Assembly (NCBI GenBank): GCA_020629545.1
Contig: JAHDDC010000005.1
Span: forward strand, 3,661 to 67,660
Length of the DNA: 64,000 bases
Reading direction: 5' to 3'
Origin: Hellea sp.
Lineage (GTDB): Bacteria > Pseudomonadota > Alphaproteobacteria > Caulobacterales > Maricaulaceae
The translations under genes were made by a program, and so were the position numbers. Numbering within the stretch: the stretch's first letter is position 1; every line of letters starts with the position of its first letter. The notes under the pieces were generated by a model, which saw only the letters and a list, made by a program, of their open reading frames with translations, did not search any database and was not told the origin of the DNA. This document shows positions 1 to 64,000 of the stretch, piece by piece.

Positions 1-112
1 CAGATTTAACGATTGCGCGAATTAAGGCCATTGGCTTGCGCCGCGCGCCCCAGCCTCCAATACCAATCGTCATACCGTTTTCGAGCCGACCGACAATATC
101 GGTGACGTTCAT
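1..112 (-). CDS. ipdA: CoA-transferase alpha subunit (IpdA-like), N-terminal fragment; the gene continues past the window start
   Basis: The reverse-strand ATG at 112 gives MNVTDIVGRLENGMTIGIGGWGARRKPMALIRAIVKS. GIGGWG..RRKPMAL is the N-terminal signature of class I (glutaconate/3-oxoacid type) CoA-transferase A subunits. The gene lies directly downstream of hsaC. An in-frame GTG at 127 is an alternative start. Confidence 0.6.
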   Translation of the reverse strand, partial: MNVTDIVGRLENGMTIGIGGWGARRKPMALIRAIVKS

Positions 113-151
113 ACGCTTATCAATCACAGTTGTGCTCAATTTGTATCCTAA

Positions 152-1051
152 CTATCCAACCACTGGCATATCATATTCGTGTCCCCAATAGTCACCCGAG
201 GTCGTCTTAGTTGGTTTGAACTTAGACCAATCTTTGATTTGCTTACCGTCATAACCCACTTCAAATCCAATTCCCCCAGGCGCGAAGAAGTAGAATGATA
301 CCATTTCGTCATTTGAATGACGGCCAAGGCTAGCGAAAATATGAAGACCAGCCGCTTTAACCCGGTCCATACAATAGCCAACTTCGTCCATTGATCCGAC
401 TTCAGCCATCAAATGAATAACGCCTGATGGACTAGGAAAATTATAGAGCCCGAGCGTGTGATGTCTTGGATTGTCCGCGTGCATGAAGTAGATGCGTTGC
501 TTCGGGAAGCCTTCTGCAAATGGCGGCAGACTGAGATCGTCACTGACGCCAAATCCCATATTCTTTGTGTAGAACTTTATCGTCTCTTTGTTCTCCGGAG
601 CCGGAATTACCAGATGACCAAGCCCCATTTTTCCGGTCATGAACGACTTTATCCCATGGCCCGGCGTAAAAGGTTCTTGCTTGTCTCGCCCGTAATAAAA
701 CTCGACCAAATTGCCTGATGGATCCATACATGAAGCAAAACCCTTAACGGCTCGTCGTTTAGCTTCTTTCTCATCGCCACGCGTGACGGCAACTTTGGCT
801 TTTTCCAGAATTGAAATTTGTTCTTCGAAGGCTTTCTTCGAACTCATTTCATAGCCTGCAGCTATAAACCGGTCGGTTTCGCCTTTCTCAATCATATAGC
901 GAAAAGGCGCCTTATCCATCCGCAGATATTTTGTGCCTTGGCGGTCGCGACTCTTGGCCATTCCAAATCCCAATACGTCTTTGGCGAATTTTGCCCAAGC
1001 TGCCGGGTCCTGCATTTCCAGACGGACATATCCTAAGTTTGAAACACCCAT
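152..1051 (-). CDS. hsaC: Extradiol (meta-cleavage) dioxygenase, HsaC/TesB/BphC type
   Basis: The 299-aa ORF is a two-module vicinal-oxygen-chelate protein of typical length. Its ATG at 1051 directly abuts the TAA of the upstream aldolase gene. It sits in an hsa-type operon. Confidence 0.8.
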   Translation of the reverse strand: MGVSNLGYVRLEMQDPAAWAKFAKDVLGFGMAKSRDRQGTKYLRMDKAPFRYMIEKGETDRFIAAGYEMSSKKAFEEQISILEKAKVAVTRGDEKEAKRRAVKGFASCMDPSGNLVEFYYGRDKQEPFTPGHGIKSFMTGKMGLGHLVIPAPENKETIKFYTKNMGFGVSDDLSLPPFAEGFPKQRIYFMHADNPRHHTLGLYNFPSPSGVIHLMAEVGSMDEVGYCMDRVKAAGLHIFASLGRHSNDEMVSFYFFAPGGIGFEVGYDGKQIKDWSKFKPTKTTSGDYWGHEYDMPVVG

Positions 1052-2092
1052 TTACTTCCCCTTCTCTTTTTTTAGATCAAGTGCCACATCGACAATCATA
1101 TCTTCTTGTCCGCCAACCATTCGCCGGCGACCTAATTCAACCAATATCTCTCTTGTATCCATATCATAATCCTGTGCAGCCTTTTCGGCATGACGCAAGA
1201 ACGACGAATATACACCAGCATAACCAAGGCTCAAAGTCTCTCGATCAACCCTTACCGGGCGGTCTTGAAGTGGACGAACCAGTTCTTCCGCGGCATCCAT
1301 GAGCTTGTAAACATCACACCCATGGTTCCAGCCTTTCTTGTCGATCGCGGCGATAAAAACCTCAAGTGGTGCATTCCCGGCGCCAGCGCCCATGGCCGCC
1401 AGGGATGCATCCACTCTTCTCGCCCCGCTTTGCACGGCAACGATCGAATTAGCGACACCCAAGGACAAATTGTGATGGGCGTGGACGCCTCGCTCTGTTT
1501 CTGGTTTTAAAATATCATTGTAGGCTTTTAGTCGATCAGCATAGCCATCCATATCCAGAGCGCCCCCCGAATCGGTTACATATACACAGGTTGCGCCATA
1601 ATCTTCCATAAGTTTGGCTTGGTTTGCCAAGGCTTTGGGCTCGCTCATATGGCTCATCATTAGAAACCCAATCGTGTCCATGCCAAGCTTACGCGCCATC
1701 TCGATATGTTGACGAGAGACGTCAGCTTCGGTGCAATGGGTTGCAACCCTAACCGAGCGCACACCTAAATCATAAGCACGTTTAAGCTCGTCAATTGTTG
1801 CAATTCCCGGTAAAATAAGAGTGGTAACCACGGCATTCTCAACCACATCGCAGACCGCTTCGATCCATTCCCAATCCGTGTGGGCGCCAAAACCGTAATT
1901 AAACGCGCCCCCATTGAGCCCGTCCCCATGCGCGATCTCGATGGCATCGACACCGGCCTCATCCAAAGCCTTGGCAATGGCGCGGACATGATCAACGGTG
2001 TATTGATGCCGAATGGCGTGCATGCCATCACGCAAAGTCACGTCCTGAATATATAGGCGGTCCTGAGTCGGATCTTTAACAACGCCAGACAT
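1052..2092 (-). CDS. hsaF: 4-hydroxy-2-oxovalerate/hexanoate aldolase (DmpG/HsaF type)
   Basis: It carries the DRE-TIM aldolase signatures [10 protein letters not shown] and [13 protein letters not shown]. The ATG at 2092 overlaps the TGA of the upstream gene (TGATG). The TTG at 2095 used by the ORF track is less likely. Confidence 0.9.
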
Positions 2093-3030
2093 CAACTCAA
2101 TCCAAATCGTTTGCGCGCAATGGCTTCGGCCGTGCCCATGCCCGCTGATGTCATTATATCAAGATTGCCAGCATATTTCGGGAGGTAATGTCCGGCGCCT
2201 TCAACTTCTAGAAAGATCGTAACCTTCGTTCCTTCAAAGGTACCTAGGCCCGGAATATAAAGTTTGTTGTTGCCCGAAAAGTCTTCGAATTGAACATCTT
2301 GTTTGAGGCGGTAGCCCGGAACATAAGCTTGAACATCAGCGACCATGTCCGCAACTGACTTTCGAATATCGTCTTTGTCACCGCCAACCGAAAACGCATA
2401 GACGGTGTCGCGCATAATCATGGGCGGGTCGGCCGGATTTAGTATGATAATCGCCTTGCCTTTTGCTGCGCCGCCAACATCTTCTATCCCTTTAGCCGTG
2501 GTACGTGTAAATTCATCAATATTCGCGCGCGTACCAGGCCCCGCTGAACGAGACGAAACGGATGCAACAATTTCCGCGTAAGGCACATTATCTGAGACAC
2601 GCGTTACTGCGTAAACCATGGGTATGGTCGCTTGTCCGCCGCAGGTGACCATGTTGACATTTGGAGCGTCAAGATGTGCATCCATATTGACGACAGGAAC
2701 GCAGTACGGCCCGATTGCGGCCGGCGTTAAATCAACCATTTGTTTGCCTTCTGCCTCGCAAATCGCAGCATGTTTCGCGTGCACATAGGCAGATGTCGCA
2801 TCGAAAACTACTTTTACGTCGTTCCAGACATCAAGCTTCTGCGCGCCTTCTATCCCATCATGACTGGTCGCAAAACCGCGAGCACGGGCCATGGCGAGCC
2901 CTTCCGAGTCAGGATCAATTCCGATAACGCAACCCACGTCAAGCACGTCAGAGCTTTCAGCAATCTTTATCATCAAATCTGTTCCGATATTGCCGGAACC
3001 GATGATAGCTGTTTTGATTTTTTGTGTCAT
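2092..3030 (-). CDS. hsaG: Acetaldehyde/propanal dehydrogenase, acylating (DmpF/HsaG type)
   Basis: It has the Rossmann motif [11 protein letters not shown] and a catalytic-Cys region [11 protein letters not shown] moved the start to ATG 3030 ([13 protein letters not shown]), 8 nt after the hydratase stop. The longer ORF overlaps the upstream gene. Confidence 0.9.
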
Positions 3031-3037
3031 AATAGGC

Positions 3038-3817
3038 CTACACAAATGCCACAGCGCATGCGCCAAAGCCTTCAATTGTCATCAACATTTCGTCGCCGCG
3101 CACAACAGGCTCTAACGGCACCAAGGAACCTGAGAGTATTATCTCTCCAGCTTCGAAAGGAATATCATATTCGCCGAGCGTATTGGCCAGCCAGGCGACC
3201 GCGTTTTCAGGTGCACCCTGAACGGCTGAGCCCAAGCCACGGCTAATCTCTCTACCGTTTTTTTCGACCACAACCTCTAGCTCCGCCATGTTGAGACCGC
3301 GCGGATCCACCTTTTCAGCCCCAAGGGCAAATACGCCGCACGACGCATTGTCTGCAATTGTATCTTGAATTTTTATTTTCCAATCTTTCACGCGGCTATC
3401 GACAATTTCAAAACAGGGCTGCACATATTCAGTCGCGGCAATAACATCAGCGCCCGTAATTCCGGGACCTTTAAGGCCTTTTTTGAGTTTAAAGGCAATT
3501 TCTGCTTCCGCACGCGGGGCAATGTGGCAATCCATATGTACGTTTCCATCAACTGAAAGCATAACATCGGTCAAAAACCCAAAATCTGGCTGAAAGACCC
3601 CCAGCATATTTTGAACAGCCGGAGATGTAACGCCAATTTTCTTCCCGATAACATGTTCACCGTTTTCTTTTTCTCGACTTTGTAGAAATGCGAGTGACGT
3701 TTTATAGGCATCTTCTATAGTCATATTTGGGTGCTCGTCGGTCATCGCGCCAATAGGCTCGCCGGAGCATAAGGCATCAAATAACTTTCGGCCCATCTTT
3801 GAGTGATCAATAGACAC
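3038..3817 (-). CDS. hsaE: 2-hydroxypenta/hexadienoate hydratase (MhpD/HsaE type)
   Basis: The 259-aa protein has the length and layout of an FAH-fold hydratase and sits between the hydrolase and dehydrogenase genes, as in meta-cleavage operons. The GTG at 3817 immediately follows the hsaD stop. ATG 3796 is an alternative start. Confidence 0.8.
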
Positions 3818-4648
3818 CTATCCGTGCCTCAAAAAGTCAATCGAGGTGTGATTGAACATTTCCGCATGTTCAATCATAACCCAATGACCGCAAGCGTTCA
3901 CTTCAATCAAGCGTGAGGTATCATTTGCTTCAATGCACTTAACCTTGCCCTCTGGCGGCATAAAATCATCCTGCCTTCCCCAAAATGTTAGGATTGGACA
4001 GGTTAGTTCCTTCATTCGAGACCCAAGCTCTGGCGTTTTCATCGTCGTCAGAACTTCTTTTGGTTGAGTTTGCGCAACAGCCCATCGCATATCAATCAAC
4101 GCATCAGACGCGTGACGATCATCATAGGTAAAAAGCTTCATAACTTCTTTCTGAGTTTCTTTGGATACGCCAGCTGAGTTTATCTCCATCATGCGCTTTA
4201 TACCTGGCATGGCCCAATAAGAACCTTGTTCCTCAAGGCACCCAGGCCCCATGAGAATAAGCTTCTCGACAAAACTAGGGTCGTTGAGCGCAATTTGAAT
4301 CGCGATACCGCCGCCAAGAGAATTGCCGACAAAACTGCATTTATCAACTCCCATAACTTCTAAACCTGCTAAAAGCGTATCACAAAACAGATTGAGAGAA
4401 TAATCACCTAAATTCAAAGGCTTATCACTATATCCAAATCCAATGAGATCGGGCAATAAAACGCGATATCCCGCCGCGGCAAATGTCTCTGCGTTGAACT
4501 GAAAATTAGCCCAAGCGCTATTCCCGGGCCCTGAGCCATGCAGAAAAACCACTGCGGGATGTGTCTTGTCGCCGAATTCCAAATAGTGCATCCGGATAGG
4601 CCCGGCTTGCACATAATGTCCTTCTGGCAGTCCGCCAGAAACGGTCAT
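3818..4648 (-). CDS. hsaD: Meta-cleavage product hydrolase, alpha/beta fold (HsaD/TesD/BphD type)
   Basis: It has HGSGPG, a GNSLGG nucleophile elbow and a C-terminal CGHW histidine. I set the start to ATG 4648 (MTVSGGLPEGHYV), which overlaps the TAA of hsaA (TAATG). Confidence 0.85.
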   Translation of the reverse strand: MTVSGGLPEGHYVQAGPIRMHYLEFGDKTHPAVVFLHGSGPGNSAWANFQFNAETFAAAGYRVLLPDLIGFGYSDKPLNLGDYSLNLFCDTLLAGLEVMGVDKCSFVGNSLGGGIAIQIALNDPSFVEKLILMGPGCLEEQGSYWAMPGIKRMMEINSAGVSKETQKEVMKLFTYDDRHASDALIDMRWAVAQTQPKEVLTTMKTPELGSRMKELTCPILTFWGRQDDFMPPEGKVKCIEANDTSRLIEVNACGHWVMIEHAEMFNHTSIDFLRHG

Positions 4649-5823
4649 TAGACGAAGAAGTCCGTGTTTTCGCCGCCGAGCTGAACAGCTCCCCAATTTC
4701 GAGCAAACCCAATTGGGTTGTTGGCAACATGGGCTCTAGCAATATGGATGTCGTGCCAGATGTCCTGAATTGGAGAGCCATTATACACGCTTCGACCTCC
4801 GGCGACATCAAATAGAAGGTCCACAGCCTTGATCATTCTTTCAATGACCAGGCTAGCTTGATATCTATACTTGATACGATCTTCCATCGGGATATCGATG
4901 TCATTTTCCACGTAATGCATAAGCTGGTCGAAATTTCGATACATAATAGCTTCAGTTTCATCGATCAGATTGGCCACTTCCGCAACGCGGCGCGTGACGT
5001 CTGGATCGCCAGCGAGGCGCGTCGGATCGGTCGAGCTTTCTGTGGCATTGCTGATAAACAATTTGAGAGCGTGCTTAGCAGCCCCAATTGCTGGCGTGCA
5101 AACTACTCTGACAAACATCTGGGCCCAAGGAATAGAGTACATCGGGTTCTCTTGATAGTGCTTGCGCATAAATCCATCAATTTGATGATGCGTGCGATAT
5201 TCTGGCACAAAAACAGGCTTATCGATGACAATGTCATTTGACCCAGTTGCCTGGAGACCCATAGCATTCCACGTATCCTCAATTTCGTAATCAGAACGCG
5301 GTAGGAGAAAAGTTCTATAATGTATATTTTCTTGCCCTTGATCGAAAATCAGTCCGCCCAATAACACCCAGTCGCAGTGCGCAGACCCGCTACTCCAGCC
5401 CCATCGACCTGAAAAATTAAAACCGCCTTCGACAGTTTCAACCTTGGCGCCTGCGGGATTGTAAGATGAACTCACCAAGGTATCAGGCCCTGTCGCGTAA
5501 ACATCTTTCGCTGCTTGAGGATCCATTAATGAAAGCTGATAAGCATGAACCGCTATAATTCCAGATATCCATGATGTAGCCATGTCACGTTCGGCCATGT
5601 CTATCGCAGCTTTGAATATTTCATTCGGACGACATTCCAGTCCTCCATATTGTTTCGGGAGGAATGAACGGTAGAATCCCGTATCTCTTATGGCTTCGAC
5701 AACCTTCTTTGGGACTTGTCGTTCTTTACGCCCTTCAGCGGCATGTTCAGAAATTACATCTAGCGCACTCGATACATCCAGCCCCATATCACGCTCATCG
5801 GGTTTTAGTTTCGCCTGTCCCAT
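4648..5823 (-). CDS. hsaA: Flavin-dependent monooxygenase, oxygenase component, acyl-CoA-dehydrogenase fold (HsaA/TesA2 type)
   Basis: The roughly 391-aa protein has the ACAD-like fold and no CoA-ester context, and sits adjacent to hsaD. I set the start to ATG 5823, which is preceded by AGGAG. The TTG at 5874 in the ORF track falls inside the operator at 5861-5890. Confidence 0.75.
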   Translation of the reverse strand: MGQAKLKPDERDMGLDVSSALDVISEHAAEGRKERQVPKKVVEAIRDTGFYRSFLPKQYGGLECRPNEIFKAAIDMAERDMATSWISGIIAVHAYQLSLMDPQAAKDVYATGPDTLVSSSYNPAGAKVETVEGGFNFSGRWGWSSGSAHCDWVLLGGLIFDQGQENIHYRTFLLPRSDYEIEDTWNAMGLQATGSNDIVIDKPVFVPEYRTHHQIDGFMRKHYQENPMYSIPWAQMFVRVVCTPAIGAAKHALKLFISNATESSTDPTRLAGDPDVTRRVAEVANLIDETEAIMYRNFDQLMHYVENDIDIPMEDRIKYRYQASLVIERMIKAVDLLFDVAGGRSVYNGSPIQDIWHDIHIARAHVANNPIGFARNWGAVQLGGENTDFFV

Positions 5824-5860
5824 GACATTCTCCTGCAATTTCTTAAAAAATAGCAGGTCG

Positions 5861-5890
5861 TGCGCATTTTTCAATGCGATATAATACGCA
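5861..5890. promoter_or_regulatory. TGCGCA-N18-TACGCA inverted repeat (site A), upstream of hsaA
   Basis: The sequence is TGCGCAtttttcaatgcgatataaTACGCA. It ends 38 nt upstream of the hsaA ATG at 5823. Confidence 0.7.
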
Positions 5891-5923
5891 TTTCAGTCAT
5901 TTTGCCGATAAAAATAGGTATTT

Positions 5924-5952
5924 TGCGTAACAATTCTGAAATTTACTACGCT
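5924..5952. promoter_or_regulatory. TGCGTA-N17-TACGCT variant site (A2), 33 bp from site A
   Basis: The sequence is TGCGTAacaattctgaaatttacTACGCT. It overlaps the stop codon of the ligase gene. Confidence 0.5.
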
Positions 5953-7457
5953 TTTAGCATAAACTTCATTACCTTCCCCGAAGCATTACGCGGCAATGAA
6001 TCGTGGAAGATGATTGATCTTGGCACTTTGTAATTAGCCATATTATCCCGGCACCATTTAATGATAGCGTCAGCATCAAGCGCCCCAGTTTTCACAATAT
6101 GAGCCTGTGTAACTTCACCGAGCCTCTCATCGGCAATACCAACAACCGCAACATCGGCTATATTGTCGTGCTGCAACAGCATTTTCTCAAGTTCTGCAGG
6201 ATAGCAATTAAACCCCCCAACTATGACCATGTCTTTCTTTCGGTCTGTAACTTTAATATATCCATTCAAATCCTGAGTCCCGATATCACCAGTCTTAAGC
6301 CAACCATCACTCGTAATCGTTTCAGCGGTCGCAGACGGGTTATCAAGATAGCCCTGCATAACATTAAATCCGCGCACCCAAATCTCGCCTTGCTCACCTG
6401 AAGGAACGTTCTTGCCTTCATCATCTACAATACGAAGCTCTGTCCCCGGGAGCGGACGTCCACATGTTGTCGCAATAGTCGCAAAATCGTCCCCTTTTCG
6501 GCACAGACTAACGACGCCCGACGACTCTGTAAGGCCGTAGGCGGAGTACACATCATCAATTCCCAAATCCTCACTCATGGCGCAGATCAAATCTACTGGG
6601 ATGGTCGTCGCCCCCGTTGTCGCAACTCTGAGTGAGGAGATATCGTGTTCTCCAAGGTCCGGATGCGCCAATAAAGCTTGAAAGATAGTCGGCGCGCCGG
6701 GCATAACCGATATTTTGTCTGTTTCAATTTGTATCAAGACAGCTTTGGGGTCAAAAACTGCCAACGGAAAGATCGCCGCCCCGACCACCAAACAAGCTAG
6801 CCAACCGGCCTTGTATCCAAAACTATGGAAGAATGGATTTACCACCAGATACCGATCATCCCCATTCATTCCGATGGCAGATGTGAAAGCTTCAAACACT
6901 TTGACGTTTTGGCCATGAGTTGTCATGGCGCCTTTAGGCGCGCCTGTTGTACCCGATGTAAAGATGATGTCAGACACGTCATCAGCGTCCGCATTGATTT
7001 CCGATACAATATCATTGTTATTTATAAATTCCTCAAAAGCATCCGTATTCTGATTGTCTTTGAGTAAAACGATATCTTTCAATTCCGGGAGGGCCTGACC
7101 ATCTAGCATGGATGGATAGTCATGCCCCAAAAAGCCTTTGACTGTGAACAATAGTTTGCTTTGAGATCGGCGTAAGATATCGGCGGCTTCCATCCCTTTA
7201 TATCGTGTATTTAACGTCACAAGAATGGCTCCGAGCATCTGCCCAGCCAGGGCCGCCACAATCCATTCTGCGCAATTTGGCGCCCAGATCGCAAATTTAT
7301 CGCCCTTAGAAATTCCCTTCGCCTGCATAGCACCGGCAGTGCGTTGCACGTCAGACTTCAACCGGGAGAAACTATAAGTCGCCTCACCGTCCTGAATTGC
7401 AAGAGCATCTGGTCTTTTTTCAGCCTGCCTAAAAAGCAATCCCGGGATAGTTGTCAT
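5946..7457 (-). CDS. AMP-dependent acyl-CoA synthetase (FadD3/HIP-CoA ligase-like)
   Basis: It carries the adenylation motif FTSGTTGAPKG, then YGLTE and a C-terminal GK. Its 503 aa and its position next to hsaA are as seen for FadD3. The specific substrate is an inference. Confidence 0.8.
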   Translation of the reverse strand: MTTIPGLLFRQAEKRPDALAIQDGEATYSFSRLKSDVQRTAGAMQAKGISKGDKFAIWAPNCAEWIVAALAGQMLGAILVTLNTRYKGMEAADILRRSQSKLLFTVKGFLGHDYPSMLDGQALPELKDIVLLKDNQNTDAFEEFINNNDIVSEINADADDVSDIIFTSGTTGAPKGAMTTHGQNVKVFEAFTSAIGMNGDDRYLVVNPFFHSFGYKAGWLACLVVGAAIFPLAVFDPKAVLIQIETDKISVMPGAPTIFQALLAHPDLGEHDISSLRVATTGATTIPVDLICAMSEDLGIDDVYSAYGLTESSGVVSLCRKGDDFATIATTCGRPLPGTELRIVDDEGKNVPSGEQGEIWVRGFNVMQGYLDNPSATAETITSDGWLKTGDIGTQDLNGYIKVTDRKKDMVIVGGFNCYPAELEKMLLQHDNIADVAVVGIADERLGEVTQAHIVKTGALDADAIIKWCRDNMANYKVPRSIIFHDSLPRNASGKVMKFMLKA

Positions 7458-7512
7458 AATTTTCTCAAATTTCTACGCAATTCGAGGGTTTTACTATACA
7501 AATCATGCAAAT

Positions 7513-7542
7513 TGCGCAACATAAGGACTAAAATAATACGCA
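7513..7542. promoter_or_regulatory. TGCGCA-N18-TACGCA inverted repeat (site F), ligase/SDR divergent region
   Basis: The sequence is TGCGCAacataaggactaaaataaTACGCA. An extra TACGCA half-site lies at 7474-7479, 33 bp to the left. Confidence 0.7.
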
Positions 7543-7560
7543 CTTTGTAAAGCGAGTGGA

Positions 7561-8322
7561 ATGACAGCATTGTTTAAAGACCAGACAATCATTGTAACCG
7601 GCGGCAGTCGAGGTATAGGTCGCGGCATTTCTGAAGGATATACAAGGGCTGGCGCAAATGTCATCATTTGCGGCCGCCGAGAGCCCGATGATTTGCCAAA
7701 GGGCGCCCATTTCATATCGCTTGATATTCGAAAACCCGAATCTGCTGAAACGCTGATGGAATTTGCAATCGGCAAAACCGGACAAATTGATTGCCTTATC
7801 AACAATGCCGGTGGCACACCGATGGAAGATGCCGATCAGGCTAGCGCTGAACTTGTAGATAAAATCATGAACCTTAATTTGATCGCTCCGATCAATCTTT
7901 CGCGTGCCGCCTATCCTCACTTGAAACATCGCAAAGGTTCCATCGTCAACATCGCCAGTGTTTCAGGTGTTCGGCCGTCTCCGAAAACCGCAGCTTACGG
8001 CGCGGCCAAAGCGGGGCTTCTAAATTACACCACTTCATTAGCCATGGAGTGGGCTCCTCATATACGTGTCAACGCGATCATTGTTGGCTTGGTTCAAACG
8101 GAAGCCTCCGAAATGCATTATGGCGGGAAAGCAGGCATTGCCCATTTATCGAGCGAACTTCCTATGGGCCGTATGGGAATGCCGTCAGATATCGCAAAGG
8201 CCTGCATGTTTCTATCTGATCAGGACAACCAATATGTATCAGGCGCTTGTCTTGAAGTCCACGGCGGCGGCGAACCCCCTAGTTTCTTAAAAATTGCGCA
8301 AGAGGCTCATAAACTTGGATAA
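7561..8322 (+). CDS. Short-chain dehydrogenase/reductase
   Basis: It has the SDR motifs TGGSRGIGRG and YGAAKAG. Confidence 0.85.
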   Translation: MTALFKDQTIIVTGGSRGIGRGISEGYTRAGANVIICGRREPDDLPKGAHFISLDIRKPESAETLMEFAIGKTGQIDCLINNAGGTPMEDADQASAELVDKIMNLNLIAPINLSRAAYPHLKHRKGSIVNIASVSGVRPSPKTAAYGAAKAGLLNYTTSLAMEWAPHIRVNAIIVGLVQTEASEMHYGGKAGIAHLSSELPMGRMGMPSDIAKACMFLSDQDNQYVSGACLEVHGGGEPPSFLKIAQEAHKLG

Positions 8323-8794
8323 GACATCGGCAGAATTAGCGATCCGCAATGTGATTAATCTTTACGGCCTCGCCGCTGATTGTGGCGATATTGACGTGGC
8401 ACTTTCCTGTCATATGGAGGATGCGGTTTATGTGGTCAGCAGCCCCAGAGCTGGACGAGACGGAGAAGCTGAGGACCTCCATCTTCATGGCCATCAAGCC
8501 ATTCGCAATATGTTGTCCTCTGAAATGCACCAATCTCTATTACCCAATTGCGCCCATACTGTCGGCCCACTCGTGGTCAGAGTTGAAACGGCCGCATCCG
8601 CCGAAGTCTTAGGGTATTCCCGAGTTTACAATAAGAGGGACGAAATACCCGTTTTAATGCGGCTGGCATTTAACAAATGGGATATGGCAGTTGATAGCGA
8701 TGGAAACTGGAAAATAGCGCGGCGGGAAAGCCGCGTTATGGGGGAAGATAAAGCCCAAGACATGCTACGGCAAAATATAGGACGCTTCGCATGA
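8294..8794 (+). CDS. NTF2/SnoaL-like (SnoaL_4 type) protein
   Basis: The N-terminus AELAIRNVINLYGLAADCGD is typical of SnoaL_4 proteins. There is no early ATG, so the start is TTG at 8294 or TTG at 8315, which overlaps the SDR stop. The stop overlaps the next ATG (ATGA). Confidence 0.65.
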   Translation: MRKRLINLDKTSAELAIRNVINLYGLAADCGDIDVALSCHMEDAVYVVSSPRAGRDGEAEDLHLHGHQAIRNMLSSEMHQSLLPNCAHTVGPLVVRVETAASAEVLGYSRVYNKRDEIPVLMRLAFNKWDMAVDSDGNWKIARRESRVMGEDKAQDMLRQNIGRFA

Positions 8795-9993
8795 CGTCTT
8801 TTCGCGGCTGGCATGTTTTAGGGGCAAGTTTCATTACAGCAATGCTGCTCTCCGGCGCGACGTTTTACTCGTTCCAACATTTCGTCACCCCGATTGAGAC
8901 CGAATTTGGACTGAGGCGCGATCAAACGAATATCGGGATGATGTTGTTTTTGCTCAGTTCAGCTGTTTGGGCCGCTATTGTTGGGAGAAGCATCAAAGCA
9001 ATTCAGCCGCGCCTATTGGCCTTGATTGGAATCATTTCGTTCACGGCGGGGTTCTGGTTTTTATCCATAGCCCGTTCGCCGCAACAGCTCGCGCTCGCTA
9101 TAACCTTGCCGATTGGGTTTGGCTTTACGGCGTGCGGCCCTTTTGTCGCCAATGTCCTGACCACCAATTGGTTCTATCAAAAGCGCGGACGAGCGCTCGG
9201 GATTGCCGCCGTAGCGACATCAGCTGGGGGCTTCCTGGTACAGCCCATCTTTAGCCATCTTATTGCCACTCATGGTTGGCGCAAAGCCAGTCAGATCATG
9301 GCAATTGGGATCGCAATAATTTCAGTATTTTTAGTCCTCAAATATTTCATCAGCAGGCCGGAAGATATAGGACAACATCCTGACGGTATGGCGCAGGAAA
9401 TTCCTCAAAAAGTAACATCAGCCAACCCGGCTCGTATTATTCGCAATCGTGATTTCTGGGTTATAGCCGTCGCATGCGGCCTGTTGCTTGGGAGTGATCA
9501 GGCACTATTAGCATCCCTGAAACCTTTTGGCGAAAACATTGGGTTTAATAATGTTCAAGCGACACTAATTCCAACGGTCGTAGCCGGATCCGCAATTGCA
9601 GGAAAGCTTGCCATCGGCTGGATGATTGAAAGATACGACAAGCGCTACGTTTTTGCGCTTGTCTGTCTGTCCAACGTCCTGTTCTTGCTCACTGCAGTGC
9701 TGGTGACAAGCTTTACGACTATGGTAATAGTCGCAGCATTTGTAGGCATGGCAATTGGCGGAATTTATCCGGTTTGGACCGGGATTACGGCAGATACATT
9801 TGGAAGAGAGTACTTCGCACCAGCGATCGGATTGATGAATATTGTGACTGTTTTATTTGCTATGGTTGCACTTGGGTTTGTTGGCAAGTCCTTTGAAACG
9901 CATCAGAGTTATGATCAGGCCTTCACGGTCCTTATTCCCGTAGCTGTCCTGGCGGCTATGGTGATGATGTTCGTCAGAACGCGAAAAGAGTAA
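8791..9993 (+). CDS. MFS transporter
   Basis: The 400-aa protein is highly hydrophobic with about 12 predicted helices. Confidence 0.8.
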   Translation: MTSFRGWHVLGASFITAMLLSGATFYSFQHFVTPIETEFGLRRDQTNIGMMLFLLSSAVWAAIVGRSIKAIQPRLLALIGIISFTAGFWFLSIARSPQQLALAITLPIGFGFTACGPFVANVLTTNWFYQKRGRALGIAAVATSAGGFLVQPIFSHLIATHGWRKASQIMAIGIAIISVFLVLKYFISRPEDIGQHPDGMAQEIPQKVTSANPARIIRNRDFWVIAVACGLLLGSDQALLASLKPFGENIGFNNVQATLIPTVVAGSAIAGKLAIGWMIERYDKRYVFALVCLSNVLFLLTAVLVTSFTTMVIVAAFVGMAIGGIYPVWTGITADTFGREYFAPAIGLMNIVTVLFAMVALGFVGKSFETHQSYDQAFTVLIPVAVLAAMVMMFVRTRKE

Positions 9994-10919
9994 TGCTGAT
10001 GAAAAGAATTATACTCTCCATTCTTATTCTGGTAGTCGGAATTATCTCGGGTTTTATCGGCGGTAAAGTCATTGGCGGAGATGACGCGGAATACCCGGTT
10101 CATATCGTGACGCCAGAGTACAGAGCCAAGTTTAACGGCACGGGTGAACGCCTATTGTCTGTACCCGGGACGAAAAACTTCAGAGATATGGGAGGCTATG
10201 AGACCTCTGATGGCCGAACCAGTAAATGGAATATGGTCTATCGGTCCGATAATTTAGCTCACCTTGATTCTATCGGAATGGAAAAATTCATAACGCTAGG
10301 TATAAAAGCGATAACCGATCTACGAAGCATCAACGAACGCATGCAGGAACCCAATCGTCTTCCCGGTACATATCCTGACCCCACCTATAGCGTTTTGCCG
10401 ATCAATGACCGCCCAGTCGATATTCGCGTATTAGGCCGAAAAATTGTAACCGGCAAAATTACTGAGCAAGATATTGACGATTTACTTGATCATAGAAAAT
10501 TCGTGAAAAATGCCGAGCTCAGAGAATATTGGGGGCAATGGTTACGTAGTCTTGCCAATGACAATGCAACACCGCATTTGTTCCATTGTACTTCGGGCAA
10601 AGACAGGACTGGATTTGGCGCATCTATTTTCCTTTTAACTCTTGGCGTACCGGAAGAGACAGTCAAAGCTGACTTCCTTTTATCCAATGCCGTTCTCGAA
10701 GATTACAATGTCGCTCGCATCAAGGAAATTGATTCCAAAATCCCGGGTAAAATTGATGAGGACTTATTCCGTAAAATCCTTGGCGTAAGTGAGTCCACCA
10801 TTGACCTCTCCTTTGCGGAGATGAAGTCGCAATTTGGCTCCATCGATGGCTTTATAAAAGACGGACTGCTCGTGGATGATAAGACCAGAGAACGATTACA
10901 GGCAAAGTTTTTGGAGTAA
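9993..10919 (+). CDS. Membrane-anchored tyrosine-phosphatase-like protein (Y_phosphatase3 type)
   Basis: It has an N-terminal hydrophobic anchor and the CX5R active-site loop HCTSGKDRTG. The start overlaps the MFS stop (TAATG). Confidence 0.7.
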   Translation: MLMKRIILSILILVVGIISGFIGGKVIGGDDAEYPVHIVTPEYRAKFNGTGERLLSVPGTKNFRDMGGYETSDGRTSKWNMVYRSDNLAHLDSIGMEKFITLGIKAITDLRSINERMQEPNRLPGTYPDPTYSVLPINDRPVDIRVLGRKIVTGKITEQDIDDLLDHRKFVKNAELREYWGQWLRSLANDNATPHLFHCTSGKDRTGFGASIFLLTLGVPEETVKADFLLSNAVLEDYNVARIKEIDSKIPGKIDEDLFRKILGVSESTIDLSFAEMKSQFGSIDGFIKDGLLVDDKTRERLQAKFLE

Positions 10920-10921
10920 GA

Positions 10922-11764
10922 ATGACAGAACACCCCAATTACGAAACCCTAATAGTCAGTCAAAACAGCAACATACTGACCATAACTCTCAATCGGCCTG
11001 ACAGATTGAATGCACTATCTCAGAAACTTATGGATGAGCTCAAGGCGGAGCTCGCAAGAGCGGCCGCTGACGACAACGTTTCCGTTCTCATTATCAAGGC
11101 AGCGGGCCGTGCGTTTAGCGTAGGTTATGACTTGCAAGAGGATAATTGGATCACCTCCCAATATCCGGCTAATTTCCCTGACGGCGTTGACCGTGAGATA
11201 GACACAAAAGATATTCAGATTCTGCTGGATTATTGGCTTGATATGTGGCGCTTTCCCAAGCCGATCATTGCGCAGGTTCAAGGTGCCTGTTTGTCAGGAG
11301 CAGGCGAATTATTGGCCGCCGCGGATATTGTCATAGCCTCAGAGAATGCCAGCTTTGGTCATCCTGCTGGCCGCGATCTTGGTATCCCGCCGACGGTGTT
11401 TTTCTGGCCGGTTCTGATGGGGATGCGCAAGGCCAAGGAATTGCTTTATACCTCCAAATCAATCGGAGCAGCAGAAGCGGAGAGCCTCGGCCTGATTAAT
11501 TACTGTGTTACCCAAGATGAACTCGAGGCCAAAACAATCGAGCTTGCGCGTGACATAGCCCGAACCCCGGTCGAGCATTTGAAAATACTAAAACAATCCG
11601 CCAATAACTTTTACGAAAATATGGGCGTGCAACAAAGCACTGACGCAGCCGTTATTCTCGACGCCGAATTCCATCAAAGTCCGGTATTTTTAGCATTTTT
11701 CAAAATGGTAAGAGAGAAAGGCATGAAAGCGGCACTTGCCGAAAGACAAAGGCTTTTTGGATGA
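10922..11764 (+). CDS. Enoyl-CoA hydratase/isomerase (crotonase) family
   Basis: It has ITLNRPDRLNAL and AAGRAFSVGYDL oxyanion-hole type motifs. A GGAG sits upstream of the ATG. Confidence 0.85.
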   Translation: MTEHPNYETLIVSQNSNILTITLNRPDRLNALSQKLMDELKAELARAAADDNVSVLIIKAAGRAFSVGYDLQEDNWITSQYPANFPDGVDREIDTKDIQILLDYWLDMWRFPKPIIAQVQGACLSGAGELLAAADIVIASENASFGHPAGRDLGIPPTVFFWPVLMGMRKAKELLYTSKSIGAAEAESLGLINYCVTQDELEAKTIELARDIARTPVEHLKILKQSANNFYENMGVQQSTDAAVILDAEFHQSPVFLAFFKMVREKGMKAALAERQRLFG

Positions 11765-12720
11765 GCAAACCAGACCCAGGCACTTTCGCAAAAGACTTTC
11801 GCAATGCCCTTGGGCAATTTGCGACCGGAGTCACCATTGTAACGACCATGGATAGAGATCATAAACCTGTCGGCGTCACTGCTAGTAGCTTTAACTCAGT
11901 TTCCCTCGACCCACCTCTTATTCTTTGGTCTCTGGCTAAGACGGCCAATTCCATGCCGGCATATCAAAACAGCGGCGGTTTTAATGTCCACGTACTCGCC
12001 AGTCACCAAGATAATCTATCTAATCAATTTGCAAGGCCCTCAGATGACAAGTTTAGGGGCGTTGATTGGAAGAGTTGTGAAAATGGATTTCCGCTCCTTC
12101 CCGAATATGCAGCTTTATTTCGATGCAAAACGACTTTTCAATATGAAGGTGGAGATCACATTATTTTTGTCGGCGAAGTCGTTGATTTTGAACGTAAAGA
12201 CCTACCTCCTCTGCTTTTTCACAGCGGGCGATATGCTGATAAACGTACTAAGGGCGAAACCGACATCAAAGAACCGGGTGTAAACTTGGCCGACGGGACC
12301 TTCTCCAATGATTTTCTGTTATACCTAATTTCGCGTTCACACTTTCAAACTTCGAATCCGGTTCGTCAGGCCGCAAGTGATATCGGACTTTCAGAAACTG
12401 AATATTTCTGTATCTCAATTCTCGCTATGAATGGCGAGCTGCTGGAAGAGGAAATCATCAGCCGCCTTGAACATACTGGCCATATTCCGGATTCTGACAT
12501 TTTTGGCAGACTGGAGCGCAAGGCCCTGATCACGCGGGAGAGACAATCAGCCAAGATCAGCGAACAAGGTCGCAATATTTTCGTTGAATTTTTGTCGTTA
12601 TCCAAATCATTGGACGAGCAAATCAAGAAACATTTCACGCCGGAAGAGTTATCAAATGCAATTACCTTCTTGCAAAAAGTCATTGATATAACGGGAACCG
12701 ATATTCCCGAGCTTTGGTAA
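11761..12720 (+). CDS. Flavin reductase (HpaC/HsaB-like) fused to a C-terminal MarR-type winged-helix domain
   Basis: Residues 1 to about 165 are a flavin-reductase domain (GQFATGVTIVTT...SFNSVSLDPPLILWSL...GGDHIIFVGEV). Residues from about 185 to 319 look MarR-like (LSETEYFCISILAMNGELLEEEIISRL...GRLERKALITRE). The ATG overlaps the previous stop (ATGA). Confidence 0.7.
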   Translation: MSKPDPGTFAKDFRNALGQFATGVTIVTTMDRDHKPVGVTASSFNSVSLDPPLILWSLAKTANSMPAYQNSGGFNVHVLASHQDNLSNQFARPSDDKFRGVDWKSCENGFPLLPEYAALFRCKTTFQYEGGDHIIFVGEVVDFERKDLPPLLFHSGRYADKRTKGETDIKEPGVNLADGTFSNDFLLYLISRSHFQTSNPVRQAASDIGLSETEYFCISILAMNGELLEEEIISRLEHTGHIPDSDIFGRLERKALITRERQSAKISEQGRNIFVEFLSLSKSLDEQIKKHFTPEELSNAITFLQKVIDITGTDIPELW

Positions 12721-12731
12721 AGGATCAGATC

Positions 12732-13484
12732 ATGCTCACGGGTAGAACAGCACTTATAACGGGCGGCGGGCAAGGCGTCGGACAAGGCATTGGCTTGGCA
12801 CTTGCAGCCAAAGGCGCAAATATAGTGGTGACAGGCCGCACATTGGAAAAGTGTGAGAACAGCGCTGAGTTAATGCGGGCTCGAGGCGTTAAATCGTTGG
12901 CTCTCAGATGTGACGTCAAGTCGGAGGCTGATCTTCAAAGCGTTGTTGATCAAACGGTAGCGAAATTTGGCCGACTCGACATCCTCGTCAATAACGCGCA
13001 GGAAGTTACGCTTGGCCCGCTTTTGTCGATCGCGGATGATGACTTTGAAGCTAATTTTCAGTCCGGGCCCTTGGCCACGTTCCGACTTATGAAAATGGCC
13101 TATCCTCACCTAAAAGAAAACAAAGGCGTTGTTATCAATTTGCTTAGCTCCGTGATGAAGCGCTGGGACGTCGGCAAATACGGTGTTTATGCCGCGGTCA
13201 AAGCCGCGACACAGCAAATAACACGTGCTGCCGCCAATGAATGGGGCACCGATGGCATTCGGGTTAATGCGATCATGCCTCATGCTAGATCGCCCGCTTT
13301 GGCTGGATGGATGGAGCGCAATCCTAAAGAGGCGGAGCATTTCCAAAAATCGATACCGCTTGGTTATGTCGGGGAATGCGAAGAGGATATCGGTGCTTTT
13401 GTTGCGATGATGTGCATGGACGAAGCCCGCTATCTATCGGGTCAAACTATCGCTCTTGATGGCGCTCAGGTATTCATAGGATAA
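12732..13484 (+). CDS. Short-chain dehydrogenase/reductase
   Basis: It has TGGGQGVGQG and YAAVKAA. I set the start to ATG 12732, preceded by AAGGA. The TTG at 12714 is less likely. Confidence 0.85.
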   Translation: MLTGRTALITGGGQGVGQGIGLALAAKGANIVVTGRTLEKCENSAELMRARGVKSLALRCDVKSEADLQSVVDQTVAKFGRLDILVNNAQEVTLGPLLSIADDDFEANFQSGPLATFRLMKMAYPHLKENKGVVINLLSSVMKRWDVGKYGVYAAVKAATQQITRAAANEWGTDGIRVNAIMPHARSPALAGWMERNPKEAEHFQKSIPLGYVGECEEDIGAFVAMMCMDEARYLSGQTIALDGAQVFIG

Positions 13485-13488
13485 TTAA

Positions 13489-13824
13489 ATGTCACACCTC
13501 AGAACTGTTCAGTCCGTTATCAATGCCTGGAAGAATAAGGATATCGAAACAGTATTGTCGCATGTTTCTGATGATATCGTTTTCTTTTATGCGATTGGCG
13601 AAAAACCCGTACGGGGTAAAACCGAGATGCGAGCTTTATTGTCCCGCCTCAAAGATCATCAACAAGACCTGAATTGGCGAATTAAAAACAGTGCTGAAAC
13701 CGGCAATATGGTGATGACCGAAGGCGTTGACGAATATACCAACCCGGCTGGATTACGCGTGCAGACACCCCATATGACGGCTTTTGAGTTTACGGATGGT
13801 AAGATATCCGGCTGGCTATTTTGA
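13489..13824 (+). CDS. NTF2-like protein of the limonene-1,2-epoxide-hydrolase family, apparently C-terminally truncated by a frameshift
   Basis: The reading frame ends ...DGKISGWLF*. The +1 frame continues YFDFGVLKMQEGGQPLPDNVKDLIDL* to a TAG at 13895-13897, inside the SD of the next gene. Confidence 0.6.
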   Translation: MSHLRTVQSVINAWKNKDIETVLSHVSDDIVFFYAIGEKPVRGKTEMRALLSRLKDHQQDLNWRIKNSAETGNMVMTEGVDEYTNPAGLRVQTPHMTAFEFTDGKISGWLF

Positions 13825-13906
13825 TTTCGGGGTGCTGAAAATGCAGGAAGGCGGACAGCCTCTCCCGGATAATGTCAAAGACTTGATCGATTTATAGGAG
13901 GCGTCC

Positions 13907-14626
13907 ATGTTTGATTTAAATGGACGCTCAGCACTTGTGACCGGCGCAGGTCAAGGCATGGGGCTAGGTATTGTAAAAGCTTTGGCCAATGCCGGCGCTA
14001 AGGTTTATGTCAATGACATCATAACTGAACGAGCCGAAACGGCGGCTGCTGAAATAGACAATGCGCACGCCCTGCCCGGTGATATAACCAATCCTAATAT
14101 TCGTAAATCCATGATGAGCGAAATCGGCCATCTTGATATTCTTTGCAATAATGCCGGGGTGCCAAGCGGTATGCAGCACTCTTTTAAACAAGTCCCGGAC
14201 CTGTCTGATCAACACTATCAGGAACAAATGGATCTTAATTTCCACGCTGTTCGCGGACTATGCGCCTTGTGCCTGCCAGGCATGAAAGCTCGGGGCCATG
14301 GACGCATTCTGATCATAAGCTCCGAAGCGCATAGACTCGGTGTCGCCCACGGCCTCACGCATTACGCGGCAGCCAAGGCAGCCAGCACAGGATATATGCG
14401 GGCACTGGCTGCAGAAACGGGCCGTTCGGGCATAACCGTAAATGCTCTTTCACTGGGAGCGATGAATAATTTCGAGGGTTCTGAACGCGCTGGACAAATG
14501 ACCTTGATCGGTCGCGCAGGAACACCGGATGATGTTGGTGCCGCCGCGCTTTATCTTTGCTCTGACGAAGCTAGCTGGATGACAGGGCAAACAATTTCGC
14601 TAAACGGCGGTGCTTCTACGGCTTGA
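13907..14626 (+). CDS. Short-chain dehydrogenase/reductase
   Basis: It has TGAGQGMGLG and YAAAKAA. A TAGGAGG SD lies upstream. Confidence 0.85.
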   Translation: MFDLNGRSALVTGAGQGMGLGIVKALANAGAKVYVNDIITERAETAAAEIDNAHALPGDITNPNIRKSMMSEIGHLDILCNNAGVPSGMQHSFKQVPDLSDQHYQEQMDLNFHAVRGLCALCLPGMKARGHGRILIISSEAHRLGVAHGLTHYAAAKAASTGYMRALAAETGRSGITVNALSLGAMNNFEGSERAGQMTLIGRAGTPDDVGAAALYLCSDEASWMTGQTISLNGGASTA

Positions 14627-14652
14627 TCAAAGGTCGGTAGCTTGATCCAAAA

Positions 14653-16512
14653 TCACCCGCGCTCTCTTTCAATATAGCTATCAACTACGCGTCCCAATAC
14701 TGTCATCGGAACGGCGCCACCAAGAACAACGGAATCGTTAAAGCGTTTGAAATCAAACTTTTCACCCAGCTCAGATTTGGCTTTGGCGCGCAATTGATTG
14801 ATTGCGGTGTGACCAACTTTGTAACCAAGAGCTTGGCCCGGCCAGGCGCAATAGCGATCTATTTCGCCCTGCACTTCATCATAGGATGAACCATTGGATT
14901 CAACGAACCAATTTATGGCCTGTTCTCGGGTCCAGCGTTTGGCGTGCAAGCCGGTATCCACGACCAGACGACACGCACGGAATGCCAAAGCCTGTAGATA
15001 GCCCAAGCGACCAACCGGGAAATCATCATAGACACCAAGTTCATCACCGAGTTGTTGCGCATATAGCGCCCAGCCCTCGGAATAGGCATTGAATGCCAAA
15101 AGCGAACGAATAAGCGGCTGCTTGAAAGTGTACTCGCCCTGCCAGACGTGTCCCGGAATGGCTTCGTGATAAGTAAGATCCATAAGGCCGAACTTATTGT
15201 GTAGCGCAGGGGTTCGAAGATTGATCCAAAAATGACCTGGCTTCGTTCCGTCTATTGACCCAGCCCCGCCATAGGCGCCAGGAGCTCCGGCTTCTACTTC
15301 GGGATTGATCCGCGTGACTTCTAAGAATCCAGGCACCAGAGTTTCAAAAGCATTTGGCATACGGCCACGTATGTCTTTGATGGTCGCGTGGATAAATTCC
15401 ATAATTTCCTGTCGCCCTTTATCTCCATCTGCGAACTGATAGCGTGGATCTTCAGCCAACGCCGTCATACGCGCACCGACTGTTCCTTTAGTGTAGCCGA
15501 TGGACTGCAGGATAGGTTCCATCCGGCCATGGAGTTCGGCCAGTTCATCGATACCCATTTGGTGGATCTCGTCAGCTGTCATATTCGTGGTCGTACTGGC
15601 TTGAATATTCCAGTTGTAATATTCTAGTCCTCCGGGTTTAGCCCACATTCCGGCATCCGATGTTGCCTTTTGGGCCTGAGCTTCTAAAACTTCGATCTGA
15701 CGCTGCATGGCAGGCTTGATGATATCGCGAGCCAGAATCGCAGCGTCTTCAGCGTAACTTCCTTTCATATCCTTAGTTTTGCCGGATAACGCCGCAACAA
15801 TACCCCAGCTTGCCGGATCACGATCCAGCGCGCCTTTGAGCTGACCGAGCGTTTTTGTCATCAAAAAGTCCGGTAGAATTACACCTTGATCACCAAAGGC
15901 TCTAGCTCTATCGGTTTCGCCATCGAGCTGCCCAGCATAGGCCTTCATTCGCATCAAATAGGCATCAGCATCAACTTCATTTTCGATCGCATGTGAGCTA
16001 TCCAGAAAGCTCGGGATTTCAACAAATGCACCCGTGTTTTGCGCAACGGCATAGGGGCTGTTGCGATAGGACCAATTATAATTGACTTGCGCTACATCCC
16101 CATAGGGAAACTTGAAGCCGTTAGCCGTCGTTTCGAAAATCGTTTTCACAACATCAAGATTGAGCGCATCACTTTCACTAAGCCCATTAGGATCCACCGC
16201 CTGCAGACGCGACAGCAAAGATTTCACATCTGAATGGATCTTGTCTTGTCCGGCTTGCGATCTATCGGTCAATTTCGATTTAAGATGTTTACGATCTCCT
16301 TTATCGAGACCGGCCGATGATGCGCTCTCCGGATAGGAATTCAAAATAAGATCGACGGCATTATCCATTAATCCGTCGATTGAGTTCACGGCTTTGATGT
16401 TGGACATTGCGCCCTCATCAGAAATCACGACAGCCTTTTTACAAGCTGCTACCGATCCTGTAGCAGCCATCGCAGCCGACGTTTGCATGAGTTTGCGTCT
16501 TGAAATGGTCAT
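14653..16512 (-). CDS. Exported DUF885-family protein (metallopeptidase-like fold), Tat signal
   Basis: The N-terminus has a twin-arginine motif SRRKLMQTSAAMAATGSVAAC. An internal YHEAIPGH motif is present. The length of about 620 aa is typical of DUF885. Confidence 0.7.
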   Translation of the reverse strand: MTISRRKLMQTSAAMAATGSVAACKKAVVISDEGAMSNIKAVNSIDGLMDNAVDLILNSYPESASSAGLDKGDRKHLKSKLTDRSQAGQDKIHSDVKSLLSRLQAVDPNGLSESDALNLDVVKTIFETTANGFKFPYGDVAQVNYNWSYRNSPYAVAQNTGAFVEIPSFLDSSHAIENEVDADAYLMRMKAYAGQLDGETDRARAFGDQGVILPDFLMTKTLGQLKGALDRDPASWGIVAALSGKTKDMKGSYAEDAAILARDIIKPAMQRQIEVLEAQAQKATSDAGMWAKPGGLEYYNWNIQASTTTNMTADEIHQMGIDELAELHGRMEPILQSIGYTKGTVGARMTALAEDPRYQFADGDKGRQEIMEFIHATIKDIRGRMPNAFETLVPGFLEVTRINPEVEAGAPGAYGGAGSIDGTKPGHFWINLRTPALHNKFGLMDLTYHEAIPGHVWQGEYTFKQPLIRSLLAFNAYSEGWALYAQQLGDELGVYDDFPVGRLGYLQALAFRACRLVVDTGLHAKRWTREQAINWFVESNGSSYDEVQGEIDRYCAWPGQALGYKVGHTAINQLRAKAKSELGEKFDFKRFNDSVVLGGAVPMTVLGRVVDSYIERERG

Positions 16513-16589
16513 GACCGATATCCCCTTTGGTTTTTCAAAGTTGTGCCATGACTACAATATTTTAGCAATCGAGACGAAAGCCCTTGTCC

Positions 16590-17186
16590 CTACAAATCCT
16601 GATTTTCTTCGGCTTCGATATTTTCAAGCTCTTCCAATAGGTCTTTGTGGATCGAATTTGAATCGCCGCCGCCATAGACGATTGCACCAGATGTGTAGGT
16701 TGTTCCAAAAGTTTCAGCCGCCGTATAAGTCTGTGCAATTCCCGATTTTAAGTCGTCTTCTGACAATGTACTTAGCCTATGAATGAAGACAGACCAGAGC
16801 AAATCATTGGCGAGAGCGTAACGCGCATCAAGAACCGCGTCAAAATTAGCTTTCAGCATACGTTCGTGGATTTCCGCCGGGATTGCACCAGACTGAATGA
16901 TAGGAGACATCACGCGCATTCGGTCCGCTTTGGAATCATAAACGAGGGCAAATTCCCGATCTCGGAGCTTAAACAATATTCTGTTTGGATTGATGATTGC
17001 CTTTTTATCAAATTTTTGGATTATGGCTTCTATTCGAGTGCTGGTTAATGGAGTCCCCTCTTCTTCCGCAATACCTCCGCCATTAATCGCTGAGCTTTCT
17101 GTCGCGCCGTCCGGGTTCGCAGAGTTGCATCCAATTAACAATGCCAGACTAATAAGGGCTATTCCGTTTTTAAACCTATTTCGCAT
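16590..17186 (-). CDS. Lipoprotein of unknown function (YbjN / type III chaperone-like fold suspected)
   Basis: It has a lipobox LLIGC after a basic N-terminus, and AGGAG upstream of the ATG. The fold assignment is from memory only. Confidence 0.5.
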   Translation of the reverse strand: MRNRFKNGIALISLALLIGCNSANPDGATESSAINGGGIAEEEGTPLTSTRIEAIIQKFDKKAIINPNRILFKLRDREFALVYDSKADRMRVMSPIIQSGAIPAEIHERMLKANFDAVLDARYALANDLLWSVFIHRLSTLSEDDLKSGIAQTYTAAETFGTTYTSGAIVYGGGDSNSIHKDLLEELENIEAEENQDL

Positions 17187-17309
17187 AGCGTCTCCTGGAT
17201 TTTACCATGGACGAAAGGTCTGACGCGGTGCAAGAAAATCCAGTTCACAAATCCGCGTTTATGATTTCTATAACATGATCGACGCTTCCGGAATCAGATC
17301 GCTTACTAT

Positions 17310-18461
17310 CTATTCCAGTCCGAAATGCTTCCCCATAAAGTCGAGCTGGATAGCTTTGCTTCTTTTATCAGCTTCGGGATCATTTCCGACCGTATAACCC
17401 TGTCCGACACATTTACCCGCTAGGCTCCCTAGAGATGCGCGGACGCCGGCGCGCTGGTTACGTGTCATCTCTGGGGTTGGCTGAAATTCGCCGGATACGC
17501 CGTCAACCTGAAAGGCGCCCGTCTCGGGGTGCCATGAAAACTCACATCCGCGAACGAAAGCTCCACCAAATTGACCTTTGGCTTTACTGTTTTCCCAAGC
17601 ATGTCCGGCGCCGGGTAATAGATGGGCTTCAACCGCTGTACCACCAGCACGCAAAAAGTCCTGGACAACAGAGCATGCTTTAGGATCAACGGAATTATCG
17701 GCATCGCCATAAATAGCAAGATATGGAGATCCGGTCGTTTCCCAGCTTCCAGTGTTTTGGTGGCACGGGCCATAAATATCCATATGAAGCGCAAATGGTG
17801 GAACATTAGGTGCCATGATGTCCTTGATACGTTTATCCAGCGTATACCGCGTTGCCATTCCACCGTATGAATATCCCGTAACGCCAATGCGTTGGTTGTC
17901 GATTAAGGGATGGGTTGCCAAAATTTTAAGTGACGCATAAGCATCTGTTAAAAGATCAACTTCGGTCGCCGCCATGGTTTTCATTACATATGGAGTTTTA
18001 TCGGTGACACCACGCGGTTCGTAATAATCTACAACGAAAGACGCGATGCCGTTTTTCGCAAACAGCTCTGCGTAAGTGAATTCTCGGCCATCTGCGATAC
18101 CTCCGCTACCATGCAAAATGACCATGGCGGGCACTGGCTTATCGGCGCTTGCCCCGTTCGGGAGGACAAGCGTACCTTTCCCAATTGTCGGCGTCGCTTT
18201 GTCGAAGTCATGTAGAACACGGCTGAAGTCATATGGACTTTTGGTAGGATAATAGATCACGCCTTTGTCCTCGACATCAAGTTTGACTTTAGCCGCTGGA
18301 TAATCTGGAAACTCTGGCAATTTGAGTTCGGGCAATGCCGTGACTGATTCTGTTTTTTCAATCTGATCAGTCGATTTTTCGGCTAAATCGGGAGAACTAT
18401 TGGGCGCTGCTTTACAAGAATATAAGGCAATAAGAGCGATATATATTAGAGCTTTTTTCAT
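17310..18461 (-). CDS. Lipoprotein alpha/beta hydrolase (dienelactone-hydrolase-like)
   Basis: It has a lipobox ALYSC, a nucleophile elbow GYSYGG, and GDADN plus GAGHAW as candidate Asp and His. Confidence 0.7.
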   Translation of the reverse strand: MKKALIYIALIALYSCKAAPNSSPDLAEKSTDQIEKTESVTALPELKLPEFPDYPAAKVKLDVEDKGVIYYPTKSPYDFSRVLHDFDKATPTIGKGTLVLPNGASADKPVPAMVILHGSGGIADGREFTYAELFAKNGIASFVVDYYEPRGVTDKTPYVMKTMAATEVDLLTDAYASLKILATHPLIDNQRIGVTGYSYGGMATRYTLDKRIKDIMAPNVPPFALHMDIYGPCHQNTGSWETTGSPYLAIYGDADNSVDPKACSVVQDFLRAGGTAVEAHLLPGAGHAWENSKAKGQFGGAFVRGCEFSWHPETGAFQVDGVSGEFQPTPEMTRNQRAGVRASLGSLAGKCVGQGYTVGNDPEADKRSKAIQLDFMGKHFGLE

Positions 18462-18463
18462 AT

Positions 18464-19129
18464 CTAAATCCCCCGAAACGTTACAATTTCTTCAAGTGAT
18501 GCCCGTTCTGTTCGGTAATTGTTTATCGGATCATCATAGTCAGGATATCCCAAGGCAAGACCACAGTAAAAGTCCATATCGTCTGGAATTTCAAAATGGT
18601 CTCTGACGGTCTTGTGGCGTAGCATCCATGCTTCCTGTGGGCATGTCCCCAACCCCAATTCTATGGCGGCAAGCATTATCGTTTGGATATACATGCCCAT
18701 ATGGGACCATTGTGGTCGTCCCATTGTTTTATCTATCGCGAAAAACAAGCCTACTGGGGCACCGAAAAAATCAAAATTTTTCATCAATTGCATCAAGCCC
18801 GCCATTTTATCTTCTTTTGCGATACCAATCGCGCCATACATATCAGCACCGCACTGTTTGCGACGGGCCTTGTAAACCTCTGAAAGGATCGATGGATAAA
18901 TCTCCGGACTGTCGGGCTCGCCAGCTGGGAACTCACTAATTGACTTTTTGACTTTATCGAGAAAGGCAGCCTTATCTGCGCCAGCTGTCACATAGACCTT
19001 CCATGGTTGCAGATTTCCTCCGCTGGGGGCACGCTGTGCTGTCGTGAGTAACTCTTCTAGAATTGAGCGAGAAACGGTTTGATCCGTAAAGGCCCGAACG
19101 GAATGACGGGATGTGATTGTATTAATCAT
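18464..19129 (-). CDS. Nitroreductase-family flavoprotein
   Basis: The N-terminus RHSVRAF and the motif APSGGNLQPW are typical of the family. The start overlaps the upstream stop (ATGA). Confidence 0.8.
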   Translation of the reverse strand: MINTITSRHSVRAFTDQTVSRSILEELLTTAQRAPSGGNLQPWKVYVTAGADKAAFLDKVKKSISEFPAGEPDSPEIYPSILSEVYKARRKQCGADMYGAIGIAKEDKMAGLMQLMKNFDFFGAPVGLFFAIDKTMGRPQWSHMGMYIQTIMLAAIELGLGTCPQEAWMLRHKTVRDHFEIPDDMDFYCGLALGYPDYDDPINNYRTERASLEEIVTFRGI

Positions 19130-20271
19130 GAGTTGGAAACGCTTTCATCGGATCTGATAGACGCAACAAAAAGAACAAGCAGTAATGCGCCAAGAACCGC
19201 CGCTAGGTACAAAGGATTGGGGCTTCCCGCAGCGAGTAACTTGCCCCCTATCGTTCCGCCAAGCACCATGGATAATCCAAACGTTGCTGGCACCAAAACA
19301 ACTAGCTTTCTCGATGGATCAAATCTCGTAATAGCTGTCGTTGCATAGAGGCAACCCAATGTGAAACCAAATTCCCATACCCAGGAAGAGACCATAAAAA
19401 CTTTGAAATTGGGTGCAATTGTCATCCCTAAAACACCTAATGTTAATATCGTAAAGGCAACAATATGGGGTGGTTTAAATCCGCCTCTAGCACCGATAAA
19501 AGCTCCAACTGCGCCGGCTGCCCCGCCAAGCCATTTAAGAACGAGAAACATCAGACCAATCTCTTTCTCTGTAGGCTCGAAATTATTAGCTATCACAGCA
19601 AGAAAGAAGAAAAGGGCTACATTGACTAAAAGATAGATCAAAAACATTCCAATCATTATCCAGGCTTTATTTGCCACATTCCAAGATGGGTAAGGAATGC
19701 GCTCAGAATTTGCCTTTTCGGGCTTTTTCGGAAACAAAAATGCTCCAAGGCCCAATATAGCTGTAAAGCCAGCCATACCGATCATAGCTCCTGTGAAGCC
19801 GGATCTTGCGATGAAATAAACAGGAAGAACATATAGGAACGCAGCAATACTCCAAAGTTCTACGGTTAGACGGGTTCCATAAGCACGCTCAAGATCCGGC
19901 ATTTCAGCCAGAACCCGTGTGGCGAGACCGATGGCTAATGCGCAAGCAAACCCATAAACAAGGAAGCCAGCCAACATCGCCCCTTCTTGCGCTTGTGAAA
20001 TAAAGAGAAAAGTTCCGGCGGCAAAAACCGAAAATAAAATAGCTGATAATTTCCAGTGGACTTTATCAACCCAGAGCGGAGCCGTCACGGTTCCCGCCAA
20101 ATACCCCCACCCTGCTATGGAAGAAAGATTGCCCAGCTCTTTCGGATCGAATCCGAATTCAGAAGACATAGCTCCTAAAAGAAGCGGCATTGTATTGAAC
20201 ACTAGCCCGCCAATCGCAGATACCATGGATACGGCAATGATAACCGGCATTAAGTTCCGGGTCTGGCTCAT
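19126..20271 (-). CDS. MFS-like integral membrane transporter
   Basis: The 381-aa protein is multi-helix hydrophobic and is coupled to its neighbours. Confidence 0.65.
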   Translation of the reverse strand: MSQTRNLMPVIIAVSMVSAIGGLVFNTMPLLLGAMSSEFGFDPKELGNLSSIAGWGYLAGTVTAPLWVDKVHWKLSAILFSVFAAGTFLFISQAQEGAMLAGFLVYGFACALAIGLATRVLAEMPDLERAYGTRLTVELWSIAAFLYVLPVYFIARSGFTGAMIGMAGFTAILGLGAFLFPKKPEKANSERIPYPSWNVANKAWIMIGMFLIYLLVNVALFFFLAVIANNFEPTEKEIGLMFLVLKWLGGAAGAVGAFIGARGGFKPPHIVAFTILTLGVLGMTIAPNFKVFMVSSWVWEFGFTLGCLYATTAITRFDPSRKLVVLVPATFGLSMVLGGTIGGKLLAAGSPNPLYLAAVLGALLLVLFVASIRSDESVSNS

Positions 20272-20273
20272 TG

Positions 20274-21146
20274 CTAGTAGACTTTGGCTTGGCTAAACTC
20301 CGGGGGCGAGCCCAGCATCTCGCGGTAAGACGGTGGCTCTTTGCCTTCGTCCTTGAGGCCATATCGACTAGCTATTTCGGCTCCGATAAGAACCTTTCCG
20401 CTAATTTCCTGCGCCTTCGGGTCAGAGGCAATGGCATGAACAATATGCCCAGTAAATTGCGGGCTTTCTGCAACAGCCATTAACTCTTTATATTGCTCGG
20501 GGTGGACTTCGGCAGCTTGTAGAGCACGCTCGGTTTTAAGTGGTCCCATCCAAATCGATACAGCTTGAACATTAAAAGGTTCAAGATCGATTGACATATC
20601 ATGCGCAAACTTATCAACGCCGGCCTTTTGAGCGCCATAAGCTGGGCCGTGCATGTAACATGTACCGCCAAAAGACGATCCAAAAACAATCAAACCTGAC
20701 TTTTGTTCAGTCATGATTTTCGCAGCATGCCAACTCGCGACATAAGCTGAGCGCAAACCAACATCGAGAATTCTTTGTGCCGCGAGCTCTTTTTCCCAGA
20801 ATGGTTTAGGTTCTATGAGTTGATGATGGATAAAAGTGGCGTTATTGAAAAGAATATCCAGCCGCCCCTGCTCGCTTTTGATTTGCTCAAACAAATTGGC
20901 TACGGCTGTATCATCGCCGCTATCACAAATCACCGGGATACCTTTACCGCCAGCTTCTGTACAAAGCTGTGCTGTTTCGGCCACAGACCCAGGCAAAACT
21001 GTTCCATGCCAACCTTTATCCGTGCCGACTGTTTTGGTTCTACCAGTTACGTAGACCGTCATTCCTTTTTCAGCCAGACCAAGCGCAATTCCTTTACCGG
21101 CCCCGCGGCTCGCGCCTGTGACCAAAGCGATTTTTGGGTTCGACAT
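20274..21146 (-). CDS. Short-chain dehydrogenase/reductase
   Basis: It has TGASRGAGKG and YGAQKAG. I set the start to ATG 21146, preceded by GGAGG. The GTG at 21158 lies within that SD. Confidence 0.85.
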   Translation of the reverse strand: MSNPKIALVTGASRGAGKGIALGLAEKGMTVYVTGRTKTVGTDKGWHGTVLPGSVAETAQLCTEAGGKGIPVICDSGDDTAVANLFEQIKSEQGRLDILFNNATFIHHQLIEPKPFWEKELAAQRILDVGLRSAYVASWHAAKIMTEQKSGLIVFGSSFGGTCYMHGPAYGAQKAGVDKFAHDMSIDLEPFNVQAVSIWMGPLKTERALQAAEVHPEQYKELMAVAESPQFTGHIVHAIASDPKAQEISGKVLIGAEIASRYGLKDEGKEPPSYREMLGSPPEFSQAKVY

Positions 21147-21191
21147 AAATTCCTCCACCTTTTCACGACCTTTCTAACGATGCAGACAAAG

Positions 21192-21221
21192 TGCGCAATA
21201 TTTTCTTGGATTTACTACGCT
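21192..21221. promoter_or_regulatory. TGCGCA-N18-TACGCT inverted repeat (site B), SDR/KstD-like divergent region
   Basis: The sequence is TGCGCAatattttcttggatttacTACGCT. Confidence 0.65.
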
Positions 21222-21254
21222 TTTTGTGCCATTTTCCGCCAATATATAACAAAA

Positions 21255-21271
21255 TGCGTAGTTATTACGCA
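21255..21271. promoter_or_regulatory. TGCGTA-N5-TACGCA compact palindrome (B2), 33 bp from site B
   Basis: The sequence is TGCGTAgttatTACGCA. It ends 21 nt upstream of the KstD-like ATG. Confidence 0.55.
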
Positions 21272-21291
21272 AAATAGCGACGAATTTATTT

Positions 21292-22992
21292 ATGACTCCA
21301 CAAGACGAACATTGGTATACGAACGTAGAACCTGTCCACAAAATCGATAATATCAACGCCATAGAATGGGATGTCGAAGCTGATGTTGTTGTCGTCGGTT
21401 TGGGCGGCGCAGGCGTCGCTTGTGCTCTCCAATCGCTGGAACTTGGTAACTCAGTGATTGCGATCGATAAGTTTGAAGGCGGTGGCGCCACCAAAGCCAG
21501 CGGCGGAGTTATCTATGCCGGCGGCGGAACATCGATTCAGAAGGCTGCAGGCGTCGAAGACACGCCAGAGAATATGTTCAATTATCTTAAGATGGAAATC
21601 GGTGAAATTGTCTCCGATACGTGCTTGCAAGAGTTTTGCGATCAAAGCGCTGAGACTGTTGAGTGGATGATCGGACATAATGTTGATATGCGGCCGACCC
21701 TTTGGCCCAAGAAAACTTCTTTTCCGGGGCCAACATTTTTTCTATATCACTCCGATAATAGCCTAATTCCGACTTACAAGGCCAATGCCGAACCGGCGGC
21801 GCGAGGCCATCGGGGCTATGCGCCACTAGAACAAAGCAAAAAGGCAACCAATTTAGGCGGCGCATTTTATCACCCCCTTAAAGACAAGGCGCTCGATATG
21901 GGCATGAGGTTTTTTGACTACCATGAAGCGCGGCAACTCATAACCGATAGTTCGGGGCGAGTAGTCGGATTAAAAGTGCTGCGGTTTGCAAATTCTGATT
22001 CCAAAAACAAATATCTCGACCTTCGCGCGAAAGCTCACAAGCTCATGGTGCGATTCCCTGCTATAATTCCGGGTGCAAAATTTTTCCTCAAGCGCGCTAT
22101 TAAAATGTTGGCGCAAGCGTCTAAACTTGAGACGGCGCGTGAGGCCGTTTTTATCAAAGCTCACAAAGGTGTTCTGTTATCATCGGGCGGATTCGTTTTT
22201 AACTCCAAAATGTTGAAACATTACGCGCCCAAATATACTCGGGCTTATCCATTAGGAACCGATGGAGACAATGGGGCTGGCATTCGTCTGGGACAGACCG
22301 CCGGCGGGGCTGTGGCCAATATGGACCGAATGACCGCCTGGCGGTTTATCAATCCGCCGCTTTCATTTGCAAAAGGAATGATCGTCAATCTCTCGGGAAA
22401 ACGATTTACAAATGAAATGGTTTACGGCGCCACACTTGGCGTGAATATGGTAGAAAACCATGACGGCGAAGCGTGGATGATCATGGACAAGGCTATTCTC
22501 AATAAGGCCTTAGAGGAAGTTGAGGGTGACAAGGCCCTGGATTTCCAAAGACAACTTGCCCAACTCAATGCCCGCTTTGGAACAAAAAAAGCCAAAACAT
22601 TAGCGCAACTCGCTCACAAAATCGGTATTCCTTCTCAAGCTTTAGGGGCCGAAGTCGCAGCGTATAATAGTTTTGCGAAATCCGGCAAAGATCCCTTTGG
22701 AAAGGCTGCTGACGATATATCCACAATTGGAATAGCACCATTTATCGCAATCAATATTGGACTATCAGCGAAACTGTTCCCTTGCCCTGCCTTAACGCTT
22801 GGTGGCTTGAAAGTCGATGAGTCGAGTGGTGCTGTACTGGATGATCGCAATAAATCCATAGGCGGGCTTTATGCTGCGGGTCGCAATGCAATTGGAGTCG
22901 CATCTTGGAATTATGTCAGCGGATTATCAATTGCCGATGGAATCTATTCTGGTCGGCGTGCCGCCCGATCAATGGCGAAGTCAAAAGCCTAA
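21292..22992 (+). CDS. FAD-dependent 3-ketosteroid dehydrogenase-like flavoprotein (KstD/TesH/TesI family)
   Basis: It has the dinucleotide fold DVVVVGLGGAGVACAL plus GGATKASGG. Its 566 aa fits the fumarate-reductase-like flavoprotein layout. Confidence 0.7.
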   Translation: MTPQDEHWYTNVEPVHKIDNINAIEWDVEADVVVVGLGGAGVACALQSLELGNSVIAIDKFEGGGATKASGGVIYAGGGTSIQKAAGVEDTPENMFNYLKMEIGEIVSDTCLQEFCDQSAETVEWMIGHNVDMRPTLWPKKTSFPGPTFFLYHSDNSLIPTYKANAEPAARGHRGYAPLEQSKKATNLGGAFYHPLKDKALDMGMRFFDYHEARQLITDSSGRVVGLKVLRFANSDSKNKYLDLRAKAHKLMVRFPAIIPGAKFFLKRAIKMLAQASKLETAREAVFIKAHKGVLLSSGGFVFNSKMLKHYAPKYTRAYPLGTDGDNGAGIRLGQTAGGAVANMDRMTAWRFINPPLSFAKGMIVNLSGKRFTNEMVYGATLGVNMVENHDGEAWMIMDKAILNKALEEVEGDKALDFQRQLAQLNARFGTKKAKTLAQLAHKIGIPSQALGAEVAAYNSFAKSGKDPFGKAADDISTIGIAPFIAINIGLSAKLFPCPALTLGGLKVDESSGAVLDDRNKSIGGLYAAGRNAIGVASWNYVSGLSIADGIYSGRRAARSMAKSKA

Positions 22993-23456
22993 GGTACGAT
23001 AATTTTCGCAAGACGATTATTATATTTAATCACGTCTACGGCAACCGTCGTTTCGACAAGCCTAACGCCTTCCAGATCCAGGATTTGATTGCTGGCGACA
23101 CGATGAACTTCCGGGAGCCCCTCGAATAGCCCGATAGCAAGAATATCAAACCGGCCCAATAAGATAATGACGCCGTTTATTTCCGGTATTTTCGCAACAT
23201 TCTTAGCAACCTTTTTGATCTGTCCTTGTTCGGCGTGTATCCCAATATAGGCTAGTTGTGGACGATCCAAATGCGCCATATTTGTGACGGCCGTAAAACG
23301 AATGTAGTTCTCTTCTTCAAGACGTTTAACCCTCGAACGTATAGTGCCCTCAGTGTAACCGAGTTCGGTCGCAATCTTACGATTAGATAGTCTGGCATCA
23401 CCAGATAAAAGCTCGATAATTTCCCGATCGAGATCGTCAATATTGTAATCATTCAT
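22989..23456 (-). CDS. Lrp/AsnC-family transcriptional regulator (second of a tandem pair)
   Basis: It has an N-terminal HTH (LDREIIELLSGDARLSNRKIATELGYTEGTIRSRVKRL) followed by a RAM-like domain. Its ATG overlaps the stop of the upstream paralog (TGATG). Confidence 0.85.
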   Translation of the reverse strand: MNDYNIDDLDREIIELLSGDARLSNRKIATELGYTEGTIRSRVKRLEEENYIRFTAVTNMAHLDRPQLAYIGIHAEQGQIKKVAKNVAKIPEINGVIILLGRFDILAIGLFEGLPEVHRVASNQILDLEGVRLVETTVAVDVIKYNNRLAKIIVP

Positions 23457-23917
23457 CAGATCGGTGCCACGTCAAAATCGAACTTGATTATATCGACCGC
23501 AAACGAAGGATCGATACTCCTAACGCCCTTAACTTTGGACAGTTTCTCAAGAAGAAAATCACTCATATTTTCTAGGCTAGGTAAAGTCACAAGAATTTCA
23601 ATATCGTGCTTCCCACTGACTAATTGTACGCTAGCGACCTCTTCCAAGCCGGCCAAATCTTGCGCAACATCATTTGCACGACGTCCCTTTACGTCTACGC
23701 CGATCGGAAGCAGGACATCATAATTGTAGGCTGAAAAGTCAGACACAGCGACAATTTTCATTGCCTGTGCTTTTTCCATTTTTCGAATTCGGGAGGCGAT
23801 GACGGTTGTCGTCACATCCAACAATTCCGCAATACGATGATTACTCGTCCTGCCGTCCTGTTTGAGAATTTCAATTATTTTCAAATCGATATCTGAAAAC
23901 TCATATGACACAGTCAT
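23456..23917 (-). CDS. Lrp/AsnC-family transcriptional regulator (first of a tandem pair)
   Basis: It has an HTH (LKIIEILKQDGRTSNHRIAELLDVTTTVIASRIRKM) followed by a RAM-like domain. Confidence 0.85.
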   Translation of the reverse strand: MTVSYEFSDIDLKIIEILKQDGRTSNHRIAELLDVTTTVIASRIRKMEKAQAMKIVAVSDFSAYNYDVLLPIGVDVKGRRANDVAQDLAGLEEVASVQLVSGKHDIEILVTLPSLENMSDFLLEKLSKVKGVRSIDPSFAVDIIKFDFDVAPI

Positions 23918-23975
23918 GAGAATAGCCCCTTAGCCAGTTCGTCATCCCTTGCACCTTTATAAGGAAAAATGCAAG

Positions 23976-24009
23976 AGTGCGTAATTCTACCCCCTCAAAA
24001 ATACGCACT
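23976..24009. promoter_or_regulatory. AGTGCGTA-N18-TACGCACT inverted repeat (site C), upstream of the AsnC pair
   Basis: It has perfect 8-bp arms. It lies 59-92 nt upstream of the ATG at 23917. Confidence 0.7.
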
Positions 24010-24038
24010 CCTCAATGTTTCTCTGCAAAAAACATACC

Positions 24039-24050
24039 TTTTGCGCAAAA
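24039..24050. promoter_or_regulatory. TTTTGCGCAAAA perfect 12-bp palindrome
   Basis: It lies just downstream of the DUF3604 stop and upstream of site C. A related TTTTGCGCAAA is at 31746-31756. Confidence 0.45.
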
Positions 24051-24054
24051 ATAA

Positions 24055-25959
24055 CTATGGCTGCACCCAAATAGCAGATGTCCATAAACGATCTTGAACC
24101 GTCGCTTTCATATCCGGATTTGGCGGGGTACCGTTTCGTACCGCGTCCCATGTACTCCAGCGACATTTTGGATTTTCTATAACCCGTGCATAATATGCAA
24201 CGCGCTGTCCGGGCTTGTAGCTAGGGTCTTTCCAGATCGCTTTCAAGTCCGCTGATCCTGTTTCATCATTCGTTTTACAATTACTTAAATCCACACTTGC
24301 GCCATTGTCTGGACAACGATGGCTTGCCGCGTCAGGTTCTGCACCGCCAGCACACGCAATATCGAAAATCGCTTCTTTATAGTCCCCTCCATCTGCCCAA
24401 ACTTTTATCACCTGAACGCGTTGTAATGGGTAACCAGCAGGATCTTTCATAGCCCAAACAATAAAATCCGGAGATTCCGTATCACCATTAATCGTACTTC
24501 CCATTGGGGAGCCTCCTGCATAGGCCTGTTCGACCATATCCGTCGATTCTAAAATAGATGGATTGTAATCGCCTGCAAAAAACCGTGCTTTAAGCCGTGG
24601 GCCGGACGTCGCGAAAGTTTCCTTACGCCGCATCCCATCAAAGATATGCTCGCGCGTATTTGCTTCAGCCCATACCCCTGCGAGGCCAGAAGCCCCATAT
24701 TGCGAAGATGCGATAAACGCCAAAGCTTCCTGTGTTTGTTTTTCACCCCATTCTTTGGCGCCATCCGGTGGAACAGAACCCCGGTTTTCCAAAGTCGTAT
24801 CATGAGGAAATTTTCCAAAATGTTCTTTCTCTGACAATGAAGGCGCGCTGACATGAGTATCTGACGCTCCAATAAAGCCAAACTCATAAGGATTAGCACC
24901 CAATTTTTCCTCAAACTCCAACCCACGAGCCAATGATTGTCTTACAAAACTACCTGGGACCTTTTGGGCTTCTTCTGGCATACCGATCAGAATTTCATAA
25001 AGCTCATGATCGGCAAGCTCATCTTCAGGTGATAATAATGGATGGGTTTCCGATGTACCTTTAACTTGTGTCATTTCAACTATAGGCTCATTAAGCATAC
25101 GGTTCTTAGCATAGCTTTCTGTAAACGCTGATCCATCGGTCGTGGTCATGGCAAACATTTGCCCGTTTGAGCCATTTGAATTGTGCGGAATAGCGATTAC
25201 ATCCATCCCATTCGCACGAGTATCATTCATCCAGCTCCAAAGATCTTCGGGGTTAGTTGAGTTCAAAGTTGAAAATAGACGGGTCGGGGCTTTGTCTTTG
25301 AAGACAACGTTCCGGTGGAGATTGGTTGCGCCAAGATTGTCATCGATCTCGCCAATAATATTCATTTGAGTATATTCATAGGCCGCGAAAGTCGTAAATT
25401 TACCTGGCTCATAGTGCTTTTCAGCGGCATTTACATTGAATGCCCAGGCGCTGTCGATAAATTCAAGATCATAGATATCTTCAATCTCCTCGCCCGTAAC
25501 AATGGTTGTCCCAATATCCATAAAGGCCTGCATACGAGCATCGGTCCCGCCCCCGAGAAGACCAAATATTGATTTCCCCGTTTTTGTTTTCGTGAGCGGG
25601 TCCTTGCTTGTCCGAGCATCCATAGCAGCAATCACGCCCATATATTCTCCGTGATCGGTTACACCATAAAAATCCAGAGGAGGTCCCGAAATCGAGATTG
25701 CCTCACCCGCGCCATTATCAATGGTTTCACCTTTAGCAAATCGGTATGCATCATCGGCGGTTGTTCGGGTTCCCGTTATATAAGCATCAAATGAGTTTTT
25801 TGTATGAACATGTAAATCACCGAAATAGGCGTTCTTTAGCGGGTTTTCAGTGATCTCGATTGACGGACGATCCGGATACTCGACGGTGTATATGGTTCGC
25901 TCTGTTTTGTTACACGCGGAAAGTGCAATCAAAGATGTGCAAATGATCAGTTTTTTCAT
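24055..25959 (-). CDS. Exported DUF3604-family protein (PHP-like metal-hydrolase motifs), lipoprotein
   Basis: I set the start to ATG 25959 (MKKLIICTSLIALSAC lipobox), preceded by GAGGGGG. Motifs are GDLHVHT, GVTDHGE, IPHNSN, GASDTH and ATSGPR. The longer ORF overlaps the upstream crotonase. Confidence 0.7.
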   Translation of the reverse strand: MKKLIICTSLIALSACNKTERTIYTVEYPDRPSIEITENPLKNAYFGDLHVHTKNSFDAYITGTRTTADDAYRFAKGETIDNGAGEAISISGPPLDFYGVTDHGEYMGVIAAMDARTSKDPLTKTKTGKSIFGLLGGGTDARMQAFMDIGTTIVTGEEIEDIYDLEFIDSAWAFNVNAAEKHYEPGKFTTFAAYEYTQMNIIGEIDDNLGATNLHRNVVFKDKAPTRLFSTLNSTNPEDLWSWMNDTRANGMDVIAIPHNSNGSNGQMFAMTTTDGSAFTESYAKNRMLNEPIVEMTQVKGTSETHPLLSPEDELADHELYEILIGMPEEAQKVPGSFVRQSLARGLEFEEKLGANPYEFGFIGASDTHVSAPSLSEKEHFGKFPHDTTLENRGSVPPDGAKEWGEKQTQEALAFIASSQYGASGLAGVWAEANTREHIFDGMRRKETFATSGPRLKARFFAGDYNPSILESTDMVEQAYAGGSPMGSTINGDTESPDFIVWAMKDPAGYPLQRVQVIKVWADGGDYKEAIFDIACAGGAEPDAASHRCPDNGASVDLSNCKTNDETGSADLKAIWKDPSYKPGQRVAYYARVIENPKCRWSTWDAVRNGTPPNPDMKATVQDRLWTSAIWVQP

Positions 25960-25972
25960 AGTATTCCCCCTC

Positions 25973-26791
25973 TTAGCGCCCTTTCCATACAGGCTTTCTT
26001 TTTTCGACAAAGGCATTAATGCCCTCCATTGCGTCTTCGCTCTCACGCCAGCGCGCGAATTCCGGATAACTTTCTTGAAGATCCTGAGCGGTTTTCAAAT
26101 CGACCTCGTCAAGACCCCGCAAGACTGTAGCCTTGGACGCCTGCACGGATATTGGCGCTCCTTTTAGGATATCATCACAATAGCCATCAACAACTGACTC
26201 AAGACTTTCAGGTGCTACAACCTCATTCACAAAGCCTAGCCGGTATCCTTCGGCTGCAGTCACGCTTCGGGATGTCAATATCATCCCCATGGCTTGTTTC
26301 AAGCCTATCTGGCGCGGGAGTCTATGCAGCCCCCCTCCCAGCGCAACGGCTCCGACTTTTGGCTCAGGTAATCCAAAAGTCGCAGTTTCAGACGCTATGA
26401 TCATGTCACAAGCCAGCGCAAGCTCAAATCCTCCGCCCAGTGCAAAACCGTTGACCATAGCGATGACTGGCTTGGCGAGATCAAATCGATTGGCAATGCC
26501 CGCATATCCGCCCTGTGGATAGGCATTACCAAGCCCTGACTTAAGATCGCTTCCGGCGCAAAAGGCTTTGGGCCCTGTCCCTGTTACAACGCAGATCAAT
26601 TGCGTCTCATCGGCTGTGAAATTATCAAATGCTTTATCCAGTGCTGCATGCATATCCGGGGTCAGCGTGTTAAGCTGATCCGGACGATTAAGAGTAATCC
26701 GGGTAACGGGCCCTATGCGTGATATGACTATCTCAGACAAACTAACCCGTTTTTTTATCGATTTTGAGTTTGGTAATATTTTTTCCGCCAT
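25973..26791 (-). CDS. Enoyl-CoA hydratase/isomerase family
   Basis: It has ITLNRPDQLNTL and GPKAFCAGSDLK. The start is uncertain. ATG 26791 overlaps the Rieske gene end by 50 nt, and a TTG just after the Rieske stop is the alternative. Confidence 0.75.
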   Translation of the reverse strand: MAEKILPNSKSIKKRVSLSEIVISRIGPVTRITLNRPDQLNTLTPDMHAALDKAFDNFTADETQLICVVTGTGPKAFCAGSDLKSGLGNAYPQGGYAGIANRFDLAKPVIAMVNGFALGGGFELALACDMIIASETATFGLPEPKVGAVALGGGLHRLPRQIGLKQAMGMILTSRSVTAAEGYRLGFVNEVVAPESLESVVDGYCDDILKGAPISVQASKATVLRGLDEVDLKTAQDLQESYPEFARWRESEDAMEGINAFVEKRKPVWKGR

Positions 26792-27845
26792 CTTCCCATT
26801 CGGCATAGAACTGCGCAAAAAACTTGCGAAATGGCAGGATAGGTCCATCTCCATCACAAATACTGGGTTTGGGTTTATACTTTTGACGGTCCCAAACCAC
26901 CTTGTCCTGATCCAGCTGCCGACAGATTTCACGTTTCATAGCCTTTGCGAGATTTGCCATAGGACCTTCGGCTTCTGACTTTGGCTGTGTAAATGCGAAA
27001 CGAATATGGGTTCGTCCTTGGTCTATTGGAGTAATACCCGCGATCATGAGTGTTTCGGAAATGCCAGAAAACTTGGTCCAGCTTTGCCCAGCTCCGACAG
27101 TCCCATAAGCAATAGTGCCGTCAACTTCGCCCTTAGGGGTCGGCATTTTGGCGTCGACACTTGCAGAACGTCTATGGCCATCAAATTCGAAATCATAGTC
27201 CGGAAAATTCGCCGTTCCATGAATATATTTAAAGTGAGCCGCATCAACACCGTTCTCCGCCATGTTCTGAACAGGGCCGTGGACGATCCATTCATATTTA
27301 TCATAATCCGTCCAATCAGGATCATGAACTTGATCGAAACTGTCAGGCTCCCATTTTGGAGCCTCGCCAAATGGGTGATACCAAACTAGTATCTGCTTGT
27401 TTACCTCAGACACAGGCCATTGAATTTTGCATTCACGGGCCGCAGATGGGGGTATTTTTTTGGCATAAGGCACATGGGTAACAGCGCCACTTCCATTATA
27501 TTCCCAGGCATGAAATGGACATTCGAGCGCGTTTCCATTTACGCGGCCACCATACCCCATATGCGCGCCCAAATGCTTGCAGTAAGCATCTATCACCCGC
27601 GGCTTGCCATCGTTGCCGCGCCATAGAACCAGTTCTTGCCCGAAATAATGAATGGGAAGAACTTGTCCTAGTTCAAGTTCGTCGGAATATGCCACCATGA
27701 ACCAGCCAAACGGTAAAGGAAGTGTGTCGAGATTGCGGTCGGAATTGCTAACCTCAGTCTTAATGCTGGACATTCTCCAATCTCTAAGGTCATCGCCCTT
27801 TAAACCGGAAAGTTGTGCCCAAACTGCAACCGACTCATCTGCCAT
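26742..27845 (-). CDS. Rieske [2Fe-2S] non-heme-iron oxygenase, KshA-like
   Basis: It has the Rieske motif CKHLGAH...CPFHAW. It is a single large alpha subunit of about 367 aa with no beta subunit. The ATG overlaps the upstream stop (TAATG). Confidence 0.8.
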   Translation of the reverse strand: MADESVAVWAQLSGLKGDDLRDWRMSSIKTEVSNSDRNLDTLPLPFGWFMVAYSDELELGQVLPIHYFGQELVLWRGNDGKPRVIDAYCKHLGAHMGYGGRVNGNALECPFHAWEYNGSGAVTHVPYAKKIPPSAARECKIQWPVSEVNKQILVWYHPFGEAPKWEPDSFDQVHDPDWTDYDKYEWIVHGPVQNMAENGVDAAHFKYIHGTANFPDYDFEFDGHRRSASVDAKMPTPKGEVDGTIAYGTVGAGQSWTKFSGISETLMIAGITPIDQGRTHIRFAFTQPKSEAEGPMANLAKAMKREICRQLDQDKVVWDRQKYKPKPSICDGDGPILPFRKFFAQFYAEWEDGGKNITKLKIDKKTG

Positions 27846-28723
27846 TACTCTTCTCCTAAACTAAAAACACGCATAGCGTTTTCCCGAAGGAATTTGGGCC
27901 AAACGTCAGCTTTGAAAGGGACATCATCCATATCTTTAAAAATGCGGTCGAGGCTAAGACCCATGGGGAAATATCCCGCATAAATAATCTTATCTGATCC
28001 CCGGCTATTCGCATAATCTATGATGGATTTGGGATAATGTTTAGGCGCGAAAGCCGAGGTCGAGTAATAAAGATTTGGATACTTTAGCATCAGTTTAACC
28101 GCTAGATCTTCCCAAGGCTCTGCGCCATGACGCATAACGACTTTAAGATCTGGAAAGAACCAACAAACCTCGTCCAAATGCTCGACCTTTTGTGTGTGCA
28201 TTGGAATTCGCGGGCCCGGCACACCAACATTGAGGCAAATCGGAATATCAAGCTCTATGCAACACGCATAAAGCGGATACATACGGGCATCATTAATAGC
28301 GACCTGAGGAACCGTACCAGCTGGGAAAACACTTACCGACTTAATCCCATATTCTGCATGTAGCCTTTTAACTCGTCGAACCTCTTCCATTCCGTTACCA
28401 GGATTACACGGCAAATCAAAAAAGAAACGGTCTCCAAAGTCTTTGGCAGCGCGCTCCGAAGTCGGGTCCTCGTTAAACCCGACCATTGCCTTATGGATAT
28501 TATGCTTATCCATTTGTTCAACTGTCCATTTAACAAAGTCTGATACGTCAGCTGTGTTTTCAGGAATATCTTTAAACATATACTGCGCGGGCATCTTAAA
28601 CATGTCGCGACTTTGCTGATCATTTAGCAAAGGTTTGAAACTATTATACCAACCAGAACGATCAGCATGAGTGGGAATTCCCATCATGCAATCAATAATC
28701 CCTACGTCTTTTGGATAGCTCAC
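27845..28723 (-). CDS. Amidohydrolase_2 (TIM-barrel, ACMSD/LigW-like) family protein with atypical metal-ligand positions
   Basis: The N-terminus GIIDCMMGIP sits where the family usually has ID.H.H. A conserved HGAEPW is present. The GTG start overlaps the upstream stop (GTGA). Confidence 0.6.
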   Translation of the reverse strand: MSYPKDVGIIDCMMGIPTHADRSGWYNSFKPLLNDQQSRDMFKMPAQYMFKDIPENTADVSDFVKWTVEQMDKHNIHKAMVGFNEDPTSERAAKDFGDRFFFDLPCNPGNGMEEVRRVKRLHAEYGIKSVSVFPAGTVPQVAINDARMYPLYACCIELDIPICLNVGVPGPRIPMHTQKVEHLDEVCWFFPDLKVVMRHGAEPWEDLAVKLMLKYPNLYYSTSAFAPKHYPKSIIDYANSRGSDKIIYAGYFPMGLSLDRIFKDMDDVPFKADVWPKFLRENAMRVFSLGEE

Positions 28724-30363
28724 CTTGAGATTCCCTGTGCTTTCAAATACATATCTCGAACCTTTTTCTTCTCGACCTTGCCCATCGCATTGAGCCCAAA
28801 TGGTTCGGTCAGGATCATGAAGTCAGTTGGCACTTTATAAGATGCCATGTTTTCGTTTGAAAATGCGGTGAGTTCACCTTCATCTACAGGGCTTGATATT
28901 TCCACAGCTGCTACTAGGCGTTCCCCCATTCGCTCATCATCTACCCCAAATGTCGTTACAGTCTTAATCGCGGGATGTGTTCCCAAAATTTGCTCAACCT
29001 CAGCACAGTAAATGTTTTCGCCGCCTGAGATCACCATATCTGTCTTGCGGTCAACAATGTATATGTAACCTTGCTTATCGACCTTACCGATATCACCGGT
29101 TTTGTACCAACCGTCCGAGAAGGACTTCTGGGTATCTTCAGGGCGGCCATAATAGCCGTTCATGAGTGTTGCACCTTTTGCCCAAATCTCGCCAATTTCG
29201 CCCGTTGCAACTGAGCTACCATGATCATCAACTATCTTCACATCTGTCATTGGCAAAATGATACCGGAGGCCTTCGGATTGACTAAAAATGCTTCTCCAT
29301 TGGCTTGAGATATTGCGCCGCTCATTTCGGTCATCCCGTACCCAGCCCCAATAAAAACTTTCGGGAAAAGGCGCCTCATTTCAGACAGCAAATTTAATGG
29401 GAGCGCGGTGCCTCCGCATGATAAAGCCATCAAGCTTGATAAATCGCGGCTCTCAATACCGGGTGACCCGAACATATCCCAATACATAGCAGGAACCCCA
29501 CCAAATGTAGATACTCGTTCCTTTTCAATTAGTTCCAATGCTTTGCTGCCATCCCAATTTCCCATAAGCACGAGTTTTCCGCCCATGGAAAGTGTTGTCA
29601 GAAATACTGCACTGCACCCTGACGTATGAAATAGCGGAAAGGCCAGAAGCGAACAACTTTGCGGCATTTGTTTGCGTAGCGTTTCTACATCTATGCCATA
29701 TCCTGCGGCCATTTTTTGAAACACTGCAGCCATTGCCATTTGCGTATTCATCATTCCATGGATCAAAGCCCTGTGAGATAGTTCAGCCGCTTTCGCTGTA
29801 CCGGTAGTTCCGCTTGTAAACATCATCGCAGCGGCGTCTTCTGAGTGACGCGCCGGGCCTTCATAAGACATAGCCTTGGTTGGTAGTTCAGAAGCTTTCA
29901 ATATCGGAGTTTCACAACCTGAATCTGTTAGTTTTACAGCGCGTTTTTCATCCGCCAAAATGATCACGCAATCCGTATCTTCAATCGCCCTCGACATTGC
30001 TTGACCAGACCCACGGCTATTAACCAAAACCGCAACGCCCCCAGCTAGGATTATCCCAACAAAACCGATCATCCATTCCGGTGAGTTTTGCATACAAATG
30101 CCAATTGACGATCCAGGCGCAATATCACAGTCGTGGATTAAGTGCGCAGCCAGGGCATCAGCTCTTTCAAAAAAAGCCTGATAGGTTAGGCGCTCATCAC
30201 CTGAGACAATAAATTCATCATCAGCAAAAGCCCTTGCACGATTGAGAACATCCGCCATGTTCTGAGCCGCGTGCTTAAATACTCGTATGTTACCTTGCTT
30301 CACGACTTCAAAAGGCGCGCCTGGTGACATCAAAGCTGATATTATAGGATCGTTCATCGCCAT
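28720..30363 (-). CDS. AMP-dependent acyl-CoA synthetase
   Basis: It has FTSGTTGTAKA, YGMTE and a C-terminal GKV. The ATG overlaps the MFS stop (TGATG). Confidence 0.85.
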   Translation of the reverse strand: MAMNDPIISALMSPGAPFEVVKQGNIRVFKHAAQNMADVLNRARAFADDEFIVSGDERLTYQAFFERADALAAHLIHDCDIAPGSSIGICMQNSPEWMIGFVGIILAGGVAVLVNSRGSGQAMSRAIEDTDCVIILADEKRAVKLTDSGCETPILKASELPTKAMSYEGPARHSEDAAAMMFTSGTTGTAKAAELSHRALIHGMMNTQMAMAAVFQKMAAGYGIDVETLRKQMPQSCSLLAFPLFHTSGCSAVFLTTLSMGGKLVLMGNWDGSKALELIEKERVSTFGGVPAMYWDMFGSPGIESRDLSSLMALSCGGTALPLNLLSEMRRLFPKVFIGAGYGMTEMSGAISQANGEAFLVNPKASGIILPMTDVKIVDDHGSSVATGEIGEIWAKGATLMNGYYGRPEDTQKSFSDGWYKTGDIGKVDKQGYIYIVDRKTDMVISGGENIYCAEVEQILGTHPAIKTVTTFGVDDERMGERLVAAVEISSPVDEGELTAFSNENMASYKVPTDFMILTEPFGLNAMGKVEKKKVRDMYLKAQGISR

Positions 30364-31661
30364 CAGATGGGACCAGCCTTTAGGATTAAGCGATCTTCAT
30401 CCGCCGACTTTCCTGCTTTATTGATAAAATATGCCGCCGGAATACCTGCGAGCAATGTCAACGCCATGGAATAGCGGATAGACTGCCCGCCATATTGCGC
30501 ATTCAAAAAGTCATTAATTGCCCCTACGACCTGCACACCCAATACGAGGCCTGAGAAAGTCAATGCGAAGGCCCAAATTGACGTAGCGGTTGCGCGTAGC
30601 TCTGCCGGTAATACATCTTGGAGAGCCGCTTGAACCGCGACGACCCACCCGGCACCCAATAGGCTGGCGGGATAAACCAATGCCGTAGCATGCGCTACGT
30701 CTTTAACAAAACACATCGCAATTGAAATCAGTGTAAATCCGAAAAGACCATAAGCTGAAAATTTATAAGGCGCTCGTACATCTTTTTTGGAATACTGGTC
30801 ACATAAAAATCCCATCAGTAATACGCCAGCCATACCGGCCAAGAAAGCGGCGCCTCCATACCTAGCCCCGGCAGATTGATTGGAAATCTCGAATATGCGT
30901 TCAAACAAAGCGATCGCCCAAGTCCCAAAAGCAATGGTTGAAAATCCTCCGAGGAATGCCGCAATCGTCAAATATTTAAATGTTGGTCGGCTCCACAGAG
31001 CTTTGAAAGTTTCACCCAATGGGGCCGTTGATTTATGCGGTGTAGTATCACCGTCAAGGCGCCCTCGCTCTGGCTCCCGAACGATCATCAATGTCAGCAG
31101 GGCAAGCACGATACCGGGTGCACCGAGCCAAAGAAAGGTTGACTGCCAATCATAAGATGCAGCGAGGCTTGTTCCGCCTATATTGCCAAATGCCCCGCCT
31201 AAATATACGCCAAGGTTCATAATCGCAAAAGCCAATGCGCGCTTTTTAGGCGGGAAATAATCCGATAAAAGCGAATAAGCGGGAGCCAAGAATGCCGCCT
31301 CCCCTATACCGACCCCAAACCGCGATATAGCAAAAATCTCCGGCGTTCTGGCCAAACCCGACAGCATTGTAAATAAACTCCAGACAAGACACCCCGCGGC
31401 AATGATATGAACTCTATTTTTACGATCAGCCAAACGCGCTATCGGAATTGCGGCTAGGCAATAAATGAAAGCAAAAGCTGGGCCGATAACAAAACCCATA
31501 TAGGTGTCCGAGACCTGATAGCTCTCCTTGATTTTTTCTAGCAGTGCATTTGCCAAAGTTCGATCAGCGTAATTAATGAAGTATAGCAAGACCATCATGC
31601 CCAGAACAATCCATGCGTAACCACGTCGTCTTGTCATCTGAATGTGTTGCGAGTCTTCCAT
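30363..31661 (-). CDS. MFS transporter
   Basis: The 432-aa protein has 12-helix-type hydrophobicity. The start is ATG 31661. No SD is visible, and the operator arm ends 1 nt upstream. Confidence 0.8.
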   Translation of the reverse strand: MEDSQHIQMTRRRGYAWIVLGMMVLLYFINYADRTLANALLEKIKESYQVSDTYMGFVIGPAFAFIYCLAAIPIARLADRKNRVHIIAAGCLVWSLFTMLSGLARTPEIFAISRFGVGIGEAAFLAPAYSLLSDYFPPKKRALAFAIMNLGVYLGGAFGNIGGTSLAASYDWQSTFLWLGAPGIVLALLTLMIVREPERGRLDGDTTPHKSTAPLGETFKALWSRPTFKYLTIAAFLGGFSTIAFGTWAIALFERIFEISNQSAGARYGGAAFLAGMAGVLLMGFLCDQYSKKDVRAPYKFSAYGLFGFTLISIAMCFVKDVAHATALVYPASLLGAGWVVAVQAALQDVLPAELRATATSIWAFALTFSGLVLGVQVVGAINDFLNAQYGGQSIRYSMALTLLAGIPAAYFINKAGKSADEDRLILKAGPI

Positions 31662-31662
31662 C

Positions 31663-31692
31663 TGCGTAGTTTTAGCAGGCTTTAACTACGCA
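31663..31692. promoter_or_regulatory. TGCGTAGTT-N12-AACTACGCA inverted repeat (site D; 6-bp cores spaced by 18), MFS/OYE divergent region
   Basis: It has perfect 9-bp arms. The left arm ends 1 nt from the MFS ATG (31661). Confidence 0.7.
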
Positions 31693-31745
31693 TTTAAAGG
31701 ACTTTTCAGACATAAATATCAATTTCCATCAATATTTTTCCATAT

Positions 31746-31756
31746 TTTTGCGCAAA
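31746..31756. promoter_or_regulatory. TTTTGCGCAAA near-palindrome upstream of the OYE gene
   Basis: It lies 42 nt upstream of ATG 31798. The core TTTGCGCAAA is a perfect 10-bp palindrome. Confidence 0.4.
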
Positions 31757-31797
31757 CCCCATAGCAGCCTTACCTGCATTCTGCTAAATCTGACTTT

Positions 31798-33033
31798 ATG
31801 AACACTACATCCAAAGCCTTTCGCCCACTCACCATCGGACCACTGAAACTCCGAAACCGGTTTATCAAAGCTGCCACAAATGAAGGGATGTGCAAAAATG
31901 GAGTGATCTCTAAAGGTCTAGCCCGGTTTCATGAAAACATTGCCAAAGGCGGCGCAGCCATGTCAACCGTCGCTTATTGCGCAACATCTAAAGACGGTCA
32001 GACCTTTGTTGACCAAGCTCATTTATCTTCAGATACCATTGCTGACTTCAAAGTTTTGACAGATGGGGTCCATAAACACGGCGCCGCCGCACAAGCTCAG
32101 ATAACACATGCAGGCTCGTTCACCTTTTTGCCTAAAGACTTTTCGACTGCAAAACCCATTTCAGCTATGGGCGGTTTCAATAAATTCGGAGTTATGACCG
32201 GACGCTATACGAAAAAGAAAATGGACCGGGCGGATATGGATGACGTCGCGGATCAATTTGTGCGCGCCGCTCTCCATGCCAAAGAAGCGGGATTTGACGC
32301 TGTCGAAATTCATATGGGTCACGGCTATTTACTCGCGCAATTCATCACACCTTTTTACAATACTCGAAAAGACGAATATGGCGGATCAATTGAAAACCGG
32401 ATGAGGTTCCCGGCAGAAGTCCTGTCAAAAGTTCTAGATGCTGTCGGAAAGGATATGGCCGTTACAGTAAAATATAGTCAAACAGACGGTAAGGCCGGCG
32501 GGAACACGATTACTGAAGGCATTGAAATTGCAAAGATTCTTGAAAAGACTGGGGCGCATATGGCGCAACTATCCAACGGTCTAAATGTTGAGTCGATATC
32601 AGCAATGTTTGGCAACCCCCTGCCTGCCACATCAGCCCCGCCTAAGAATTTGATCGTTCGTCTTGGCATGTTAATGCAGAAAAAAAGTAAAGAACCGGAT
32701 CGCGAATTCAGTCAACTTTATTCTATGGAGCCAGCTCAAAAAATCCGCGCCGCTGTCAATATGCCTCTCTGCTATCTGGGAGGCGTTCAATCGATGGAAA
32801 ACATCGAAGATGTAATGCATAATGGATTTGACGCGTTGGGCCTAGGGCGGGCTCTAATATTTGATCCAAATCTAATCAATGATCTGCAAAGCGGCGCGCA
32901 ATCTGAAACAGCCTGCACAGCTTGTAATCAATGCGTTTTACTAATGTACACGCCCGGAGGTACGGCCTGTGTTGATCCGAATGGCATGCGGGGGCACGCC
33001 AGCAATCTGAATACCCAGCGTGCCTCAAGCTAG
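31798..33033 (+). CDS. Old-yellow-enzyme-family FMN oxidoreductase with C-terminal 4Fe-4S motif (FadH/BaiCD N-terminal-half-like), short form
   Basis: It has OYE TIM-barrel motifs (RFIKAATNEGM, EIHMGHGYLLAQF) and C-x2-C-x2-C-x11-C (CTACNQC...C) near the C-terminus. There is no FAD/NAD(P)H domain. Confidence 0.75.
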   Translation: MNTTSKAFRPLTIGPLKLRNRFIKAATNEGMCKNGVISKGLARFHENIAKGGAAMSTVAYCATSKDGQTFVDQAHLSSDTIADFKVLTDGVHKHGAAAQAQITHAGSFTFLPKDFSTAKPISAMGGFNKFGVMTGRYTKKKMDRADMDDVADQFVRAALHAKEAGFDAVEIHMGHGYLLAQFITPFYNTRKDEYGGSIENRMRFPAEVLSKVLDAVGKDMAVTVKYSQTDGKAGGNTITEGIEIAKILEKTGAHMAQLSNGLNVESISAMFGNPLPATSAPPKNLIVRLGMLMQKKSKEPDREFSQLYSMEPAQKIRAAVNMPLCYLGGVQSMENIEDVMHNGFDALGLGRALIFDPNLINDLQSGAQSETACTACNQCVLLMYTPGGTACVDPNGMRGHASNLNTQRASS

Positions 33034-33090
33034 AACATTCAATCGTGTTATATCAGGCTGTCCAACCAGAATAGAAATATAGGACGGCAT

Positions 33091-35151
33091 ATGCGCAGAT
33101 TTATTTTGGTTTTTGCGGTTTTAATAGCAACCCTGGCAGGCCTTTACGCTGGTTTGTCACAAATAACCCATCATTCTATCGATAAGTCTTATGAACTCTT
33201 ACCGCTTTCGTCGGAAAAATCCGAACCAGAGATCTATGATTATGGCTATCAGCCAGAACTGATCTATACCGAAACGCGCGCGCCCTGCCTCGAACAATAT
33301 TCGACCAAGAAAGCCATGTGGGGTGACCTGCACATTCATACGGCTTTATCCGCTGACGCATTTCCGGACGGAACACGAACCTACCCAAAAGACGTCTACA
33401 ATTTTGCCAAAGGCAATGAAATTCCAATCCCAACCTCAGAAGGAATGCCTCAGCGAATGCTTCGTCTTGATCGTCCGCTTGATTTCGCAGCTGTAACTGA
33501 TCACGCAGAGACTTTCGGTGAAGGTTATATCTGCCGCACGCCAGGCGCGTTCCAAGGCTTTAACAGCAAATCTTGTCAAATATTCCGGGCCGGAGGCGAA
33601 AGCGGTGTCAGTGAACTCATGCGGATGAATTCACTGGTTTCGCCTAAACGCAAGACTAGTGTGTGCGGAGAAAATAATGTGGACTGCAAAGCTGCGGAAG
33701 CGCTTGTTTGGAAGCAAGTGATTGACGCGGCCGAAAATGCCTATGATAGATCTGCGGATTGCGAGTTCACTAGCTTTATTGGGTATGAATATACCCGGGC
33801 GCCCAATGCCCAGCATATGCACCGTAATACCATATTCAGAAACGCCGATGTTCCCGAAACCCCGTTCCATCATGTTACTCACCCCCTGTCCCATCTATTA
33901 CTGGGTGCATTTGAAAAAGAATGTAGGGTCGGCCTTGAAAAATGCGACGTTATTTCCATTCCTCATAACTCTAATATTTCCGGAGGCAATGCTTTTAACC
34001 CTGATGATATCAAAGGGTTTTCGATGGAAACCCAGATGAACTATCGCGCCCATCGAAATGCCTTTGATAGATTAGCCGAGATTGTCCAGCACAAAGGCGC
34101 ATCTGAATGTATCAATGGAGCCACTGATATACTCGGTGATATAGACGAGCTTTGTGATATAGAAGCGCTCAGGCAGTTTGGAAAAATCGAACAGGCTGTT
34201 GACACAACAACAAAGTTGCCAGCCATTTTTAAGTCAACTAGCCCGGAATGTGCGGATGAACATTTAGACGCTAAAGACAATATTTATAAGGGTTTTTGCT
34301 TGTCTTCCCGCGACTTTGCTCGGGGCGCATTGTTGGAAGGCATGAGTCAAGAAAAGCTGGGTCAAGTCAATCCTTTTGAATTTGGTTTTATCGGTAGCAC
34401 TGACACACATATCTCCGTATCGGGCTATGTAGAAGAAGATGGTTGGGAGGGCCATATCGCTTATGAAGCTGACCTTGATGGCCGGTTAGGTACGGCAAGT
34501 CTTGGACGCTTCAACCGACTAGTTAGTAACCCAGGCGGTCTGGCTGGTGTTTATGCCATCGAAAACTCCCGAGATGCCATTTTTCAAAGCATGAAACGCC
34601 GGGAAGCCTTTGCGACATCTGGGCCGAGAATAGAACCGCGTTTCTTTGCGGGGCAATTTGATGAAAATATATGTGACCAAGCCAATTGGCTAGAATCCGC
34701 TTATGCTTTTGGCACGCCCATGGGCTCTAAACTTCCAGCCGAAAAAGGTCGGGTGCAGCTTCTGGCTCAGGCTAGTGCTGATCCGGGGTCCCGCACTCTT
34801 GAGAAACTTCAAATCATAAAGGGTTGGCTTGGTGCCGAAGGACATAAACACTCAAAGGTCATAGACGTCGCAAAGTCTGATGGGAGTGATAGTTTGTGCA
34901 CTGTCTACGAGGACCCTGATTATGATCCTAATTTGCCGACCTATTACTACCTTCGTGCGGTCGAACCTGAGCGCCCTAGATGGAGCGCTGCACAATGCGC
35001 AGCTGTCCCTGCCGATAAACGGCCGGAAGGGTGTACAAATGATATGCCGGAGACCATCCGCGAAATGGCTTGGAGCTCACCAATTTGGTTCACTCCGGGC
35101 CTTATGCCAGCCTTACAGACAGAGTCAGAGGGGCATGGGCATCAAGAGTAA
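33091..35151 (+). CDS. Exported/anchored DUF3604-family protein (PHP-like motifs), paralog of 24055-25959
   Basis: It has an N-terminal hydrophobic anchor. Motifs are GDLHIHT, AVTDHAE, IPHNSN, GSTDTH and ATSGPR, collinear with the paralog. Confidence 0.7.
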   Translation: MRRFILVFAVLIATLAGLYAGLSQITHHSIDKSYELLPLSSEKSEPEIYDYGYQPELIYTETRAPCLEQYSTKKAMWGDLHIHTALSADAFPDGTRTYPKDVYNFAKGNEIPIPTSEGMPQRMLRLDRPLDFAAVTDHAETFGEGYICRTPGAFQGFNSKSCQIFRAGGESGVSELMRMNSLVSPKRKTSVCGENNVDCKAAEALVWKQVIDAAENAYDRSADCEFTSFIGYEYTRAPNAQHMHRNTIFRNADVPETPFHHVTHPLSHLLLGAFEKECRVGLEKCDVISIPHNSNISGGNAFNPDDIKGFSMETQMNYRAHRNAFDRLAEIVQHKGASECINGATDILGDIDELCDIEALRQFGKIEQAVDTTTKLPAIFKSTSPECADEHLDAKDNIYKGFCLSSRDFARGALLEGMSQEKLGQVNPFEFGFIGSTDTHISVSGYVEEDGWEGHIAYEADLDGRLGTASLGRFNRLVSNPGGLAGVYAIENSRDAIFQSMKRREAFATSGPRIEPRFFAGQFDENICDQANWLESAYAFGTPMGSKLPAEKGRVQLLAQASADPGSRTLEKLQIIKGWLGAEGHKHSKVIDVAKSDGSDSLCTVYEDPDYDPNLPTYYYLRAVEPERPRWSAAQCAAVPADKRPEGCTNDMPETIREMAWSSPIWFTPGLMPALQTESEGHGHQE

Positions 35152-35235
35152 TACGTCAAATTGCTCAATTACCGTCTTGAAATATCAGTGATGTGAAATT
35201 AGGAAGCTCCAAAACTAGTCTTTGAGAGCGACGAA

Positions 35236-35829
35236 GTGAAATTTGACAATCCGCATATGAGCGAGCAATCGCCGCGTATGGGAAATGGGTTAACCCGTGC
35301 ATTCGGATCACTAGGCCTGAAGCTTACGGGTTGGGAGCTAATCGGGCGCATGCCTGATGTGCCAAAATTCGTCATAATTGGTGTGCCGCACACATCCAAT
35401 TGGGACGCAATTTCTGCATCGCTAGCTATGCTTGCAAGCGGATTCAAATACACATTTCTGATTAAAAAGGAATGGTTCTTCTGGCCCATGGGACCGATTT
35501 TCCGCGCGCTCGGAGGATACCCGGTTGATCGTAGTAAAGGCAAAAATGTTGTCGAGCAACTCGTCGCTTATTTTGACTCAGAAGAAAAAGTCTGCGTTGG
35601 TTTCCCGCCAGAAGGCACACGTTCAAAAGTAGACAAATATAAAACCGGTTATCTACGCGCTGCTTATGCCGCCAATGTTCCCGTATTTATCTGTGCCTTT
35701 GACGGGCCCAATAAGAAAGTTGTATTGGATCGCCTCTTTCCGCTGACAGGAGACTTGGAAACCGATAACGCTGCTATCAAAAAATATGTCGACGAAACCT
35801 GGTCCGGTGTCAGACCAGAACGTCAATAA
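35236..35829 (+). CDS. PlsC-type acyltransferase (lysophospholipid acyltransferase family)
   Basis: It has the HX4D motif (HTSNWD) and a PEGTRS block. The start is uncertain: GTG 35236, ATG 35257 or ATG 35278. Confidence 0.65.
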   Translation: MKFDNPHMSEQSPRMGNGLTRAFGSLGLKLTGWELIGRMPDVPKFVIIGVPHTSNWDAISASLAMLASGFKYTFLIKKEWFFWPMGPIFRALGGYPVDRSKGKNVVEQLVAYFDSEEKVCVGFPPEGTRSKVDKYKTGYLRAAYAANVPVFICAFDGPNKKVVLDRLFPLTGDLETDNAAIKKYVDETWSGVRPERQ

Positions 35830-35924
35830 GTGTTTTCCATCTAATATTCGTTTCTGGGCTGAAAACGCGACTTTGTCAGCGTGGAAAACATTCATTAATC
35901 AACAGAATTATGGAAGTTTCCATT

Positions 35925-36755
35925 TCATAATTTGCCTCCTGAATCTTTCAAATGTTTCTCGGCTATTTTTTTTCCGGCAAGATTGCCAAGCCAAGGGAAA
36001 AAGCGTGAGATGTAATCGAATATATAAGCGTCACGACCTATACGAACCTTTTTCTTATTTTTCTTGATGGCGCCCACAATTTTACGAACGGCGACATCTC
36101 GATCTGTTCCCATTTTCATGGCTAATTCGTAGTTTTTGCGGGCAGCTTCGACATCATCACTGTTCTCAATAGTCGCCAGAATCATGTCTGTGCGAATTGC
36201 CCCAGGATGTACATGAGATACGCCAATTCCTACCGCGCCCCATTCACCCCATAAGGCTTCTGATAACTTTTCAACTGCGGCTTTGGTCAGGCAATATGAA
36301 CTTTGCGCGGGAAGTCCGATAAAGGCTGTCATAGATGACATATTGACAACGTGGGCTCGATCAGCGGCTCGCAAATGTTCATCAAAGAAATGCAGTCCAT
36401 AAAGCACTCCCCAGAGATTAATCCCTATGATTTTGTCCCAATCCTCCATGGTATGAGTAGAAAAATTCTTTTGAAGCGTAATACCTGCATTGTTCATCAA
36501 GATATTGACCTTGCCATGAGCGGCTATAACATCAGCCGCCAGCTTTTTCATCGCGTCACGATTGGTAACATCCGCGACATGTAGCGAGACTTTCTGATCT
36601 GTCTCGAAGCTTGCCGCAAGTTTATCCAGCGAGTCTTGTGAAATATCGACAAGCGCAAGCGCACACCCCTCTTCCGCGAGAGCTTTGGCCACGCCAGATC
36701 CTATTCCGCCGCCCGCGCCCGTAATCACGGCAACATCCCCTGCCTCAATCCTCAT
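35925..36755 (-). CDS. Short-chain dehydrogenase/reductase with extended C-terminus
   Basis: It has TGAGGGIGSG and YCLTKAA. Confidence 0.85.
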   Translation of the reverse strand: MRIEAGDVAVITGAGGGIGSGVAKALAEEGCALALVDISQDSLDKLAASFETDQKVSLHVADVTNRDAMKKLAADVIAAHGKVNILMNNAGITLQKNFSTHTMEDWDKIIGINLWGVLYGLHFFDEHLRAADRAHVVNMSSMTAFIGLPAQSSYCLTKAAVEKLSEALWGEWGAVGIGVSHVHPGAIRTDMILATIENSDDVEAARKNYELAMKMGTDRDVAVRKIVGAIKKNKKKVRIGRDAYIFDYISRFFPWLGNLAGKKIAEKHLKDSGGKL

Positions 36756-36757
36756 GA

Positions 36758-37135
36758 TTATTTCCTTCCTATACGGGGTTTAAGTCCCATATCTGTATGG
36801 TAAAAGCTTTCATGGGTTTTCAGACCCCAACCAATCATACGATCAAACGCAATATGAGCGCCCCAAATAAGCGCAACGGCCTTGAAAACTGAATTGCCTG
36901 TTTGCATCCAAATAGTTGCGAGTAATATTGGCCACAAGAACCAGTGAGTCATATTATACATGATACCGCCAAGACGCGGGCTCTTCAGATACCCAATAGC
37001 GCCTGCATCAGGCAATAAGAACAAGATCAAAAAGAAAAGCCAGCTGTGCCCGCCCAAATAATACAGCCATAGACAAACTAAGAGTATAGCCAATGCTTCC
37101 ACTCGGCGATGCACGACAGGATTATTAGGCAACAT
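36758..37135 (-). CDS. Small integral membrane protein (DUF4260-like)
   Basis: It has four hydrophobic helices. I set the start to ATG 37135 (MLPNNPVVHRR), which overlaps the end of the upstream OYE gene by 11 nt. Confidence 0.55.
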   Translation of the reverse strand: MLPNNPVVHRRVEALAILLVCLWLYYLGGHSWLFFLILFLLPDAGAIGYLKSPRLGGIMYNMTHWFLWPILLATIWMQTGNSVFKAVALIWGAHIAFDRMIGWGLKTHESFYHTDMGLKPRIGRK

Positions 37136-38345
37136 GCGCAACCTCCTTTTTATCTTTGAGCACGCAGCGAATTCCATCCGGATGCTGAATTAACGGCACA
37201 CAAAAATTGCAATGGGTGCATCCACTATCATAGACCGGATCATGTTGAGCATTTTTGACAAATTCTGGATCTATCAATAATGGACGCCCGATCTGAACAA
37301 AATCAAAACCGGCTTCAAAAACCCGATCCAGATCGGCCCGGGTCGAAACCCCGCCAACGTATATAACTGGGCAGCCTACCGTTTCTTTGATGCGTTTCGA
37401 TGCCTCAAGGAAGAATGTAGGCTCATAAGGATAGTTCTTCCACATCAATGGTCCCATAATCTTGTAAATGAACTTCGACGCGGCGCTAGATGCCATTGCA
37501 GCCATACCTTTTGCTATGGATTGCCCCCGAAATAAATACATCGAGTTATAACTAGACGTACCGCCGCTTGGCACGATTCCATCTATGCCAGCCTGATCTA
37601 GGGATTTTGCGACTTCGATACCTTGCTCATAGGTAATTCCACCTTTGACGGCATCGGTCATAGATATCTTGCCGAGGATTGGGAAATCATCGCCAACTGC
37701 AGCCCGTGCGGCTGCGAGGCATTCCAGCGGGACTCGCATGCGCTTTTCATGATTACCCCCATATTCATCTGTACGTTTATTGGTTTTCGGGCTGATAAAT
37801 TGAGACAAGCCATATCCATGACCAAAATGAATTTCCATGGCATCAAATCCAACGTCCTTCATAAAGGCCGCGGCATTCCGATAAGTCTCGATCAAATGGG
37901 CTATGTCCTCATGCGTCATGGCCGGAGCAATGGGGCGTCCAGCTGTTAAACCTATCCCAACAAACATTTTGGATGGTCCCTTTGGCGGCTGATCTCGTTT
38001 GAGATCTTTATTCTGGGAAAAATGTCCACAATGCGTGACTTGTCCCGAGACCTTAACACCGGTGGTTTTCAGCTCTGCTATTAAGGCTGAAAGTTCGTCT
38101 CGAATTCCATCATGCAGCCACATCATGGACTCCATAATACGGCCATCAGCTTCTGTTGTGCAGTAAGATAATGTTGTTAGCCCGATACCGCCTTCTGCAA
38201 TTTCCTTATGAAAGTCCAGCAATCGCTGCCCTGGAACTCCGCCCGGCGTCATACCTTCAAAAGTCGCCGCTTTAATAATGCGGTTTCTGAGATTTAGATT
38301 GCCGAGAATAGCCGGTGCGAAGGGATCTATTTTAGACACGGGCAA
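37125..38345 (-). CDS. Old-yellow-enzyme-family FMN oxidoreductase with C-terminal 4Fe-4S motif, short form (paralog of 31798-33033)
   Basis: It has RIIKAATFEGM, EIHFGHGYGLSQF and C-x2-C-x2-C-x11-C (CTHCNFC...C). The start is TTG 38345 or GTG 38339, either overlapping the upstream gene. Confidence 0.75.
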   Translation of the reverse strand: MPVSKIDPFAPAILGNLNLRNRIIKAATFEGMTPGGVPGQRLLDFHKEIAEGGIGLTTLSYCTTEADGRIMESMMWLHDGIRDELSALIAELKTTGVKVSGQVTHCGHFSQNKDLKRDQPPKGPSKMFVGIGLTAGRPIAPAMTHEDIAHLIETYRNAAAFMKDVGFDAMEIHFGHGYGLSQFISPKTNKRTDEYGGNHEKRMRVPLECLAAARAAVGDDFPILGKISMTDAVKGGITYEQGIEVAKSLDQAGIDGIVPSGGTSSYNSMYLFRGQSIAKGMAAMASSAASKFIYKIMGPLMWKNYPYEPTFFLEASKRIKETVGCPVIYVGGVSTRADLDRVFEAGFDFVQIGRPLLIDPEFVKNAQHDPVYDSGCTHCNFCVPLIQHPDGIRCVLKDKKEVAHVA

Positions 38346-39228
38346 CTGCCAGATATTGTGCCTTTGGATGCATTTCCAATCGGTCTAAATCACCTCCCAG
38401 ATATTGATCCGCTATGTCTCCAATTGTTGGAAATTCTGATTTAGAAAAATTTGCACCGGCAAACCTATTGGCGAGCGCCACCGTAGAATATTCACTTAAA
38501 AATGGTTCTCGCATCCCAGCGACAATTTTACGAAGATCATCAACTGATGATTTTTGCTCATTGGTCGCTGTTTCATAACTCGGCGAAACAAAATCCATGA
38601 TTAAGGTGCTTCCACTCGGAAATCCTCCTAACACGTCTAAAGTTCCTTTAACGGCATCATCGGTCAAATACATTTGGACTCCGAGCCATGAGAAAACAGT
38701 GATTTTATTTTTACTCACGCCTCCAGCCGTTAAAGCGGCATCCAGAGTGGTATTTTCAAAATCAAATGGCACGAATGTTAAGTTGTCCGGAATTTTCACA
38801 TTACCCTTCAACAAGCACTCTTTTTTCCACGATTGACTGTCTGGATGATCAATCTCAAATACTTTCAAACCGGTAAGTAATTCAGGTTCACGATACGCTG
38901 TTGAATCAAGACCTGCCCCCAATACTACAAATTGGGACGCTCCTTGAGCCTTCGCTAATGCCAATTCTTCTTCGACTAGGCGCGCGCGAATACACACTGA
39001 ATGTTCCAGTTGGCTGATGAATTTTTGAGCCGTTTCATTATCACTCAATGCGGAAAAAGCTTCGTGAATTTGATCCAAATATTGAGAGCTTAGCTCGGGA
39101 CTAGATGCTCCACTCAAAAGACCTGCTAGGCTGTCTCGCAGAATTTTGGGCTCTGGTTCATGAAGAAAATGCCTGGCCCTTAGCATGGCAACCATAAGAG
39201 CTGTCTGACTGGGCTTGCCGTCTTCCAT
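38332..39228 (-). CDS. Class I SAM-dependent methyltransferase (leucine-carboxyl / mycobacterial O-methyltransferase-like family)
   Basis: It has a VVLGAGLDS SAM-binding loop and the N-terminus TALMVAMLRA typical of this family. GGAGG lies upstream of the ATG. Confidence 0.7.
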   Translation of the reverse strand: MEDGKPSQTALMVAMLRARHFLHEPEPKILRDSLAGLLSGASSPELSSQYLDQIHEAFSALSDNETAQKFISQLEHSVCIRARLVEEELALAKAQGASQFVVLGAGLDSTAYREPELLTGLKVFEIDHPDSQSWKKECLLKGNVKIPDNLTFVPFDFENTTLDAALTAGGVSKNKITVFSWLGVQMYLTDDAVKGTLDVLGGFPSGSTLIMDFVSPSYETATNEQKSSVDDLRKIVAGMREPFLSEYSTVALANRFAGANFSKSEFPTIGDIADQYLGGDLDRLEMHPKAQYLAVARV

Positions 39229-39268
39229 AAATTCCTCCCCTTACTTGTGCTCTCCCCCTTTTAAAGGG

Positions 39269-40057
39269 CTAAGGCGGCAATCCTTCCGGTGCACCAGGCA
39301 GAACAGGCTGATAGTATCCAGCGCCCCAACCTCCATCAACCGCCAGCTCGGCACCCGTTATATAGCTCGATTCATCGCTTGCTAAAAACAATGAAGCATT
39401 TGCAATTTCAGATGGCTCACCAATTCTCTGAAGCGGAACTCGCCTAAATGCCATATTAAGCTGTTCAGGTGGAAGACCTCGAGCATTCCCCATAGGCGTA
39501 TCTACGCCTCCGGGATGAATGGAATTTACGCGAATACCTGACGTTCCTAGTTCATAAGCCAAAGACTTAGTCAATCCACGAACAGCCCATTTACTGGCGG
39601 TATAGAGGGTCAATCCATTGCATCCGCGCAGGCCATCAACAGAACTGATATTGACGATTGAGCCTTTACCTGCAGCCTTCATAACGGGAGACACATGTTT
39701 GGCACCCAGCATGGGGCCGACCGTGTTTACACCCAAAATCTTGTTGGCGTCATTGGGATTAAAATGTTCGATCGGTGTAAAGTGCACAAGACCTGCATTA
39801 TTAATCAGAGCGTCAATAGTCCCATACTTCTCTTTGACAATACTTACGACTTCTGCCCAATTCTCATCTGATGAAACATCAAGTTTAAGGAACATGGAAT
39901 CGCCGCCAATATCCTTAGCAACCGCCGCGCCCTGTTCGTCAAGCACATCAGTTAAAACAACTGATGCCCCCTCCCTGGCGAACAGGCGCGCGGTTGCCTC
40001 GCCCATACCCCGGGAAGCCCCGGTGATAATAGCGATTTTTCCTGAAAGTCTTCCCAT
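39269..40057 (-). CDS. 3alpha(or 20beta)-hydroxysteroid dehydrogenase-like SDR
   Basis: It has TGASRGMGEA and YTASKWAVRGLTK. It shows end-to-end resemblance to the Streptomyces 3alpha,20beta-HSD sequence as I remember it. The ATG overlaps the upstream stop (TAATG). Confidence 0.75.
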   Translation of the reverse strand: MGRLSGKIAIITGASRGMGEATARLFAREGASVVLTDVLDEQGAAVAKDIGGDSMFLKLDVSSDENWAEVVSIVKEKYGTIDALINNAGLVHFTPIEHFNPNDANKILGVNTVGPMLGAKHVSPVMKAAGKGSIVNISSVDGLRGCNGLTLYTASKWAVRGLTKSLAYELGTSGIRVNSIHPGGVDTPMGNARGLPPEQLNMAFRRVPLQRIGEPSEIANASLFLASDESSYITGAELAVDGGWGAGYYQPVLPGAPEGLPP

Positions 40058-41079
40058 TACATGGCAACCCGAGGGTCGTTTTCGTCCAAACCAACATAGA
40101 ATTGGCGGAAATATTTACGCCATTTCAAGATAGGGCCGTCCCCATCACAAAGAAGCGGCTTTGGACGATATTTCTTATTATCCCAAACAATCAGGTCAAC
40201 GGATTCAAAGCCGGCAGATTCCTCCCCTTCAGCATCCCCGATTGAATGTAAATAGAGATGATGCGCAAGTGCGGCTTCCTTGGATCCTTCTGGATATTTT
40301 TTCCATGTGAACATCATCCGGACCTTTGACATTTCCTCATCCGTGGGAGTCGGGGTCGCGAACATCAACATGGAAACGCCGTCCTTGGTATGGCGGTTTA
40401 TGGGTAATCCTGGACCGTGGCTTTCACCGACGATATATCCATCCATAATATCGTAGTGCCAGATATGACCATCGGCTCTTGCGTCAACACCCGGAATGAT
40501 CGGGGCCCCGTGCAAAAATTTCAAATGGGGTGTATCAACCGAATTTTCACCCATTTCCTGAATACAGGTTCCAATATCCCAAACGTGATACTTGACCTCG
40601 ACATGACCGTCCGGATCTTCCATTTCAGGAACGATCGGAAGCGGCCATAATGGCTCTGCCCCATCAGGATGATACCAAGCCCAAATCGCCCCGTATTTTT
40701 CGACAACTGGAAGCGCTTTAAGGACCGGCTTTTTCTTACAAATGCCCGGCATAACTTTGCCGTATGGAATCTTCTTGCACCAGCCTTCCGTATCGAATTC
40801 CCAATGATGAAAAGGGCAACGGATGTTACCGCCTTGAACGGTTCCGCCATGTCCAAGATGAGCCCCCAAATGTGGACAATAGGGATCGGTCATACCAACC
40901 GAGCCATCCTCACCACGAAAAAGAACCCACTCTTTTCCAAAGACTTTCTCGATTTTTATCTCACCTGGTTTAATTTCATGCGAGAAATGAACATTATACC
41001 ATCCATACGGTATTGGAAACGGACATCGCTCTAGTTCGTCACCCGTTTGGATATGATCAGGGTTTACTGGTGCATTCAT
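40057..41079 (-). CDS. Rieske [2Fe-2S] non-heme-iron oxygenase, KshA-like (second copy)
   Basis: It has CPHLGAH...CPFHHW. GGAGG lies upstream of the ATG. Confidence 0.8.
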   Translation of the reverse strand: MNAPVNPDHIQTGDELERCPFPIPYGWYNVHFSHEIKPGEIKIEKVFGKEWVLFRGEDGSVGMTDPYCPHLGAHLGHGGTVQGGNIRCPFHHWEFDTEGWCKKIPYGKVMPGICKKKPVLKALPVVEKYGAIWAWYHPDGAEPLWPLPIVPEMEDPDGHVEVKYHVWDIGTCIQEMGENSVDTPHLKFLHGAPIIPGVDARADGHIWHYDIMDGYIVGESHGPGLPINRHTKDGVSMLMFATPTPTDEEMSKVRMMFTWKKYPEGSKEAALAHHLYLHSIGDAEGEESAGFESVDLIVWDNKKYRPKPLLCDGDGPILKWRKYFRQFYVGLDENDPRVAM

Positions 41080-41093
41080 GACATCCTCCTCAC

Positions 41094-42494
41094 CTATGCA
41101 TCTTCTAATTTTTCAGGGATCAGCGCTTTGGCTGGATTTCTATCCCCAAGAACTTTGACTTTAAAACTCATCGCTGGTCCTGGCGTCGGAAAAGCTTTGG
41201 TTTTCAGCTCATAATTTGGGCTTTCCAGAGCTAGGTTTTTCCGGTGGAACAAGCGTGAAATCAGCATACCCATTAAAACTTCAGCTAGGTTTTGCCCCAG
41301 ACAAGTATGTGGCCCGCGTCCAAATGGAGAATAAGCGCCTGGCTTCATGTGCTCTTTGCGCTCATCATTGTAGCGATCAGGATCATAGGCAAGTGGGTTT
41401 GGAAAGTACTCTTCCAGATAGTGAGGTACCGAAGTTCCAATAATCAGCATTTCTTCAGCTGGAATTTTATAGCCTTCAAACTCGATTTCTTTGGTTGTCG
41501 TGCGCATCTGCCCAACAGCAACCGGCCACAAACGCATGCTCTCCTTGATACAGCCCTGAATGTAATGCAGATTCCGAACATCCATCGAGGTGACTGTACC
41601 TTTCTCGTACAGAGCATCAGCCTCGGCCTGTACTTTCTCAAGAACCCCGGGCGTTTTTAAAATGCCGTAAACAGCTCCTGACACCGTATTCGCGACCGTA
41701 TCGAGCCCGGCCACATAGGGACCGGTTAACAATACGGCTAAATCACGTTTCTGAACAAAATCAGGATCATCAATATGCGCCCTCATAATATCGCCCAGGA
41801 GGTTTTTCGGTAGGGTTCCATCCTCCGCATGCTTCATAAACCGAGCTACGGTTTTCTCCCCGAGTTCATCAACCCGTTTACTCGCTTTTTTAAATTTTGG
41901 ACTTTTCAAATACCATTTTGGCTTAACCCTGGCGACTAAAGTATTCAAAAGAAACAGAATATTGATTCTGATGTCCCGTACATATTCAAGCGGCGCTTCC
42001 CCGCTCATAAGTTCCCCAATAACCTGCACTATCATATATTGGAATGCTTCAAGCACTCCGGTCATATCGCCGTCGATCCAATCTCGTTCAATTGAATCGT
42101 CAATAAAGTGAGATATTTTATGATATTGCCCTTCGGCGGCCTCCCGGGAAAAACCCGCTCTCATAATAGCTCGCATCCTCCGATGCTCTTCCCCGTCGAT
42201 TTGAGTAAGGGTTTTTGAGGCACCGAAATGATTGACAAAATCATCCCAAAATTCTTTTGAACGCAGGCCCTCGCGTCCAGCTTTGGTTGACATGAACTTA
42301 GCCGCTTCGGCCCCCGCGATCACATATTGTTTTCGGCCGAAAACGTTGACTCGATAGACCGGTCCATATTCCTTGTAGCACCGGACAAAAAATGCGGCTG
42401 GATCCTTGCCCATTTCAAAGGTGTTCCCCACAAAAGGAATACCTTTAGCATCGGGGATTTTCTTATGACTAGAAGATTCTACGACAGCAACCAT
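41094..42494 (-). CDS. Cytochrome P450
   Basis: It has the heme-thiolate loop FGRGPHTCLGQNLA and an ESMR (ExxR) motif. The ATG overlaps the TetR stop (TAATG). Confidence 0.9.
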   Translation of the reverse strand: MVAVVESSSHKKIPDAKGIPFVGNTFEMGKDPAAFFVRCYKEYGPVYRVNVFGRKQYVIAGAEAAKFMSTKAGREGLRSKEFWDDFVNHFGASKTLTQIDGEEHRRMRAIMRAGFSREAAEGQYHKISHFIDDSIERDWIDGDMTGVLEAFQYMIVQVIGELMSGEAPLEYVRDIRINILFLLNTLVARVKPKWYLKSPKFKKASKRVDELGEKTVARFMKHAEDGTLPKNLLGDIMRAHIDDPDFVQKRDLAVLLTGPYVAGLDTVANTVSGAVYGILKTPGVLEKVQAEADALYEKGTVTSMDVRNLHYIQGCIKESMRLWPVAVGQMRTTTKEIEFEGYKIPAEEMLIIGTSVPHYLEEYFPNPLAYDPDRYNDERKEHMKPGAYSPFGRGPHTCLGQNLAEVLMGMLISRLFHRKNLALESPNYELKTKAFPTPGPAMSFKVKVLGDRNPAKALIPEKLEDA

Positions 42495-43231
42495 TAAAAT
42501 ACCTCTTGCAATAATGGTATTTCGTCTTCACCTATCTCGCGGGCAAACGCGCTGAATGCAGCCTTGATGAGGCTGTCTGTTTTTTGTTCGGGCGTCTCGG
42601 TGAATTGATCCATGACTTCGGACATAAGTGGGAAGTCGCCCGGGTCGAGCCTAGCGAACTGACGTCTTGCTACGACGTCCATCGTTTCGTCCTGAAACTC
42701 AAACTCTTGCTGCCGAATTGATTCAACAGCTCCGCCATAAGCGATAAGACCGATTTGATTGAACAGTCGCATGGCATGCATTGGCGCTATATTGCGTGAT
42801 TTCATAGCCGATAGGAACGGTTCGATCAGCTTAAAATGAACTTCAAAACCGAAATTTGATGGACTCATTGCGCTCATATAGGTTGGATTGTCCGCTAGAA
42901 TTTTTTGCAATCCCAGAACATAATCTTTCGCCAAAACCGACCAATGCTGACCAATGTCTTCAGGCAATGGGACCGCGGTCAAGGCATGTACCGCCGCTGC
43001 ACGCATCAAAGCCTTTCGGCTATCAAAATATTGATAAAGTGTCGCCGTCCCGACATTCAGATAAGTCGACAGCTTTTTCATTGTAAGCGTCTCAAGACCC
43101 ACCTCAATAGCCGCGTCCAATATCTCCTCATGAGTGAGAAGACGCGGGCGACCATAGGCGGGTGTCTTGACCGGTTTAGGCAAAGAAAATCCTTTCAAAT
43201 TGACTTTCCGAACGTTGTTCGGATATTCCAT
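42494..43231 (-). CDS. TetR-family transcriptional regulator
   Basis: It has the HTH LTMKKLSTYLNVGTATLYQYF. The start is ATG 43231 or TTG 43198. The ORF-track start at 43336 would overlap the divergent gene. Confidence 0.85.
   Translation of the reverse strand: MEYPNNVRKVNLKGFSLPKPVKTPAYGRPRLLTHEEILDAAIEVGLETLTMKKLSTYLNVGTATLYQYFDSRKALMRAAAVHALTAVPLPEDIGQHWSVLAKDYVLGLQKILADNPTYMSAMSPSNFGFEVHFKLIEPFLSAMKSRNIAPMHAMRLFNQIGLIAYGGAVESIRQQEFEFQDETMDVVARRQFARLDPGDFPLMSEVMDQFTETPEQKTDSLIKAAFSAFAREIGEDEIPLLQEVF
43205..43225. promoter_or_regulatory. TTTCCGAACGTTGTTCGGATA, degenerate copy of the TTTCCGAA-N5-TTCGGAAA palindrome at the TetR / crotonase head-to-head junction
   Basis: It matches 18 of 21 positions of the two better copies. 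It lies at the 5-prime end of the TetR gene and 8-26 nt upstream of the divergent gene. Confidence 0.6.
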
Positions 43232-43250
43232 TATGCTAAGGCCGAAGTCA

Positions 43251-44219
43251 ATGATAAACCCGATTACATATAATGAATTGCGAGCTTTGCACGCAGCTGG
43301 GAAACCTCGGGATTCCTTTGGTCCGAATAGTGACACGCCCTATTTGGCTTTGGACCTGAGCCATTCAAAATCGGATATGAATAACTGGCTTGGTAATCTA
43401 CCCTGCCCGGTAATCGGACTGGGTAAAGGCGAAGCATCGACCGCCTGTGACGTTGTGCTCGAAGATACAAAAAAGCTCGAACTCATAAGCCGGAATATTC
43501 TAGCAGCCCCACTGACTGCAATGACTTTAGCGCAGCATTTACGGGCCATAGAAAACATGCCAGCGGTTCAAGCCCTAACCGTTGAGAGTTTTGCCTATGC
43601 CGCTTTGCAGCAAGGGCCGGAGTTTAAAAGTTGGCTAGCCAGCTATGATGGCGAGACGCTATTGCCCGAAGCCGGACCACCCGTTCTTACAGAAATCTCC
43701 AACAATACTTTATCCATAACTCTAAACCGGCCAAAGAATTACAACGCCATAGGAACAGAGGTGCGAGATGCTCTCTGCGAAATCCTCGACATGGCAATTA
43801 TTCACGACCAATTCACATCAATCAACATTAGCGGCAAAGGCCGGACATTTTCAATTGGCGGAGCGATCCAGGAATTTGGCCAGACGACAGATCCATCCAC
43901 GGCGCACTGGATCCGAAGCATATGTCTGCCTGCCACACGGGTTTTACAACTGCGGGAAAAATTAAATGTGCAAATTAACGGCGCGGCCATCGGTGCCGGT
44001 ATTGAGATAGCAGCTTTTGCCAAACATGTAAGTTGCAGCCCCAGAGCCTGGTTTCAACTCCCCGAACTTAAATATGGCCTCATTCCCGGTGCCGGCGGAA
44101 CGGTTAGTATAATGAACAGGATTGGACGACAAAAGACGGCCTATATGGCGCTGACAATGGAGAAGATATCAGCGAAGACAGCAGCTGAATGGGGTTTGGT
44201 AGATGAGGTGGGCATGTAA
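43251..44219 (+). CDS. Crotonase-fold protein with about 150-aa N-terminal extra domain and short C-terminus
   Basis: The crotonase core (ITLNRPKNYNAI, GKGRTFSIGGAI, GAGIEIAA) begins about 150 residues in. The start is ATG 43251 or ATG 43233. Confidence 0.65.
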   Translation: MINPITYNELRALHAAGKPRDSFGPNSDTPYLALDLSHSKSDMNNWLGNLPCPVIGLGKGEASTACDVVLEDTKKLELISRNILAAPLTAMTLAQHLRAIENMPAVQALTVESFAYAALQQGPEFKSWLASYDGETLLPEAGPPVLTEISNNTLSITLNRPKNYNAIGTEVRDALCEILDMAIIHDQFTSINISGKGRTFSIGGAIQEFGQTTDPSTAHWIRSICLPATRVLQLREKLNVQINGAAIGAGIEIAAFAKHVSCSPRAWFQLPELKYGLIPGAGGTVSIMNRIGRQKTAYMALTMEKISAKTAAEWGLVDEVGM

Positions 44220-44228
44220 TTTGGCCAT

Positions 44229-44834
44229 CTATTCAGCGATCTCGCCTTTCCAGCGCCTGTAATACTTTAAACCCTGTGATCGGATTTCATTGTCAAGCTT
44301 ATCGGAAATAAATAAGCGCCCGTCGAACTTCTCTTCGCGCCAAATATTCGCCCCGGATCGACATTCCGGCGAAAATACTATTTTTGGATGACCATAATTA
44401 AACCGGTAATCTCCATACTCCGTCAATTGAACCTCAGACAATTCAGGGATTATGCTTGTCTTGGACTCAGTAACAATAATGATGTTATATCCAGTTTCCG
44501 GTTCACGGCCTTTCGGCAATGATAACTCGACCGGAAAAAATTGATGGAAACCGGGGTCCATTTTTTCTATGAGTGACCTTAATGCGTCGGAAACGAGAGG
44601 AAGACCATCACGTGTCCTGAACGCATCTGGAATTTTCGAGGTTTTTCTAAGACCTGTGAGTGCAATTTTCCTGGGCACCTGATCTGCGGTAAGTTTGGGG
44701 GTTTTCTTCCCGTCCCGCCAGACATGAACGAATTTTATCAGCTCTTTAGGATCTGGATATTTTTCTTCAAACGCCATAAAAGACCCGCTTTGTTGAAAGG
44801 GTCGGTCCCACGTTATATCTATGATATATACCAT
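44229..44834 (-). CDS. Hypothetical protein, DUF1629/Imm11-like (tentative)
   Basis: The 201-aa protein has the C-terminal pattern GANIWREEKFDGRLFISDKLDNEIRSQGLKYY, which recalls Imm11 immunity proteins. The assignment is from memory only. Confidence 0.4.
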   Translation of the reverse strand: MVYIIDITWDRPFQQSGSFMAFEEKYPDPKELIKFVHVWRDGKKTPKLTADQVPRKIALTGLRKTSKIPDAFRTRDGLPLVSDALRSLIEKMDPGFHQFFPVELSLPKGREPETGYNIIIVTESKTSIIPELSEVQLTEYGDYRFNYGHPKIVFSPECRSGANIWREEKFDGRLFISDKLDNEIRSQGLKYYRRWKGEIAE

Positions 44835-44898
44835 AATTGCCCTGATATATCCTTATCCGGAAAAACTATAGTCTCCTCAAACAAAAATTATTACTCGC

Positions 44899-46161
44899 CT
44901 AAAGTTTCGAGGCTCGCACCGCCAACAAATTTGCTTTCGCCTCCTCCCAACTATTGTCCAATACAATCAAATCAGCGGGTTCCCCGACTGCCACGCGGCG
45001 CGGTTTACCGCCTGCGTCATTGACGGGTTTGGTATAGAGCGCTAGCGCTTCTTCGGGCGAGATGGCTTCATGTTCAAATCCAGCTGGACGGTTAACGGCG
45101 GCGGCCATAGCGGCCCACGGATTTGGGTCGCCAAAGGGCGCATCGCTGCCGGCCGCTAATCTAAGCCCCGCATCCGCAAAGGATTTCAGCCGCCATAGAT
45201 TGGGATGATCTTTACCTGGAACATCTTGCCGATAAGCATCCAGCCGTTCTGTTATGAAATTTGGTTGCGTTACAACTATTACTCCAAGACGCTGCATCCA
45301 CTCAATTGCGGCCTGATCCGCAATCGCCGCATGTTCAATACGGTCCCCTGACATAGGGCCAGCCTCTTCGATTGCAGCCAAAGTCATCATCAGCTCGGCC
45401 CGAGTTACACAGTGAGCGGCGACCGGACGACCGGCATGGTGTGCCACGCTAATCTCACGGACGAGATTAGAAAGGGGCGGCAGGTCGTGATCATGATAGT
45501 GGAGCTTGAGATGACCGCGGCGCGTATGGTTGAGATCGGTGAGCTCTGAGTTGCCCATAATGGACAAATTGAGATCGCCCGCTTGCTCTAGATAATTATC
45601 GAATTCGGCTAAACCATTTGACGGCGTTACCTCTGTTACACCTGTGATGCCCCATGACTTCAGCTTTTTGATCAAAGAGGTTAAGTCCGGAAAACCGCGA
45701 CGCCTCATAAGATGATCGCTGTCATATAGACGTCCATTTCGGGGCGTCTTTATTGCTAATTCATTCAGAGCCCGGGAGTTCAATATCCATAACCGGCCGC
45801 TGCGATGCTGAATACGGACTGGCCTATCTGGCCCATTTGCATCGAGCCATTCTCGGTCAATTTCGCCGGCCACTGAATGGTGATACCCCACGCCGCGTAG
45901 CCACCCCTCACCGTCCGCATTTAGGGCCGCAATTAGCTGCTCTTCATCTTCAACATTAGGCGGTCCGCACCGCACAGAATTGAGAGCCGCCGCCGTCGCA
46001 TTTAAATGAATATGATGATCGTGAAGGCCCGGCAGAATAGCTCCGCCTTTTCCATTAAAATCAGCTACGCCGCCAAGATGTGGCCCAATCTCGGATATGA
46101 GTTTACCCTTGGTGCGGACATCCATTATTTGACCATAAACTTCTACATTACGGATCAGCAT
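44899..46161 (-). CDS. Metal-dependent amidohydrolase (Amidohydro_3-like)
   Basis: It has the N-terminal GLHDHHIHL metal-binding motif and a C-terminal GSDAPF. Confidence 0.75.
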   Translation of the reverse strand: MLIRNVEVYGQIMDVRTKGKLISEIGPHLGGVADFNGKGGAILPGLHDHHIHLNATAAALNSVRCGPPNVEDEEQLIAALNADGEGWLRGVGYHHSVAGEIDREWLDANGPDRPVRIQHRSGRLWILNSRALNELAIKTPRNGRLYDSDHLMRRRGFPDLTSLIKKLKSWGITGVTEVTPSNGLAEFDNYLEQAGDLNLSIMGNSELTDLNHTRRGHLKLHYHDHDLPPLSNLVREISVAHHAGRPVAAHCVTRAELMMTLAAIEEAGPMSGDRIEHAAIADQAAIEWMQRLGVIVVTQPNFITERLDAYRQDVPGKDHPNLWRLKSFADAGLRLAAGSDAPFGDPNPWAAMAAAVNRPAGFEHEAISPEEALALYTKPVNDAGGKPRRVAVGEPADLIVLDNSWEEAKANLLAVRASKL

Positions 46162-47449
46162 AAATGTTCACCGCCAGATTATCCTCTCCCAAATCATGTA
46201 CCCGCCTTGAAGTTCGGCGCAGAGTATATAGAGACAGAGTATCCTCCGCAGCCAAAGAACTCCATTCTTTTGCCCTTCCCTTCATATCTTTTGACGCTCC
46301 CAAATCCCCCAAAGCGTAGCGAAGACAATCCCGCATATTCATATCAATAACGGTTCCCCCTCCCTTTTGGTAAAACCCCCAAATCGCAAGCGCCAAATGT
46401 AGGCCGTTAACGGGATCCGCTAAAGCATCACCGACAAAACAAGGTTCACCCCAAGCCTTATCCATGATTGTGGAAAGCCCGGTAGAGATAGCAATATCAT
46501 CTCCAAAACCAATTCGGTTCTGATCTCGGCCGTAAGCTGTGAGACGAGCCCAAACTTTTCCAGGCTTTCGGGCGACATAGTCTTCTGCGACAATGCCCAT
46601 TTGTGCAAAAGCCCTGGGCCTTGACGCTTCGATCACAATATCAGCATTTTCAAGTAAATCCCTGAGAAGATTGAATTCCTTTGGGTCTTTGAAATTAAGC
46701 GCCACGCAGTGTTTCCCGCCATTCATAAGCTTGTAGAAATATGGGTGACCGGCACGCATCCCATCAGGTCGGTTTGGCCCCTCCACCTTGATAACAGTCG
46801 CTCCGAGACGCATCATAAGGCTGGACGCGAGCGGTCCAGCCCAAAGCCCGGATAAATCTACGATTTGCGGCGTTTTCTTTGGCGCCGATCGATCAAATTG
46901 TTTGGCAAGATACCAATTAAAAGGTCTGTCAGGCAGCTCCTCTTTGGCAACAGCCAGGCCAATTTCAGCCGCTCGATCTACAAGGTAATCAGCCATCTTA
47001 TGCCTGACCGCCGCCGTAATTCCATTCCAATCCGTTACATAATCCTCAAGCCAAGCTGGGATAAGATCCCAATCATCTTCTCGAACAAGATTAAGCGCAA
47101 TCCGTCCGTCCTTGACATCCATCAGGCGGCCATAGCCTCCCGCACATATGCGATCTTTTCGAATGGTTCGCCGGAGCCGCGCGCGTTCCCCGAGAAAAAC
47201 TGAGCCGTTCTTGGGCAAGCCATATGACCGGTTTGCAATTTTCTTTAAAGCCAAAAGAGCTCCGTCAGCGTGGGCTGCTATCGCGGCCGGTAACATCAGG
47301 CCTGTCGTCTTCAATAGACCCGAACGCCGAAACGCAATGGCCGGATGGTCAGATGTTTGTTCAATACTTTCGGTATAACCAAGAGACCGCAACAGCTGAG
47401 TCCCATATTTGGCCGCATGGTCAGTTAGCAATTTGGTCCCGAATGACAC
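46148..47449 (-). CDS. Family III (CaiB/BaiF) CoA-transferase with about 195-aa N-terminal extension and shortened C-terminus
   Basis: The canonical start motif VDLSGLWAGPLASSLMMRLGATVIKVE is at residues about 197-223. The Asp-containing GFGDDIAISTG is at about 315-323. The start is GTG 47449 or TTG 47431. Confidence 0.7.
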   Translation of the reverse strand: MSFGTKLLTDHAAKYGTQLLRSLGYTESIEQTSDHPAIAFRRSGLLKTTGLMLPAAIAAHADGALLALKKIANRSYGLPKNGSVFLGERARLRRTIRKDRICAGGYGRLMDVKDGRIALNLVREDDWDLIPAWLEDYVTDWNGITAAVRHKMADYLVDRAAEIGLAVAKEELPDRPFNWYLAKQFDRSAPKKTPQIVDLSGLWAGPLASSLMMRLGATVIKVEGPNRPDGMRAGHPYFYKLMNGGKHCVALNFKDPKEFNLLRDLLENADIVIEASRPRAFAQMGIVAEDYVARKPGKVWARLTAYGRDQNRIGFGDDIAISTGLSTIMDKAWGEPCFVGDALADPVNGLHLALAIWGFYQKGGGTVIDMNMRDCLRYALGDLGASKDMKGRAKEWSSLAAEDTLSLYTLRRTSRRVHDLGEDNLAVNIYADP

Positions 47450-48872
47450 GACGAAGTAATTTTCCTGTTTCGTTATAGGGCAGTTCGTCCATCCGCGTAA
47501 TGAGAGACGGCAAACGTGATGACCTTAGCTTCGCCTTAACAAGATCGCAAATCTCATCATCTGAAATGTCTGCCTGACATACAATAGCCAGACCGACGGC
47601 TTCGCCCCACTCAACATCCGGGACAGCAACCGCCGCGACGTCTTTGATGGCCGGGTGCGCTCGCAAAACCTCTTCAATCTCACCTGGTGAAATATTCTCG
47701 CCCCCGCGCACAATGACATCGTCCGCGCGTCCATCTATAAAAAGATATCCACCTGCATCCAAATACCCTCGATCTTTGGTTAGGAACCAGCCATCTTCGT
47801 CTAGCTGCGAACCCATTCCTTTATATTCGCCGCTGACTTGATCGCCGCGCACATAGACCAAGCCTATTTCATCCGGGCCACATATCGTCCCATCTTCTTG
47901 ACGAACTACGAGTTCGATGGTGGGTATCGGTTGACCGGCCGATCCTAATCGGCGTCTAATTTCTGGGTCCTCAGACTCGAAAGCTTCCCTATGTGCGTCT
48001 GGACTCAGCATGCAGATCGTTGCACTTGTTTCCGTCAATCCGTAAGCATTAGTGAAGTTGACGTGTGGCATCAAACGCATGGCGGCTTCTATCGTTTGTC
48101 TCGTCATCTTTCCGCCGCCATAAGCAATATTCCGCATGGCAGGAAGATCAAGACTATCGCCCGCATATTCAATCACGCGCTGGAGCATAGTGGGAACCAT
48201 AAATGCATTTGTAATATTTTCTGATTGGGCTAACTCTATCCAAGCTTTTGGCGTAAAGTTGGGAAGCTGAACCATACGGCGGCCGGCATAGGTCGAGCTA
48301 AGCACTGCTGCGATCCCCGCGATATGGTATGGCGGAACCGCCAAAAGATTGGCTTCATCTTCGCAGGCTGACATAAATTCAACCGTACCAAAAATATAGG
48401 CCATGAGATTATCATGTTTGAGAACAGCAGACTTTGGCTCACCTGTTGTACCGCTGGTGAAGAGCTCAACAGCCACACCGCCGTCAATATCGGGGGCTTC
48501 CATGTCAGAAATAACGCCGCTACCGGCTTCGAGCATTGATATTGCTCTGATGTTTTTAGTGGAAATATCCTGCCCCGTTAGCAAGAGCGCCGGCGCGGTT
48601 CGCTCCAGTAGGCTTTCGAGCCGATCTTCTGCCAATCGATAATTTAGCGGTACGAACTGGGTTCCGGCCAGAGCCGCACCAAACAGAGCTGCAGGCATGA
48701 GAGGTGTGTTCTCGTTTAGAAAAGCAACCCTTTCACCGGGCTGCACTTGTCCGGCAACAGACCTTGCCATATCTGCCAAGTCTGCAAACGTGGCCCGACA
48801 ACCGCCACTAACAATAGCTTCGCGATCCCCCATGGCGTCGGCGGCCATTTGCAAAATCAGGTGAATATTCAT
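47421..48872 (-). CDS. AMP-dependent acyl-CoA synthetase
   Basis: It has FTSGTTGEPKS, YGLTE and a C-terminal GKLLR. Confidence 0.85.
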   Translation of the reverse strand: MNIHLILQMAADAMGDREAIVSGGCRATFADLADMARSVAGQVQPGERVAFLNENTPLMPAALFGAALAGTQFVPLNYRLAEDRLESLLERTAPALLLTGQDISTKNIRAISMLEAGSGVISDMEAPDIDGGVAVELFTSGTTGEPKSAVLKHDNLMAYIFGTVEFMSACEDEANLLAVPPYHIAGIAAVLSSTYAGRRMVQLPNFTPKAWIELAQSENITNAFMVPTMLQRVIEYAGDSLDLPAMRNIAYGGGKMTRQTIEAAMRLMPHVNFTNAYGLTETSATICMLSPDAHREAFESEDPEIRRRLGSAGQPIPTIELVVRQEDGTICGPDEIGLVYVRGDQVSGEYKGMGSQLDEDGWFLTKDRGYLDAGGYLFIDGRADDVIVRGGENISPGEIEEVLRAHPAIKDVAAVAVPDVEWGEAVGLAIVCQADISDDEICDLVKAKLRSSRLPSLITRMDELPYNETGKLLRRVIRDQIAN

Positions 48873-48878
48873 CAGAAA

Positions 48879-49184
48879 TTAGTCAGACGACGGAAGCTTC
48901 TTTGCCGCCTTTATATCGATTTTATAGCCAGAAACCGCGACAGAACCGTCGCCTCCACGGGTACACAAAAACTCCATCGTCTCCGCTTCATCCGTATAAC
49001 GTTTACCGACAAGCGTTCCGGAATTGTCTCCCGACATTTCCCCAAGTTCCGATGGATCGCCAACTTGCATGGGGGCGCCGCCACAAAAAATATCTAATTC
49101 TTCAGCGGGTGCCCGCAATACCATAATCTGGGTTTTGCAAACTGTACTCGATAGTTTTGTGCCGGGTTTAAAAATCTGACCCAT
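48879..49184 (-). CDS. Small conserved-looking hypothetical protein (101 aa)
   Basis: The ORF fits tightly between the thiolase stop (2 nt upstream) and the ligase start (7 nt downstream). It has two similar halves, each ending in a Gly-rich turn. Confidence 0.5.
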   Translation of the reverse strand: MGQIFKPGTKLSSTVCKTQIMVLRAPAEELDIFCGGAPMQVGDPSELGEMSGDNSGTLVGKRYTDEAETMEFLCTRGGDGSVAVSGYKIDIKAAKKLPSSD

Positions 49185-49185
49185 A

Positions 49186-50346
49186 TTAGCCTCTTCCTAT
49201 AATCGCGCCGGCTACGCCGGATCCAATAAATGCTGTTTCAGCACCTTTAATCTGATTCGCTGCTGTTCCGCGCATCTGCCGAACGCCTTCGGTAATGTTA
49301 TTGATTCCATGTATATAGGCCTCGCCGATCAACCCGCCATTTGGAGATAAAGGGGTTGCGCCTTCAAGTTCCAAATTGCCATCGGCAACATAGTCTTTGG
49401 CTTCGCCCAGTCCGCAATATCCAAACCCTTCGAGCTGACGCAGAACTTGCGGCGTGAAATTATCGTATATCATTGCTATTCGGGTATCTTTGGGCGCTAT
49501 ACCGCAAGCATTGATTAGTTTTTCAGTAGCGCGAAGAGCCAAATCATTATTCAGCAAGTCACCTTCGTAAAAGTCCGAGATGATCTCATGGTTAAACAAC
49601 ATGGAATATTCAGCACCTAGTAGCGAGACTGGTATTTGCTTCAGATCTTTAGCGCGTTCTCGGGTTGTTATGAGAATTGCGCAGCCACCATCCGATTCCT
49701 GACAGCAATCCAACAGTCTAAACCAAGGTTCCACGATCCAGCGGCTATCCTGGTGGTCTTGAAGCGTGATCGGCTTTTCGTAGAAAAACGCGTTAGGATT
49801 AGTTGCGGCAGCTTTGCGAAACGTAACCGATATCTGACCCAGGTCTTCGGATGTCACGCCAAACTTATTCATATAATAACCGCATGACATTGCTTCCCAT
49901 GCCGCCGGTGTTTGTGCGCCGAACGGAAAGCACCACTCCATAAAAGTGGAGCTATGTGCGTCGGGCGACAGGTCGATTTTTGGCTGGCCAAAGCGATATT
50001 GACTGCGCTCATTCATAGCGCGCCAAATCACAAAATAATCACACATGCCGCTTTCGACTGCATTTTTCGCATGCACGAGGGTGGCTACGGACGCTGCGCC
50101 GCCCTGAGGCAACCGCGTTGTATAATTGATATCGCGGCAACCCAGTGATCGCATAACATCAATCTCATCTGAATTATCAATCGCAAATGTTGTCATGCCA
50201 TCAATATCGTGCGGCGAAACGCCTGCATCCTGACAGGCTGCGAGAATAGCTTCGGCAGCCAACTGCTGTTCAGACCTGCCAGAGATTTTGGAAAATTCGG
50301 TCTGGCCAATGCCGACGATACAAGCTTGTTGAGATTCTGCGACCAC
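49186..50346 (-). CDS. SCP-x/Ltp-type thiolase-like protein
   Basis: The N-terminus ACIVGIGQTEFSK and the 386-aa length are typical of non-specific lipid-transfer thiolases and aldolases. The GTG start immediately follows the DUF35 stop. Confidence 0.8.
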   Translation of the reverse strand: MVAESQQACIVGIGQTEFSKISGRSEQQLAAEAILAACQDAGVSPHDIDGMTTFAIDNSDEIDVMRSLGCRDINYTTRLPQGGAASVATLVHAKNAVESGMCDYFVIWRAMNERSQYRFGQPKIDLSPDAHSSTFMEWCFPFGAQTPAAWEAMSCGYYMNKFGVTSEDLGQISVTFRKAAATNPNAFFYEKPITLQDHQDSRWIVEPWFRLLDCCQESDGGCAILITTRERAKDLKQIPVSLLGAEYSMLFNHEIISDFYEGDLLNNDLALRATEKLINACGIAPKDTRIAMIYDNFTPQVLRQLEGFGYCGLGEAKDYVADGNLELEGATPLSPNGGLIGEAYIHGINNITEGVRQMRGTAANQIKGAETAFIGSGVAGAIIGRG

Positions 50347-50766
50347 CTAAACCTCCGTGGTCAAAGCGTTGAAGACCGGTACTGCTTTACCGCCTGAGGT
50401 TTCTGCGAAATCAACCATGACACGCATGCCAAATTCCGGAGCTTGATCTCCCTCTAGATTGGAGAGCATACGAATACCCTCATCAAGCTCGACTAATATT
50501 ACCCAAGGACTTTCAGAAAACAAAAAACTTGCAGGCCTGATCTGACGGCACCAGGATAACACAGTACCTTTACCAGATAGCGTCTCTTCAGACTTCTCGC
50601 TAGAATGACAAATAGGGCAAAGCGCGCGCGGCGGATGCCATAGCTTATTACAAGGTTCGCATTTTTGCGCGACTAATTCACCGCGTTTGCATGCCTCCCA
50701 AAAAAAGGCTGAATCTATACGCGGAATTGGGTCGGGTCGCATGGGACGTCTGGGTTTATCGTTCAT
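50347..50766 (-). CDS. DUF35 OB-fold / zinc-ribbon acyl-CoA-associated protein
   Basis: It has a rubredoxin-like CEPC...CPIC followed by an OB-fold region. It is the classical partner of SCP-x thiolases (BbsA/ChsH2-C type). Confidence 0.8.
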   Translation of the reverse strand: MNDKPRRPMRPDPIPRIDSAFFWEACKRGELVAQKCEPCNKLWHPPRALCPICHSSEKSEETLSGKGTVLSWCRQIRPASFLFSESPWVILVELDEGIRMLSNLEGDQAPEFGMRVMVDFAETSGGKAVPVFNALTTEV

Positions 50767-50824
50767 AACTCATCTTTTCGGCATTATTTCAGATGTTGGT
50801 TTATGATCGGATTTATTGCCTTCA

Positions 50825-53233
50825 TCACAAGCCCCAAGGATTCTGCATTTCTTTTTGTCCCGGTAGAGGAGGATCACAAAGAATGGCCGCCTCATTTGCC
50901 ATCGCCAGTATTTTCTCGTCGCTATAACCAAGTTCCTTCAGAATAGACTGGGTATGATCGCCCACTATTAGGGGAGGACTTTGAATAATGCCGGGCGTAT
51001 CAGACAAGTCATATGTCAATCCGATCTGCTCCAAATTACCCACATACCGATCAGGATAACTGACAGTCCAATTTTTCTCTCTATACTTTTTATTGTCGTG
51101 CAATCGTCTAGATGCTTCAGAGTCTGATATAGCTGCCGGAATTCCGGCTTTGATCAGATCAGCAATCAAGTCTGCGGACCCGCGACCTGCAAAGGCCGAC
51201 ACCTTCTCTGAACCTGCCAATACATCAAAGGCTTTCTTGTGTGTATCAGTAATAGCCGCAACTTGTATCCACTCGCCGTCAGCACACTTATAAAGGCGAT
51301 AATAATCTCCGTACCCCGTTTGATCCGGATTGAGCATGGGTCTATCCACTGGTGATCCATCAGGACGAGCAACCGCATAGCTAGTATTCAGCAGACAAGC
51401 ATTAACAATGGACGTATCCACAAATTGCCCTTTCCCGGTGCGTTCCCGTTCCATCAGAGCGTTACAAATTCCGACAGCGGTCAAAAATCCATTGCCAGTA
51501 TCCCCTAGCGACGTCAGTGCCCACACTGGATGTCCCCCAGCATAGACAGCTCCGTCTTCATGCTGAATTCCTGAGAGACAAGCGCCGGTTTGATCATTGC
51601 CAGGCAAATGCTTGCGCGGACCTTCTTCGAACCCTCGTGAATGGCAATAGATAAGGCGCGGATGATCGACTTTTAGGCTTTCATAATCGAGTCCGAGGCG
51701 CGTTGTCGCGGGGTAACGCATATTGTGCTGTACGACATCACAGGTCGCAATGACTTTCTTGATCGCTTCCAATCCCTTGGGATGTTTAAGCATGACGGCG
51801 AAGCTGCGTTTGCTACGATTGGCCATAGCGGCGATATGAGTCTTGTGCCAATAGCTGTCCCAAAGAGTATTCATCTTGATTACATCTGCACCCATATCAG
51901 CTAGCAATTGACAGCCAAACGGGCCGGCTATGGCTAGTCCTAGATCCAAAACCCGAACGCCATCTAAAGCGCCCTTCCCGGTTGGCTTAGCCGGAACTTT
52001 ATGAGACGTAATATCGGGTAAGGACTCTGCATAGGCCTTAACCGCGTCTGTATCTGCACCATTTGCTCGGGTCGGACCTTGCACTTTACCCGGTGAGGTC
52101 TCCAAACGATAAGTAATTCCCACCTGGTTAATTGGCCCTAACTCCGGATCATTGACAGTTGTGACACAGTTATCATCGATCAAATATGGGTCAGTCAGAC
52201 TGTCTTCAATTGAACGACATGGCTGTATCGTAACATTGCCAATGGCTCCGGCCTCAACCCATTCTGCCTGGCTAAACTTTTTAAATGCGTCCGCAAGGAT
52301 GGGTTGGTAGTGGGCCATCACTAATAATTCTTCCGGACCAATTCCAAACCGGTCGGGATCATTCTGAACCGTCAAATCCGGTGTTGCATTAATCTCGTCG
52401 CCTCTCGACGCTTCGAGGATAAAACGGGGATTTGGTACCCAGTTATGGACCCAACCACCGTCCTTGCACTGAAAGTGGCCTTTGGGTGAACGCGAACCCA
52501 TAATCCAAGTGTTAAATCCTTGAGAGTCTATATCGTCTGCACGCTGCCAGACGCCGCTACCGCATGCCATTGCACCCTGCAATAACGACGTTGACACTTT
52601 CTGTCCGCGGCCCGTTTTTTCCCGGGCATAGAGCGCTGCGGCTATTCCGGCAGACGCCGAGAAAAACGCGCCCATGCTTGGCCATTTTGACGCCAAATGC
52701 AAAGGTCCATCTCGATTAGCGCCTTGAACCCAATTAGGGTCGATTTCGACGGCTTCGGCAAATGGATCCTCGCGCCCAGCAATATGATAAAGCGCTCCTT
52801 CCGGCCACCCGCGTTGTTCCCATTGAAGTCCTGAGCTTGCGGCAACGAGCGCATCATATCCTTTACGGTCGTCATCTTCGCCGTAACCCGTAATCGAAAC
52901 ATAGATTAGCCGCGGGTTTATTTTAACAAGATCCTCGTATTCAATCGCAAGATCAGCAGTCTTCCCTGGAGCCATACTTTCAATCAAGACATCCGCATCA
53001 GCGACCAGTTTTTTAAATAAATTCAGATCAGACGGATCACGCAAATCCATGACTGCATTCTTTTTGCCTCTGTGCCAGACCTTGTATCCGAGCATGCCAG
53101 CGAAAGGGTCTCCTTGAGGGCGTTCGATACGCGTTACATCGGCTCCGTGATCAGCGAGAAGCATGCCTGTCATTGGGCCGGCAATACCCCAGGATAAATC
53201 CAACACTTTTAATCCGCTGAGTACGCCTGACAT
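50825..53233 (-). CDS. Tandem-fused family III CoA-transferase (two complete CaiB/BaiF modules in one 802-aa chain)
   Basis: Module 1 has LKVLDLSWGIAGPMTGMLLADHGADVTRIE and GYDALVAASSG. Module 2, from about residue 420, has VRVLDLGLAIAGPFGCQLLADMGADVIKMN and GNDQTGACLSG. Confidence 0.8.
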   Translation of the reverse strand: MSGVLSGLKVLDLSWGIAGPMTGMLLADHGADVTRIERPQGDPFAGMLGYKVWHRGKKNAVMDLRDPSDLNLFKKLVADADVLIESMAPGKTADLAIEYEDLVKINPRLIYVSITGYGEDDDRKGYDALVAASSGLQWEQRGWPEGALYHIAGREDPFAEAVEIDPNWVQGANRDGPLHLASKWPSMGAFFSASAGIAAALYAREKTGRGQKVSTSLLQGAMACGSGVWQRADDIDSQGFNTWIMGSRSPKGHFQCKDGGWVHNWVPNPRFILEASRGDEINATPDLTVQNDPDRFGIGPEELLVMAHYQPILADAFKKFSQAEWVEAGAIGNVTIQPCRSIEDSLTDPYLIDDNCVTTVNDPELGPINQVGITYRLETSPGKVQGPTRANGADTDAVKAYAESLPDITSHKVPAKPTGKGALDGVRVLDLGLAIAGPFGCQLLADMGADVIKMNTLWDSYWHKTHIAAMANRSKRSFAVMLKHPKGLEAIKKVIATCDVVQHNMRYPATTRLGLDYESLKVDHPRLIYCHSRGFEEGPRKHLPGNDQTGACLSGIQHEDGAVYAGGHPVWALTSLGDTGNGFLTAVGICNALMERERTGKGQFVDTSIVNACLLNTSYAVARPDGSPVDRPMLNPDQTGYGDYYRLYKCADGEWIQVAAITDTHKKAFDVLAGSEKVSAFAGRGSADLIADLIKAGIPAAISDSEASRRLHDNKKYREKNWTVSYPDRYVGNLEQIGLTYDLSDTPGIIQSPPLIVGDHTQSILKELGYSDEKILAMANEAAILCDPPLPGQKEMQNPWGL

Positions 53234-53290
53234 AAAAATCCTTTACTTTCTTGCTCTTGAAAACGGCCATAAGACCACCCACACGGCGAC

Positions 53291-53311
53291 TTTCCGAACG
53301 TCATTCGGAAA
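53291..53311. promoter_or_regulatory. TTTCCGAA-cgtca-TTCGGAAA palindrome in the CoA-transferase / ferredoxin divergent region
   Basis: It has perfect 8-bp arms and a 5-bp spacer. It is roughly centred between the starts at 53233 and 53375. Confidence 0.65.
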
Positions 53312-53374
53312 ATACTTTTAATCCCGTTCCAGTCAAGCTAAAATGGATCGGAATCATAATGCAAAAGGAATGTC

Positions 53375-53689
53375 ATGCCAGTTATCAAAGTTAAAACGAT
53401 TGATGGCGAAGAAAAATCCATTGACAGCGGGGTCGGCGTTGTTCTCATGGAACCACTGCGCGATGCAGGTTTAATCGACGCAACTTGCGGCGGCGCTGCC
53501 AGCTGCGGAACTTGTCATGTCTACTTCGAAGACACCAATTTAGCGGGCGAACAAACGGAAGACGAAGGCTATATGCTGGAAAGTCTTGCAGATTTTGTCG
53601 AAATTAGAGAGGGCTCCCGCCTCTCCTGCCAGATGAAGGTGGACGCCAAACATGATAATTGCGCCATCGAGATTGCGCCCGAAGCTTAA
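53375..53689 (+). CDS. [2Fe-2S] ferredoxin, adrenodoxin/putidaredoxin type
   Basis: It has CGGAASCGTCHV (C-x5-C-x2-C) plus a distal LSCQ cysteine. Its length is 104 aa. Confidence 0.9.
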   Translation: MPVIKVKTIDGEEKSIDSGVGVVLMEPLRDAGLIDATCGGAASCGTCHVYFEDTNLAGEQTEDEGYMLESLADFVEIREGSRLSCQMKVDAKHDNCAIEIAPEA

Positions 53690-53695
53690 ACTTTA

Positions 53696-54577
53696 ATGTC
53701 GGATATCATCAAAGCGCAATTCCAAGACATCACTTTTGAAGCCAGTTATTATAAAGCTGAAATGGGGATCTCAAATCCGCTGCTTTTCTGCCTCCCTGGC
53801 GGCGGTGCTGCAAAAGGCTTTTTTGACCTAACACCGGATCATAGTTTTGCGCGGCGCATGAATAGCAAAGGCTATGATGTGCTAACCATGGATCATCCGG
53901 GCACTTCGACCAACCCTATTCCCGAGAGCCGCGCCTTCCTCAAGCCCCGCGGCGCGGCCGATATCATCCATTGGGCCCTACAATCATATCTCGATAAATT
54001 AGGTTTAAAGGGAAAAGCCATTATTGGCATCGGTCACTCTATGGGCGGGATGACCCAAACGCTGATTCAGGCTCGGCATAGACCTTATGAGGCTATGGCA
54101 TTGCTTGGTAGTAGCGCCGGAGGACTCGATTGGGGCTTAAGTTCAGAAGAAAAAGAGTATAAGAACCGCGAAAACGATATTGAGCGCGATCTGAAGAAAC
54201 TAACGTTCGGAAAATTCGGAGCCCAATTCCCCAGTCATCCCGGCGGAGGCCCAAGCGGCAAGTCCATTGTGTTTGGCGGCGAAACACCCGAACTCACTCA
54301 GGCTTTGAAAGACAATACCTGTGAACTTTATGCTGCTGGCGGCATGATGAGCATGATCCGCGGCAGCTTTAAAACCGAAGTCGAAAGCCTTAAAATACCT
54401 TTGTTTTTTGCTTTTGGAGATCACGACATTGGCATACCGCCCAAAGACGTGCCGAAGGACTATGTCAACGCAGTGTCGACCAAACTAATTATCCTTGAAA
54501 ACACAGGCCATAATCATATGGCGTTTTCGAGCATTAGAATTCTGATAGATGAAATGGTCGCGTGGCTCATACAATGA
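53696..54577 (+). CDS. Alpha/beta-fold hydrolase
   Basis: It has a nucleophile elbow GHSMGG, with GDHD and GHNH as candidate Asp and His. Confidence 0.75.
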   Translation: MSDIIKAQFQDITFEASYYKAEMGISNPLLFCLPGGGAAKGFFDLTPDHSFARRMNSKGYDVLTMDHPGTSTNPIPESRAFLKPRGAADIIHWALQSYLDKLGLKGKAIIGIGHSMGGMTQTLIQARHRPYEAMALLGSSAGGLDWGLSSEEKEYKNRENDIERDLKKLTFGKFGAQFPSHPGGGPSGKSIVFGGETPELTQALKDNTCELYAAGGMMSMIRGSFKTEVESLKIPLFFAFGDHDIGIPPKDVPKDYVNAVSTKLIILENTGHNHMAFSSIRILIDEMVAWLIQ

Positions 54578-54625
54578 TTTCTAGATTTGGGAATCACAAA
54601 CCGCGGAAGAAAACTTAGAGTAATG

Positions 54626-56020
54626 TTAGTCTCCTAACTTCGCCCTCACCTCACGTAATTTGTAATCCAACCAGTAGATCTCATAGGCATTTTGCGTCGT
54701 GTTTTCAGCGTTGGACTTGAGCATCTCAAGCGCGGCTTCGTGTAAGATAAGCGCCTCTTCAATTGATGTATCCCCAATCACGTCCAAAAGGTGAAGCGCC
54801 TCTAGAGGTTTGCCCCCGTCCATATAGCTTCTTGCACGGCCAATCAGGGCATCGACTCCGGCCAACTCTAATAAATCGGCATTCACGGATTCGCGGGAAA
54901 CATGATAAAGCTCTGTAGTTTTATCAAAGTGAAACCAAGTCATATAATATTCCCAAATAGATTTTACCGCCCAGGAAACCTTGCCATGTTCTTGGGTCAG
55001 GCTAAGCTCTGCTGGGAGCTGTATCTCCACCATCAAATCTTCGACGGATTTGCCCCCATTCATTCCCGCAATAACTGCATCATGGACATATTTCGTAGCT
55101 CCATGCATTCGTCGAAGACCATCGTCGATGGCTGCCTTTTCTGTAACTGGATTCCGGTGGGACGGAACAATCATTACTGGATCAAGTTCCATAATTTTCT
55201 CAAGGGACTGGATATATTCATGAGGTTTACGCACTTTTTCGCCGCGCATTGTAAAAACGTTCGGAAATTGGGGAAACAGAGGACCGAAAAAATCTCCGGC
55301 AAACAAAATCTTTTTCTTTGGCAACCATAATACAACATTGTCCGCGCCCTCTGCTCCTGGCAGCGCGTGAACCTCAAAATCTATTCCGCCTTGCGTGAAT
55401 TTATACGGCGTTCCATTCCGGACTTTGATAGTAGGCTCGATGCCACCATAAGCAAGTAATCCGATTTTGGGCGGCGTTTCCGGCATAAACGGAAACAGAG
55501 TCCGGTTCCGTCCCCATTGATACTCTTGTAGATCAGATAAATATCTTTGCTCTTCCTTGAATTCTTCATGAGCTACTATTTCAGTATTATCGTCTTGCCA
55601 GTATTTGGTCCCTCCAGCATGATCGGCATGAGAATGTGATAGAATGATATGGGTAAGTTTTTGTCCATCCAAGTGCGGCTCAAGAGCTTTGATTTGTTTG
55701 GGTACCTGCGTGACAAGTCCGGTATCAAACAGAACATTCCCCTCTGATGTTGTTATCAGGTGAGCATTTCCTACACCCGTTGCCTGGAATATGCCGGGCG
55801 CAATTTCTCTTGCCTCAATGGGAATATTGATAAATTCGGCCGCCACGGAACCTTGTGTGCGTGGATCGGAAGACATACGTTTGACCGCCACATCACCGAT
55901 CTTATCAAGGGCCCTAATCTGTGCTGCCTTTTTAGTATTGGGTGATGCCCAAAGGACGCCGCCTATGATAAGTGCTATCAGTAAGAAAGTGAATAGGCCC
56001 CGCTTCAAAACTCTAATCAT
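54626..56020 (-). CDS. MBL-fold alkyl/aryl-sulfatase-like protein (SdsA1-type core plus dimerisation region, no SCP2 domain), exported
   Basis: It has an N-terminal anchor or signal and the metal motif HSHADHAGG. The C-terminal helical region resembles the alkylsulfatase dimerisation domain. It is 464 aa, and I recall SdsA1 as being about 650 aa. The ATG overlaps the sulfatase stop by 8 nt. Confidence 0.65.
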   Translation of the reverse strand: MIRVLKRGLFTFLLIALIIGGVLWASPNTKKAAQIRALDKIGDVAVKRMSSDPRTQGSVAAEFINIPIEAREIAPGIFQATGVGNAHLITTSEGNVLFDTGLVTQVPKQIKALEPHLDGQKLTHIILSHSHADHAGGTKYWQDDNTEIVAHEEFKEEQRYLSDLQEYQWGRNRTLFPFMPETPPKIGLLAYGGIEPTIKVRNGTPYKFTQGGIDFEVHALPGAEGADNVVLWLPKKKILFAGDFFGPLFPQFPNVFTMRGEKVRKPHEYIQSLEKIMELDPVMIVPSHRNPVTEKAAIDDGLRRMHGATKYVHDAVIAGMNGGKSVEDLMVEIQLPAELSLTQEHGKVSWAVKSIWEYYMTWFHFDKTTELYHVSRESVNADLLELAGVDALIGRARSYMDGGKPLEALHLLDVIGDTSIEEALILHEAALEMLKSNAENTTQNAYEIYWLDYKLREVRAKLGD

Positions 56021-57605
56021 AGGTTATCTTGCCTTTATTGCCGTGGCGCTTTTGAAGTATTTTGCCCCTCATACCGGATACATAGTTATCAAATCCGTCT
56101 TCTTGAAGTTCCTCCGCAGGTATCACGGATTGGGCGTAGTCCACCGGCGCGCGCCAACCCGGATGAGGTATCAGAGCAACCCGAACTCCATTGATTGGAT
56201 GCTGAGCCCTCCATTTAGTGATTTTTGCAGACATGCGTTCAACCTGCGCAGGATTTGCGTCTGCCAGATTGGTTTTTTCATATGGATCATTTTCAATATC
56301 AAAAAGAAAACTTTCGACCTCCGTGGACTGAGATTTGTGATCAATAATCTGAACAAGTTTCCATTTCTGCTCGAGAACGCTCAAATGATATTTGTTAAAT
56401 ATTGGAGAATTAGACGCAAAGTATAAGTCGCCATTTCGCGGCGAAACCTTTGATCCGGTAATTGCTGGCCATCGGTTCTCACCATCCATTTTTTTTACAT
56501 TTTGAGGCTCAATTTTTGTCGCCGCAGCCAAAGTCGGAAATATATCTAGCACCGAAACAACAGAGTCATTAGTTTCGCCACCTTGAATTTTTGCAGGCCA
56601 GCGCAAAATTCCGCCAACGCGCACGCCGCCCTCAAAGGTTTCAAGCTTACCGCCTCGCAATGGCCCATTGTCGGCTCCAAAGGCTTTTAGACCACCATTA
56701 TCAGAGAAGAACAATATGATGGTGTTTTCGGTTAAGCCGTTATGATCAAGGCTCGACAAAATCCTACCAATGGCTTGATCCATACTATCCACCATCGCAG
56801 CATAAGTACGTTTCTTAGTTGGTAGGTTTCGGCGGCTTGCATATTTACTTTCAAGCTCCTCCGGGGCCTGCATTGGTGAATGCGGCGCAAGAAACGGAAC
56901 ATAAAGAAAAAACGGTTTATTTGGATCGCGCAGTTCGTTGATATATTTTGCGGCTTCTTCACCGTGAATATCAGTTGCGTAACGACCTTCACGAATAATC
57001 GATTGACCATTTTCCTGTAGGTCATAGCCATTGGCCGATGTGAAATCGAAATAGTCAACTTGTGTATTCAAATGTCCAACAAAATGATCAAAGCCGCGCA
57101 TATTTGGCACAAGTGGCTCAGTGGTATGCCCTAAATGCCATTTCCCGATCATAGCGGTTTGATAGCCTGCGGCCTGAAATGATTGTGGCATGAAATGTTC
57201 TTCCGGAGATATACCTCCATTTTGCCAAGGCTGAAATCCCGCGTAAACAGACCCAAGTTTCATTGGATCTCGAGCTGTCATCAAGGCTGAACGTGTCGGG
57301 GTACATATTGGCATGACATAAAGACGATCCAGCGTTAGGCCCTCGGTCGCTAGTCGATCAATATTGGGGGTTTCTATGTCGCTGCCACGAAAACCAACAT
57401 CGCCCCAACCTAAATCGTCAGCGAGTAAAATAACGACATTGGGTAACTTATATCTCGGCTCTGACATTTGCGGAGATATAGATTTAGGGTCGCTCTGAAC
57501 GGACTGAGCAGGGCTTTCGGCATCGAATTGCCTGCTAGACGATTCCGAATTGCAGCTCGCAAGAAAAAGAACAGCGAGAAACAATATGCTAGTTCGGAAC
57601 ATCAT
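56013..57605 (-). CDS. Type I (formylglycine, Cys-type) sulfatase, lipoprotein
   Basis: It has the sulfatase signature CTPTRSALMTAR. I set the start to ATG 57605 (MMFRTSILFLAVLFLASC lipobox), 6 nt after GAGG. The ORF-track ATG at 57617 abuts a terminator T-tract. Confidence 0.85.
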   Translation of the reverse strand: MMFRTSILFLAVLFLASCNSESSSRQFDAESPAQSVQSDPKSISPQMSEPRYKLPNVVILLADDLGWGDVGFRGSDIETPNIDRLATEGLTLDRLYVMPICTPTRSALMTARDPMKLGSVYAGFQPWQNGGISPEEHFMPQSFQAAGYQTAMIGKWHLGHTTEPLVPNMRGFDHFVGHLNTQVDYFDFTSANGYDLQENGQSIIREGRYATDIHGEEAAKYINELRDPNKPFFLYVPFLAPHSPMQAPEELESKYASRRNLPTKKRTYAAMVDSMDQAIGRILSSLDHNGLTENTIILFFSDNGGLKAFGADNGPLRGGKLETFEGGVRVGGILRWPAKIQGGETNDSVVSVLDIFPTLAAATKIEPQNVKKMDGENRWPAITGSKVSPRNGDLYFASNSPIFNKYHLSVLEQKWKLVQIIDHKSQSTEVESFLFDIENDPYEKTNLADANPAQVERMSAKITKWRAQHPINGVRVALIPHPGWRAPVDYAQSVIPAEELQEDGFDNYVSGMRGKILQKRHGNKGKITYD

Positions 57606-57618
57606 GCCAAGCCTCATG

Positions 57619-57648
57619 AAAAAAAGATGCGCCTAAATGGGCGCATCT
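57619..57648 (-). terminator. Intrinsic terminator-like hairpin between TonB receptor and sulfatase genes
   Basis: The minus strand reads AGATGCGCC-CATTTA-GGCGCATCT followed by TTTTTT. That is a 9-bp GC-rich stem, a 6-nt loop and a T-tract. Confidence 0.7.
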
Positions 57649-57695
57649 GAACAATTAGATCCTGGGATCAGTGATTTAACCTTCCGGTCAATCAC

Positions 57696-60371
57696 CTAGA
57701 ATTTGTGACTAACATTAACACCAATTGAACGAGGCTGCCCGTAAACAACTGTTCGATAAGCAAATGTTTCAAACGGCAAGCTATCGATCAAATATTCCTC
57801 GTCTAACAAATTCGTTCCCCAGACAGATACAGTCACTGGCATGTCATAGGCGTCCAGACTGACTCCAACACGGCCGTTTACCAAGCCAAATGAAGGTAGA
57901 TACAAGTCGTTTTGAGGAATCGATAGAATCTCATCTTTGTAAGCATAAGTCAGATTGGCAAATACGTCTGAGTTCCCGAAGCTGCCATTATAGTCAGCAG
58001 CCACGGAGAACGAATTTTTAGGCGTGCCCTGCAACTCATCGCGAACTTCAATTTGTCCGGTTAGAGGGTTGGTCACATCACCGGCATCACCATCAACATA
58101 GCCATAAGACCCACGAAGTGTAATTTCGTCCGTCAATGCATATTGTGCATCGGCTTCAAATCCCCACATTTGCTCATCGGTATTAACGATCGCTCGTGAC
58201 GTGGCAATCAACGGATTAAGCGCGACAGTCGTTTGCTTATTTGTAAAATCATAATAAAAACCAGCGGCATTTAAGCGGAAATTTCCACCTAAATCAGCTT
58301 TAAAGCCAGCTTCATAAGCCGCGATGTCTTCACGCTCAAATAAGAAGTCAGCCCCGTAAGTTTCACCGGGCAATCTAAGACCGACGGCAGCGCTGTTAAA
58401 GCCGCCTGATCTAAAGGCTTCTTTATAAGACGCGTAAAGCAGGACGTCATCGTTCATATCATACTCTAAGGTGAACGCAGGATCGAGAATGCTTTCATCA
58501 TAGCTACCGATATTGGGAGCAATAGTATTCCCTGTTAGATCAATATTATCATTGAAGAAAGGTGACTTGGCTTGACCGAAGCCATCCTTACTTTCATCTG
58601 AGAACCGCATACCGGCCGTCAAGCGTAGATCATCAGAGATGCTGTAGGTTAGCTGGCCGTAAAAAGCGAGAGCTGTTGTATCAATTTCCAGCGTATTAGA
58701 CGCTGATTGACGGGCTGCCCCCAATGCAGACGAAAGCGTTGGAATACAGAAGTTATTGGCCGCACTTGGAGACAAAAAGTCTGCCCCCGCGCAGTTCGAA
58801 CCATCACCTACTAACTGTGTAATAAGAGGAAATGCTCCAAATGGGTTTACACTGCCGTCAGCAGGAAGAAATTGCCCGCCGAGAACGCCAAGTAATATTC
58901 CAGCCGCGGGAATTGGCCCTAAGGCTGAAGGTGGGAATGAAACCGGACCTCGTGGATCTTGGCCACTTGCGGCATCAAGACCTCCTATAAAGCCTGCGAC
59001 ATTGGGGGCTGTTACCCTCGGGTCGAACTGACCCAGGACAAACAAATAGTCATTGGCTTGAGTTAAGTTTGGTCTACCACGACCTGTACCTGTACTTTCA
59101 TCAAAGTAAAATGCCCCGCCAGTATATTCAACTCTTCCGTCATCGGTTGATCCATTAAACGTAAATTCAGCACTTAATTGCTTGTGACCATCGAGATTGG
59201 TAGAGCCGCCTGGAGGTGACAAAAACAACCCTCTTTCGGCTGGATCACCACTAAACGCTGAACTGTAATCAGCCCTCAAGGATTGGCCGGCAACCTGAAA
59301 AGCAAATGGTAAAGGTGCCAAAGCGCTATTAAAACCACCAACGATTTGGTTGATTGCGCCGGGGTTGGCCGTAGGTATTAGTGCAACTTGGCGACTACTA
59401 TCAGCTTCACGATAAGCCGCTGTAAATTTCGCGTCATCAAAGAACCCGTTGCTGTTTGAATTATAATTCAGCGTCGCCGACAGACCTTTTGTCTTGAGAT
59501 CACCAGGTTCAGCAGTGAAGGAAGTCGCTACATCTTCCTGACGCCCCTCAAAGGTTTGTATCGCCGGAGCAAATAGACCTGCTCCGAAACCTGTTATGGA
59601 CTGATAGAAAAGTGGTTCCTTCTTTGTATTGTTCAAGTCTCCGGCCAAAACCAAATCGAATTGATCGTCAAACTCCACGCCTAAAGAGGCGCGCACACCG
59701 AACTTTTCTTCCCCTGCAAAATCAGCACCTGGTCCGCTATTTTCGACCCAACCATCACGATCGGCCCAAAGCCCTGACACACGTGCCGCTACTTTATCTC
59801 CCATTGGAACATTAAAAGCTGCTGAAACTTTCTTGTGATTAAATGATCCGTATTCCGCAGAGGCTTTTCCTCCAAACTCGCCCATGACAGGTTTAGCTGA
59901 AATTAGGTTGACCGCCCCGCCAACCGAGTTACGTCCATATAGCGTGCCCTGCGGTCCTTTCAAAATTTCGACCCGTTCCAAATCCGGCATATCAATTGCC
60001 AGACCTTGGGTTCGTCCCTGATATACCCCATCTTGATAGATTGCGATCCGGCTGTCCTGTCCGATTTGAGGGTCAAACGTGCCTACGCCGCGAATGCTGA
60101 TCCGAACACCATTTGGATCAGCCGGGTTTTGAGTCACATACACACCGGGCGTGATCACAGCGATATCTTCCAGCCCCTCAATCCGGTTTGTTTCCAGTGC
60201 CTCAATATCAAAAGCTTGAATCGCTATCGGTACGTCCTGGATGCTTTCAGTCTTTTTCTGAGCCGTAACGATTATTTCATCGAGTTGAGCATAGGCCGGA
60301 GCACTGAAAGCTAACAAGGACGTTGAAACGGCCAAACTGACGAATGCCTTTTTTGAGACGGAATGGAACAT
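57696..60371 (-). CDS. TonB-dependent outer-membrane receptor
   Basis: It has a signal peptide ending APAYA-Q, a plug region (DEIIVTA, GRNSVGGAVNLIS), a long beta-barrel and a terminal Phe. I set the start to ATG 60371, preceded by GGAG. Confidence 0.9.
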   Translation of the reverse strand: MFHSVSKKAFVSLAVSTSLLAFSAPAYAQLDEIIVTAQKKTESIQDVPIAIQAFDIEALETNRIEGLEDIAVITPGVYVTQNPADPNGVRISIRGVGTFDPQIGQDSRIAIYQDGVYQGRTQGLAIDMPDLERVEILKGPQGTLYGRNSVGGAVNLISAKPVMGEFGGKASAEYGSFNHKKVSAAFNVPMGDKVAARVSGLWADRDGWVENSGPGADFAGEEKFGVRASLGVEFDDQFDLVLAGDLNNTKKEPLFYQSITGFGAGLFAPAIQTFEGRQEDVATSFTAEPGDLKTKGLSATLNYNSNSNGFFDDAKFTAAYREADSSRQVALIPTANPGAINQIVGGFNSALAPLPFAFQVAGQSLRADYSSAFSGDPAERGLFLSPPGGSTNLDGHKQLSAEFTFNGSTDDGRVEYTGGAFYFDESTGTGRGRPNLTQANDYLFVLGQFDPRVTAPNVAGFIGGLDAASGQDPRGPVSFPPSALGPIPAAGILLGVLGGQFLPADGSVNPFGAFPLITQLVGDGSNCAGADFLSPSAANNFCIPTLSSALGAARQSASNTLEIDTTALAFYGQLTYSISDDLRLTAGMRFSDESKDGFGQAKSPFFNDNIDLTGNTIAPNIGSYDESILDPAFTLEYDMNDDVLLYASYKEAFRSGGFNSAAVGLRLPGETYGADFLFEREDIAAYEAGFKADLGGNFRLNAAGFYYDFTNKQTTVALNPLIATSRAIVNTDEQMWGFEADAQYALTDEITLRGSYGYVDGDAGDVTNPLTGQIEVRDELQGTPKNSFSVAADYNGSFGNSDVFANLTYAYKDEILSIPQNDLYLPSFGLVNGRVGVSLDAYDMPVTVSVWGTNLLDEEYLIDSLPFETFAYRTVVYGQPRSIGVNVSHKF

Positions 60372-60513
60372 GGTAATCTCCCCTTTATATTCCACGAGTA
60401 GGTATTATTAAGTAAGCTCTAGGGCATTTCGACACACCGCGCAACTTCAACCTCGCAGAATTAAAGCCGAATACTGCGCGTTTTGATCATTTTCGTTAGA
60501 AATTTGCTCATTT

Positions 60514-60543
60514 TGCGTAGCAATGTTGCATTTTTGTTACGCA
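60514..60543. promoter_or_regulatory. TGCGTA-N18-TACGCA inverted repeat (site E), TonB-receptor/SnoaL divergent region
   Basis: The sequence is TGCGTAgcaatgttgcatttttgtTACGCA. Confidence 0.7.
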
Positions 60544-60618
60544 CTTTTCCTTCCGAAGGTTGATTTTAAGAACAATTTCACTATCAGAAATTCTTCATCG
60601 ATAAAAATGAAGGTTAAT

Positions 60619-61086
60619 ATGTCACTAGAATCACGCATCGCCAGACTAGAGGCCGAAAGTGATATCCGAAGACTAAAAGCGCGATATCTTAATGCTTGCG
60701 ACAACAAAGATATCGAACGTATGCGGGCCTGCTTTACCGAAGATGCGATTATCGACTTCCCGCCTTTGGGTGAATTTGATGTAGATGGCCTTGTCGAAAT
60801 CTTCACTCAAATGGCAGCAATGACGTCCATTATCGATAGTCATCACGGGAACAATCCAGAAATTACCATTACGGGAGAACAGGCTACAGCTGTCTGGAAC
60901 CTCGGATTCTCGACTTTTAACCCCGAAGATAATAGCTTCAGACTGCTCGCGGGATTTTATCACGATCGATATGAAAAAAGAAATGGTGAATGGCTGATCA
61001 GCTATACCCGTTCGGCCCCCAGAAAAATTTTCGACGGACAACTCAGCGATGCCGGCGCGATCGCGCATCTGGTTAGGAACGCATAA
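60619..61086 (+). CDS. NTF2/SnoaL_4-like protein
   Basis: The N-terminus LESRIARLEAESDIRRLKARYLNACD is typical of the family. I set the start to ATG 60619, preceded by AAGG. Confidence 0.7.
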   Translation: MSLESRIARLEAESDIRRLKARYLNACDNKDIERMRACFTEDAIIDFPPLGEFDVDGLVEIFTQMAAMTSIIDSHHGNNPEITITGEQATAVWNLGFSTFNPEDNSFRLLAGFYHDRYEKRNGEWLISYTRSAPRKIFDGQLSDAGAIAHLVRNA

Positions 61087-61096
61087 AGGAGAAGAT

Positions 61097-61858
61097 ATGA
61101 AATACGCTGTGGTTAGCGGAGGTGGTTCAGGGATTGGAGAGATCGTGCTTAAACGCCTTCAGAGCCAAGGCTACAATGTAATTTGCATCGATCTAAAGAA
61201 CGCCGACATAACAGCGGATCTATCAACGCCGGAAGGTCGCTCAATTGCGGTTTCAGAAACTCTCGAGGCTTGTGGTCATAAAATTGATAGACTTGTTCTT
61301 GCGGCTGGCCTGGGCGGACATCTGAAAGACGGAGCACTGGTTGCCCGCGTCAACTATTTTGGCGCTGTAGCTTTGCTGGATGGTTTCAAAAATGCTTTAG
61401 CAGAAACCCATGGCCGCTGCGTCGTTATCGGTTCAAATAGTTCGCAAATGCGCATCGATCCGAATAGTCCTATCGTTGATGCGCTTTTAGAGGGCGACGA
61501 AAATAAAGCCATGGGCGTGATTGGCGATGCACCCGCAACAGGTGTTTACGGAAATTCTAAACACGCCTTAACCCGGGCCGTGCGGCGCCGCGCAGCAGAA
61601 TGGGGGCATGCCGGGATATCGATCAATGTAATTGCGCCCGGACCAACACAGACAGCAATGCTACAAGGTGTTATCGATGATCCGGTCATTAGCAAAAGCC
61701 TGGACATGATCCCCATTCCGAAAAAACGCTTTGGTACTGCGGAGGAGATGGCAGACATTATAGAATTTTTGCTCTCTGACACAGCTGACTACATGCAAGG
61801 TAGCGTCATTTACGTTGATGGCGGAACCGATGCACAGTTACGTCCTGACGCATTTTAA
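61097..61858 (+). CDS. Short-chain dehydrogenase/reductase
   Basis: It has SGGGSGIGE and YGNSKHA. I set the start to ATG 61097, preceded by GGAG. Confidence 0.8.
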   Translation: MKYAVVSGGGSGIGEIVLKRLQSQGYNVICIDLKNADITADLSTPEGRSIAVSETLEACGHKIDRLVLAAGLGGHLKDGALVARVNYFGAVALLDGFKNALAETHGRCVVIGSNSSQMRIDPNSPIVDALLEGDENKAMGVIGDAPATGVYGNSKHALTRAVRRRAAEWGHAGISINVIAPGPTQTAMLQGVIDDPVISKSLDMIPIPKKRFGTAEEMADIIEFLLSDTADYMQGSVIYVDGGTDAQLRPDAF

Positions 61859-61859
61859 C

Positions 61860-61884
61860 ACTTTCCGAATGACATTCGGAAAGT
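61860..61884. promoter_or_regulatory. ACTTTCCGAATG-A-CATTCGGAAAGT perfect 25-bp palindrome between two SDR genes
   Basis: It has 12-bp arms and the same TTTCCGAA...TTCGGAAA core as 53291-53311. No T-tract follows. Confidence 0.6.
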
Positions 61885-61924
61885 CCGTGTCTATAACACT
61901 ACAAAACAGAATATGGGGAATATC

Positions 61925-62803
61925 ATGGGTGAACAGAAAGCTGCCTTCATAACCGGAGCCAATATGGGCATGGGCGCATTAAAAGCCAGGACACTTGCTG
62001 AGCGTGGTTGGAAGGTTTTTGCTGGTGTTTTGCCTTCTGCCCCGACAGATCTACTAGGCGTACACCCTAACCTTGTCCATGTCGACCAGGACGTGACCTC
62101 AGAGGAATCTGTTCAAGCAAGTGCTGAAAAGGTTCGATCAGAGCTTGACGGCGCCGGGCTTGACCTACTGATAAACAATGCTGGTATTGCCAATGTGGGC
62201 ATTGGTGTCATTGAAGGGGTTGATCTTGATCGTGCTAAATTCATGTTTGAAGTGAATACATGGGGGCCAATGAGGGTTCTCCAAGCATTTTTACCCATGA
62301 TTAGGCAAAACGCACCGCATTCACGGATTATCAATTTTGCATCAGGTGCCGTTAAAGCCAATCCCGCAGCATCCGGAATTTATAATATGTCAAAACACGC
62401 CGTTATCGGTATTACGAATACTCTGCGCAATGAGCTTGCACCTTTTGGCATACAGGTCACATCTGTTGAGCCCGGAGCCGTTAAAACAAACATGACGGCA
62501 AACTCGGCTGACACGACACAAAATATTTGGAAAGAAGTCTCGCAGGAAATGAATGACATTTACGGACCGTTTCTCAAAGAAGCAACAACAACCGTAATGG
62601 TCGACACTCTCGAGAATAAAGCCAACGATCCTCAGGATGTTGCAAATCAGGTTTTAGGTCTACTGGAAATAAAAACCTGGAAACCGTCATATATGGTCGG
62701 GAAAGACGTAAAAGCCTTGGGCCCGATGCATAAAATATTGCCCTCAAGAACTTTTGAAAAAATCTTACAAAAAGCCGTCAAAATCCCGCGCTACAAAGGA
62801 TAA
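61925..62803 (+). CDS. Short-chain dehydrogenase/reductase
   Basis: It has TGANMGMG and YNMSKHA. The start is ATG 61925, or ATG 61913 as in the ORF track. Confidence 0.8.
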   Translation: MGEQKAAFITGANMGMGALKARTLAERGWKVFAGVLPSAPTDLLGVHPNLVHVDQDVTSEESVQASAEKVRSELDGAGLDLLINNAGIANVGIGVIEGVDLDRAKFMFEVNTWGPMRVLQAFLPMIRQNAPHSRIINFASGAVKANPAASGIYNMSKHAVIGITNTLRNELAPFGIQVTSVEPGAVKTNMTANSADTTQNIWKEVSQEMNDIYGPFLKEATTTVMVDTLENKANDPQDVANQVLGLLEIKTWKPSYMVGKDVKALGPMHKILPSRTFEKILQKAVKIPRYKG

Positions 62804-62806
62804 AAC

Positions 62807-64000
62807 ATGAGTGAAATTAAGAAACGCTTTGAAGAATTACAAAGCTCCACTCTGAAACTCCGGAATAGCTCCGCAGAAGAACGGATCGAAAAACTGCAGT
62901 CCATTTGGCAGGGCATTATTGCCCGTAAAGAAGATCTATTCAAAGCCGGAGCTGAAGAACGAGGATGCCATGAGGTCGATATTGCGGCCGAGCTTGTCAT
63001 GGTTAAAGGTGAAATTGATTATGTCAGTAAGCACCTTGCAAAATGGGTGAAGCCCCAAAAGGTCAAAGGCTCATTGAGTAGTTTTGGCAAAAAGAGCGAA
63101 ATTCGTTACCAATCTAAAGGCGTCGTTCTAAATATTGCAGCCTATAACGCACCGACAGCGGAATGTTTTGTACCTGCAATAGCGGCAATAGCCGCCGGAA
63201 ACGCTATTGCTATCAAGCCTTCCGAATTTGCGCCGGCATCAGCGCAAATAATTGAAGAAATTATACATGAGGCATTACCCCGTAGTGAGGCCGATGTTTT
63301 TCAAGGCGGCGTAAAAGTATCTCAAGAGCTCCTCGCACAACCATTCAACCATATCTACTATACAGGCGGAAATAATGTCGGCAAAATTGTCATGAAAGCT
63401 GCCGCTGATCATTTTGCCAGCGTCACGCTGGAAATGGGCGGCAAGTCACCCGTTATAATTGATGAAACAGCCGACCTTGAGAATGCGGCAACTAAATTGG
63501 CCTGGGGCCGAGTCATGAATGCAGGTCAAGTCTGTATAGCACCAGAATATGTTGTGGTTCACGAAAGTCGGCAAGCCGAGTTTCAGAAACTAATTTCCGA
63601 CAAAATTCAAGCGCTCTATAACTCCAAAGGCGACGGTCTTGAAAATTCTGAATATGTACCGCGCATCATTAACGCACGTCATCACAAACGAATTACAGGT
63701 CTCATCAAAGATGCCGTCAAAAAAGGCGCAACCATCGTTACAGGCGGCAAAGCCGATGCAAAAGATCGTTACATAGAACCCACTGTCCTTACGGATATGA
63801 CCGAAGACATGGACATTATGAACGAGGAAGTATTCGGCCCCGTTATGGCGGTACTACCGTATAAAACTCGCGAACAGGCCCTTGAAATTATTTCTCATAG
63901 GCCCAATCCGCTGGCGATGTATATTTATTCCAAAGACGACGAAGCTATTGAATATTTTTTGACTAACACGTCTTCCGGGTCTGCTGTCGTGAACAATAAC
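62807..64000 (+). CDS. Class-3-type NAD(P)+ aldehyde dehydrogenase, 5-prime partial (runs off the window end)
   Basis: My own translation from ATG 62807 is open to position 64000 (398 codons). It contains LEMGGKSP (catalytic Glu), GQVCIAPEY (catalytic Cys) and EEVFGP. Confidence 0.85.
   Translation, partial: MSEIKKRFEELQSSTLKLRNSSAEERIEKLQSIWQGIIARKEDLFKAGAEERGCHEVDIAAELVMVKGEIDYVSKHLAKWVKPQKVKGSLSSFGKKSEIRYQSKGVVLNIAAYNAPTAECFVPAIAAIAAGNAIAIKPSEFAPASAQIIEEIIHEALPRSEADVFQGGVKVSQELLAQPFNHIYYTGGNNVGKIVMKAAADHFASVTLEMGGKSPVIIDETADLENAATKLAWGRVMNAGQVCIAPEYVVVHESRQAEFQKLISDKIQALYNSKGDGLENSEYVPRIINARHHKRITGLIKDAVKKGATIVTGGKADAKDRYIEPTVLTDMTEDMDIMNEEVFGPVMAVLPYKTREQALEIISHRPNPLAMYIYSKDDEAIEYFLTNTSSGSAVVNNN

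Follow-up and report, generated by a model that had tools for sequence, protein, structure and literature searches.

Actinobacteria control the degradation of steroids and bile salts through well-defined regulators (KstR, KstR2); those of Proteobacteria are, to our knowledge, much less well defined. The operators of KstR and KstR2 are contiguous palindromes of about 14 bp (TnnAACnnGTTnnA and AnCAAGnnCTTGnT). Widely spaced half-sites are a feature of NikR (GTATGA-N16-TCATAC) and of PaaX-type operators; we know of neither tandem arrays at 63 bp nor a flank periodicity of 10.5 bp in these systems. Proteins of the Lrp family form octamers with peripheral DNA-binding domains, occupy clustered sites and wrap about 100 bp of DNA, and Lrp/AsnC dimers usually read imperfect palindromes of 13-17 bp with an A+T-rich centre (PMC2995911). 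FL11 and DM1 can form a hetero-octamer in vitro (PMC2995911). Two contiguous Lrp/AsnC genes of Sphingobium sp. Chol11, NCHOL11_RS15865/RS15860, have been noted in passing as part of its bile-salt cluster (PMC12882949). Caenibius tardaugens reportedly has no such pair in that cluster.

The stretch analysed here, 64,000 nucleotides of DNA from a Hellea sp. (the window), carries a steroid-degradation island whose promoters are marked by an inverted repeat of 30 bp, and conservation of the motif reaches from marine Hellea-like bacteria to sphingomonads of the soil. This element is probably the operator of the regulator of the steroid-nucleus island, the most likely reader being a hetero-oligomer of two Lrp/AsnC paralogues, AsnC_A and AsnC_B, which we link to it by co-localisation and conservation. 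We found no earlier description of such a regulator-operator pair, and a limited literature search (hexamers with inverted repeat; AsnC with steroid terms) returned no published operator matching the motif, its one relevant hit being the remark on the Chol11 genes.

As with KstR and KstR2, which are TetR proteins of Actinobacteria, one palindromic operator stands at many promoters of a steroid island, including those of hsaA/hsaC and kstD-type genes, and the regulator most likely acts as a repressor that an intermediate of the pathway releases. However, both the protein family and the motif differ: the layout here is 6+18+6 with the central 8 bp free, and the single TetR gene of the window (42494-43336) has no TGCGTA-type site nearby, both of which speak against a KstR/KstR2-type TetR operator. 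NikR and PaaX-type systems provide an analogy of geometry only, with short inverted arms about two helical turns apart and non-conserved DNA between them. Arms so short and so widely spaced imply that an oligomeric core keeps two DNA-binding modules far apart; unlike in those systems, the window encodes no ribbon-helix-helix or GntR-type protein. With Lrp/AsnC systems (E. coli Lrp/AsnC, Pyrococcus FL11/LrpA, Sulfolobus Ss-LrpB) the locus shares a candidate HTH_AsnC+RAM regulator with its own upstream site, phased multiple sites, a 10.5-bp A+T periodicity and, if 63 bp corresponds to two dimers, about 31.5 bp per dimer. Half-sites in those systems are about 8-10 bp apart, whereas here the only specific elements are 6-bp G+C-cored arms, at distances that alternate between 24 and 39 bp; two paralogues of 29% identity would make up the regulator as an obligate pair, and the targets are steroid-ring catabolic genes and not those of amino-acid metabolism. 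Adjacent Lrp/AsnC genes inside a steroid cluster, like the Chol11 pair in the arrangement, which alone was compared, are present in the window and in the examined sphingomonad plasmids; reports on the Chol11 genes give neither an operator nor targets nor a function.

The putative operators and their target promoters

Exact matches to TGCGYA-N18-TACGCW were located by a pattern scan at positions 5861, 7513, 21192, 23978, 31663 and 60514 of the window, against an expectation of 0 from 100 dinucleotide-preserving shuffles. A previous sequence-only reading of this DNA had claimed all six repeats at these coordinates, and it was also correct about the extended arms (AGTGCGTA/TACGCACT at 23976-24009 and TGCGTAGTT/AACTACGCA at 31663-31692). 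All six lie in intergenic DNA after trimming of over-long ORF calls; the 60514 site overlaps only the over-extended start of the SnoaL ORF, in which the SnoaL Pfam match starts at residue 41. The list of six proved incomplete, as the window also holds sites at 21255-21284 and 5924-5952 and degenerate ones at 7450-7479 and 31725-31754. The copies of TACGCA number eight rather than the seven that it listed, and the copy at 55228 is coding. A motif model trained on 34 sites from outside the window and then scored on the window detected seven sites at 22.7-30.6 bits, the maximum among 20 shuffles being 16.1. The sites are as follows.

5861..5890: operator TGCGCA-N18-TACGCA, upstream of the minus-strand hsaA-hsaD-hsaEGF-hsaC operon, 26.3 bits
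5924..5952: tandem partner operator TGCGTA-N17-TACGCT, 63 bp from the 5861 operator
7450..7479: degenerate partner, starting 63 bp before the 7513 operator, 13.9 bits, below the shuffle maximum of 16.1
7513..7542: operator in the divergent region between a CoA-ligase gene (minus) and an SDR operon (plus), 27.0 bits
21192..21221: operator 1 of the SDR_20274 (minus)/KstD-like gene (plus) divergent region, 24.4 bits
21255..21284: operator 2 of that region, TGCGTA-N18-GACGAA, 63 bp after operator 1, 25.4 bits
23976..24009: operator upstream of the AsnC pair, with 8-bp arms, 22.7 bits, presumed autoregulatory
24042..24047: additional TGCGCA half-site, lying 40 bp away from the 24002 arm
31663..31692: operator in the divergent region between an MFS operon (minus) and an OYE operon (plus), 30.6 bits
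31725..31754: degenerate partner, starting 62 bp after 31663, 11.2 bits, below the highest of 20 shuffles
60514..60543: operator in the divergent region between a TonB-dependent receptor operon (minus) and a SnoaL operon (plus), 27.0 bits

Most of these sites have counterparts in related loci. The hsaA operator has orthologous sites in loci L002 (472) and L028 (1025), and its tandem partner, which runs over the CoA-ligase stop codon, has one in L002 (535). The 7513 operator, which faces the SDR/SnoaL/MFS/.../flavin-reductase operon on the plus strand (SDR start at 7561), recurs in L002 (2126), L028 (2680) and L037 (603), and its degenerate partner keeps only the right arm TACGCA (7474-7479) and was placed by the 63-bp spacing rule. 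In the SDR/KstD-like region, the TGCGCA arm and 18-nt spacing of operator 1 are retained in nearly all related loci, while operator 2 ends 7 nt ahead of the KstD-like start codon, contains an internal TACGCA at 21266 and corresponds to TGCGTA-N17-TACGAA in L001, L002, L003, L008 and L028. The position of the extra half-site beside the AsnC operator is taken by a TACGCA at 39 bp in eight related loci. The 31663 operator separates a minus-strand operon of MFS(OATP-like)-ligase-amidohydrolase-KshA-ECH-DUF3604 from a plus-strand operon of OYE-DUF3604-acyltransferase; a related site is found between AsnC_A and OYE_1 in L008 (12827), and the degenerate partner, placed by the 62-63-bp spacing rule, keeps only the right arm TGCGCA (31749-31754). 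At 60514, the operator is flanked on the minus strand by an operon of TonB-dependent receptor-sulfatase-alkylsulfatase and on the plus strand by one of SnoaL-SDR-SDR.

A convincing promoter was recognised in one of the six regions, that of hsaA, by a scan for E. coli-type promoters, from whose consensus alphaproteobacterial promoters deviate.

5847..5874, minus strand: predicted hsaA promoter, with -35 TTGAAA (5874-5869), a 16-nt spacer and -10 TATTTT (5852-5847), TG preceding the -10

The arm at 5861-5866 falls within the spacer of this predicted promoter. The printed flanks of L002 and L028 read TTGAAA-16-TATTCT with a different spacer sequence, which suggests that the hsaA promoter is conserved as TTGAAA-16-TATTYT. 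Several target genes start 0-16 nt past an arm, and the distance from arm to start codon ranges from overlap to more than 60 nt. Because the promoter is convincing at only one of the six regions, the placement of the operators argues only weakly for repression; the AsnC operator, about 60-90 nt upstream of the start codon, is at a position that could be compatible with activation too.

Array geometry and conservation

The spacer rule was examined in a wider set of 648 kb, comprising the window and 37 related loci. With up to one mismatch, TGCGTA-N18-TACGCA occurs there at 63 sites (22 perfect and 41 with one mismatch) and TGCGTA-N17-TACGCA at 11, compared with 0-4 sites for every other spacer from 8 to 29. 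Intergenic DNA makes up 7% of this total, yet it holds 58 of the 74 N17 and N18 sites (about 78%), at orthologous promoters. The YTTT that the sequence-only reading described after the right arm applies in the window, whereas across the wider set only W-W follows the arm and the flanks carry less than 0.5 bit of information per position. Spacers are unrelated between sites and the sites are orthologous across genomes, in agreement with its view that the element is not a copied repeat.

Half-sites lie most often 24 bp (34 cases) or 39 bp (33 cases) apart, with a further peak at 62-63 bp, over a background below 1, and the orientation of the arms alternates at 24 and 39 bp, giving a period of 63 bp. 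A CG is present at the core of the neighbouring arm, 38-39 bp away, on 62 of 104 operator sides. In addition, A+T content oscillates with a period of 10.5 bp in phase with the arms, at an amplitude (0.122, compared with 0.019 +/- 0.010 for the null) that was matched by 0 of 2000 randomisations, and this phased oscillation indicates a signature of DNA wrapping. Rather than an isolated 30-mer, the unit is one element of a phased array with 24/39-bp spacing and a period of 63. The centre-to-centre distance of 24 bp had rightly been called unusual for a simple dimer operator. Within 8-10 bp of an arm there is no second half-site.

Genomes of Hellea, Algimonas and Maricaulaceae, in which the proteins are 58-81% identical, retain the sites at orthologous promoters; those recurring in related genomes belong to the hsaA, ligase/SDR, SDR/KstD-like, AsnC and OYE/MFS promoters. 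Perfect TGCGTA-N18-TACGCA sites are also present in the hsaC/hsaA intergenic region of three sphingomonads, where simple arithmetic gives a chance expectation of about 0.002 perfect sites per 40 kb. The arms are thus conserved both in the relatives of the Hellea group and in sphingomonad steroid clusters, which supports the earlier proposal of a single regulon covering ring cleavage, the KstD-like gene, uptake, sulfatase/TonB genes, DUF3604 genes and the AsnC pair. A metagenome scan with a stricter pattern (TTGCGTA-N-W4-N8-W4-N-TACGCAA) returned 74 loci, 16 of them in Hellea-like steroid contexts; judged by eye, with five loci inspected in detail, most of the others look like long A+T-rich hairpins or REP-like palindromes.

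Candidate regulators and alternative readings

The AsnC genes lie downstream of the operator at 23976-24009.

23456..23917, minus strand: AsnC_A, full-length Lrp/AsnC protein (HTH_AsnC-type + RAM), encoded by the leading gene of the pair and a candidate for recognising the TGCGTA arm
22989..23456, minus strand: AsnC_B, a paralogue 29% identical to AsnC_A, with its start overlapping the AsnC_A stop by 1 nt

Both proteins match PF13404, PF13412 and PF01037, both are full-length relatives of the FL11, LrpA, Lrp and AsnC structures, and the HTH motifs of both are highly conserved, with AsnC_A showing 73-81% identity across related loci. Wherever both genes are present, in 20 loci, they are neighbours. 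The genes of such pairs overlap by 1-4 nt, and the 1-nt overlap in the window suggests translational coupling. The pair adjoins the KstD-like, DUF3604 and OYE operons and is the sole class of regulator near the sites in the window, N. aromaticivorans pNL2, P6W, S. herbicidovorans and TomTYG65. A full site precedes AsnC_A in the window and nine related loci, with a degenerate one in three to four more, and also in pNL2 (19775) and P6W (19761); in the Hellea group, about one third of the regions upstream of AsnC_A have no full site. Homologous pairs in the sphingomonad loci L039 and L040/L041 are not accompanied by such sites, and these pairs may be paralogous, with another specificity. The locus therefore has the hallmarks of an Lrp/AsnC system in an HTH+RAM regulator beside its targets, phased site clusters with the wrapping signature, and a site upstream of the regulator itself. 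No imperfect palindrome of 13-17 bp with an A+T-rich centre, as in Lrp/AsnC systems, is found at the sites, whose arms are 24 bp apart, and a second half-site for the B subunit, sought in the arm flanks, was not found (less than 0.5 bit per position).

The element could instead serve another factor, namely the flavin-reductase/MarR-like fusion (11761-12720), the TetR protein or a regulator encoded outside the window, an explanation that we consider rather unlikely. The fusion had been named beside the AsnC pair in the sequence-only reading, and the two distal winged-helix domains of such a reductase dimer could be far enough apart to span 24 bp. In at least eight related genomes its gene is directly preceded by a perfect site, which could be autoregulation, and its C-terminal 150 residues weakly resemble a MarR protein in a PDB sequence search (2eth, E = 0.13), although Pfam recognised no significant family in the C-terminal half. 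However, residues 12-298 align with the A. baumannii HPAH reductase C1 (5zc2, E = 1e-38), in which the MarR-like domain is an allosteric effector-binding domain with a 'recognition helix' that blocks the NADH site (PMC11618861). In three sphingomonad clusters with perfect sites, the flavin reductase gene measures 513-522 nt (about 170-173 aa), too short to include a MarR-like domain, and in L037 the site upstream of the SDR gene stays while the fusion gene is missing. Of the two regulators proposed, it is thus the AsnC pair that travels with the motif, the fusion being absent where sphingomonads keep it; as for TetR, besides the lack of a nearby site, none is common to all loci.

The two remaining explanations dispense with a bound repressor. 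Under one of them, the hexamers would be the -35 and -10 elements of alternative (ECF-type) sigma promoters, as the 18-bp gap resembles a promoter spacer and the flavin-reductase and KstD-like start codons, 8-16 nt past the downstream hexamer, would fit leaderless transcripts. This is highly improbable and was rejected: the hexamers are mutual reverse complements, with complementarity extending inward or outward at two sites, and the distance to the start is not fixed, since one target family has its start codon overlapping the downstream arm (TACGC-ATG) and the hsaA arm lies between a conserved -35 and -10. Arrays of alternating orientation at 24 and 39 bp would make no sense for promoters, and the window contains no sigma or anti-sigma gene. 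A REP/MITE-like palindromic element or a transcribed RNA hairpin or terminator is scarcely credible either, even though unrelated metagenome contigs carry the same arms within long A+T-rich hairpins and within long REP-like palindromes that neighbour a gene for a Y1 (IS200-like) transposase, and the window sub-site at 21255-21271 was flagged as terminator-like. Those REP-like copies look different from the sites in the window and its relatives, where the arms do not extend, the spacers are unrelated and orthologous promoters are occupied across genomes 58-81% identical; the window also lacks a transposase, and a REP/MITE origin was accordingly rejected. Structured RNA was rejected as well, given that Rfam produced no match at the gathering threshold and that many sites combine TGCGCA with TACGCA while none has a compensating partner for TGCGCA, so that pairing is not under selection; a 6-bp stem with an 18-nt loop would in any case be weak.

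Proposed mechanism and implications

In the mechanism that we propose for the AsnC pair, the protein would be a multimer of dimers with DNA wrapped round its outside, and one type of subunit would read the TGCGTA hexamer. Hexamers 24 bp apart would be contacted by neighbouring dimers across a dimer-dimer junction, with the next hexamer pair 39 bp further on, so that one octamer would cover about 126 bp of DNA, and with it two operators at a distance of 63 bp. A specific and more tentative form of this model is an obligate hetero-octamer, (BA)(AB)(BA)(AB), with alternating A-A and B-B dimer junctions, in which only A reads TGCGTA and about 126 bp carrying the two operators are wrapped. If only A read bases, contacts would fall alternately at 31.5-7.5 = 24 bp and 31.5+7.5 = 39 bp, in alternating orientation. 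The operators would overlap core promoters, so that binding would repress the catabolic operons and the regulator's own genes, and a pathway metabolite acting on the RAM domains would relieve this repression.

If correct, this would be an undescribed mode of DNA recognition by feast/famine proteins and the first master regulator to be defined for the degradation of steroid rings in Alphaproteobacteria, one that senses a steroid-derived metabolite and not an amino acid. It would also be a natural case of a heteromeric feast/famine protein that wraps and reads DNA in the proposed manner. The conserved operator and its candidate regulator define a testable regulon that extends from marine Hellea-like bacteria to the tractable Novosphingobium and Sphingobium, and both are possible parts for steroid biosensors. 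Operator-bearing genes of unclear role, namely those encoding DUF3604, OATP-like MFS and SnoaL-like proteins and the TonB receptor with its sulfatases, can be placed in the same pathway, whose substrates may include sulfated steroids.

Candidate operator sites and the gene island around them

Pfam annotation, which covered 58 of the 59 ORFs of at least 100 aa taken as genes, shows the window as a predicted steroid-type catabolic island; the truncated last ORF, judged from sequence only, looks like an aldehyde dehydrogenase gene. The island encodes ring cleavage enzymes (HsaC, HsaD, HsaA-like, and HsaEFG-like), a KstD-like FAD enzyme, two Rieske oxygenases of the KshA-like type, a P450, two OYE reductases, side-chain enzymes (ChsH2-like and thiolase-like), and both CoA ligases and CoA transferases. 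Accessory functions are covered by MFS transporters, two DUF3604 proteins, and a TonB-dependent receptor that comes with a sulfatase and an alkylsulfatase. The nearest genomes are those of Hellea, Algimonas, and Maricaulaceae MAGs, with KstD-like proteins 58-75% identical to that of the window. An Imm11 immunity-protein family gene (PF07791, E = 4e-18) at 44229-44834 was unexpected in the middle of the island.

Regulatory candidates and paired operators of the window
11761-12720, flavin reductase with a C-terminal MarR-like extension ("fusion")
21192-21221, operator 1, between SDR_20274 and the KstD-like gene
21255-21284, operator 2, in the same gap
22989-23456, minus strand, Lrp/AsnC gene AsnC_B
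23456-23917, minus strand, Lrp/AsnC gene AsnC_A, adjacent to AsnC_B
42494-43336, the sole TetR among the window regulators

The six sites of the 30-bp inverted repeat TGCGYA-N18-TACGCW described in the sequence-only reading are exact (starting at 5861, 7513, 21192, 23978, 31663, and 60514), with none expected in 100 dinucleotide-preserving shuffles, and the extended arms at 23976-24009 and 31663-31692 were also borne out. The list of TACGCA copies found by eye, all intergenic, needs correction, as one coding copy also exists at 55228. Operator 2 is the one additional site when up to two mismatches are allowed, and reading of the intergenic regions added a site with a 17-bp spacer (5924-5952) and lone half-sites at 7474, 24042, and 31749. 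When scored with a position weight matrix trained on 34 non-redundant sites, all from other genomes and none from the window, seven window sites reach 22.7-30.6 bits, the top of 20 shuffles being 16.1; below the highest shuffle fall two weak partners, one at 7450 (63 bp from a strong site) and one at 31725 (62 bp from a strong site). Operator 2 contains a nested inverted repeat, TGCGTA-N5-TACGCA (21255-21271), flagged as terminator-like, and a similar TGCGTT-N4-TACGCA is found in the hsaC/hsaA region of Novosphingobium sp. P6W (L042 10342-10357).

The receptor, sulfatase, and alkylsulfatase genes (54626-60395) lie under an operator, and relatives (L018 11701-13851) add formylglycine-generating-enzyme-like and sulfotransferase-like proteins, recognized from sequence motifs only. 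This hints at sulfated steroids or bile alcohols as substrates. The region 35900-53700 (SDR, OYE2, methyltransferase, P450, TetR, CoA transferases, thiolase-like, and ChsH2-like) carries no TGCGTA-type operator; this side-chain/P450/KshA2 part probably has its own control, for which the TetR may be responsible.

Conservation and array geometry

With one mismatch allowed at most, the window and 37 related loci (648 kb in total) contain 63 copies of TGCGTA-Nx-TACGCA at N18 (22 perfect) and 11 at N17, any other spacer from 8 to 29 giving 0-4 each. Intergenic DNA (7%, by crude ORF calls) holds 58 of the 74 N18 and N17 sites, and part of the remainder is an artefact of over-long ORF calls. Sites recur at orthologous positions upstream of hsaA, in the CoA ligase/SDR-operon gap, in the SDR_20274/KstD-like gap (two sites), upstream of the AsnC pair and of the flavin-reductase gene, and in other divergent regions.

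Across 52 non-redundant sites the hexamers are almost invariant, partly through selection, the sites having been picked by their arms; A/T makes up 86-94% of the inner five bases next to each arm, the middle eight bases are unconstrained, and two W follow the arm. Compensation was never seen among arm variants, such as TGCGCA with TACGCA, so the sequence is conserved and the pairing is not; the sites have no Rfam match. Half-site distances peak at 24 bp from TGCGYA to TRCGCA (n = 34) and at 39 bp in the opposite order (n = 33), the background being <1 per distance, and arms of the same type recur every 62-63 bp. The CG of the expected neighbour-arm core, 38-39 bp away, is present on 62 of 104 operator sides. 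Over the 33 nt that flank the arms on the outside, A+T content follows a 10.5-bp period phased with the arms (amplitude 0.122 vs. 0.019 ± 0.010 for the null, reached by none of 2000 randomisations). From the phased distances and this periodicity, the 30-mer is one element in a phased array along DNA that is bent or wrapped.

Upstream of AsnC_A in L015 (~9250-9330), an operator is split by a ~45-nt insertion, a hairpin with a 12-bp stem (GGTAGTGTCTCA...TGAGACACTACC) that looks like a small mobile palindrome. A metagenome scan yielded predominantly unrelated hairpins and REP-like palindromes. In five unrelated contigs of ~60% G+C (L064, L095, L096, L106, and L108), the latter have the core TGCGTA-N18-TACGCA within far longer arms (GGTCTCCACTTGCGTA...) and adjoin a gene resembling, by sequence, a Y1 (IS200-like) transposase; these palindromes are a look-alike of another nature than the operator.

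The AsnC pair as candidate regulator

AsnC_A followed by AsnC_B is kept as a pair in 20 related loci, and their overlap (1 base in the window, 1-4 bases in sphingomonads) is read as putative translational coupling. A full operator precedes AsnC_A in the window and nine related loci, with an additional half-site 39-40 bp farther upstream. The two proteins share 29% identity, have strongly conserved helix-turn-helix motifs, and are both similar, along the whole protein, to the structures of FL11, LrpA, Lrp, and AsnC. Homologous pairs (42-52% identity) occur on sphingomonad megaplasmids, several within steroid-type clusters. On N. aromaticivorans pNL2 there are five TKCGWA-N18-TWCGMA sites, each of them intergenic and with N18. 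One precedes the gene of a KstD-like FAD protein, one the AsnC pair, and one the hsaA-type operon; the other two lie in a gap between two SDR genes and in an acyl-CoA dehydrogenase/FAD oxidoreductase gap. The hsaC/hsaA gaps of Novosphingobium sp. P6W, S. herbicidovorans pMSHV, and Sphingobium sp. TomTYG65 each hold one perfect TGCGTA-N18-TACGCA, our expectation from base composition being ~0.002 perfect sites per 40-kb locus, and in P6W TGCGCT-N18-TACGCA precedes the AsnC pair. No TGCGTA-type sites were found near the homologous pairs of sphingomonad loci L039-L041, and no other regulator class is common to the window, its relatives, and the sphingomonad clusters. Lrp/AsnC is most likely the family involved in reading the operator. 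The gene immediately downstream of AsnC_B in Hellea-like loci and sphingomonads (L018 16732-17181, SnoaL/NTF2-like by eye; L044 20991-21497, annotated NTF2-family; L045 21011-21517, hypothetical) may be part of the regulatory module.

The fusion, the other candidate regulator, was set aside. Its residues 12-298 align with the A. baumannii HPAH reductase C1 (5zc2, E = 1e-38), a nearly full-length homology that takes in the MarR-like extension. The fusion is regarded as a putative regulated enzyme of HsaB type, not a regulator, because in C1 the MarR-like domain binds an effector and acts allosterically (PMC11618861), and because the flavin reductase is short in the sphingomonad clusters retaining the operator. 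By analogy, it may be an HsaB with activity gated by a steroid-derived ligand.

Wrapping model and sign of regulation

Lrp-family dimers assemble into octamers with the DNA-binding domains outside, bind clustered sites, and wrap ~100 bp, and an FL11/DM1 hetero-octamer is known in vitro (PMC2995911). As a hypothesis, we propose wrapping around a heterodimer octamer, in which the 63-bp period would represent two dimer steps of 31.5 bp each. With heterodimers in the order (BA)(AB)(BA)(AB) and bases read by A alone, successive half-sites would face in opposite directions, their spacings being 31.5 - d and 31.5 + d in turn. Under this model, d is 7.5 bp for the spacings seen, 24 and 39 bp. The half-sites of the 13-bp FL11 site, TGAAAWWWTTTCA, are ~8 bp apart, close to this value. 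The A+T maxima, at about 5.8, 16.3, 26.8, and 37.3 bp from the operator centre, would coincide with inward-facing minor grooves of the wrap, a phase derived after seeing the data. The model would account for the 63-bp operator pairing and the absence of a canonical dimer palindrome.

An E. coli-type scan placed the arm 5861-5866 within the spacer of a predicted hsaA promoter, TTGAAA-16-TATTTT, and TTGAAA-16-TATTCT lies at the equivalent position in L002 and L028; elsewhere the scan, based on the E. coli-type consensus, was uninformative. Since the start codons of the KstD-like, flavin-reductase, and one SDR gene lie 0-16 nt past an arm, the mRNAs of these genes may have short leaders or none, with the operators covering the core promoter. 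Arm-adjacent starts at window 21292 and 7561, L021 2852, L016 4831, and in relatives leave no room for a Shine-Dalgarno sequence, and the sequence suggests leaderless or very short-leader mRNAs for these genes. We favour repression as the sign of regulation from the hsaA spacer arm and the arm-adjacent starts, although the scan helped only at hsaA and the AsnC operator sits farther upstream, a position that could fit activation as well.

The regulon logic is like that of the KstR/KstR2 regulons of Actinobacteria, whereas the protein family and motif differ; the geometry is reminiscent of NikR or PaaX, but such a gene is absent from the window. The Lrp/AsnC family itself is already known. The searchable literature yielded no match to this operator or to its 24/39-bp arrangement, and no function assigned to paired AsnC genes in steroid clusters; the only mention found was of an uncharacterised pair in Sphingobium sp. 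Chol11.

Follow-up and report, generated by a model that had tools for sequence, protein, structure and literature searches.

What do two exported proteins of the DUF3604 family do beside a set of steroid degradation genes? The question arises from a 64,000-nucleotide stretch of DNA (the window) in which the steroid-type island of the preliminary description proved to be a genuine 9,10-seco steroid island (hsaACDEFG and fadD3). The genes hsaC, hsaF, hsaG, hsaE, hsaD, hsaA and fadD3, for steroid ring A/B degradation and a HIP-CoA ligase, lie together at 152..7542 on the minus strand (genes 152–7457), and FadD3 passes its cut-off of 657 bits with a score of 675.6. The source bacterium is a marine, alga-associated, Hellea-like alphaproteobacterium met in metagenomes of algae. 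No published function of DUF3604 was found in the roughly 8.3 million papers searched, which gave one incidental mention, in agreement with the earlier statement that none is assigned.

The two DUF3604 proteins

DUF3604-A (24055..25959, minus strand; 634 aa, Cys-poor subfamily) and DUF3604-B (33091..35151, plus strand; 686 aa, 16 Cys, Cys-rich subfamily) are both full members of the family: Pfam PF12228 covers all or almost all of each protein, at 669.5 bits (E = 5.5e-201) for A and 456.8 bits (E = 1.4e-136) for B, against a cut-off of 20.4. BLASTP aligned residues 10–634 of A with residues 36–669 of B (29% identity, E = 3e-67), which bears out their description as collinear paralogs, and tblastn searches of the window with either protein found these two DUF3604 copies only. 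All the motif blocks described previously were read in the translations, some in paired forms (GDLHVHT/GDLHIHT, GVTDHGE/AVTDHAE, LHRN/MHRN, EFGFIGASDTH/EFGFIGSTDTH and IWVQP/IWFTP in A and B, respectively) and others identical in the two proteins (YEYT, IPHNSN and GLAGV...ATSGPR...RFFAG); however, B does not end at IWFTP, as had been claimed, but continues for 17 more residues with a His-rich tail, EGHGHQE.

To call this hydrolase duplicated is misleading, given that A and B, at about 30% identity, each have their own orthologues in many taxa. Those of B, 50–88% identical, occur in Alpha- and Gammaproteobacteria, and the median number of cysteines among B-like members is 19. On these comparisons, A and B belong to two old subfamilies, one Cys-poor and the other Cys-rich, and are not the products of a recent duplication.

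Both proteins have the length, motifs and export signals usual for the family. A classical lipobox, MKKLIICTSLIALSAC (LSAC), with Asn at position +2, was read in the sequence of A, and a Shine-Dalgarno motif lies ahead of the ATG at 25959. B has one N-terminal hydrophobic helix (anchor or signal) without a lipobox, which is kept in the B orthologues. Thus, A is predicted to be a lipoprotein and B to be membrane-anchored or secreted, and the numerous cysteines of B suggest disulfide bonds.

Fold and metal site

The AF2 model of A (pLDDT 85.6, pTM 0.89) consists of a predicted PHP-fold catalytic domain, at about residues 40–480, followed by a C-terminal beta-sandwich. Searching the PDB with the full-length model missed the PHP match and returned weak Ig-like beta-sandwiches only, including the lipid binders NPC2, UNC119 and RhoGDI (E = 0.01–0.06). 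With the beta-sandwich removed, the best seven matches were all PHP-fold, among them 3E38 (E = 1.7e-4, probability 1.00), 2ANU (probability 0.99), the PHP domain of Pol III alpha and EndoQ, and every non-PHP match had a probability of at most 0.1; the TM-scores of the PHP matches were modest (0.35 by query length and 0.44–0.59 by target length). The resemblance to PHP-type hydrolases that had been proposed from the sequence is thus reproduced by structure prediction, with the catalytic-domain model matching PHP-fold entries only.

The ligand pattern HxH/D/H/E/H/H/DxH, represented in A by H50, H52, D58, H103, E195, H215, H259, D367 and H369, was invariant across 62 sequences; among 114 diverse representatives that are 29–52% identical to A, its conservation was 98% or more. 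In the model, these residues are placed at or just after predicted strands. Besides the nine ligands, the family has about ten more charged residues that hardly vary, and the invariant Arg and Lys predicted to surround the metal site would suit an anionic ester. In known PHP phosphoesterases, three metal ions are bound by nine residues, the full set of which is present in DUF3604, and we take the ligand order and HxH-x5-D spacing of DUF3604 to be those of YcdX and histidinol-phosphate phosphatase. Domain fold search and ligand conservation agree on a PHP-like metal site. A and B are probably exported PHP-fold metallohydrolases, the metal content and hydrolytic chemistry of which we infer.

Compared with the PHP superfamily (YcdX, L-histidinol-phosphate phosphatase, TM0559 = 2ANU, BVU_3505 = 3E38 and the PHP domain of Pol III alpha), the modelled DUF3604 domain has the same distorted (beta/alpha)7 barrel, with ligands that come in the same order and at the same spacing (HxH, D(+6), H, E, H, H, DxH); 3E38 also has a second domain. 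The predicted barrel is, however, about twice as large, with a helical insertion of about 85 residues after strand 2, long loops after strand 6 and the added C-terminal beta-sandwich. HMM comparison linked DUF3604 by sequence neither to PF02811 nor to a PDB chain. Furthermore, most PHP enzymes are cytoplasmic, whereas DUF3604 proteins are predicted to be exported.

Operons and the shared operator

The minus-strand operon proved to be as tightly coupled, gene by gene, as described. The first gene encodes an MFS transporter (30363..31661; Pfam MFS_1, E = 7e-48) and has one base in common with the gene for an acyl-CoA ligase (28720..30363; Pfam and NCBIfam), which overlaps by 4 nt the gene for an Amidohydro_2 enzyme (27845..28723), which is conserved better than any other protein of the module (72–87% identity in related loci). 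The latter gene has one base in common with that of a KshA-like Rieske oxygenase (26742..27845; Pfam Rieske and KshA_C), the first of two in the window; the gene for enoyl-CoA hydratase (ECH, crotonase; 25973..26741; Pfam ECH_1, E = 8e-56) starts with TTG immediately 3' of the Rieske stop codon, and DUF3604-A follows after 13 nt. The nearest named NCBIfam equivalog of the ligase is CasG, a steroid-24-oyl-CoA synthetase, at 341.6 bits, which is below the cut-off of 750. On the plus strand, an OYE-family flavoprotein (31798..33033), which ends in a CxxCxxC...C motif and lacks the NADPH/FAD C-terminal domains, is followed after 57 nt by DUF3604-B.

The DUF3604 genes are distal in both operons; however, they may not terminate them as had been claimed: same-strand genes follow both, and no terminator-like site was found after either. 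A PlsC-type acyltransferase (35236..35829, plus strand) lies 84 nt downstream of DUF3604-B and could be cotranscribed with it. Past DUF3604-A, after a gap of 137 nt that contains an operator, come two adjacent regulator genes of the Lrp/AsnC family (22989..23917, minus strand); this pair is always found downstream of DUF3604-A in Hellea-lineage loci and is a candidate for the operator binders.

The operator is a TGCGTA-N18-TACGCA palindrome, with five sites in the window against 0.09 expected (0 of 100 shuffles reached five). Site D (31663..31692), in the divergent OYE/MFS intergenic region and shared by the two operons as described, abuts the MFS start codon and is a perfect palindrome, TGCGTAGTT-N12-AACTACGCA; it is kept at the orthologous position in other Hellea-lineage genomes (L001, L005, L006 and L087). 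A second perfect copy (23978..24007), between the DUF3604-A stop codon and the AsnC-type genes, is kept in L001, L005 and L087. Operator-like sites lie at 5861–5890 and 7513–7542 in the hsaA/fadD3 region, and another perfect copy, at 60514–60543, belongs to a minus-strand operon (54626..60543) for a TonB-dependent receptor, a lipoprotein sulfatase and an alkylsulfatase-type metallo-beta-lactamase. Sites thus precede hsaA, fadD3, the regulator pair and the receptor-sulfatase operon, which within this regulon probably takes care of uptake across the outer membrane and of desulfation. Orthologous sites were identified in L001, L004, L005, L006, L087 and L088, compared to 25 matches in the 2.46 Mb of the other loci.

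Proposed role and closest known systems

A TonB receptor, exported hydrolases and an MFS transporter form an envelope route within one regulon. Our best explanation of the whole, held tentatively and at somewhat less than an even chance, is that DUF3604-A and DUF3604-B are exported PHP-type hydrolases processing the steroid-like substrate of the island before import. One palindromic operator would control both divergent operons with their distal DUF3604 genes, and the TonB receptor would take a steroid-like conjugated or esterified substrate across the outer membrane. In the periplasm, the DUF3604 enzymes would cleave off or open up an anionic ester; analogy with the characterised PHP enzymes, all of which, to our knowledge, are phosphoesterases, makes a phosphate mono- or diester the most probable group. 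The MFS transporter would then bring in the product, on which the acyl-CoA ligase, Amidohydro_2, KshA-like oxygenase, ECH and OYE would act in the cytoplasm.

The substrate and pathway role that we infer for the two proteins would be those of an exported trinuclear-metal (phospho)esterase whose substrate is processed ahead of MFS import. From location and operon logic, pre-import deconjugation would be a reasonable role, and the operator shared with core steroid genes gives the DUF3604 family its first testable substrate hypothesis. Action of both proteins on the island substrate ahead of import is possible rather than probable, and cleavage at the phosphoester bond of a steroid-like compound is rather unlikely. 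We know of no natural steroid phosphates that form an abundant substrate class, which counts against the proposed role. A search for RNA runs that contain the locus found none.

Two characterised systems resemble parts of this scheme. Sb-PDE of Sphingobium sp. TCM1, a secreted zinc phosphodiesterase of the PHP superfamily (441 aa), hydrolyses xenobiotic and other organic phosphate diesters outside the cytoplasm and, like DUF3604, is exported, alphaproteobacterial and PHP-type with nine metal ligands (PMC5460133); thus, PHP chemistry is in use in the periplasm. Unlike DUF3604, it matches Pfam PHP PF02811 directly, lacks the DUF3604 domain and the beta-sandwich, and has no relation to steroid genes. 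Bsa (Nov2c227) of Sphingobium sp. Chol11 is a secreted bile-salt amidase that deconjugates its substrate before uptake, and its gene, like that of the predicted exported hydrolase DUF3604-A, shares a cluster with genes for a CoA ligase and a Rieske oxygenase homologous to KshA (bioRxiv 10.1101/2021.05.19.444901). That cluster is a steroid side-chain cluster, and removal of a conjugate before uptake is the role proposed here for DUF3604; however, Bsa has an unrelated fold (amidase signature family) and a TAT signal and is an amidase, not a metallo-esterase, and its substrate and activity have been demonstrated.

Genomic context and alternative explanations

DUF3604 is found widely and in great numbers (11,754 clusters at 50% identity), and its neighbours in 160 loci were heterogeneous and mostly non-steroid and non-catabolic, the neighbour genes of the window recurring in 2–8 loci per 80-locus set. 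The commonest partners are a PPIase-like protein (Rotamase_2) and a HupE/UreJ metal permease (HupE/UreJ_2), which resemble maturation factors, not pathway enzymes. Such a context suggests that the core function of DUF3604 is generic and that its role in this island could be accessory. Conceivably, A and B are housekeeping periplasmic phosphoesterases, e.g. for phosphate scavenging from organic phosphoesters or nucleotides, that have no steroid role and stand in these operons because genes in the Hellea lineage happen to be ordered so, an explanation also in keeping with the phosphoesterase activity of, as far as is known, all characterised PHP enzymes (PMC5460133). We consider it somewhat unlikely. 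The regions upstream of DUF3604 genes showed no enrichment in Pho-box-like sites (0.070 vs 0.056 per kb), one conserved operator covers both subfamilies together with hsaA and fadD3, and four of the five Hellea-lineage loci, at about 70% identity, keep ECH and DUF3604-A within a few tens of nucleotides of each other or overlapping.

Co-occurrence with hsa and ksh genes, which the preliminary description had put forward as a check, gave a divided answer. Across the family it was negative (Hsa homologues in 0/160 loci, KshA-like genes in 6/160), whereas it was positive in the Hellea lineage and several B-clade loci; linkage to acyl-CoA ligase, ECH and KshA-like genes is limited to certain lineages and recurrent within them. 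At the family level, A and B are no different from other PF12228 members, and the steroid island with the common operator is specific to the Hellea-like lineage. The order ligase, Amidohydro_2, (KshA), ECH, DUF3604-A, AsnC was observed in all five Hellea-lineage loci (68–75% protein identity); the module is complete in L004 and L087, the latter from Hellea balneolensis, and in L001, L005 and L006 one or more genes are absent or had no ORF called of their own. ECH lies directly upstream of DUF3604-A in all of these loci except L006, where no separate ECH ORF was resolved. In B-clade loci, a linkage of independent origin involving KshA-like, ECH and ligase genes likewise argues against housekeeping: L168 has a KshA-like/ECH/ACAD/DUF3604 operon, Microbulbifer L002 has KstD-like flavoproteins and beta-oxidation genes, and L088 has OYE, Amidohydro_2, ligase and KstD-like genes.

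A non-phosphate ester hydrolase of sulfated-lipid or sulfated-steroid metabolism, in which the PHP metal site would act on a sulfur-linked or mixed anhydride substrate (a sulfate ester or an envelope-released sulfonucleotide such as PAPS, APS or PAP), appears improbable. Its basis is the sulfatase and alkylsulfatase-type genes of the regulon, the FGE-sulfatase and Sulfotransfer_3 genes that adjoin the module in H. balneolensis, sulfotransferase homologues in 8/170 loci, mostly of the steroid type, and L169, where DUF3604 is directly followed by CysD, CysNC and a sulfotransferase; moreover, pAp is a substrate of some PHP enzymes. However, we know of no PHP-fold sulfatase, and PAPS metabolism is cytoplasmic whereas DUF3604 proteins carry export signals. 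Sulfatases near DUF3604 (12/170 loci) may not be an enrichment because such genes are common in marine genomes, and, with canonical sulfatases already in the regulon, sulfate removal does not need DUF3604 as a second type. These sulfatases, together with two further exported hydrolases of the island, a DLH lipoprotein and Y_phosphatase3, could be alternative deconjugating enzymes.

Finally, a non-catalytic envelope protein, e.g. a binder or chaperone of hydrophobic substrates acting through the C-terminal beta-sandwich, is highly improbable: the weak matches of the full-length model to lipid-binding sandwiches that suggest it are generic and not significant, whereas the near invariance of the nine ligands and the additional charged residues is typical of an active enzyme.

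Two DUF3604 genes in divergent operons

Both genes that had been noted as paralogs are present, DUF3604-A at 24055-25959 (minus strand, 634 amino acids) and DUF3604-B at 33091-35151 (plus strand, 686 amino acids), and they are the only DUF3604 copies in the window. The two proteins are collinear over nearly their whole length (29% identity, E = 3e-67), and all the motif blocks reported previously can be read in both translations. Both belong to Pfam family PF12228 (E = 5.5e-201 for A and 1.4e-136 for B): A spans profile positions 2-591 of 591 with 669.5 bits, and B reaches 456.8 bits in two stretches, compared to a cut-off of 20.4. No NCBIfam model matches A or B, and the exact sequence of A is absent from database records (exact-sequence lookup); the best protein matches of both come from Hellea and other Hyphomonadaceae, at no more than 88% identity. 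A and B are new members of a known, uncharacterised family.

The N-terminus of A, MKKLIICTSLIALSAC, reads as a textbook lipobox, with a positively charged n-region, a hydrophobic h-region and the pattern [LVI][ASTVI][GAS]C; the start at 25959 is supported by the Shine-Dalgarno sequence that precedes this ATG. B begins with a single long hydrophobic helix that lacks a lipobox, a feature kept in its orthologues, and, with a His-rich tail, continues for 17 residues past IWFTP. The minus-strand operon (MFS, acyl-CoA ligase, Amidohydro_2, KshA-like Rieske, ECH, DUF3604-A) is as tightly packed as originally described: stop and start codons overlap or share bases at three junctions, the ECH gene starts with a TTG immediately 3' of the Rieske stop codon, and the gap between ECH and A is 13 nt. 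On the plus strand, 57 nt separate B from the OYE gene, the product of which ends in a CxxCxxC...C motif. A terminator scan, which overall gave fewer sites than shuffled sequence, found none 3' of A or B.

Fold and predicted metal site

Sequence searches did not connect DUF3604 to PF02811 or to any solved PHP protein, hmmscan (E up to 10) returning DUF3604 only, and phmmer and profile searches of PDB sequences with DUF3604 gave zero matches; the kinship with PHP enzymes is therefore confined to the levels of fold and active site. In the AlphaFold2 model of A (62 sequences; pLDDT 85.6, pTM 0.89), an N-terminal alpha/beta domain is followed by a C-terminal beta-sandwich. A fold search with this full-length model missed PHP; its matches were confined to the sandwich, weak and of a generic Ig-like kind, and we did not take them to indicate lipid binding. 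The PHP fold came to light only when the catalytic domain was modelled alone with AlphaFold2 (residues 38-482; pLDDT 79, pTM 0.86): the best seven PDB matches of this model are all PHP-fold, including BVU_3505 (PDB 3E38; E = 1.7e-4, probability 1.00), TM0559 (PDB 2ANU; probability 0.99), the Pol III alpha PHP domain and endonuclease Q, and all other matches have a probability of at most 0.1. The TM-scores of the PHP matches are just 0.35-0.59.

Nine residues of A (H50, H52, D58, H103, E195, H215, H259, D367 and H369) show no variation in either subfamily (alignment A1), are 98-100% conserved in 114 representatives that are 29-52% identical to A, and lie at or just past successive predicted strands of the model. 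They follow the PHP ligand order, i.e. HxH, D/H six residues on, H, E, H, H, DxH; this order and the HxH-x5-D spacing match those of YcdX and histidinol-phosphate phosphatase, in which nine ligands make up the trinuclear site. Other near-invariant charged residues of A (R216, E295, Q298, K300, D313, R340, R436, E447, R455 and R459) would suit an anionic substrate. A nine-ligand metal site is documented for PHP enzymes (PMC5460133). Thus, the PHP-like reading of the preliminary description is borne out for the fold, by the domain-only PDB matches, and for the active site, by the nine conserved ligands. The resemblance is real and unsurprising. DUF3604 stands apart from the PHP superfamily by sequence, and it has a barrel roughly double the normal size.

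Steroid-type island and predicted regulon

Pfam architectures identify the 9,10-seco steroid genes hsaC, hsaF, hsaG, hsaE, hsaD, hsaA and fadD3 at the left end of the window. FadD3 exceeds its NCBIfam equivalog cut-off (675.6 bits vs. 657); for HsaA and HsaD, the best NCBIfam match is the Hsa equivalog, with scores below the cut-off, and for HsaC, the Hsa equivalog comes second after biphenyl-2,3-diol 1,2-dioxygenase, also below the cut-off. The rest of the window encodes two KshA-like Rieske oxygenases, a KstD-type flavoprotein, two OYE proteins, a P450, several SDRs and CoA-transferases. From the hsa/fadD3 set and the KshA-like, KstD-type, OYE and P450 genes, the designation as a steroid-type island is therefore correct, in agreement with the steroid-catabolism gene matches assigned to Hellea in sponge metagenomes (PMC5790920). 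The DNA runs containing the locus are labelled "algae metagenome"; a search for RNA runs with the locus found none.

The operator in the divergent MFS/OYE intergenic region (site D, 31663-31692) is a perfect palindrome, TGCGTA-N18-TACGCA. With at most one mismatch, the window contains five such sites compared to 0.09 expected, and none of 100 shuffles reached five. All five are intergenic: apart from site D, they lie upstream of hsaA (5861-5890), between fadD3 and an SDR gene (7513-7542), between DUF3604-A and two adjacent Lrp/AsnC-type genes (23978-24007), and upstream of a TonB-dependent receptor, at the TonB receptor/SnoaL_4 genes (60514-60543); a weaker operator-like site is found at 21192-21221. 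The palindrome is kept at orthologous intergenic positions in all five fetched Hellea-lineage loci (L001, L004, L005, L006 and L087) as well as in L088; across the other 2.46 Mb of fetched loci there are 25 matches. Taken as the best proxy at hand for expression, the operator groups both DUF3604 operons and the core steroid genes in one predicted regulon, for which the adjacent AsnC pair would be the obvious candidate regulator. A second inverted repeat spanning the intergenic region, TTTAGCAG/CTGCTAAA, is repeated nowhere else and was dropped.

Subfamilies and genomic context

The two copies had been regarded as a duplication, which does not hold in the sense of a recent event: each type, A and B, has a separate set of orthologues (50-88% identity) spread over many taxa, and two copies stand side by side in several other genomes too. 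Among 151 DUF3604 genes of the fetched loci, the median number of cysteines is 5 for A-like and 19 for B-like members. The family comprises 11,754 clusters at 50% identity and is found in marine oligotrophs (SAR86, Halieaceae, Porticoccaceae, Hyphomonadaceae) and soil Acidobacteria. The sole mention that a literature search turned up is incidental, a Chlamydia trachomatis transposon mutant in CT_425, which carries the DUF3604 annotation.

We surveyed 20-kb neighbourhoods of 80 A-like loci from species-representative genomes and 80 B-like metagenome loci. The expected co-occurrence with hsa/ksh genes fails family-wide, with Hsa homologues in 0/160 loci, and homologues of the window's other neighbour genes are rare (2-8 per 80-locus set). 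The only strongly recurrent partners, mostly of A-like members, are Rotamase_2 (31/160 loci), a membrane-anchored PPIase-like protein encoded nearly always directly downstream of DUF3604, and the metal permease HupE/UreJ_2 (28/160), which may act together to fold a periplasmic metalloenzyme and load its metal. The order DUF3604, Rotamase_2, HupE/UreJ_2 is conserved in about 28-31 of the 160 loci, mostly of the Cys-poor subfamily (L007, L015-L017, L019, L022-L026, L028, L033, L035, L037, L038, L042, L046, L053, L057, L061, L065, L075, L079, L083 and others). In five metagenome loci (L099, L105, L106, L108 and L109), the ~1.2 kb immediately upstream of DUF3604 contain an HMG-CoA reductase gene in the same orientation.

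Linkage to catabolic genes appears at a finer scale. The block acyl-CoA ligase/Amidohydro_2/(KshA-like)/ECH/DUF3604-A/AsnC/AsnC, with OYE and MFS divergent, occurs in the five Hellea-lineage loci, one of which (L087) comes from the H. balneolensis type strain, DSM 19091, with protein A 68-75% identical; it is complete in two (L004 and L087), and at least one gene is missing or merged in the ORF calls of the other three. B-clade orthologues outside the Hellea lineage repeat the catabolic linkage independently: in L168, DUF3604 closes a KshA-like/ECH/ACAD/DUF3604 operon; in Microbulbifer (L002), its neighbours are two KstD-like flavoproteins, a CoA ligase and a set of beta-oxidation genes; in Parvibaculales, it accompanies genes for SnoaL, SDR and aldehyde dehydrogenase, and in L088, OYE, Amidohydro_2, ligase and KstD-like genes. 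The linkage to alicyclic/steroid-like acid catabolism is real, yet limited to particular clades.

Proposed function and alternatives

Processing of a substrate by a periplasmic hydrolase before import had been proposed for this locus; the observation behind that proposal is confirmed, and the interpretation is supported in part only, the PHP-like site and the steroid setting having held and the family-wide steroid association having failed. In our best reading, A and B would be exported trinuclear-metal esterases, acting on an anionic ester of the imported substrate after TonB-dependent uptake and before MFS import. To our knowledge, all characterised PHP enzymes cleave phosphoesters, and a phosphoester is therefore the default bond. 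Secretion is known for one such phosphoesterase, the PHP enzyme Sb-PDE (PMC5460133), and a functional precedent is the secreted amidase with which Sphingobium Chol11 deconjugates bile salts prior to uptake (bioRxiv 10.1101/2021.05.19.444901).

The main alternative is a housekeeping periplasmic phosphoesterase that plays no part in the pathway, as the heterogeneous neighbourhoods across the family would suggest; however, three findings speak against it, namely that the operon packing is conserved, that the operator is shared, and that Pho-boxes are not enriched upstream of DUF3604 genes. Action of DUF3604 on sulfate esters or sulfonucleotides is less likely: two window genes (56013-57617 and 54626-56020) match known sulfatase classes (PF00884; Lactamase_B with Alkyl_sulf_dimr), neither of which A or B matches, so that sulfate could be removed without DUF3604. 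A non-catalytic role is likewise less likely.

Three points are new here: a predicted regulon that ties DUF3604 to steroid genes, a linkage to KshA-like, ECH and ligase genes that recurs in particular clades, and a family-wide partnership with PPIase and HupE proteins. It is a long shot, in our estimate, that DUF3604 constitutes a new class of periplasmic trinuclear-metal esterases stripping anionic conjugates of the phosphate or, unexpectedly, the sulfate type from steroids and related alicyclic lipids before uptake, with two subfamilies that differ in substrate range and with the PPIase-like chaperone and HupE/UreJ permease, as a dedicated pair for maturation, loading the metal site in the periplasm. 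DUF3604 is a very large exported family with zero characterised members and almost no literature, and the locus, together with its relatives, gives a practical way in: the predicted regulon is defined and its operator easy to recognise, H. balneolensis is a relative that can be cultivated and has the same operon, and the candidate substrates are few (conjugated sterols of algae or sponges, bile-acid-like acids). Periplasmic processing of steroid conjugates, if true, would supply a missing first step of marine steroid catabolism and a function for thousands of genes; otherwise, this is an ordinary DUF gene pair in a catabolic island.

Other exported hydrolases and further features of the island

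An operon at 54626-60395 (minus strand) encodes a TonB-dependent receptor, a formylglycine-type sulfatase with the lipobox LASC, and an alkylsulfatase-type metallo-beta-lactamase with a dimerisation domain, which suggests sulfated sterols or lipids among the substrates of the island. A Y_phosphatase3 protein whose N-terminus forms a hydrophobic anchor or signal (9993-10919, plus strand), in an MFS/ECH/flavin reductase/SDR operon adjoining the hsa genes, is a putative second exported phosphoesterase. Further exported hydrolases, part of a conserved module, are a DUF885 protein with a TAT-like signal and a lipobox (14653-16512, minus strand) and a DLH-family hydrolase with a lipobox (17310-18461, minus strand), the gene of which is syntenic in L001 and L087. 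This set of envelope hydrolases supports the general idea of periplasmic substrate processing.

Sulfur-ester genes also occur near DUF3604 elsewhere: CysD, CysNC, Amdase and Sulfotransfer_5 directly downstream of it in L169 (8001-14413), an FGE-sulfatase and Sulfotransfer_3 in H. balneolensis (L087, 13047-14036 and 19570-20895), and Sulfotransfer_3 or Sulfotransfer_1 in four further loci; coordinates of such genes include L003 427-1584, L088 2580-3752 and L170 11232-13301.

Within the window, a second module (37125-42494, minus strand) comprises OYE, a leucine-carboxyl-methyltransferase-like gene, SDR, the second KshA-like Rieske oxygenase and P450, and is followed by a TetR-family gene. An 802-amino-acid protein (50825-53233, minus strand) with family III CoA-transferase matches in two stretches, the best at approximately residues 420-680, may be a fused or duplicated CoA-transferase. 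A gene of the Imm11 immunity-protein family (44229-44834, minus strand) lies in the middle of the island, out of place amid metabolic genes.

Follow-up and report, generated by a model that had tools for sequence, protein, structure and literature searches.

A TonB receptor and two sulfatase homologues under a steroid-island operator in Hellea sp.: a candidate front end for sulfated steroids

Results

The window (the whole stretch of DNA analysed, 64,000 nucleotides of a Hellea sp. contig) comes from an algae metagenome. Three collinear genes on its minus strand encode a TonB-dependent outer-membrane receptor of 891 aa (57696..60371), a Cys-type (formylglycine) S1 sulfatase lipoprotein (56013..57605) and a type III (MBL-fold) alkylsulfatase homologue without an SCP2 domain (54626..56020). 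The receptor, delimited from its ORF, Pfam domains and an alignment of starts across genomes, combines Plug (1.5e-18) and TonB_dep_Rec_b-barrel (1e-31) domains with a signal peptide that runs up to AYA, before Q, and a TonB-box-like sequence, DEIIVTA. Its start is the ATG at 60371, preceded by the Shine-Dalgarno sequence AGGGGAGA, and both elements align in seven genomes.

The S1 sulfatase (PF00884, 2e-59) most likely starts at the ATG at 57605, after the Shine-Dalgarno sequence GAGG, rather than at 57617, a possible extension of the ORF. Its signal, MMFRTSILFLAVLFLAS followed by C (lipobox LFLAS-C), and the motif C-T-P-T-R (CTPTRS) are both present in the ORF translation, as an earlier sequence-only reading of this DNA had described. 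The best PDB relatives are the S1_19 structures 6bia/6b0j (3e-72) and ARSB (1fsu), with DD, CxPxR, GKWH and SDNG aligned and the catalytic residues kept; the nearest solved relatives as a group are carrageenan/GalNAc-4-sulfatases (S1_19, S1_16 and ARSB, with E values from 1e-58 to 3e-72). Human steryl-sulfatase (STS) is a weaker match (~5e-42, over a partial-length alignment). The PF00884 fold, CxPxR and the catalytic residues are common to all of these enzymes, but the Hellea protein is a bacterial lipoprotein without a membrane-spanning hairpin. Human STS shows that the S1 class is capable of steroid 3-sulfate hydrolysis. As also noted in the sequence-only reading, no FGE gene was found in the window: neither an FGE nor an anSME domain was detected among the ORFs scanned with Pfam or NCBIfam, a set that left out five ORFs with SDR-like N-termini.

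The MBL protein, classified by Pfam and Foldseek, contains Lactamase_B (2.5e-22) and Alkyl_sulf_dimr (5e-10) domains and a hydrophobic N-terminal signal or anchor that forms a helix in the predicted model; the earlier reading had proposed an anchor. It matches the primary alkylsulfatases SdsA1 and SdsAP and the inverting sec-alkylsulfatase Pisa1 at ~1e-14, with ~20% identity to the characterised enzymes, and a Foldseek search with its AF2 model gave only alkylsulfatases as its top 13 matches (TMq 0.60-0.65). In common with SdsA1, SdsAP and Pisa1 it has MBL and helical dimerisation domains, an HxHxDH motif with Glu, Glu/Asp and His ligands and an N-x2-T-x-R-G-x3-R stretch. All 26 homologues compared keep the seven metal ligands (H129, H131, D133, H134, E224, D243 and H288) and N254, T257, R259 and R264, the last four forming an N-x2-T-x-R-x4-R pattern that aligns with SdsA1 and SdsAP. 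As judged from this alignment, the protein retains every metal and sulfate-binding residue of alkylsulfatases, but it differs from SdsA1, SdsAP and Pisa1 in the bridging residue, Asp243 instead of Glu, and Pro253 stands where SdsA1 and SdsAP have a His ahead of the conserved Asn. Its gene also lies in a steroid island, not in a context of surfactant or sulfur scavenging. The Pfam scan found no SCP2-type C-terminal domain, which in alkylsulfatases recruits alkyl chains (PMC5426288). This SCP2-less architecture, noted in the earlier reading, is not rare, with more than 1300 homologues in the databases. The S1 stop and MBL start overlap by 8 nt (ATGATTAG, 56013-56020), as the sequence-only reading had it, and an 8-nt overlap is kept in other loci.

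A structure resembling an intrinsic terminator follows the receptor stop and precedes the Shine-Dalgarno sequence of the sulfatase. It consists of a 9-bp GC-rich stem, AGATGCGCC-CATTTA-GGCGCATCT, followed by T7 (57618..57648, minus strand); the spacer folds at -33.5 kcal/mol (z -3.76), and none of 200 shuffles was as stable. Equivalent hairpins with a T-run occur 3' of the receptor in eight related loci (L004, L006, L007, L008, L010, L055, L061 and L080), several of which have 60-170 nt downstream of the terminator. In the window the T-run ends only ~10 nt before the Shine-Dalgarno sequence of the sulfatase, which leaves no space for a promoter 3' of the hairpin. Because this strong, conserved hairpin separates the genes, co-transcription of receptor and sulfatases would need read-through. 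Hairpins after receptor genes are often attenuators or mRNA stabilisers and not full stops. The earlier proposal of a three-gene operon holds for the collinear arrangement of the ORFs and the conserved gene order, with a single transcript as a hypothesis, and its designation of 60372-60618 as the only promoter region was too simple.

A motif search placed a perfect copy of the operator TGCGTA-N18-TACGCA, TGCGTAGCAATGTTGCATTTTTGTTACGCA (site E, 60514..60543), in the intergenic region upstream of the receptor. Two further perfect copies lie just upstream of a tandem pair of Lrp/AsnC genes (23978..24007) and between an MFS/CoA-ligase/Amidohydro_2/KshA-like operon and an OYE/DUF3604 unit (31663..31692), a position that is also occupied in L081. 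Copies with one mismatch are found upstream of hsaA (5861..5890) and in the fadD3/SDR divergent region (7513..7542), and two copies with two mismatches each (21192-21221 and 21255-21284) separate an SDR gene from the KstD-like gene; the second of these contains a compact palindrome, TGCGTA-N5-TACGCA (21255-21271). These seven copies compare with 1.8 expected at two mismatches or fewer, none of 100 shuffles reached seven, and all seven lie in intergenic, promoter-bearing regions, whereas all but one of the matches with three mismatches are intragenic. A scan of spacers from 3 to 25 allowing one mismatch gave five matches for N18, one for N17 (5924..5952, near the hsaA copy) and one for N5, and no match in the window for any other spacer in this range. 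The sharing of the motif with hsaA and the KstD-like gene, claimed previously, is thus borne out and extends to the fadD3, MFS/OYE and Lrp/AsnC promoters. This distribution supports the assignment of the receptor-sulfatase module to a predicted steroid island regulon.

The same intergenic region serves a divergent unit on the plus strand (60607..64000) encoding a SnoaL-like protein, two SDRs and an aldehyde dehydrogenase (ALDH), the last of which continues past the window end; in L078, too, the receptor has these two SDR genes and the ALDH gene at its side. Site E is 64 nt from the SnoaL gene versus 143 nt from the receptor. In the window and seven measured loci (Hellea, Algimonas and Parasphingorhabdus) the conserved operator, with its spacer, precedes the receptor start by 143-158 nt, and receptor protein identity is just 50-62% among alphaproteobacterial loci with the conserved operator. 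Site E is kept as TGCGTAACAAAAATGCAACnnnGCTACGCA in eight loci (L004, L005, L006, L007, L027, L061, L078 and L079) and with one mismatch in L008 and L080. In L004, L005, L006, L007, L027, L078 and L079 it is directed towards the receptor alone; in several genomes the gene that ends before the operator runs in the same direction as the receptor gene, so the operator serves the receptor there. L002 has no receptor, and the operator is directly upstream of the S1-MBL pair. Invariant columns of the upstream alignment define a second block between operator and receptor start (60437..60482) with half-site-like elements (CGCGCA, TGCGAG and TTGCGC), which may comprise proximal regulator sites and the -35 region. 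A consensus scan gave weak evidence for a promoter-like site, TCGAAA-17-AATAAT (60404..60432, minus strand), whose AATAAT/TAATAA block is partially conserved in the alignment.

The island encodes a FadD3 that scores above its NCBIfam equivalog cutoff and HsaA, HsaC and HsaD proteins that are best or near-best matches, yet score below theirs, together with two KshA_C proteins, a KstD-like protein and a P450. Genomes of Hellea, Algimonas and Parasphingorhabdus have the receptor-S1-MBL trio in this island, preceded by this operator, and in at least 10 alphaproteobacterial loci its constant neighbours are abH, Fdx, a double CoA-transferase, ChsH2-like, Ltp and ligase genes. In Halieaceae and Luminiphilus the S1-MBL pair is next to P450, Amidohydro_2, KshA-like and SDR genes, and at least 22 contigs, paired by equal length, are common to the top match lists of the two enzymes. 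Steroid degraders have been predicted or isolated in Hyphomonadaceae and Halieaceae (Holert et al., 2018; PMC5790920). In ~17 further loci from Halieaceae and other Pseudomonadales, an MBL orthologue (~50% identity) occurs without S1, coupled to a DUF3604-like gene and with few clearly steroid-related neighbours, and in Sphingobium RAC03 a distant homologue adjoins a sulfotransferase gene. Neither the window nor the gene tables of L078-L082 contain a glycoside hydrolase, a polysaccharide lyase or a gene for sulfur starvation, and a search for RNA runs containing the window sequence found none.

The tandem Lrp/AsnC-family genes (22989..23917, minus strand, identified by Pfam) are accompanied by perfect operators in the window, L080, L081 and L082, and homologues of 72-94% identity lie on the same contigs as the MBL and S1 homologues. 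This suggests that the Lrp/AsnC pair likely binds TGCGTA-N18-TACGCA; we infer both this assignment and the direction of regulation. A TetR regulator (42494..43231) has its own palindrome, CCGAAC-N3-GTTCGG, unlike site E. In the KstR/KstR2 (TetR) regulons of Actinobacteria one palindromic operator likewise precedes many steroid catabolic operons, but the Hellea operator differs in its 6-bp arms 18 bp apart and in its likely binder, Lrp/AsnC and not TetR.

Discussion

We give about an even chance to the proposal that the receptor, S1 lipoprotein and MBL sulfatase work in the outer membrane and periplasm as the front end of a steroid catabolic regulon and desulfate sulfated steroids. The TonB-dependent receptor would carry an anionic sulfated steroid over the outer membrane, candidates being algal or diatom sterol 3-sulfates and animal bile-alcohol and polyhydroxysteroid sulfates. 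Sulfate esters would then be removed in the periplasm by two mechanistically different enzymes, one formylglycine-dependent and one of the binuclear-metal sec/primary-alkylsulfatase class, perhaps acting on different positions or configurations. The free steroid alcohol would enter the cell for oxidation by the SDR and aldehyde dehydrogenases, CoA ligases/transferases, KshA-like, KstD-like and HsaABCD proteins of the island. The 30-bp operator would tie expression of the trio to the rest of the island, most likely via the Lrp/AsnC pair, and the terminator after the receptor gene would allow an excess of receptor, with the translationally coupled sulfatase pair expressed by read-through.

The closest known system is in Sphingobium sp. 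Chol11, in which a bile-salt side-chain cluster contains the bile-salt-induced TonB receptor Nov2c232, MFS Nov2c225, periplasmic deconjugating amidase Bsa Nov2c227, Rieske protein Nov2c228, amidase Nov2c229 and two contiguous Lrp/AsnC genes (bioRxiv 10.1101/2021.05.19.444901; PMC12882949). By description, both clusters have a TonB receptor, exported hydrolase, MFS, CoA ligase, KshA-like Rieske protein with an amidohydrolase, and tandem Lrp/AsnC genes. The Chol11 conjugate is an amide of glycine or taurine, cleaved by an amidase, whereas the Hellea module has two sulfatases; the Chol11 bile-salt work makes no mention of a sulfatase (bioRxiv 10.1101/2021.05.19.444901) and describes neither the operator nor a role for Lrp/AsnC. 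By analogy, the Hellea module is plausibly a sulfate counterpart of this arrangement, in which conjugates are removed in the periplasm before degradation. The EdcT-type TonB-dependent receptor of Caenibius (Novosphingobium) tardaugens, which takes up estradiol and is needed for good growth on the steroid (cited in bioRxiv 10.1101/2021.05.19.444901), is similarly described as encoded with steroid catabolic genes, but the compound it takes up is an unconjugated estrogen, and that citation reports no sulfatase partners. A bile acid sulfate sulfatase is recorded from Pseudomonas (Comamonas) testosteroni (Tazuke et al., 1994; reference 24 of PMC4207315). As described, it too desulfates a steroid and comes from a steroid-degrading bacterium. 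This enzyme is said to invert a 3-alpha-sulfate to a 3-beta-OH and to need Mn2+, properties that would agree with an inverting mechanism of the MBL type.

Foremost among the alternatives, though unlikely, is that the trio handles a non-steroid sulfated compound (algal oligosaccharides, alkyl or fatty-alcohol sulfates, sulfolipids) or scavenges sulfur, and merely neighbours the steroid island. TonB-dependent receptors commonly import glycans, and the carrageenan and GalNAc sulfatase kinship of S1, the algal metagenome source, the MBL contexts poor in steroid-related genes and the RAC03 sulfotransferase would agree with this. Against it stand the lack of glycoside hydrolase, polysaccharide lyase and sulfur-starvation genes in the tables searched, the operator shared with the hsaA, fadD3 and KstD-like promoters and kept upstream of the receptor across orders, and the KshA-like, Amidohydro_2 and P450 neighbours of the S1-MBL pair in two proteobacterial classes. 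We consider it somewhat less probable that the operator drives the receptor, and perhaps SnoaL-SDR-SDR-ALDH, while the terminator-insulated sulfatase pair is a separate unit, regulated independently of the 9,10-seco genes. The strong hairpin and T7, its equivalents in eight loci and the room for a promoter beyond the terminator in several of them argue for such a unit, but the ~10-nt gap in the window, the receptor-less L002, the conserved gene order and the frequent role of such hairpins in attenuation or mRNA stabilisation argue against it. Least probable is that, within a steroid-related module, the MBL protein is no steroid sulfatase but hydrolyses another ester or conjugate, or its upstream partner's product, which would explain its interchangeable translational coupling to S1 in one clade and a DUF3604-like hydrolase in another and accord with its low identity to characterised alkylsulfatases, the missing chain-recruiting SCP2 domain (PMC5426288) and Pro253, but is countered by the invariant metal ligands and Asn/Thr/Arg/Arg stretch and by structural matches that are all alkylsulfatases.

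If the preferred reading, a desulfating front end, is correct, a marine Hellea-like bacterium would remove the sulfate groups of sulfated steroids as a first step towards their degradation.

Putative sulfatase genes within a probable steroid catabolic island

The window appears to be a steroid island. Its FadD3 scores 675.6 bits, above the equivalog cutoff of 657, while HsaA (316 versus 450), HsaC (241 versus 450) and HsaD (175 versus 400) are best or near-best matches that fall below theirs. For the lower pathway, the aldolase and the acetaldehyde dehydrogenase lie above their cutoffs, whereas the hydratase (351 versus 409) lies below. A flavin reductase, two Rieske proteins with KshA_C domains, a FAD_binding_2 KstD-like flavoprotein, a P450, several CoA ligases and transferases and ChsH2/Ltp-like genes are also present.

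Within this island, three ORFs lie in a row on the minus strand (54626-60395), and their Pfam domains and motifs agree with the identities assigned in the sequence-only reading: a TonB receptor (57696-60371), a lipoprotein formylglycine (S1) sulfatase (56013-57605) and a metallo-beta-lactamase-fold (MBL) alkylsulfatase homologue (54626-56020). The receptor starts at the ATG at 60371, just preceded by AGGGGAGA, and both elements align across seven related genomes. Its N-terminus carries a signal peptide and the sequence DEIIVTA, and Pfam places the plug at residues 44-153 and the barrel at residues 529-855. The sulfatase (PF00884, 2e-59) has a lipoprotein signal (...LFLAS/C) and the formylglycine motif C-T-P-T-R, and the 464-residue MBL protein comprises Lactamase_B and Alkyl_sulf_dimr domains and lacks an SCP2-type C-terminal domain. 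The end of the sulfatase gene and the beginning of the MBL gene share 8 nt (ATGATTAG); this overlap, TATGA(G/T)TAA, is kept in six of the loci from Hellea, Algimonas and Caulobacterales, and an overlap of equal length appears in the gene tables of two related loci (L078 and L079). Both sulfatases had been proposed to be exported, and each does carry a predicted export signal, so both should act in the periplasm. No domain of a formylglycine-generating enzyme (FGE), whose gene had already been noted as absent, or of an anSME was detected among the ORFs scanned in the window, which lies on a 104,850-bp contig.

A conserved operator links the receptor promoter to steroid genes

Upstream of the receptor gene, site E (60514-60543, TGCGTAGCAATGTTGCATTTTTGTTACGCA) is a perfect copy of the motif TGCGTA-N18-TACGCA. 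Other perfect copies are located at 23978 and 31663, copies with one mismatch at 5861 (upstream of hsaA) and 7513 (in the divergent fadD3/SDR region), and copies with two mismatches at 21192 and 21255 in the SDR/KstD-like region, in agreement with the earlier proposal that site E shares its motif with the hsaA and KstD-like regions. Allowing up to two mismatches, the window contains seven matches versus 1.8 expected, a number reached in none of 100 shuffles. All seven are intergenic and beside gene starts, whereas matches with three mismatches are intragenic with one exception. When the spacing was varied at up to one mismatch, N18 gave five sites, N17 one (adjoining the hsaA site) and N5 one (in the KstD-like region), and the remaining spacers from 3 to 25 gave none. 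The motif is real and specific.

In eight related loci (L004, L005, L006, L007, L027, L061, L078 and L079) the operator is kept upstream of the receptor, spacer included, as TGCGTAACAAAAATGCAACnnnGCTACGCA, and L008 and Parasphingorhabdus (L080) have it there with a single mismatch, even though receptor identity to the window is only 50-62% in the alphaproteobacterial loci with the conserved operator. The distance from operator to ATG is 143-158 nt in the window and the seven loci measured. In L004, L005, L006, L007, L027, L078 and L079 an SDR gene pointing the same way ends ahead of the site and the receptor gene starts after it, so that the operator can there only serve the receptor. In L002, a receptor is absent at that place and a perfect operator stands immediately in front of the S1-MBL pair. 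Between the operator and a weak promoter-like site is a further conserved block (60437-60482) containing CGCGCA and TGCG-type elements.

An MFS transporter gene (30363-31661, minus strand) lies directly under the perfect copy at 31663; its product gives a weak match to PF03137 (OATP; 4e-15), in which no stretch passes by itself. The match may be only cross-similarity among MFS proteins. The animal OATP family carries steroid sulfates and bile salts.

A tandem Lrp/AsnC pair is the predicted binder of the operator

A tandem pair of Lrp/AsnC genes (22989-23917, minus strand) has a perfect operator just upstream. The homologues of this pair are unusually conserved (72-94% identity across many marine contigs) and are found on contigs that also carry MBL and S1 homologues. 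In L081 and L082 a perfect operator is located 95-165 bp upstream of the tandem pair, beside a KstD-like gene. The pair in Parasphingorhabdus (L080) is clustered with a KshA-like gene, an OYE, two S1 sulfatases, a receptor and an MBL gene, with operators upstream of the KshA-like gene and of the receptor. A perfect operator accompanies the tandem pair every time, in the window as in L080, L081 and L082. The bile-salt cluster of Sphingobium Chol11 likewise contains two contiguous Lrp/AsnC genes (PMC12882949). On the basis of this adjacency, the co-occurrence and the Chol11 parallel, we infer that the Lrp/AsnC pair binds the operator. Since the operator is found upstream of both the sulfatase module and core steroid genes, at conserved positions and together with the pair, the data suggest that pair and operator constitute the master regulon of the steroid island. 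We know of no Lrp/AsnC family member that controls steroid catabolism.

The pair is not the only regulator in the window, as a TetR gene is present at 42494-43231 (minus strand); its product is below the strict Pfam threshold and 60% identical to a TetR in L082. The start of this gene is overlain by a CCGAAC-N3-GTTCGG palindrome (43208-43222), with near-copies at 53294-53308, in the CoA-transferase/ferredoxin promoter region, and at 61865-61879, between two SDR genes. The palindrome was rejected as a mark of the sulfatase promoter, as good copies occur only at 43208, 53294 and 61865; with three mismatches it is no commoner than chance in the window. TetR looks like the regulator of a second, interleaved regulon, one that leaves out the receptor promoter. 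It is also an alternative candidate for binding the operator, though it has a palindrome of its own.

The TetR gene is overlapped by an ORF with a TTG start (43167-44219, plus strand) whose enoyl-CoA hydratase domain covers residues 177-348 only. The true hydratase gene probably spans a smaller stretch, about 43695-44219, or else is truncated. Between this fragment and an amidohydrolase gene, at the centre of the catabolic island, lies a gene of the Imm11 immunity-protein family (44229-44834, minus strand; 4e-18), which looks misplaced.

A proposed route for sulfated steroids and the specificity of the S1 sulfatase

We see an even chance that the module carries out periplasmic desulfation of a sulfated steroid, which is then degraded by the 9,10-seco pathway, under the Lrp/AsnC operator. 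The receptor would import the sulfated steroid, both sulfatases would take off the sulfate groups in the periplasm and the free alcohol would pass into the cell. There it would be oxidised by SDR and ALDH enzymes, for which a divergent SnoaL-SDR-SDR-ALDH unit shares the intergenic region of the receptor, and the oxidised steroid would be activated to a CoA ester and degraded via the 9,10-seco route, with all of these steps controlled by the operator. Two enzyme classes would fit more than one kind of sulfate ester, and we speculate that these could be secondary esters on the ring and primary esters on the side chain, or alpha and beta esters.

The S1 sequences C-T-P-T-R-S-A-L-M-T-A-R, ADDLG, GKWHLG and SDNGG align with 6bia, and the catalytic residues are kept. 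Among solved structures it is nearest to the S1_19 and S1_16 carrageenan sulfatases and to arylsulfatase B (3e-72 to 1e-58), and human steryl-sulfatase (1p49, 8eg3) gives a weaker, partial match. Because carbohydrate sulfatases are nearest and the human enzyme is distant, the S1 sequence does not point to steroids; steroids may still be among its substrates. These solved relatives, together with an algal habitat, would suit a module that acts on a non-steroid sulfated substrate or scavenges sulfur. However, glycan and sulfur-starvation genes are absent from the window and from the gene tables of L078-L082, and the operator is shared with steroid genes, and we consider this explanation unlikely.

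A second S1 paralogue of the same subfamily is encoded in related islands (L002, 2087; L008, 15108; L078, 1-1165; L080, 8410-11590), in tandem in the case of Parasphingorhabdus (L080). Such a paralogue would fit multiple sulfate positions or several substrates.

A hairpin separates the receptor from the sulfatase pair

The view that the three genes form a single operon, transcribed from the promoter region at 60372-60618, needs correcting: the genes share a strand, and those for the sulfatase and MBL overlap by 8 nt, but behind the receptor gene comes a conserved hairpin resembling a terminator. In the gap from the receptor stop (57696) to the sulfatase gene, AGATGCGCC-CATTTA-GGCGCATCT forms this hairpin, followed by T7. 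The 95-nt spacer folds with a z-score of -3.76, and none of 200 shuffles folded equally well. A hairpin with a T-run is found at the same place, with differing sequence, in L004, L006, L007, L008, L010, L055, L061 and L080; that its place is kept despite the differing sequences argues that the structure is under selection. An Rfam scan of the whole window gave no match, so that the hairpin corresponds to no known riboswitch or sRNA.

If the hairpin terminated transcription fully, it would insulate the sulfatases from the operator and place them under separate control. The sulfatase start is likely the ATG at 57605, given the GAGG in front of it, and only about 10 nt lie between the T-run and this Shine-Dalgarno sequence. 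With so small a gap the sulfatase pair must, we infer, be transcribed through the hairpin in this genome, and we regard full termination as rather improbable. On our reading the hairpin would act instead as an attenuator or as a stabiliser of the 3' end, keeping the receptor in high ratio to the enzymes. A search of sequencing runs located the window sequence in only three, all of them DNA from an algae metagenome, and in no RNA-seq run.

The MBL protein and conservation of the module

By sequence, the MBL protein matches SdsAP, SdsA1, Pisa1 and YjcS weakly (about 1e-14). Its AlphaFold model (pLDDT 79.6) was searched with Foldseek, and the top 13 structural matches were all alkylsulfatases, with TMq values of 0.60-0.65 over about 435 columns and target-normalised TM-scores of only 0.47-0.49. 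Positions H129-S-H131-A-D133-H134, E224, D243 and H288 align to the metal ligands of the SdsAP/SdsA1 binuclear site (PMC5426288), and H129, H131, D133, H134, E224, D243 and H288 are invariant in 26 MBL homologues. The bridging residue is Asp (D243) in the window protein, in contrast to Glu in SdsAP/SdsA1. The dimerisation domain (PF14863, Alkyl_sulf_dimr) is present at 5.2e-10 and 40.3 bits, versus a cutoff of 26. The stretch PNVFTMRGEKVRKP aligns with HNLYTLRGAEVRD of SdsA1 and HNTYSLRGAKIRDP of SdsAP; Pro253 takes the place of the SdsA1/SdsAP His that precedes the Asn, and N254-x2-T257-x-R259-x4-R264, which aligns with HNLYTLRGAEVRD of SdsA1, is invariant in the 26 homologues. We take N254, T257, R259 and R264 to be sulfate ligands, as in the Pisa1 and SdsA1 structures. 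No Pfam match to an SCP2-like C-terminal domain was obtained and the protein stops after the dimerisation domain; at 464 aa it is shorter than the characterised type III alkylsulfatases (630-670 aa). The protein keeps the type III alkylsulfatase ligands, the dimerisation domain and a predicted sulfate-binding stretch, and lacks SCP2.

A distant SCP2-less homologue (33% identity) is encoded on plasmid pBSY17_1 of Sphingobium sp. RAC03 (L083; NZ_CP016453.1, 13215-17480), an algal-phycosphere isolate, in an operon of SDR, Zn-ADH, MBL and sulfotransferase genes. Nearby are genes for a TonB receptor, NTF2/SnoaL-like proteins, SDRs, an aldehyde dehydrogenase and CoA ligases.

The closest named homologues come from Hellea, Algimonas, Hyphomonadaceae/Maricaulaceae and Parasphingorhabdus; of the window proteins looked up, an SDR (with either of two starts), HsaC and MBL, none was on record. 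Scanning the MBL alignment against one genome per species yielded 61 loci with orthologues of 43-71% identity, and their neighbourhoods were compared by tblastn with all window proteins. Hellea, Algimonas and Caulobacterales and Parvibaculales MAGs retain the gene order receptor, S1, MBL, followed as in the window by alpha/beta-hydrolase, ferredoxin, double CoA-transferase, Ltp, ligase, CoA-transferase and amidohydrolase genes; the independent gene tables of L078 and L079 bear out both the trio and the downstream order. At least 22 contigs, matched by their lengths, are common to the 120 top hits of S1 and of MBL. In Halieaceae and Luminiphilus, the MBL gene has as its divergent neighbour a gene belonging to the same S1 subfamily (46-48% identity). 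MBL is there the first gene of an operon that also contains Amidohydro_2, KshA-like Rieske oxygenase and SDR genes, and a P450 gene is adjacent.

At 17 loci, mostly in MAGs of Halieaceae and other Pseudomonadales, a DUF3604-like gene encoding 670-800 aa is translationally coupled to MBL by a 4-nt overlap in place of S1 (for example L021, 7878-9890; L025, 7716-9959; L032, 7557-9959). The window itself encodes exported DUF3604 proteins in operator-controlled units at 24055-25959 (minus strand) and 33091-35151 (plus strand). DUF3604 has no relative by sequence among solved structures, and the literature searched was uninformative. This second partnership favours the alternative that the MBL protein is not a steroid sulfatase, a reading we consider quite improbable.

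Relation to known steroid degraders and implications

Steroid catabolism has been predicted in Hyphomonadaceae, and Halieaceae cholesterol degraders have been isolated, in work that does not mention sulfatases (Holert et al., PMC5790920); a review of bile-acid degradation is likewise without sulfatases altogether (PMC8399759). The closest described system is that of Chol11, whose side-chain cluster encodes a TonB receptor induced by bile salts together with an MFS transporter, a CoA ligase, a Rieske oxygenase and an amidase. It additionally encodes Bsa, a TAT-exported amidase by which glyco- and taurocholate are deconjugated in the periplasm prior to uptake (bioRxiv 10.1101/2021.05.19.444901). 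The window looks like a sulfate-ester counterpart of this system. Neither the gene families nor the concept of combining a TonB receptor with periplasmic deconjugation in steroid degraders is new. In the accessible literature we found no paper tying sulfatases to bacterial steroid catabolic clusters, and no description of the conserved pairing of S1 with an SCP2-less MBL inside steroid islands or of the 30-bp operator and its link to a tandem Lrp/AsnC pair.

Four further ORFs of the window (9993-10919, 14653-16512, 16590-17186 and 17310-18461) encode exported hydrolase-like proteins or lipoproteins, namely a Y_phosphatase3 protein with an N-terminal anchor, a DUF885 protein with a TAT-like signal and the lipobox VAAC, a 198-aa lipoprotein of unknown function and a dienelactone-hydrolase lipoprotein. 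This set hints at periplasmic processing of steroids that are heavily conjugated or esterified.

Sulfated sterols and bile-alcohol sulfates occur commonly in marine settings, with diatoms, sponges, echinoderms and fish as their sources. Some are signalling compounds: cell death in diatoms is triggered by sterol sulfates, and cyprinol sulfate serves as a kairomone. To our knowledge, the bacterial removal and mineralisation of marine sulfated steroids has not been characterised. Only tentatively do we advance the joint reading that a widespread marine sulfated-steroid module, in Hellea, Algimonas, Parasphingorhabdus and Halieaceae, combines a steroid-specific SCP2-less MBL enzyme with a heteromeric Lrp/AsnC regulator governing the whole island. 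If so, the SCP2-less MBL family would provide the first type III sulfatase with steroid specificity, acting beside a formylglycine sulfatase, and might invert secondary sulfates on the ring or act on terminal bile-alcohol sulfates, and the Lrp/AsnC heteromer would recognise the 30-bp TGCGTA-N18-TACGCA.

If true, the proposed route would supply candidate genes for the first step of sulfated-steroid removal, a new substrate class for MBL-type sulfatases and a testable pair of Lrp/AsnC regulator and 30-bp palindrome for marine alphaproteobacterial steroid regulons, as well as marker genes with which sulfated-steroid turnover could be tracked in metagenomes.
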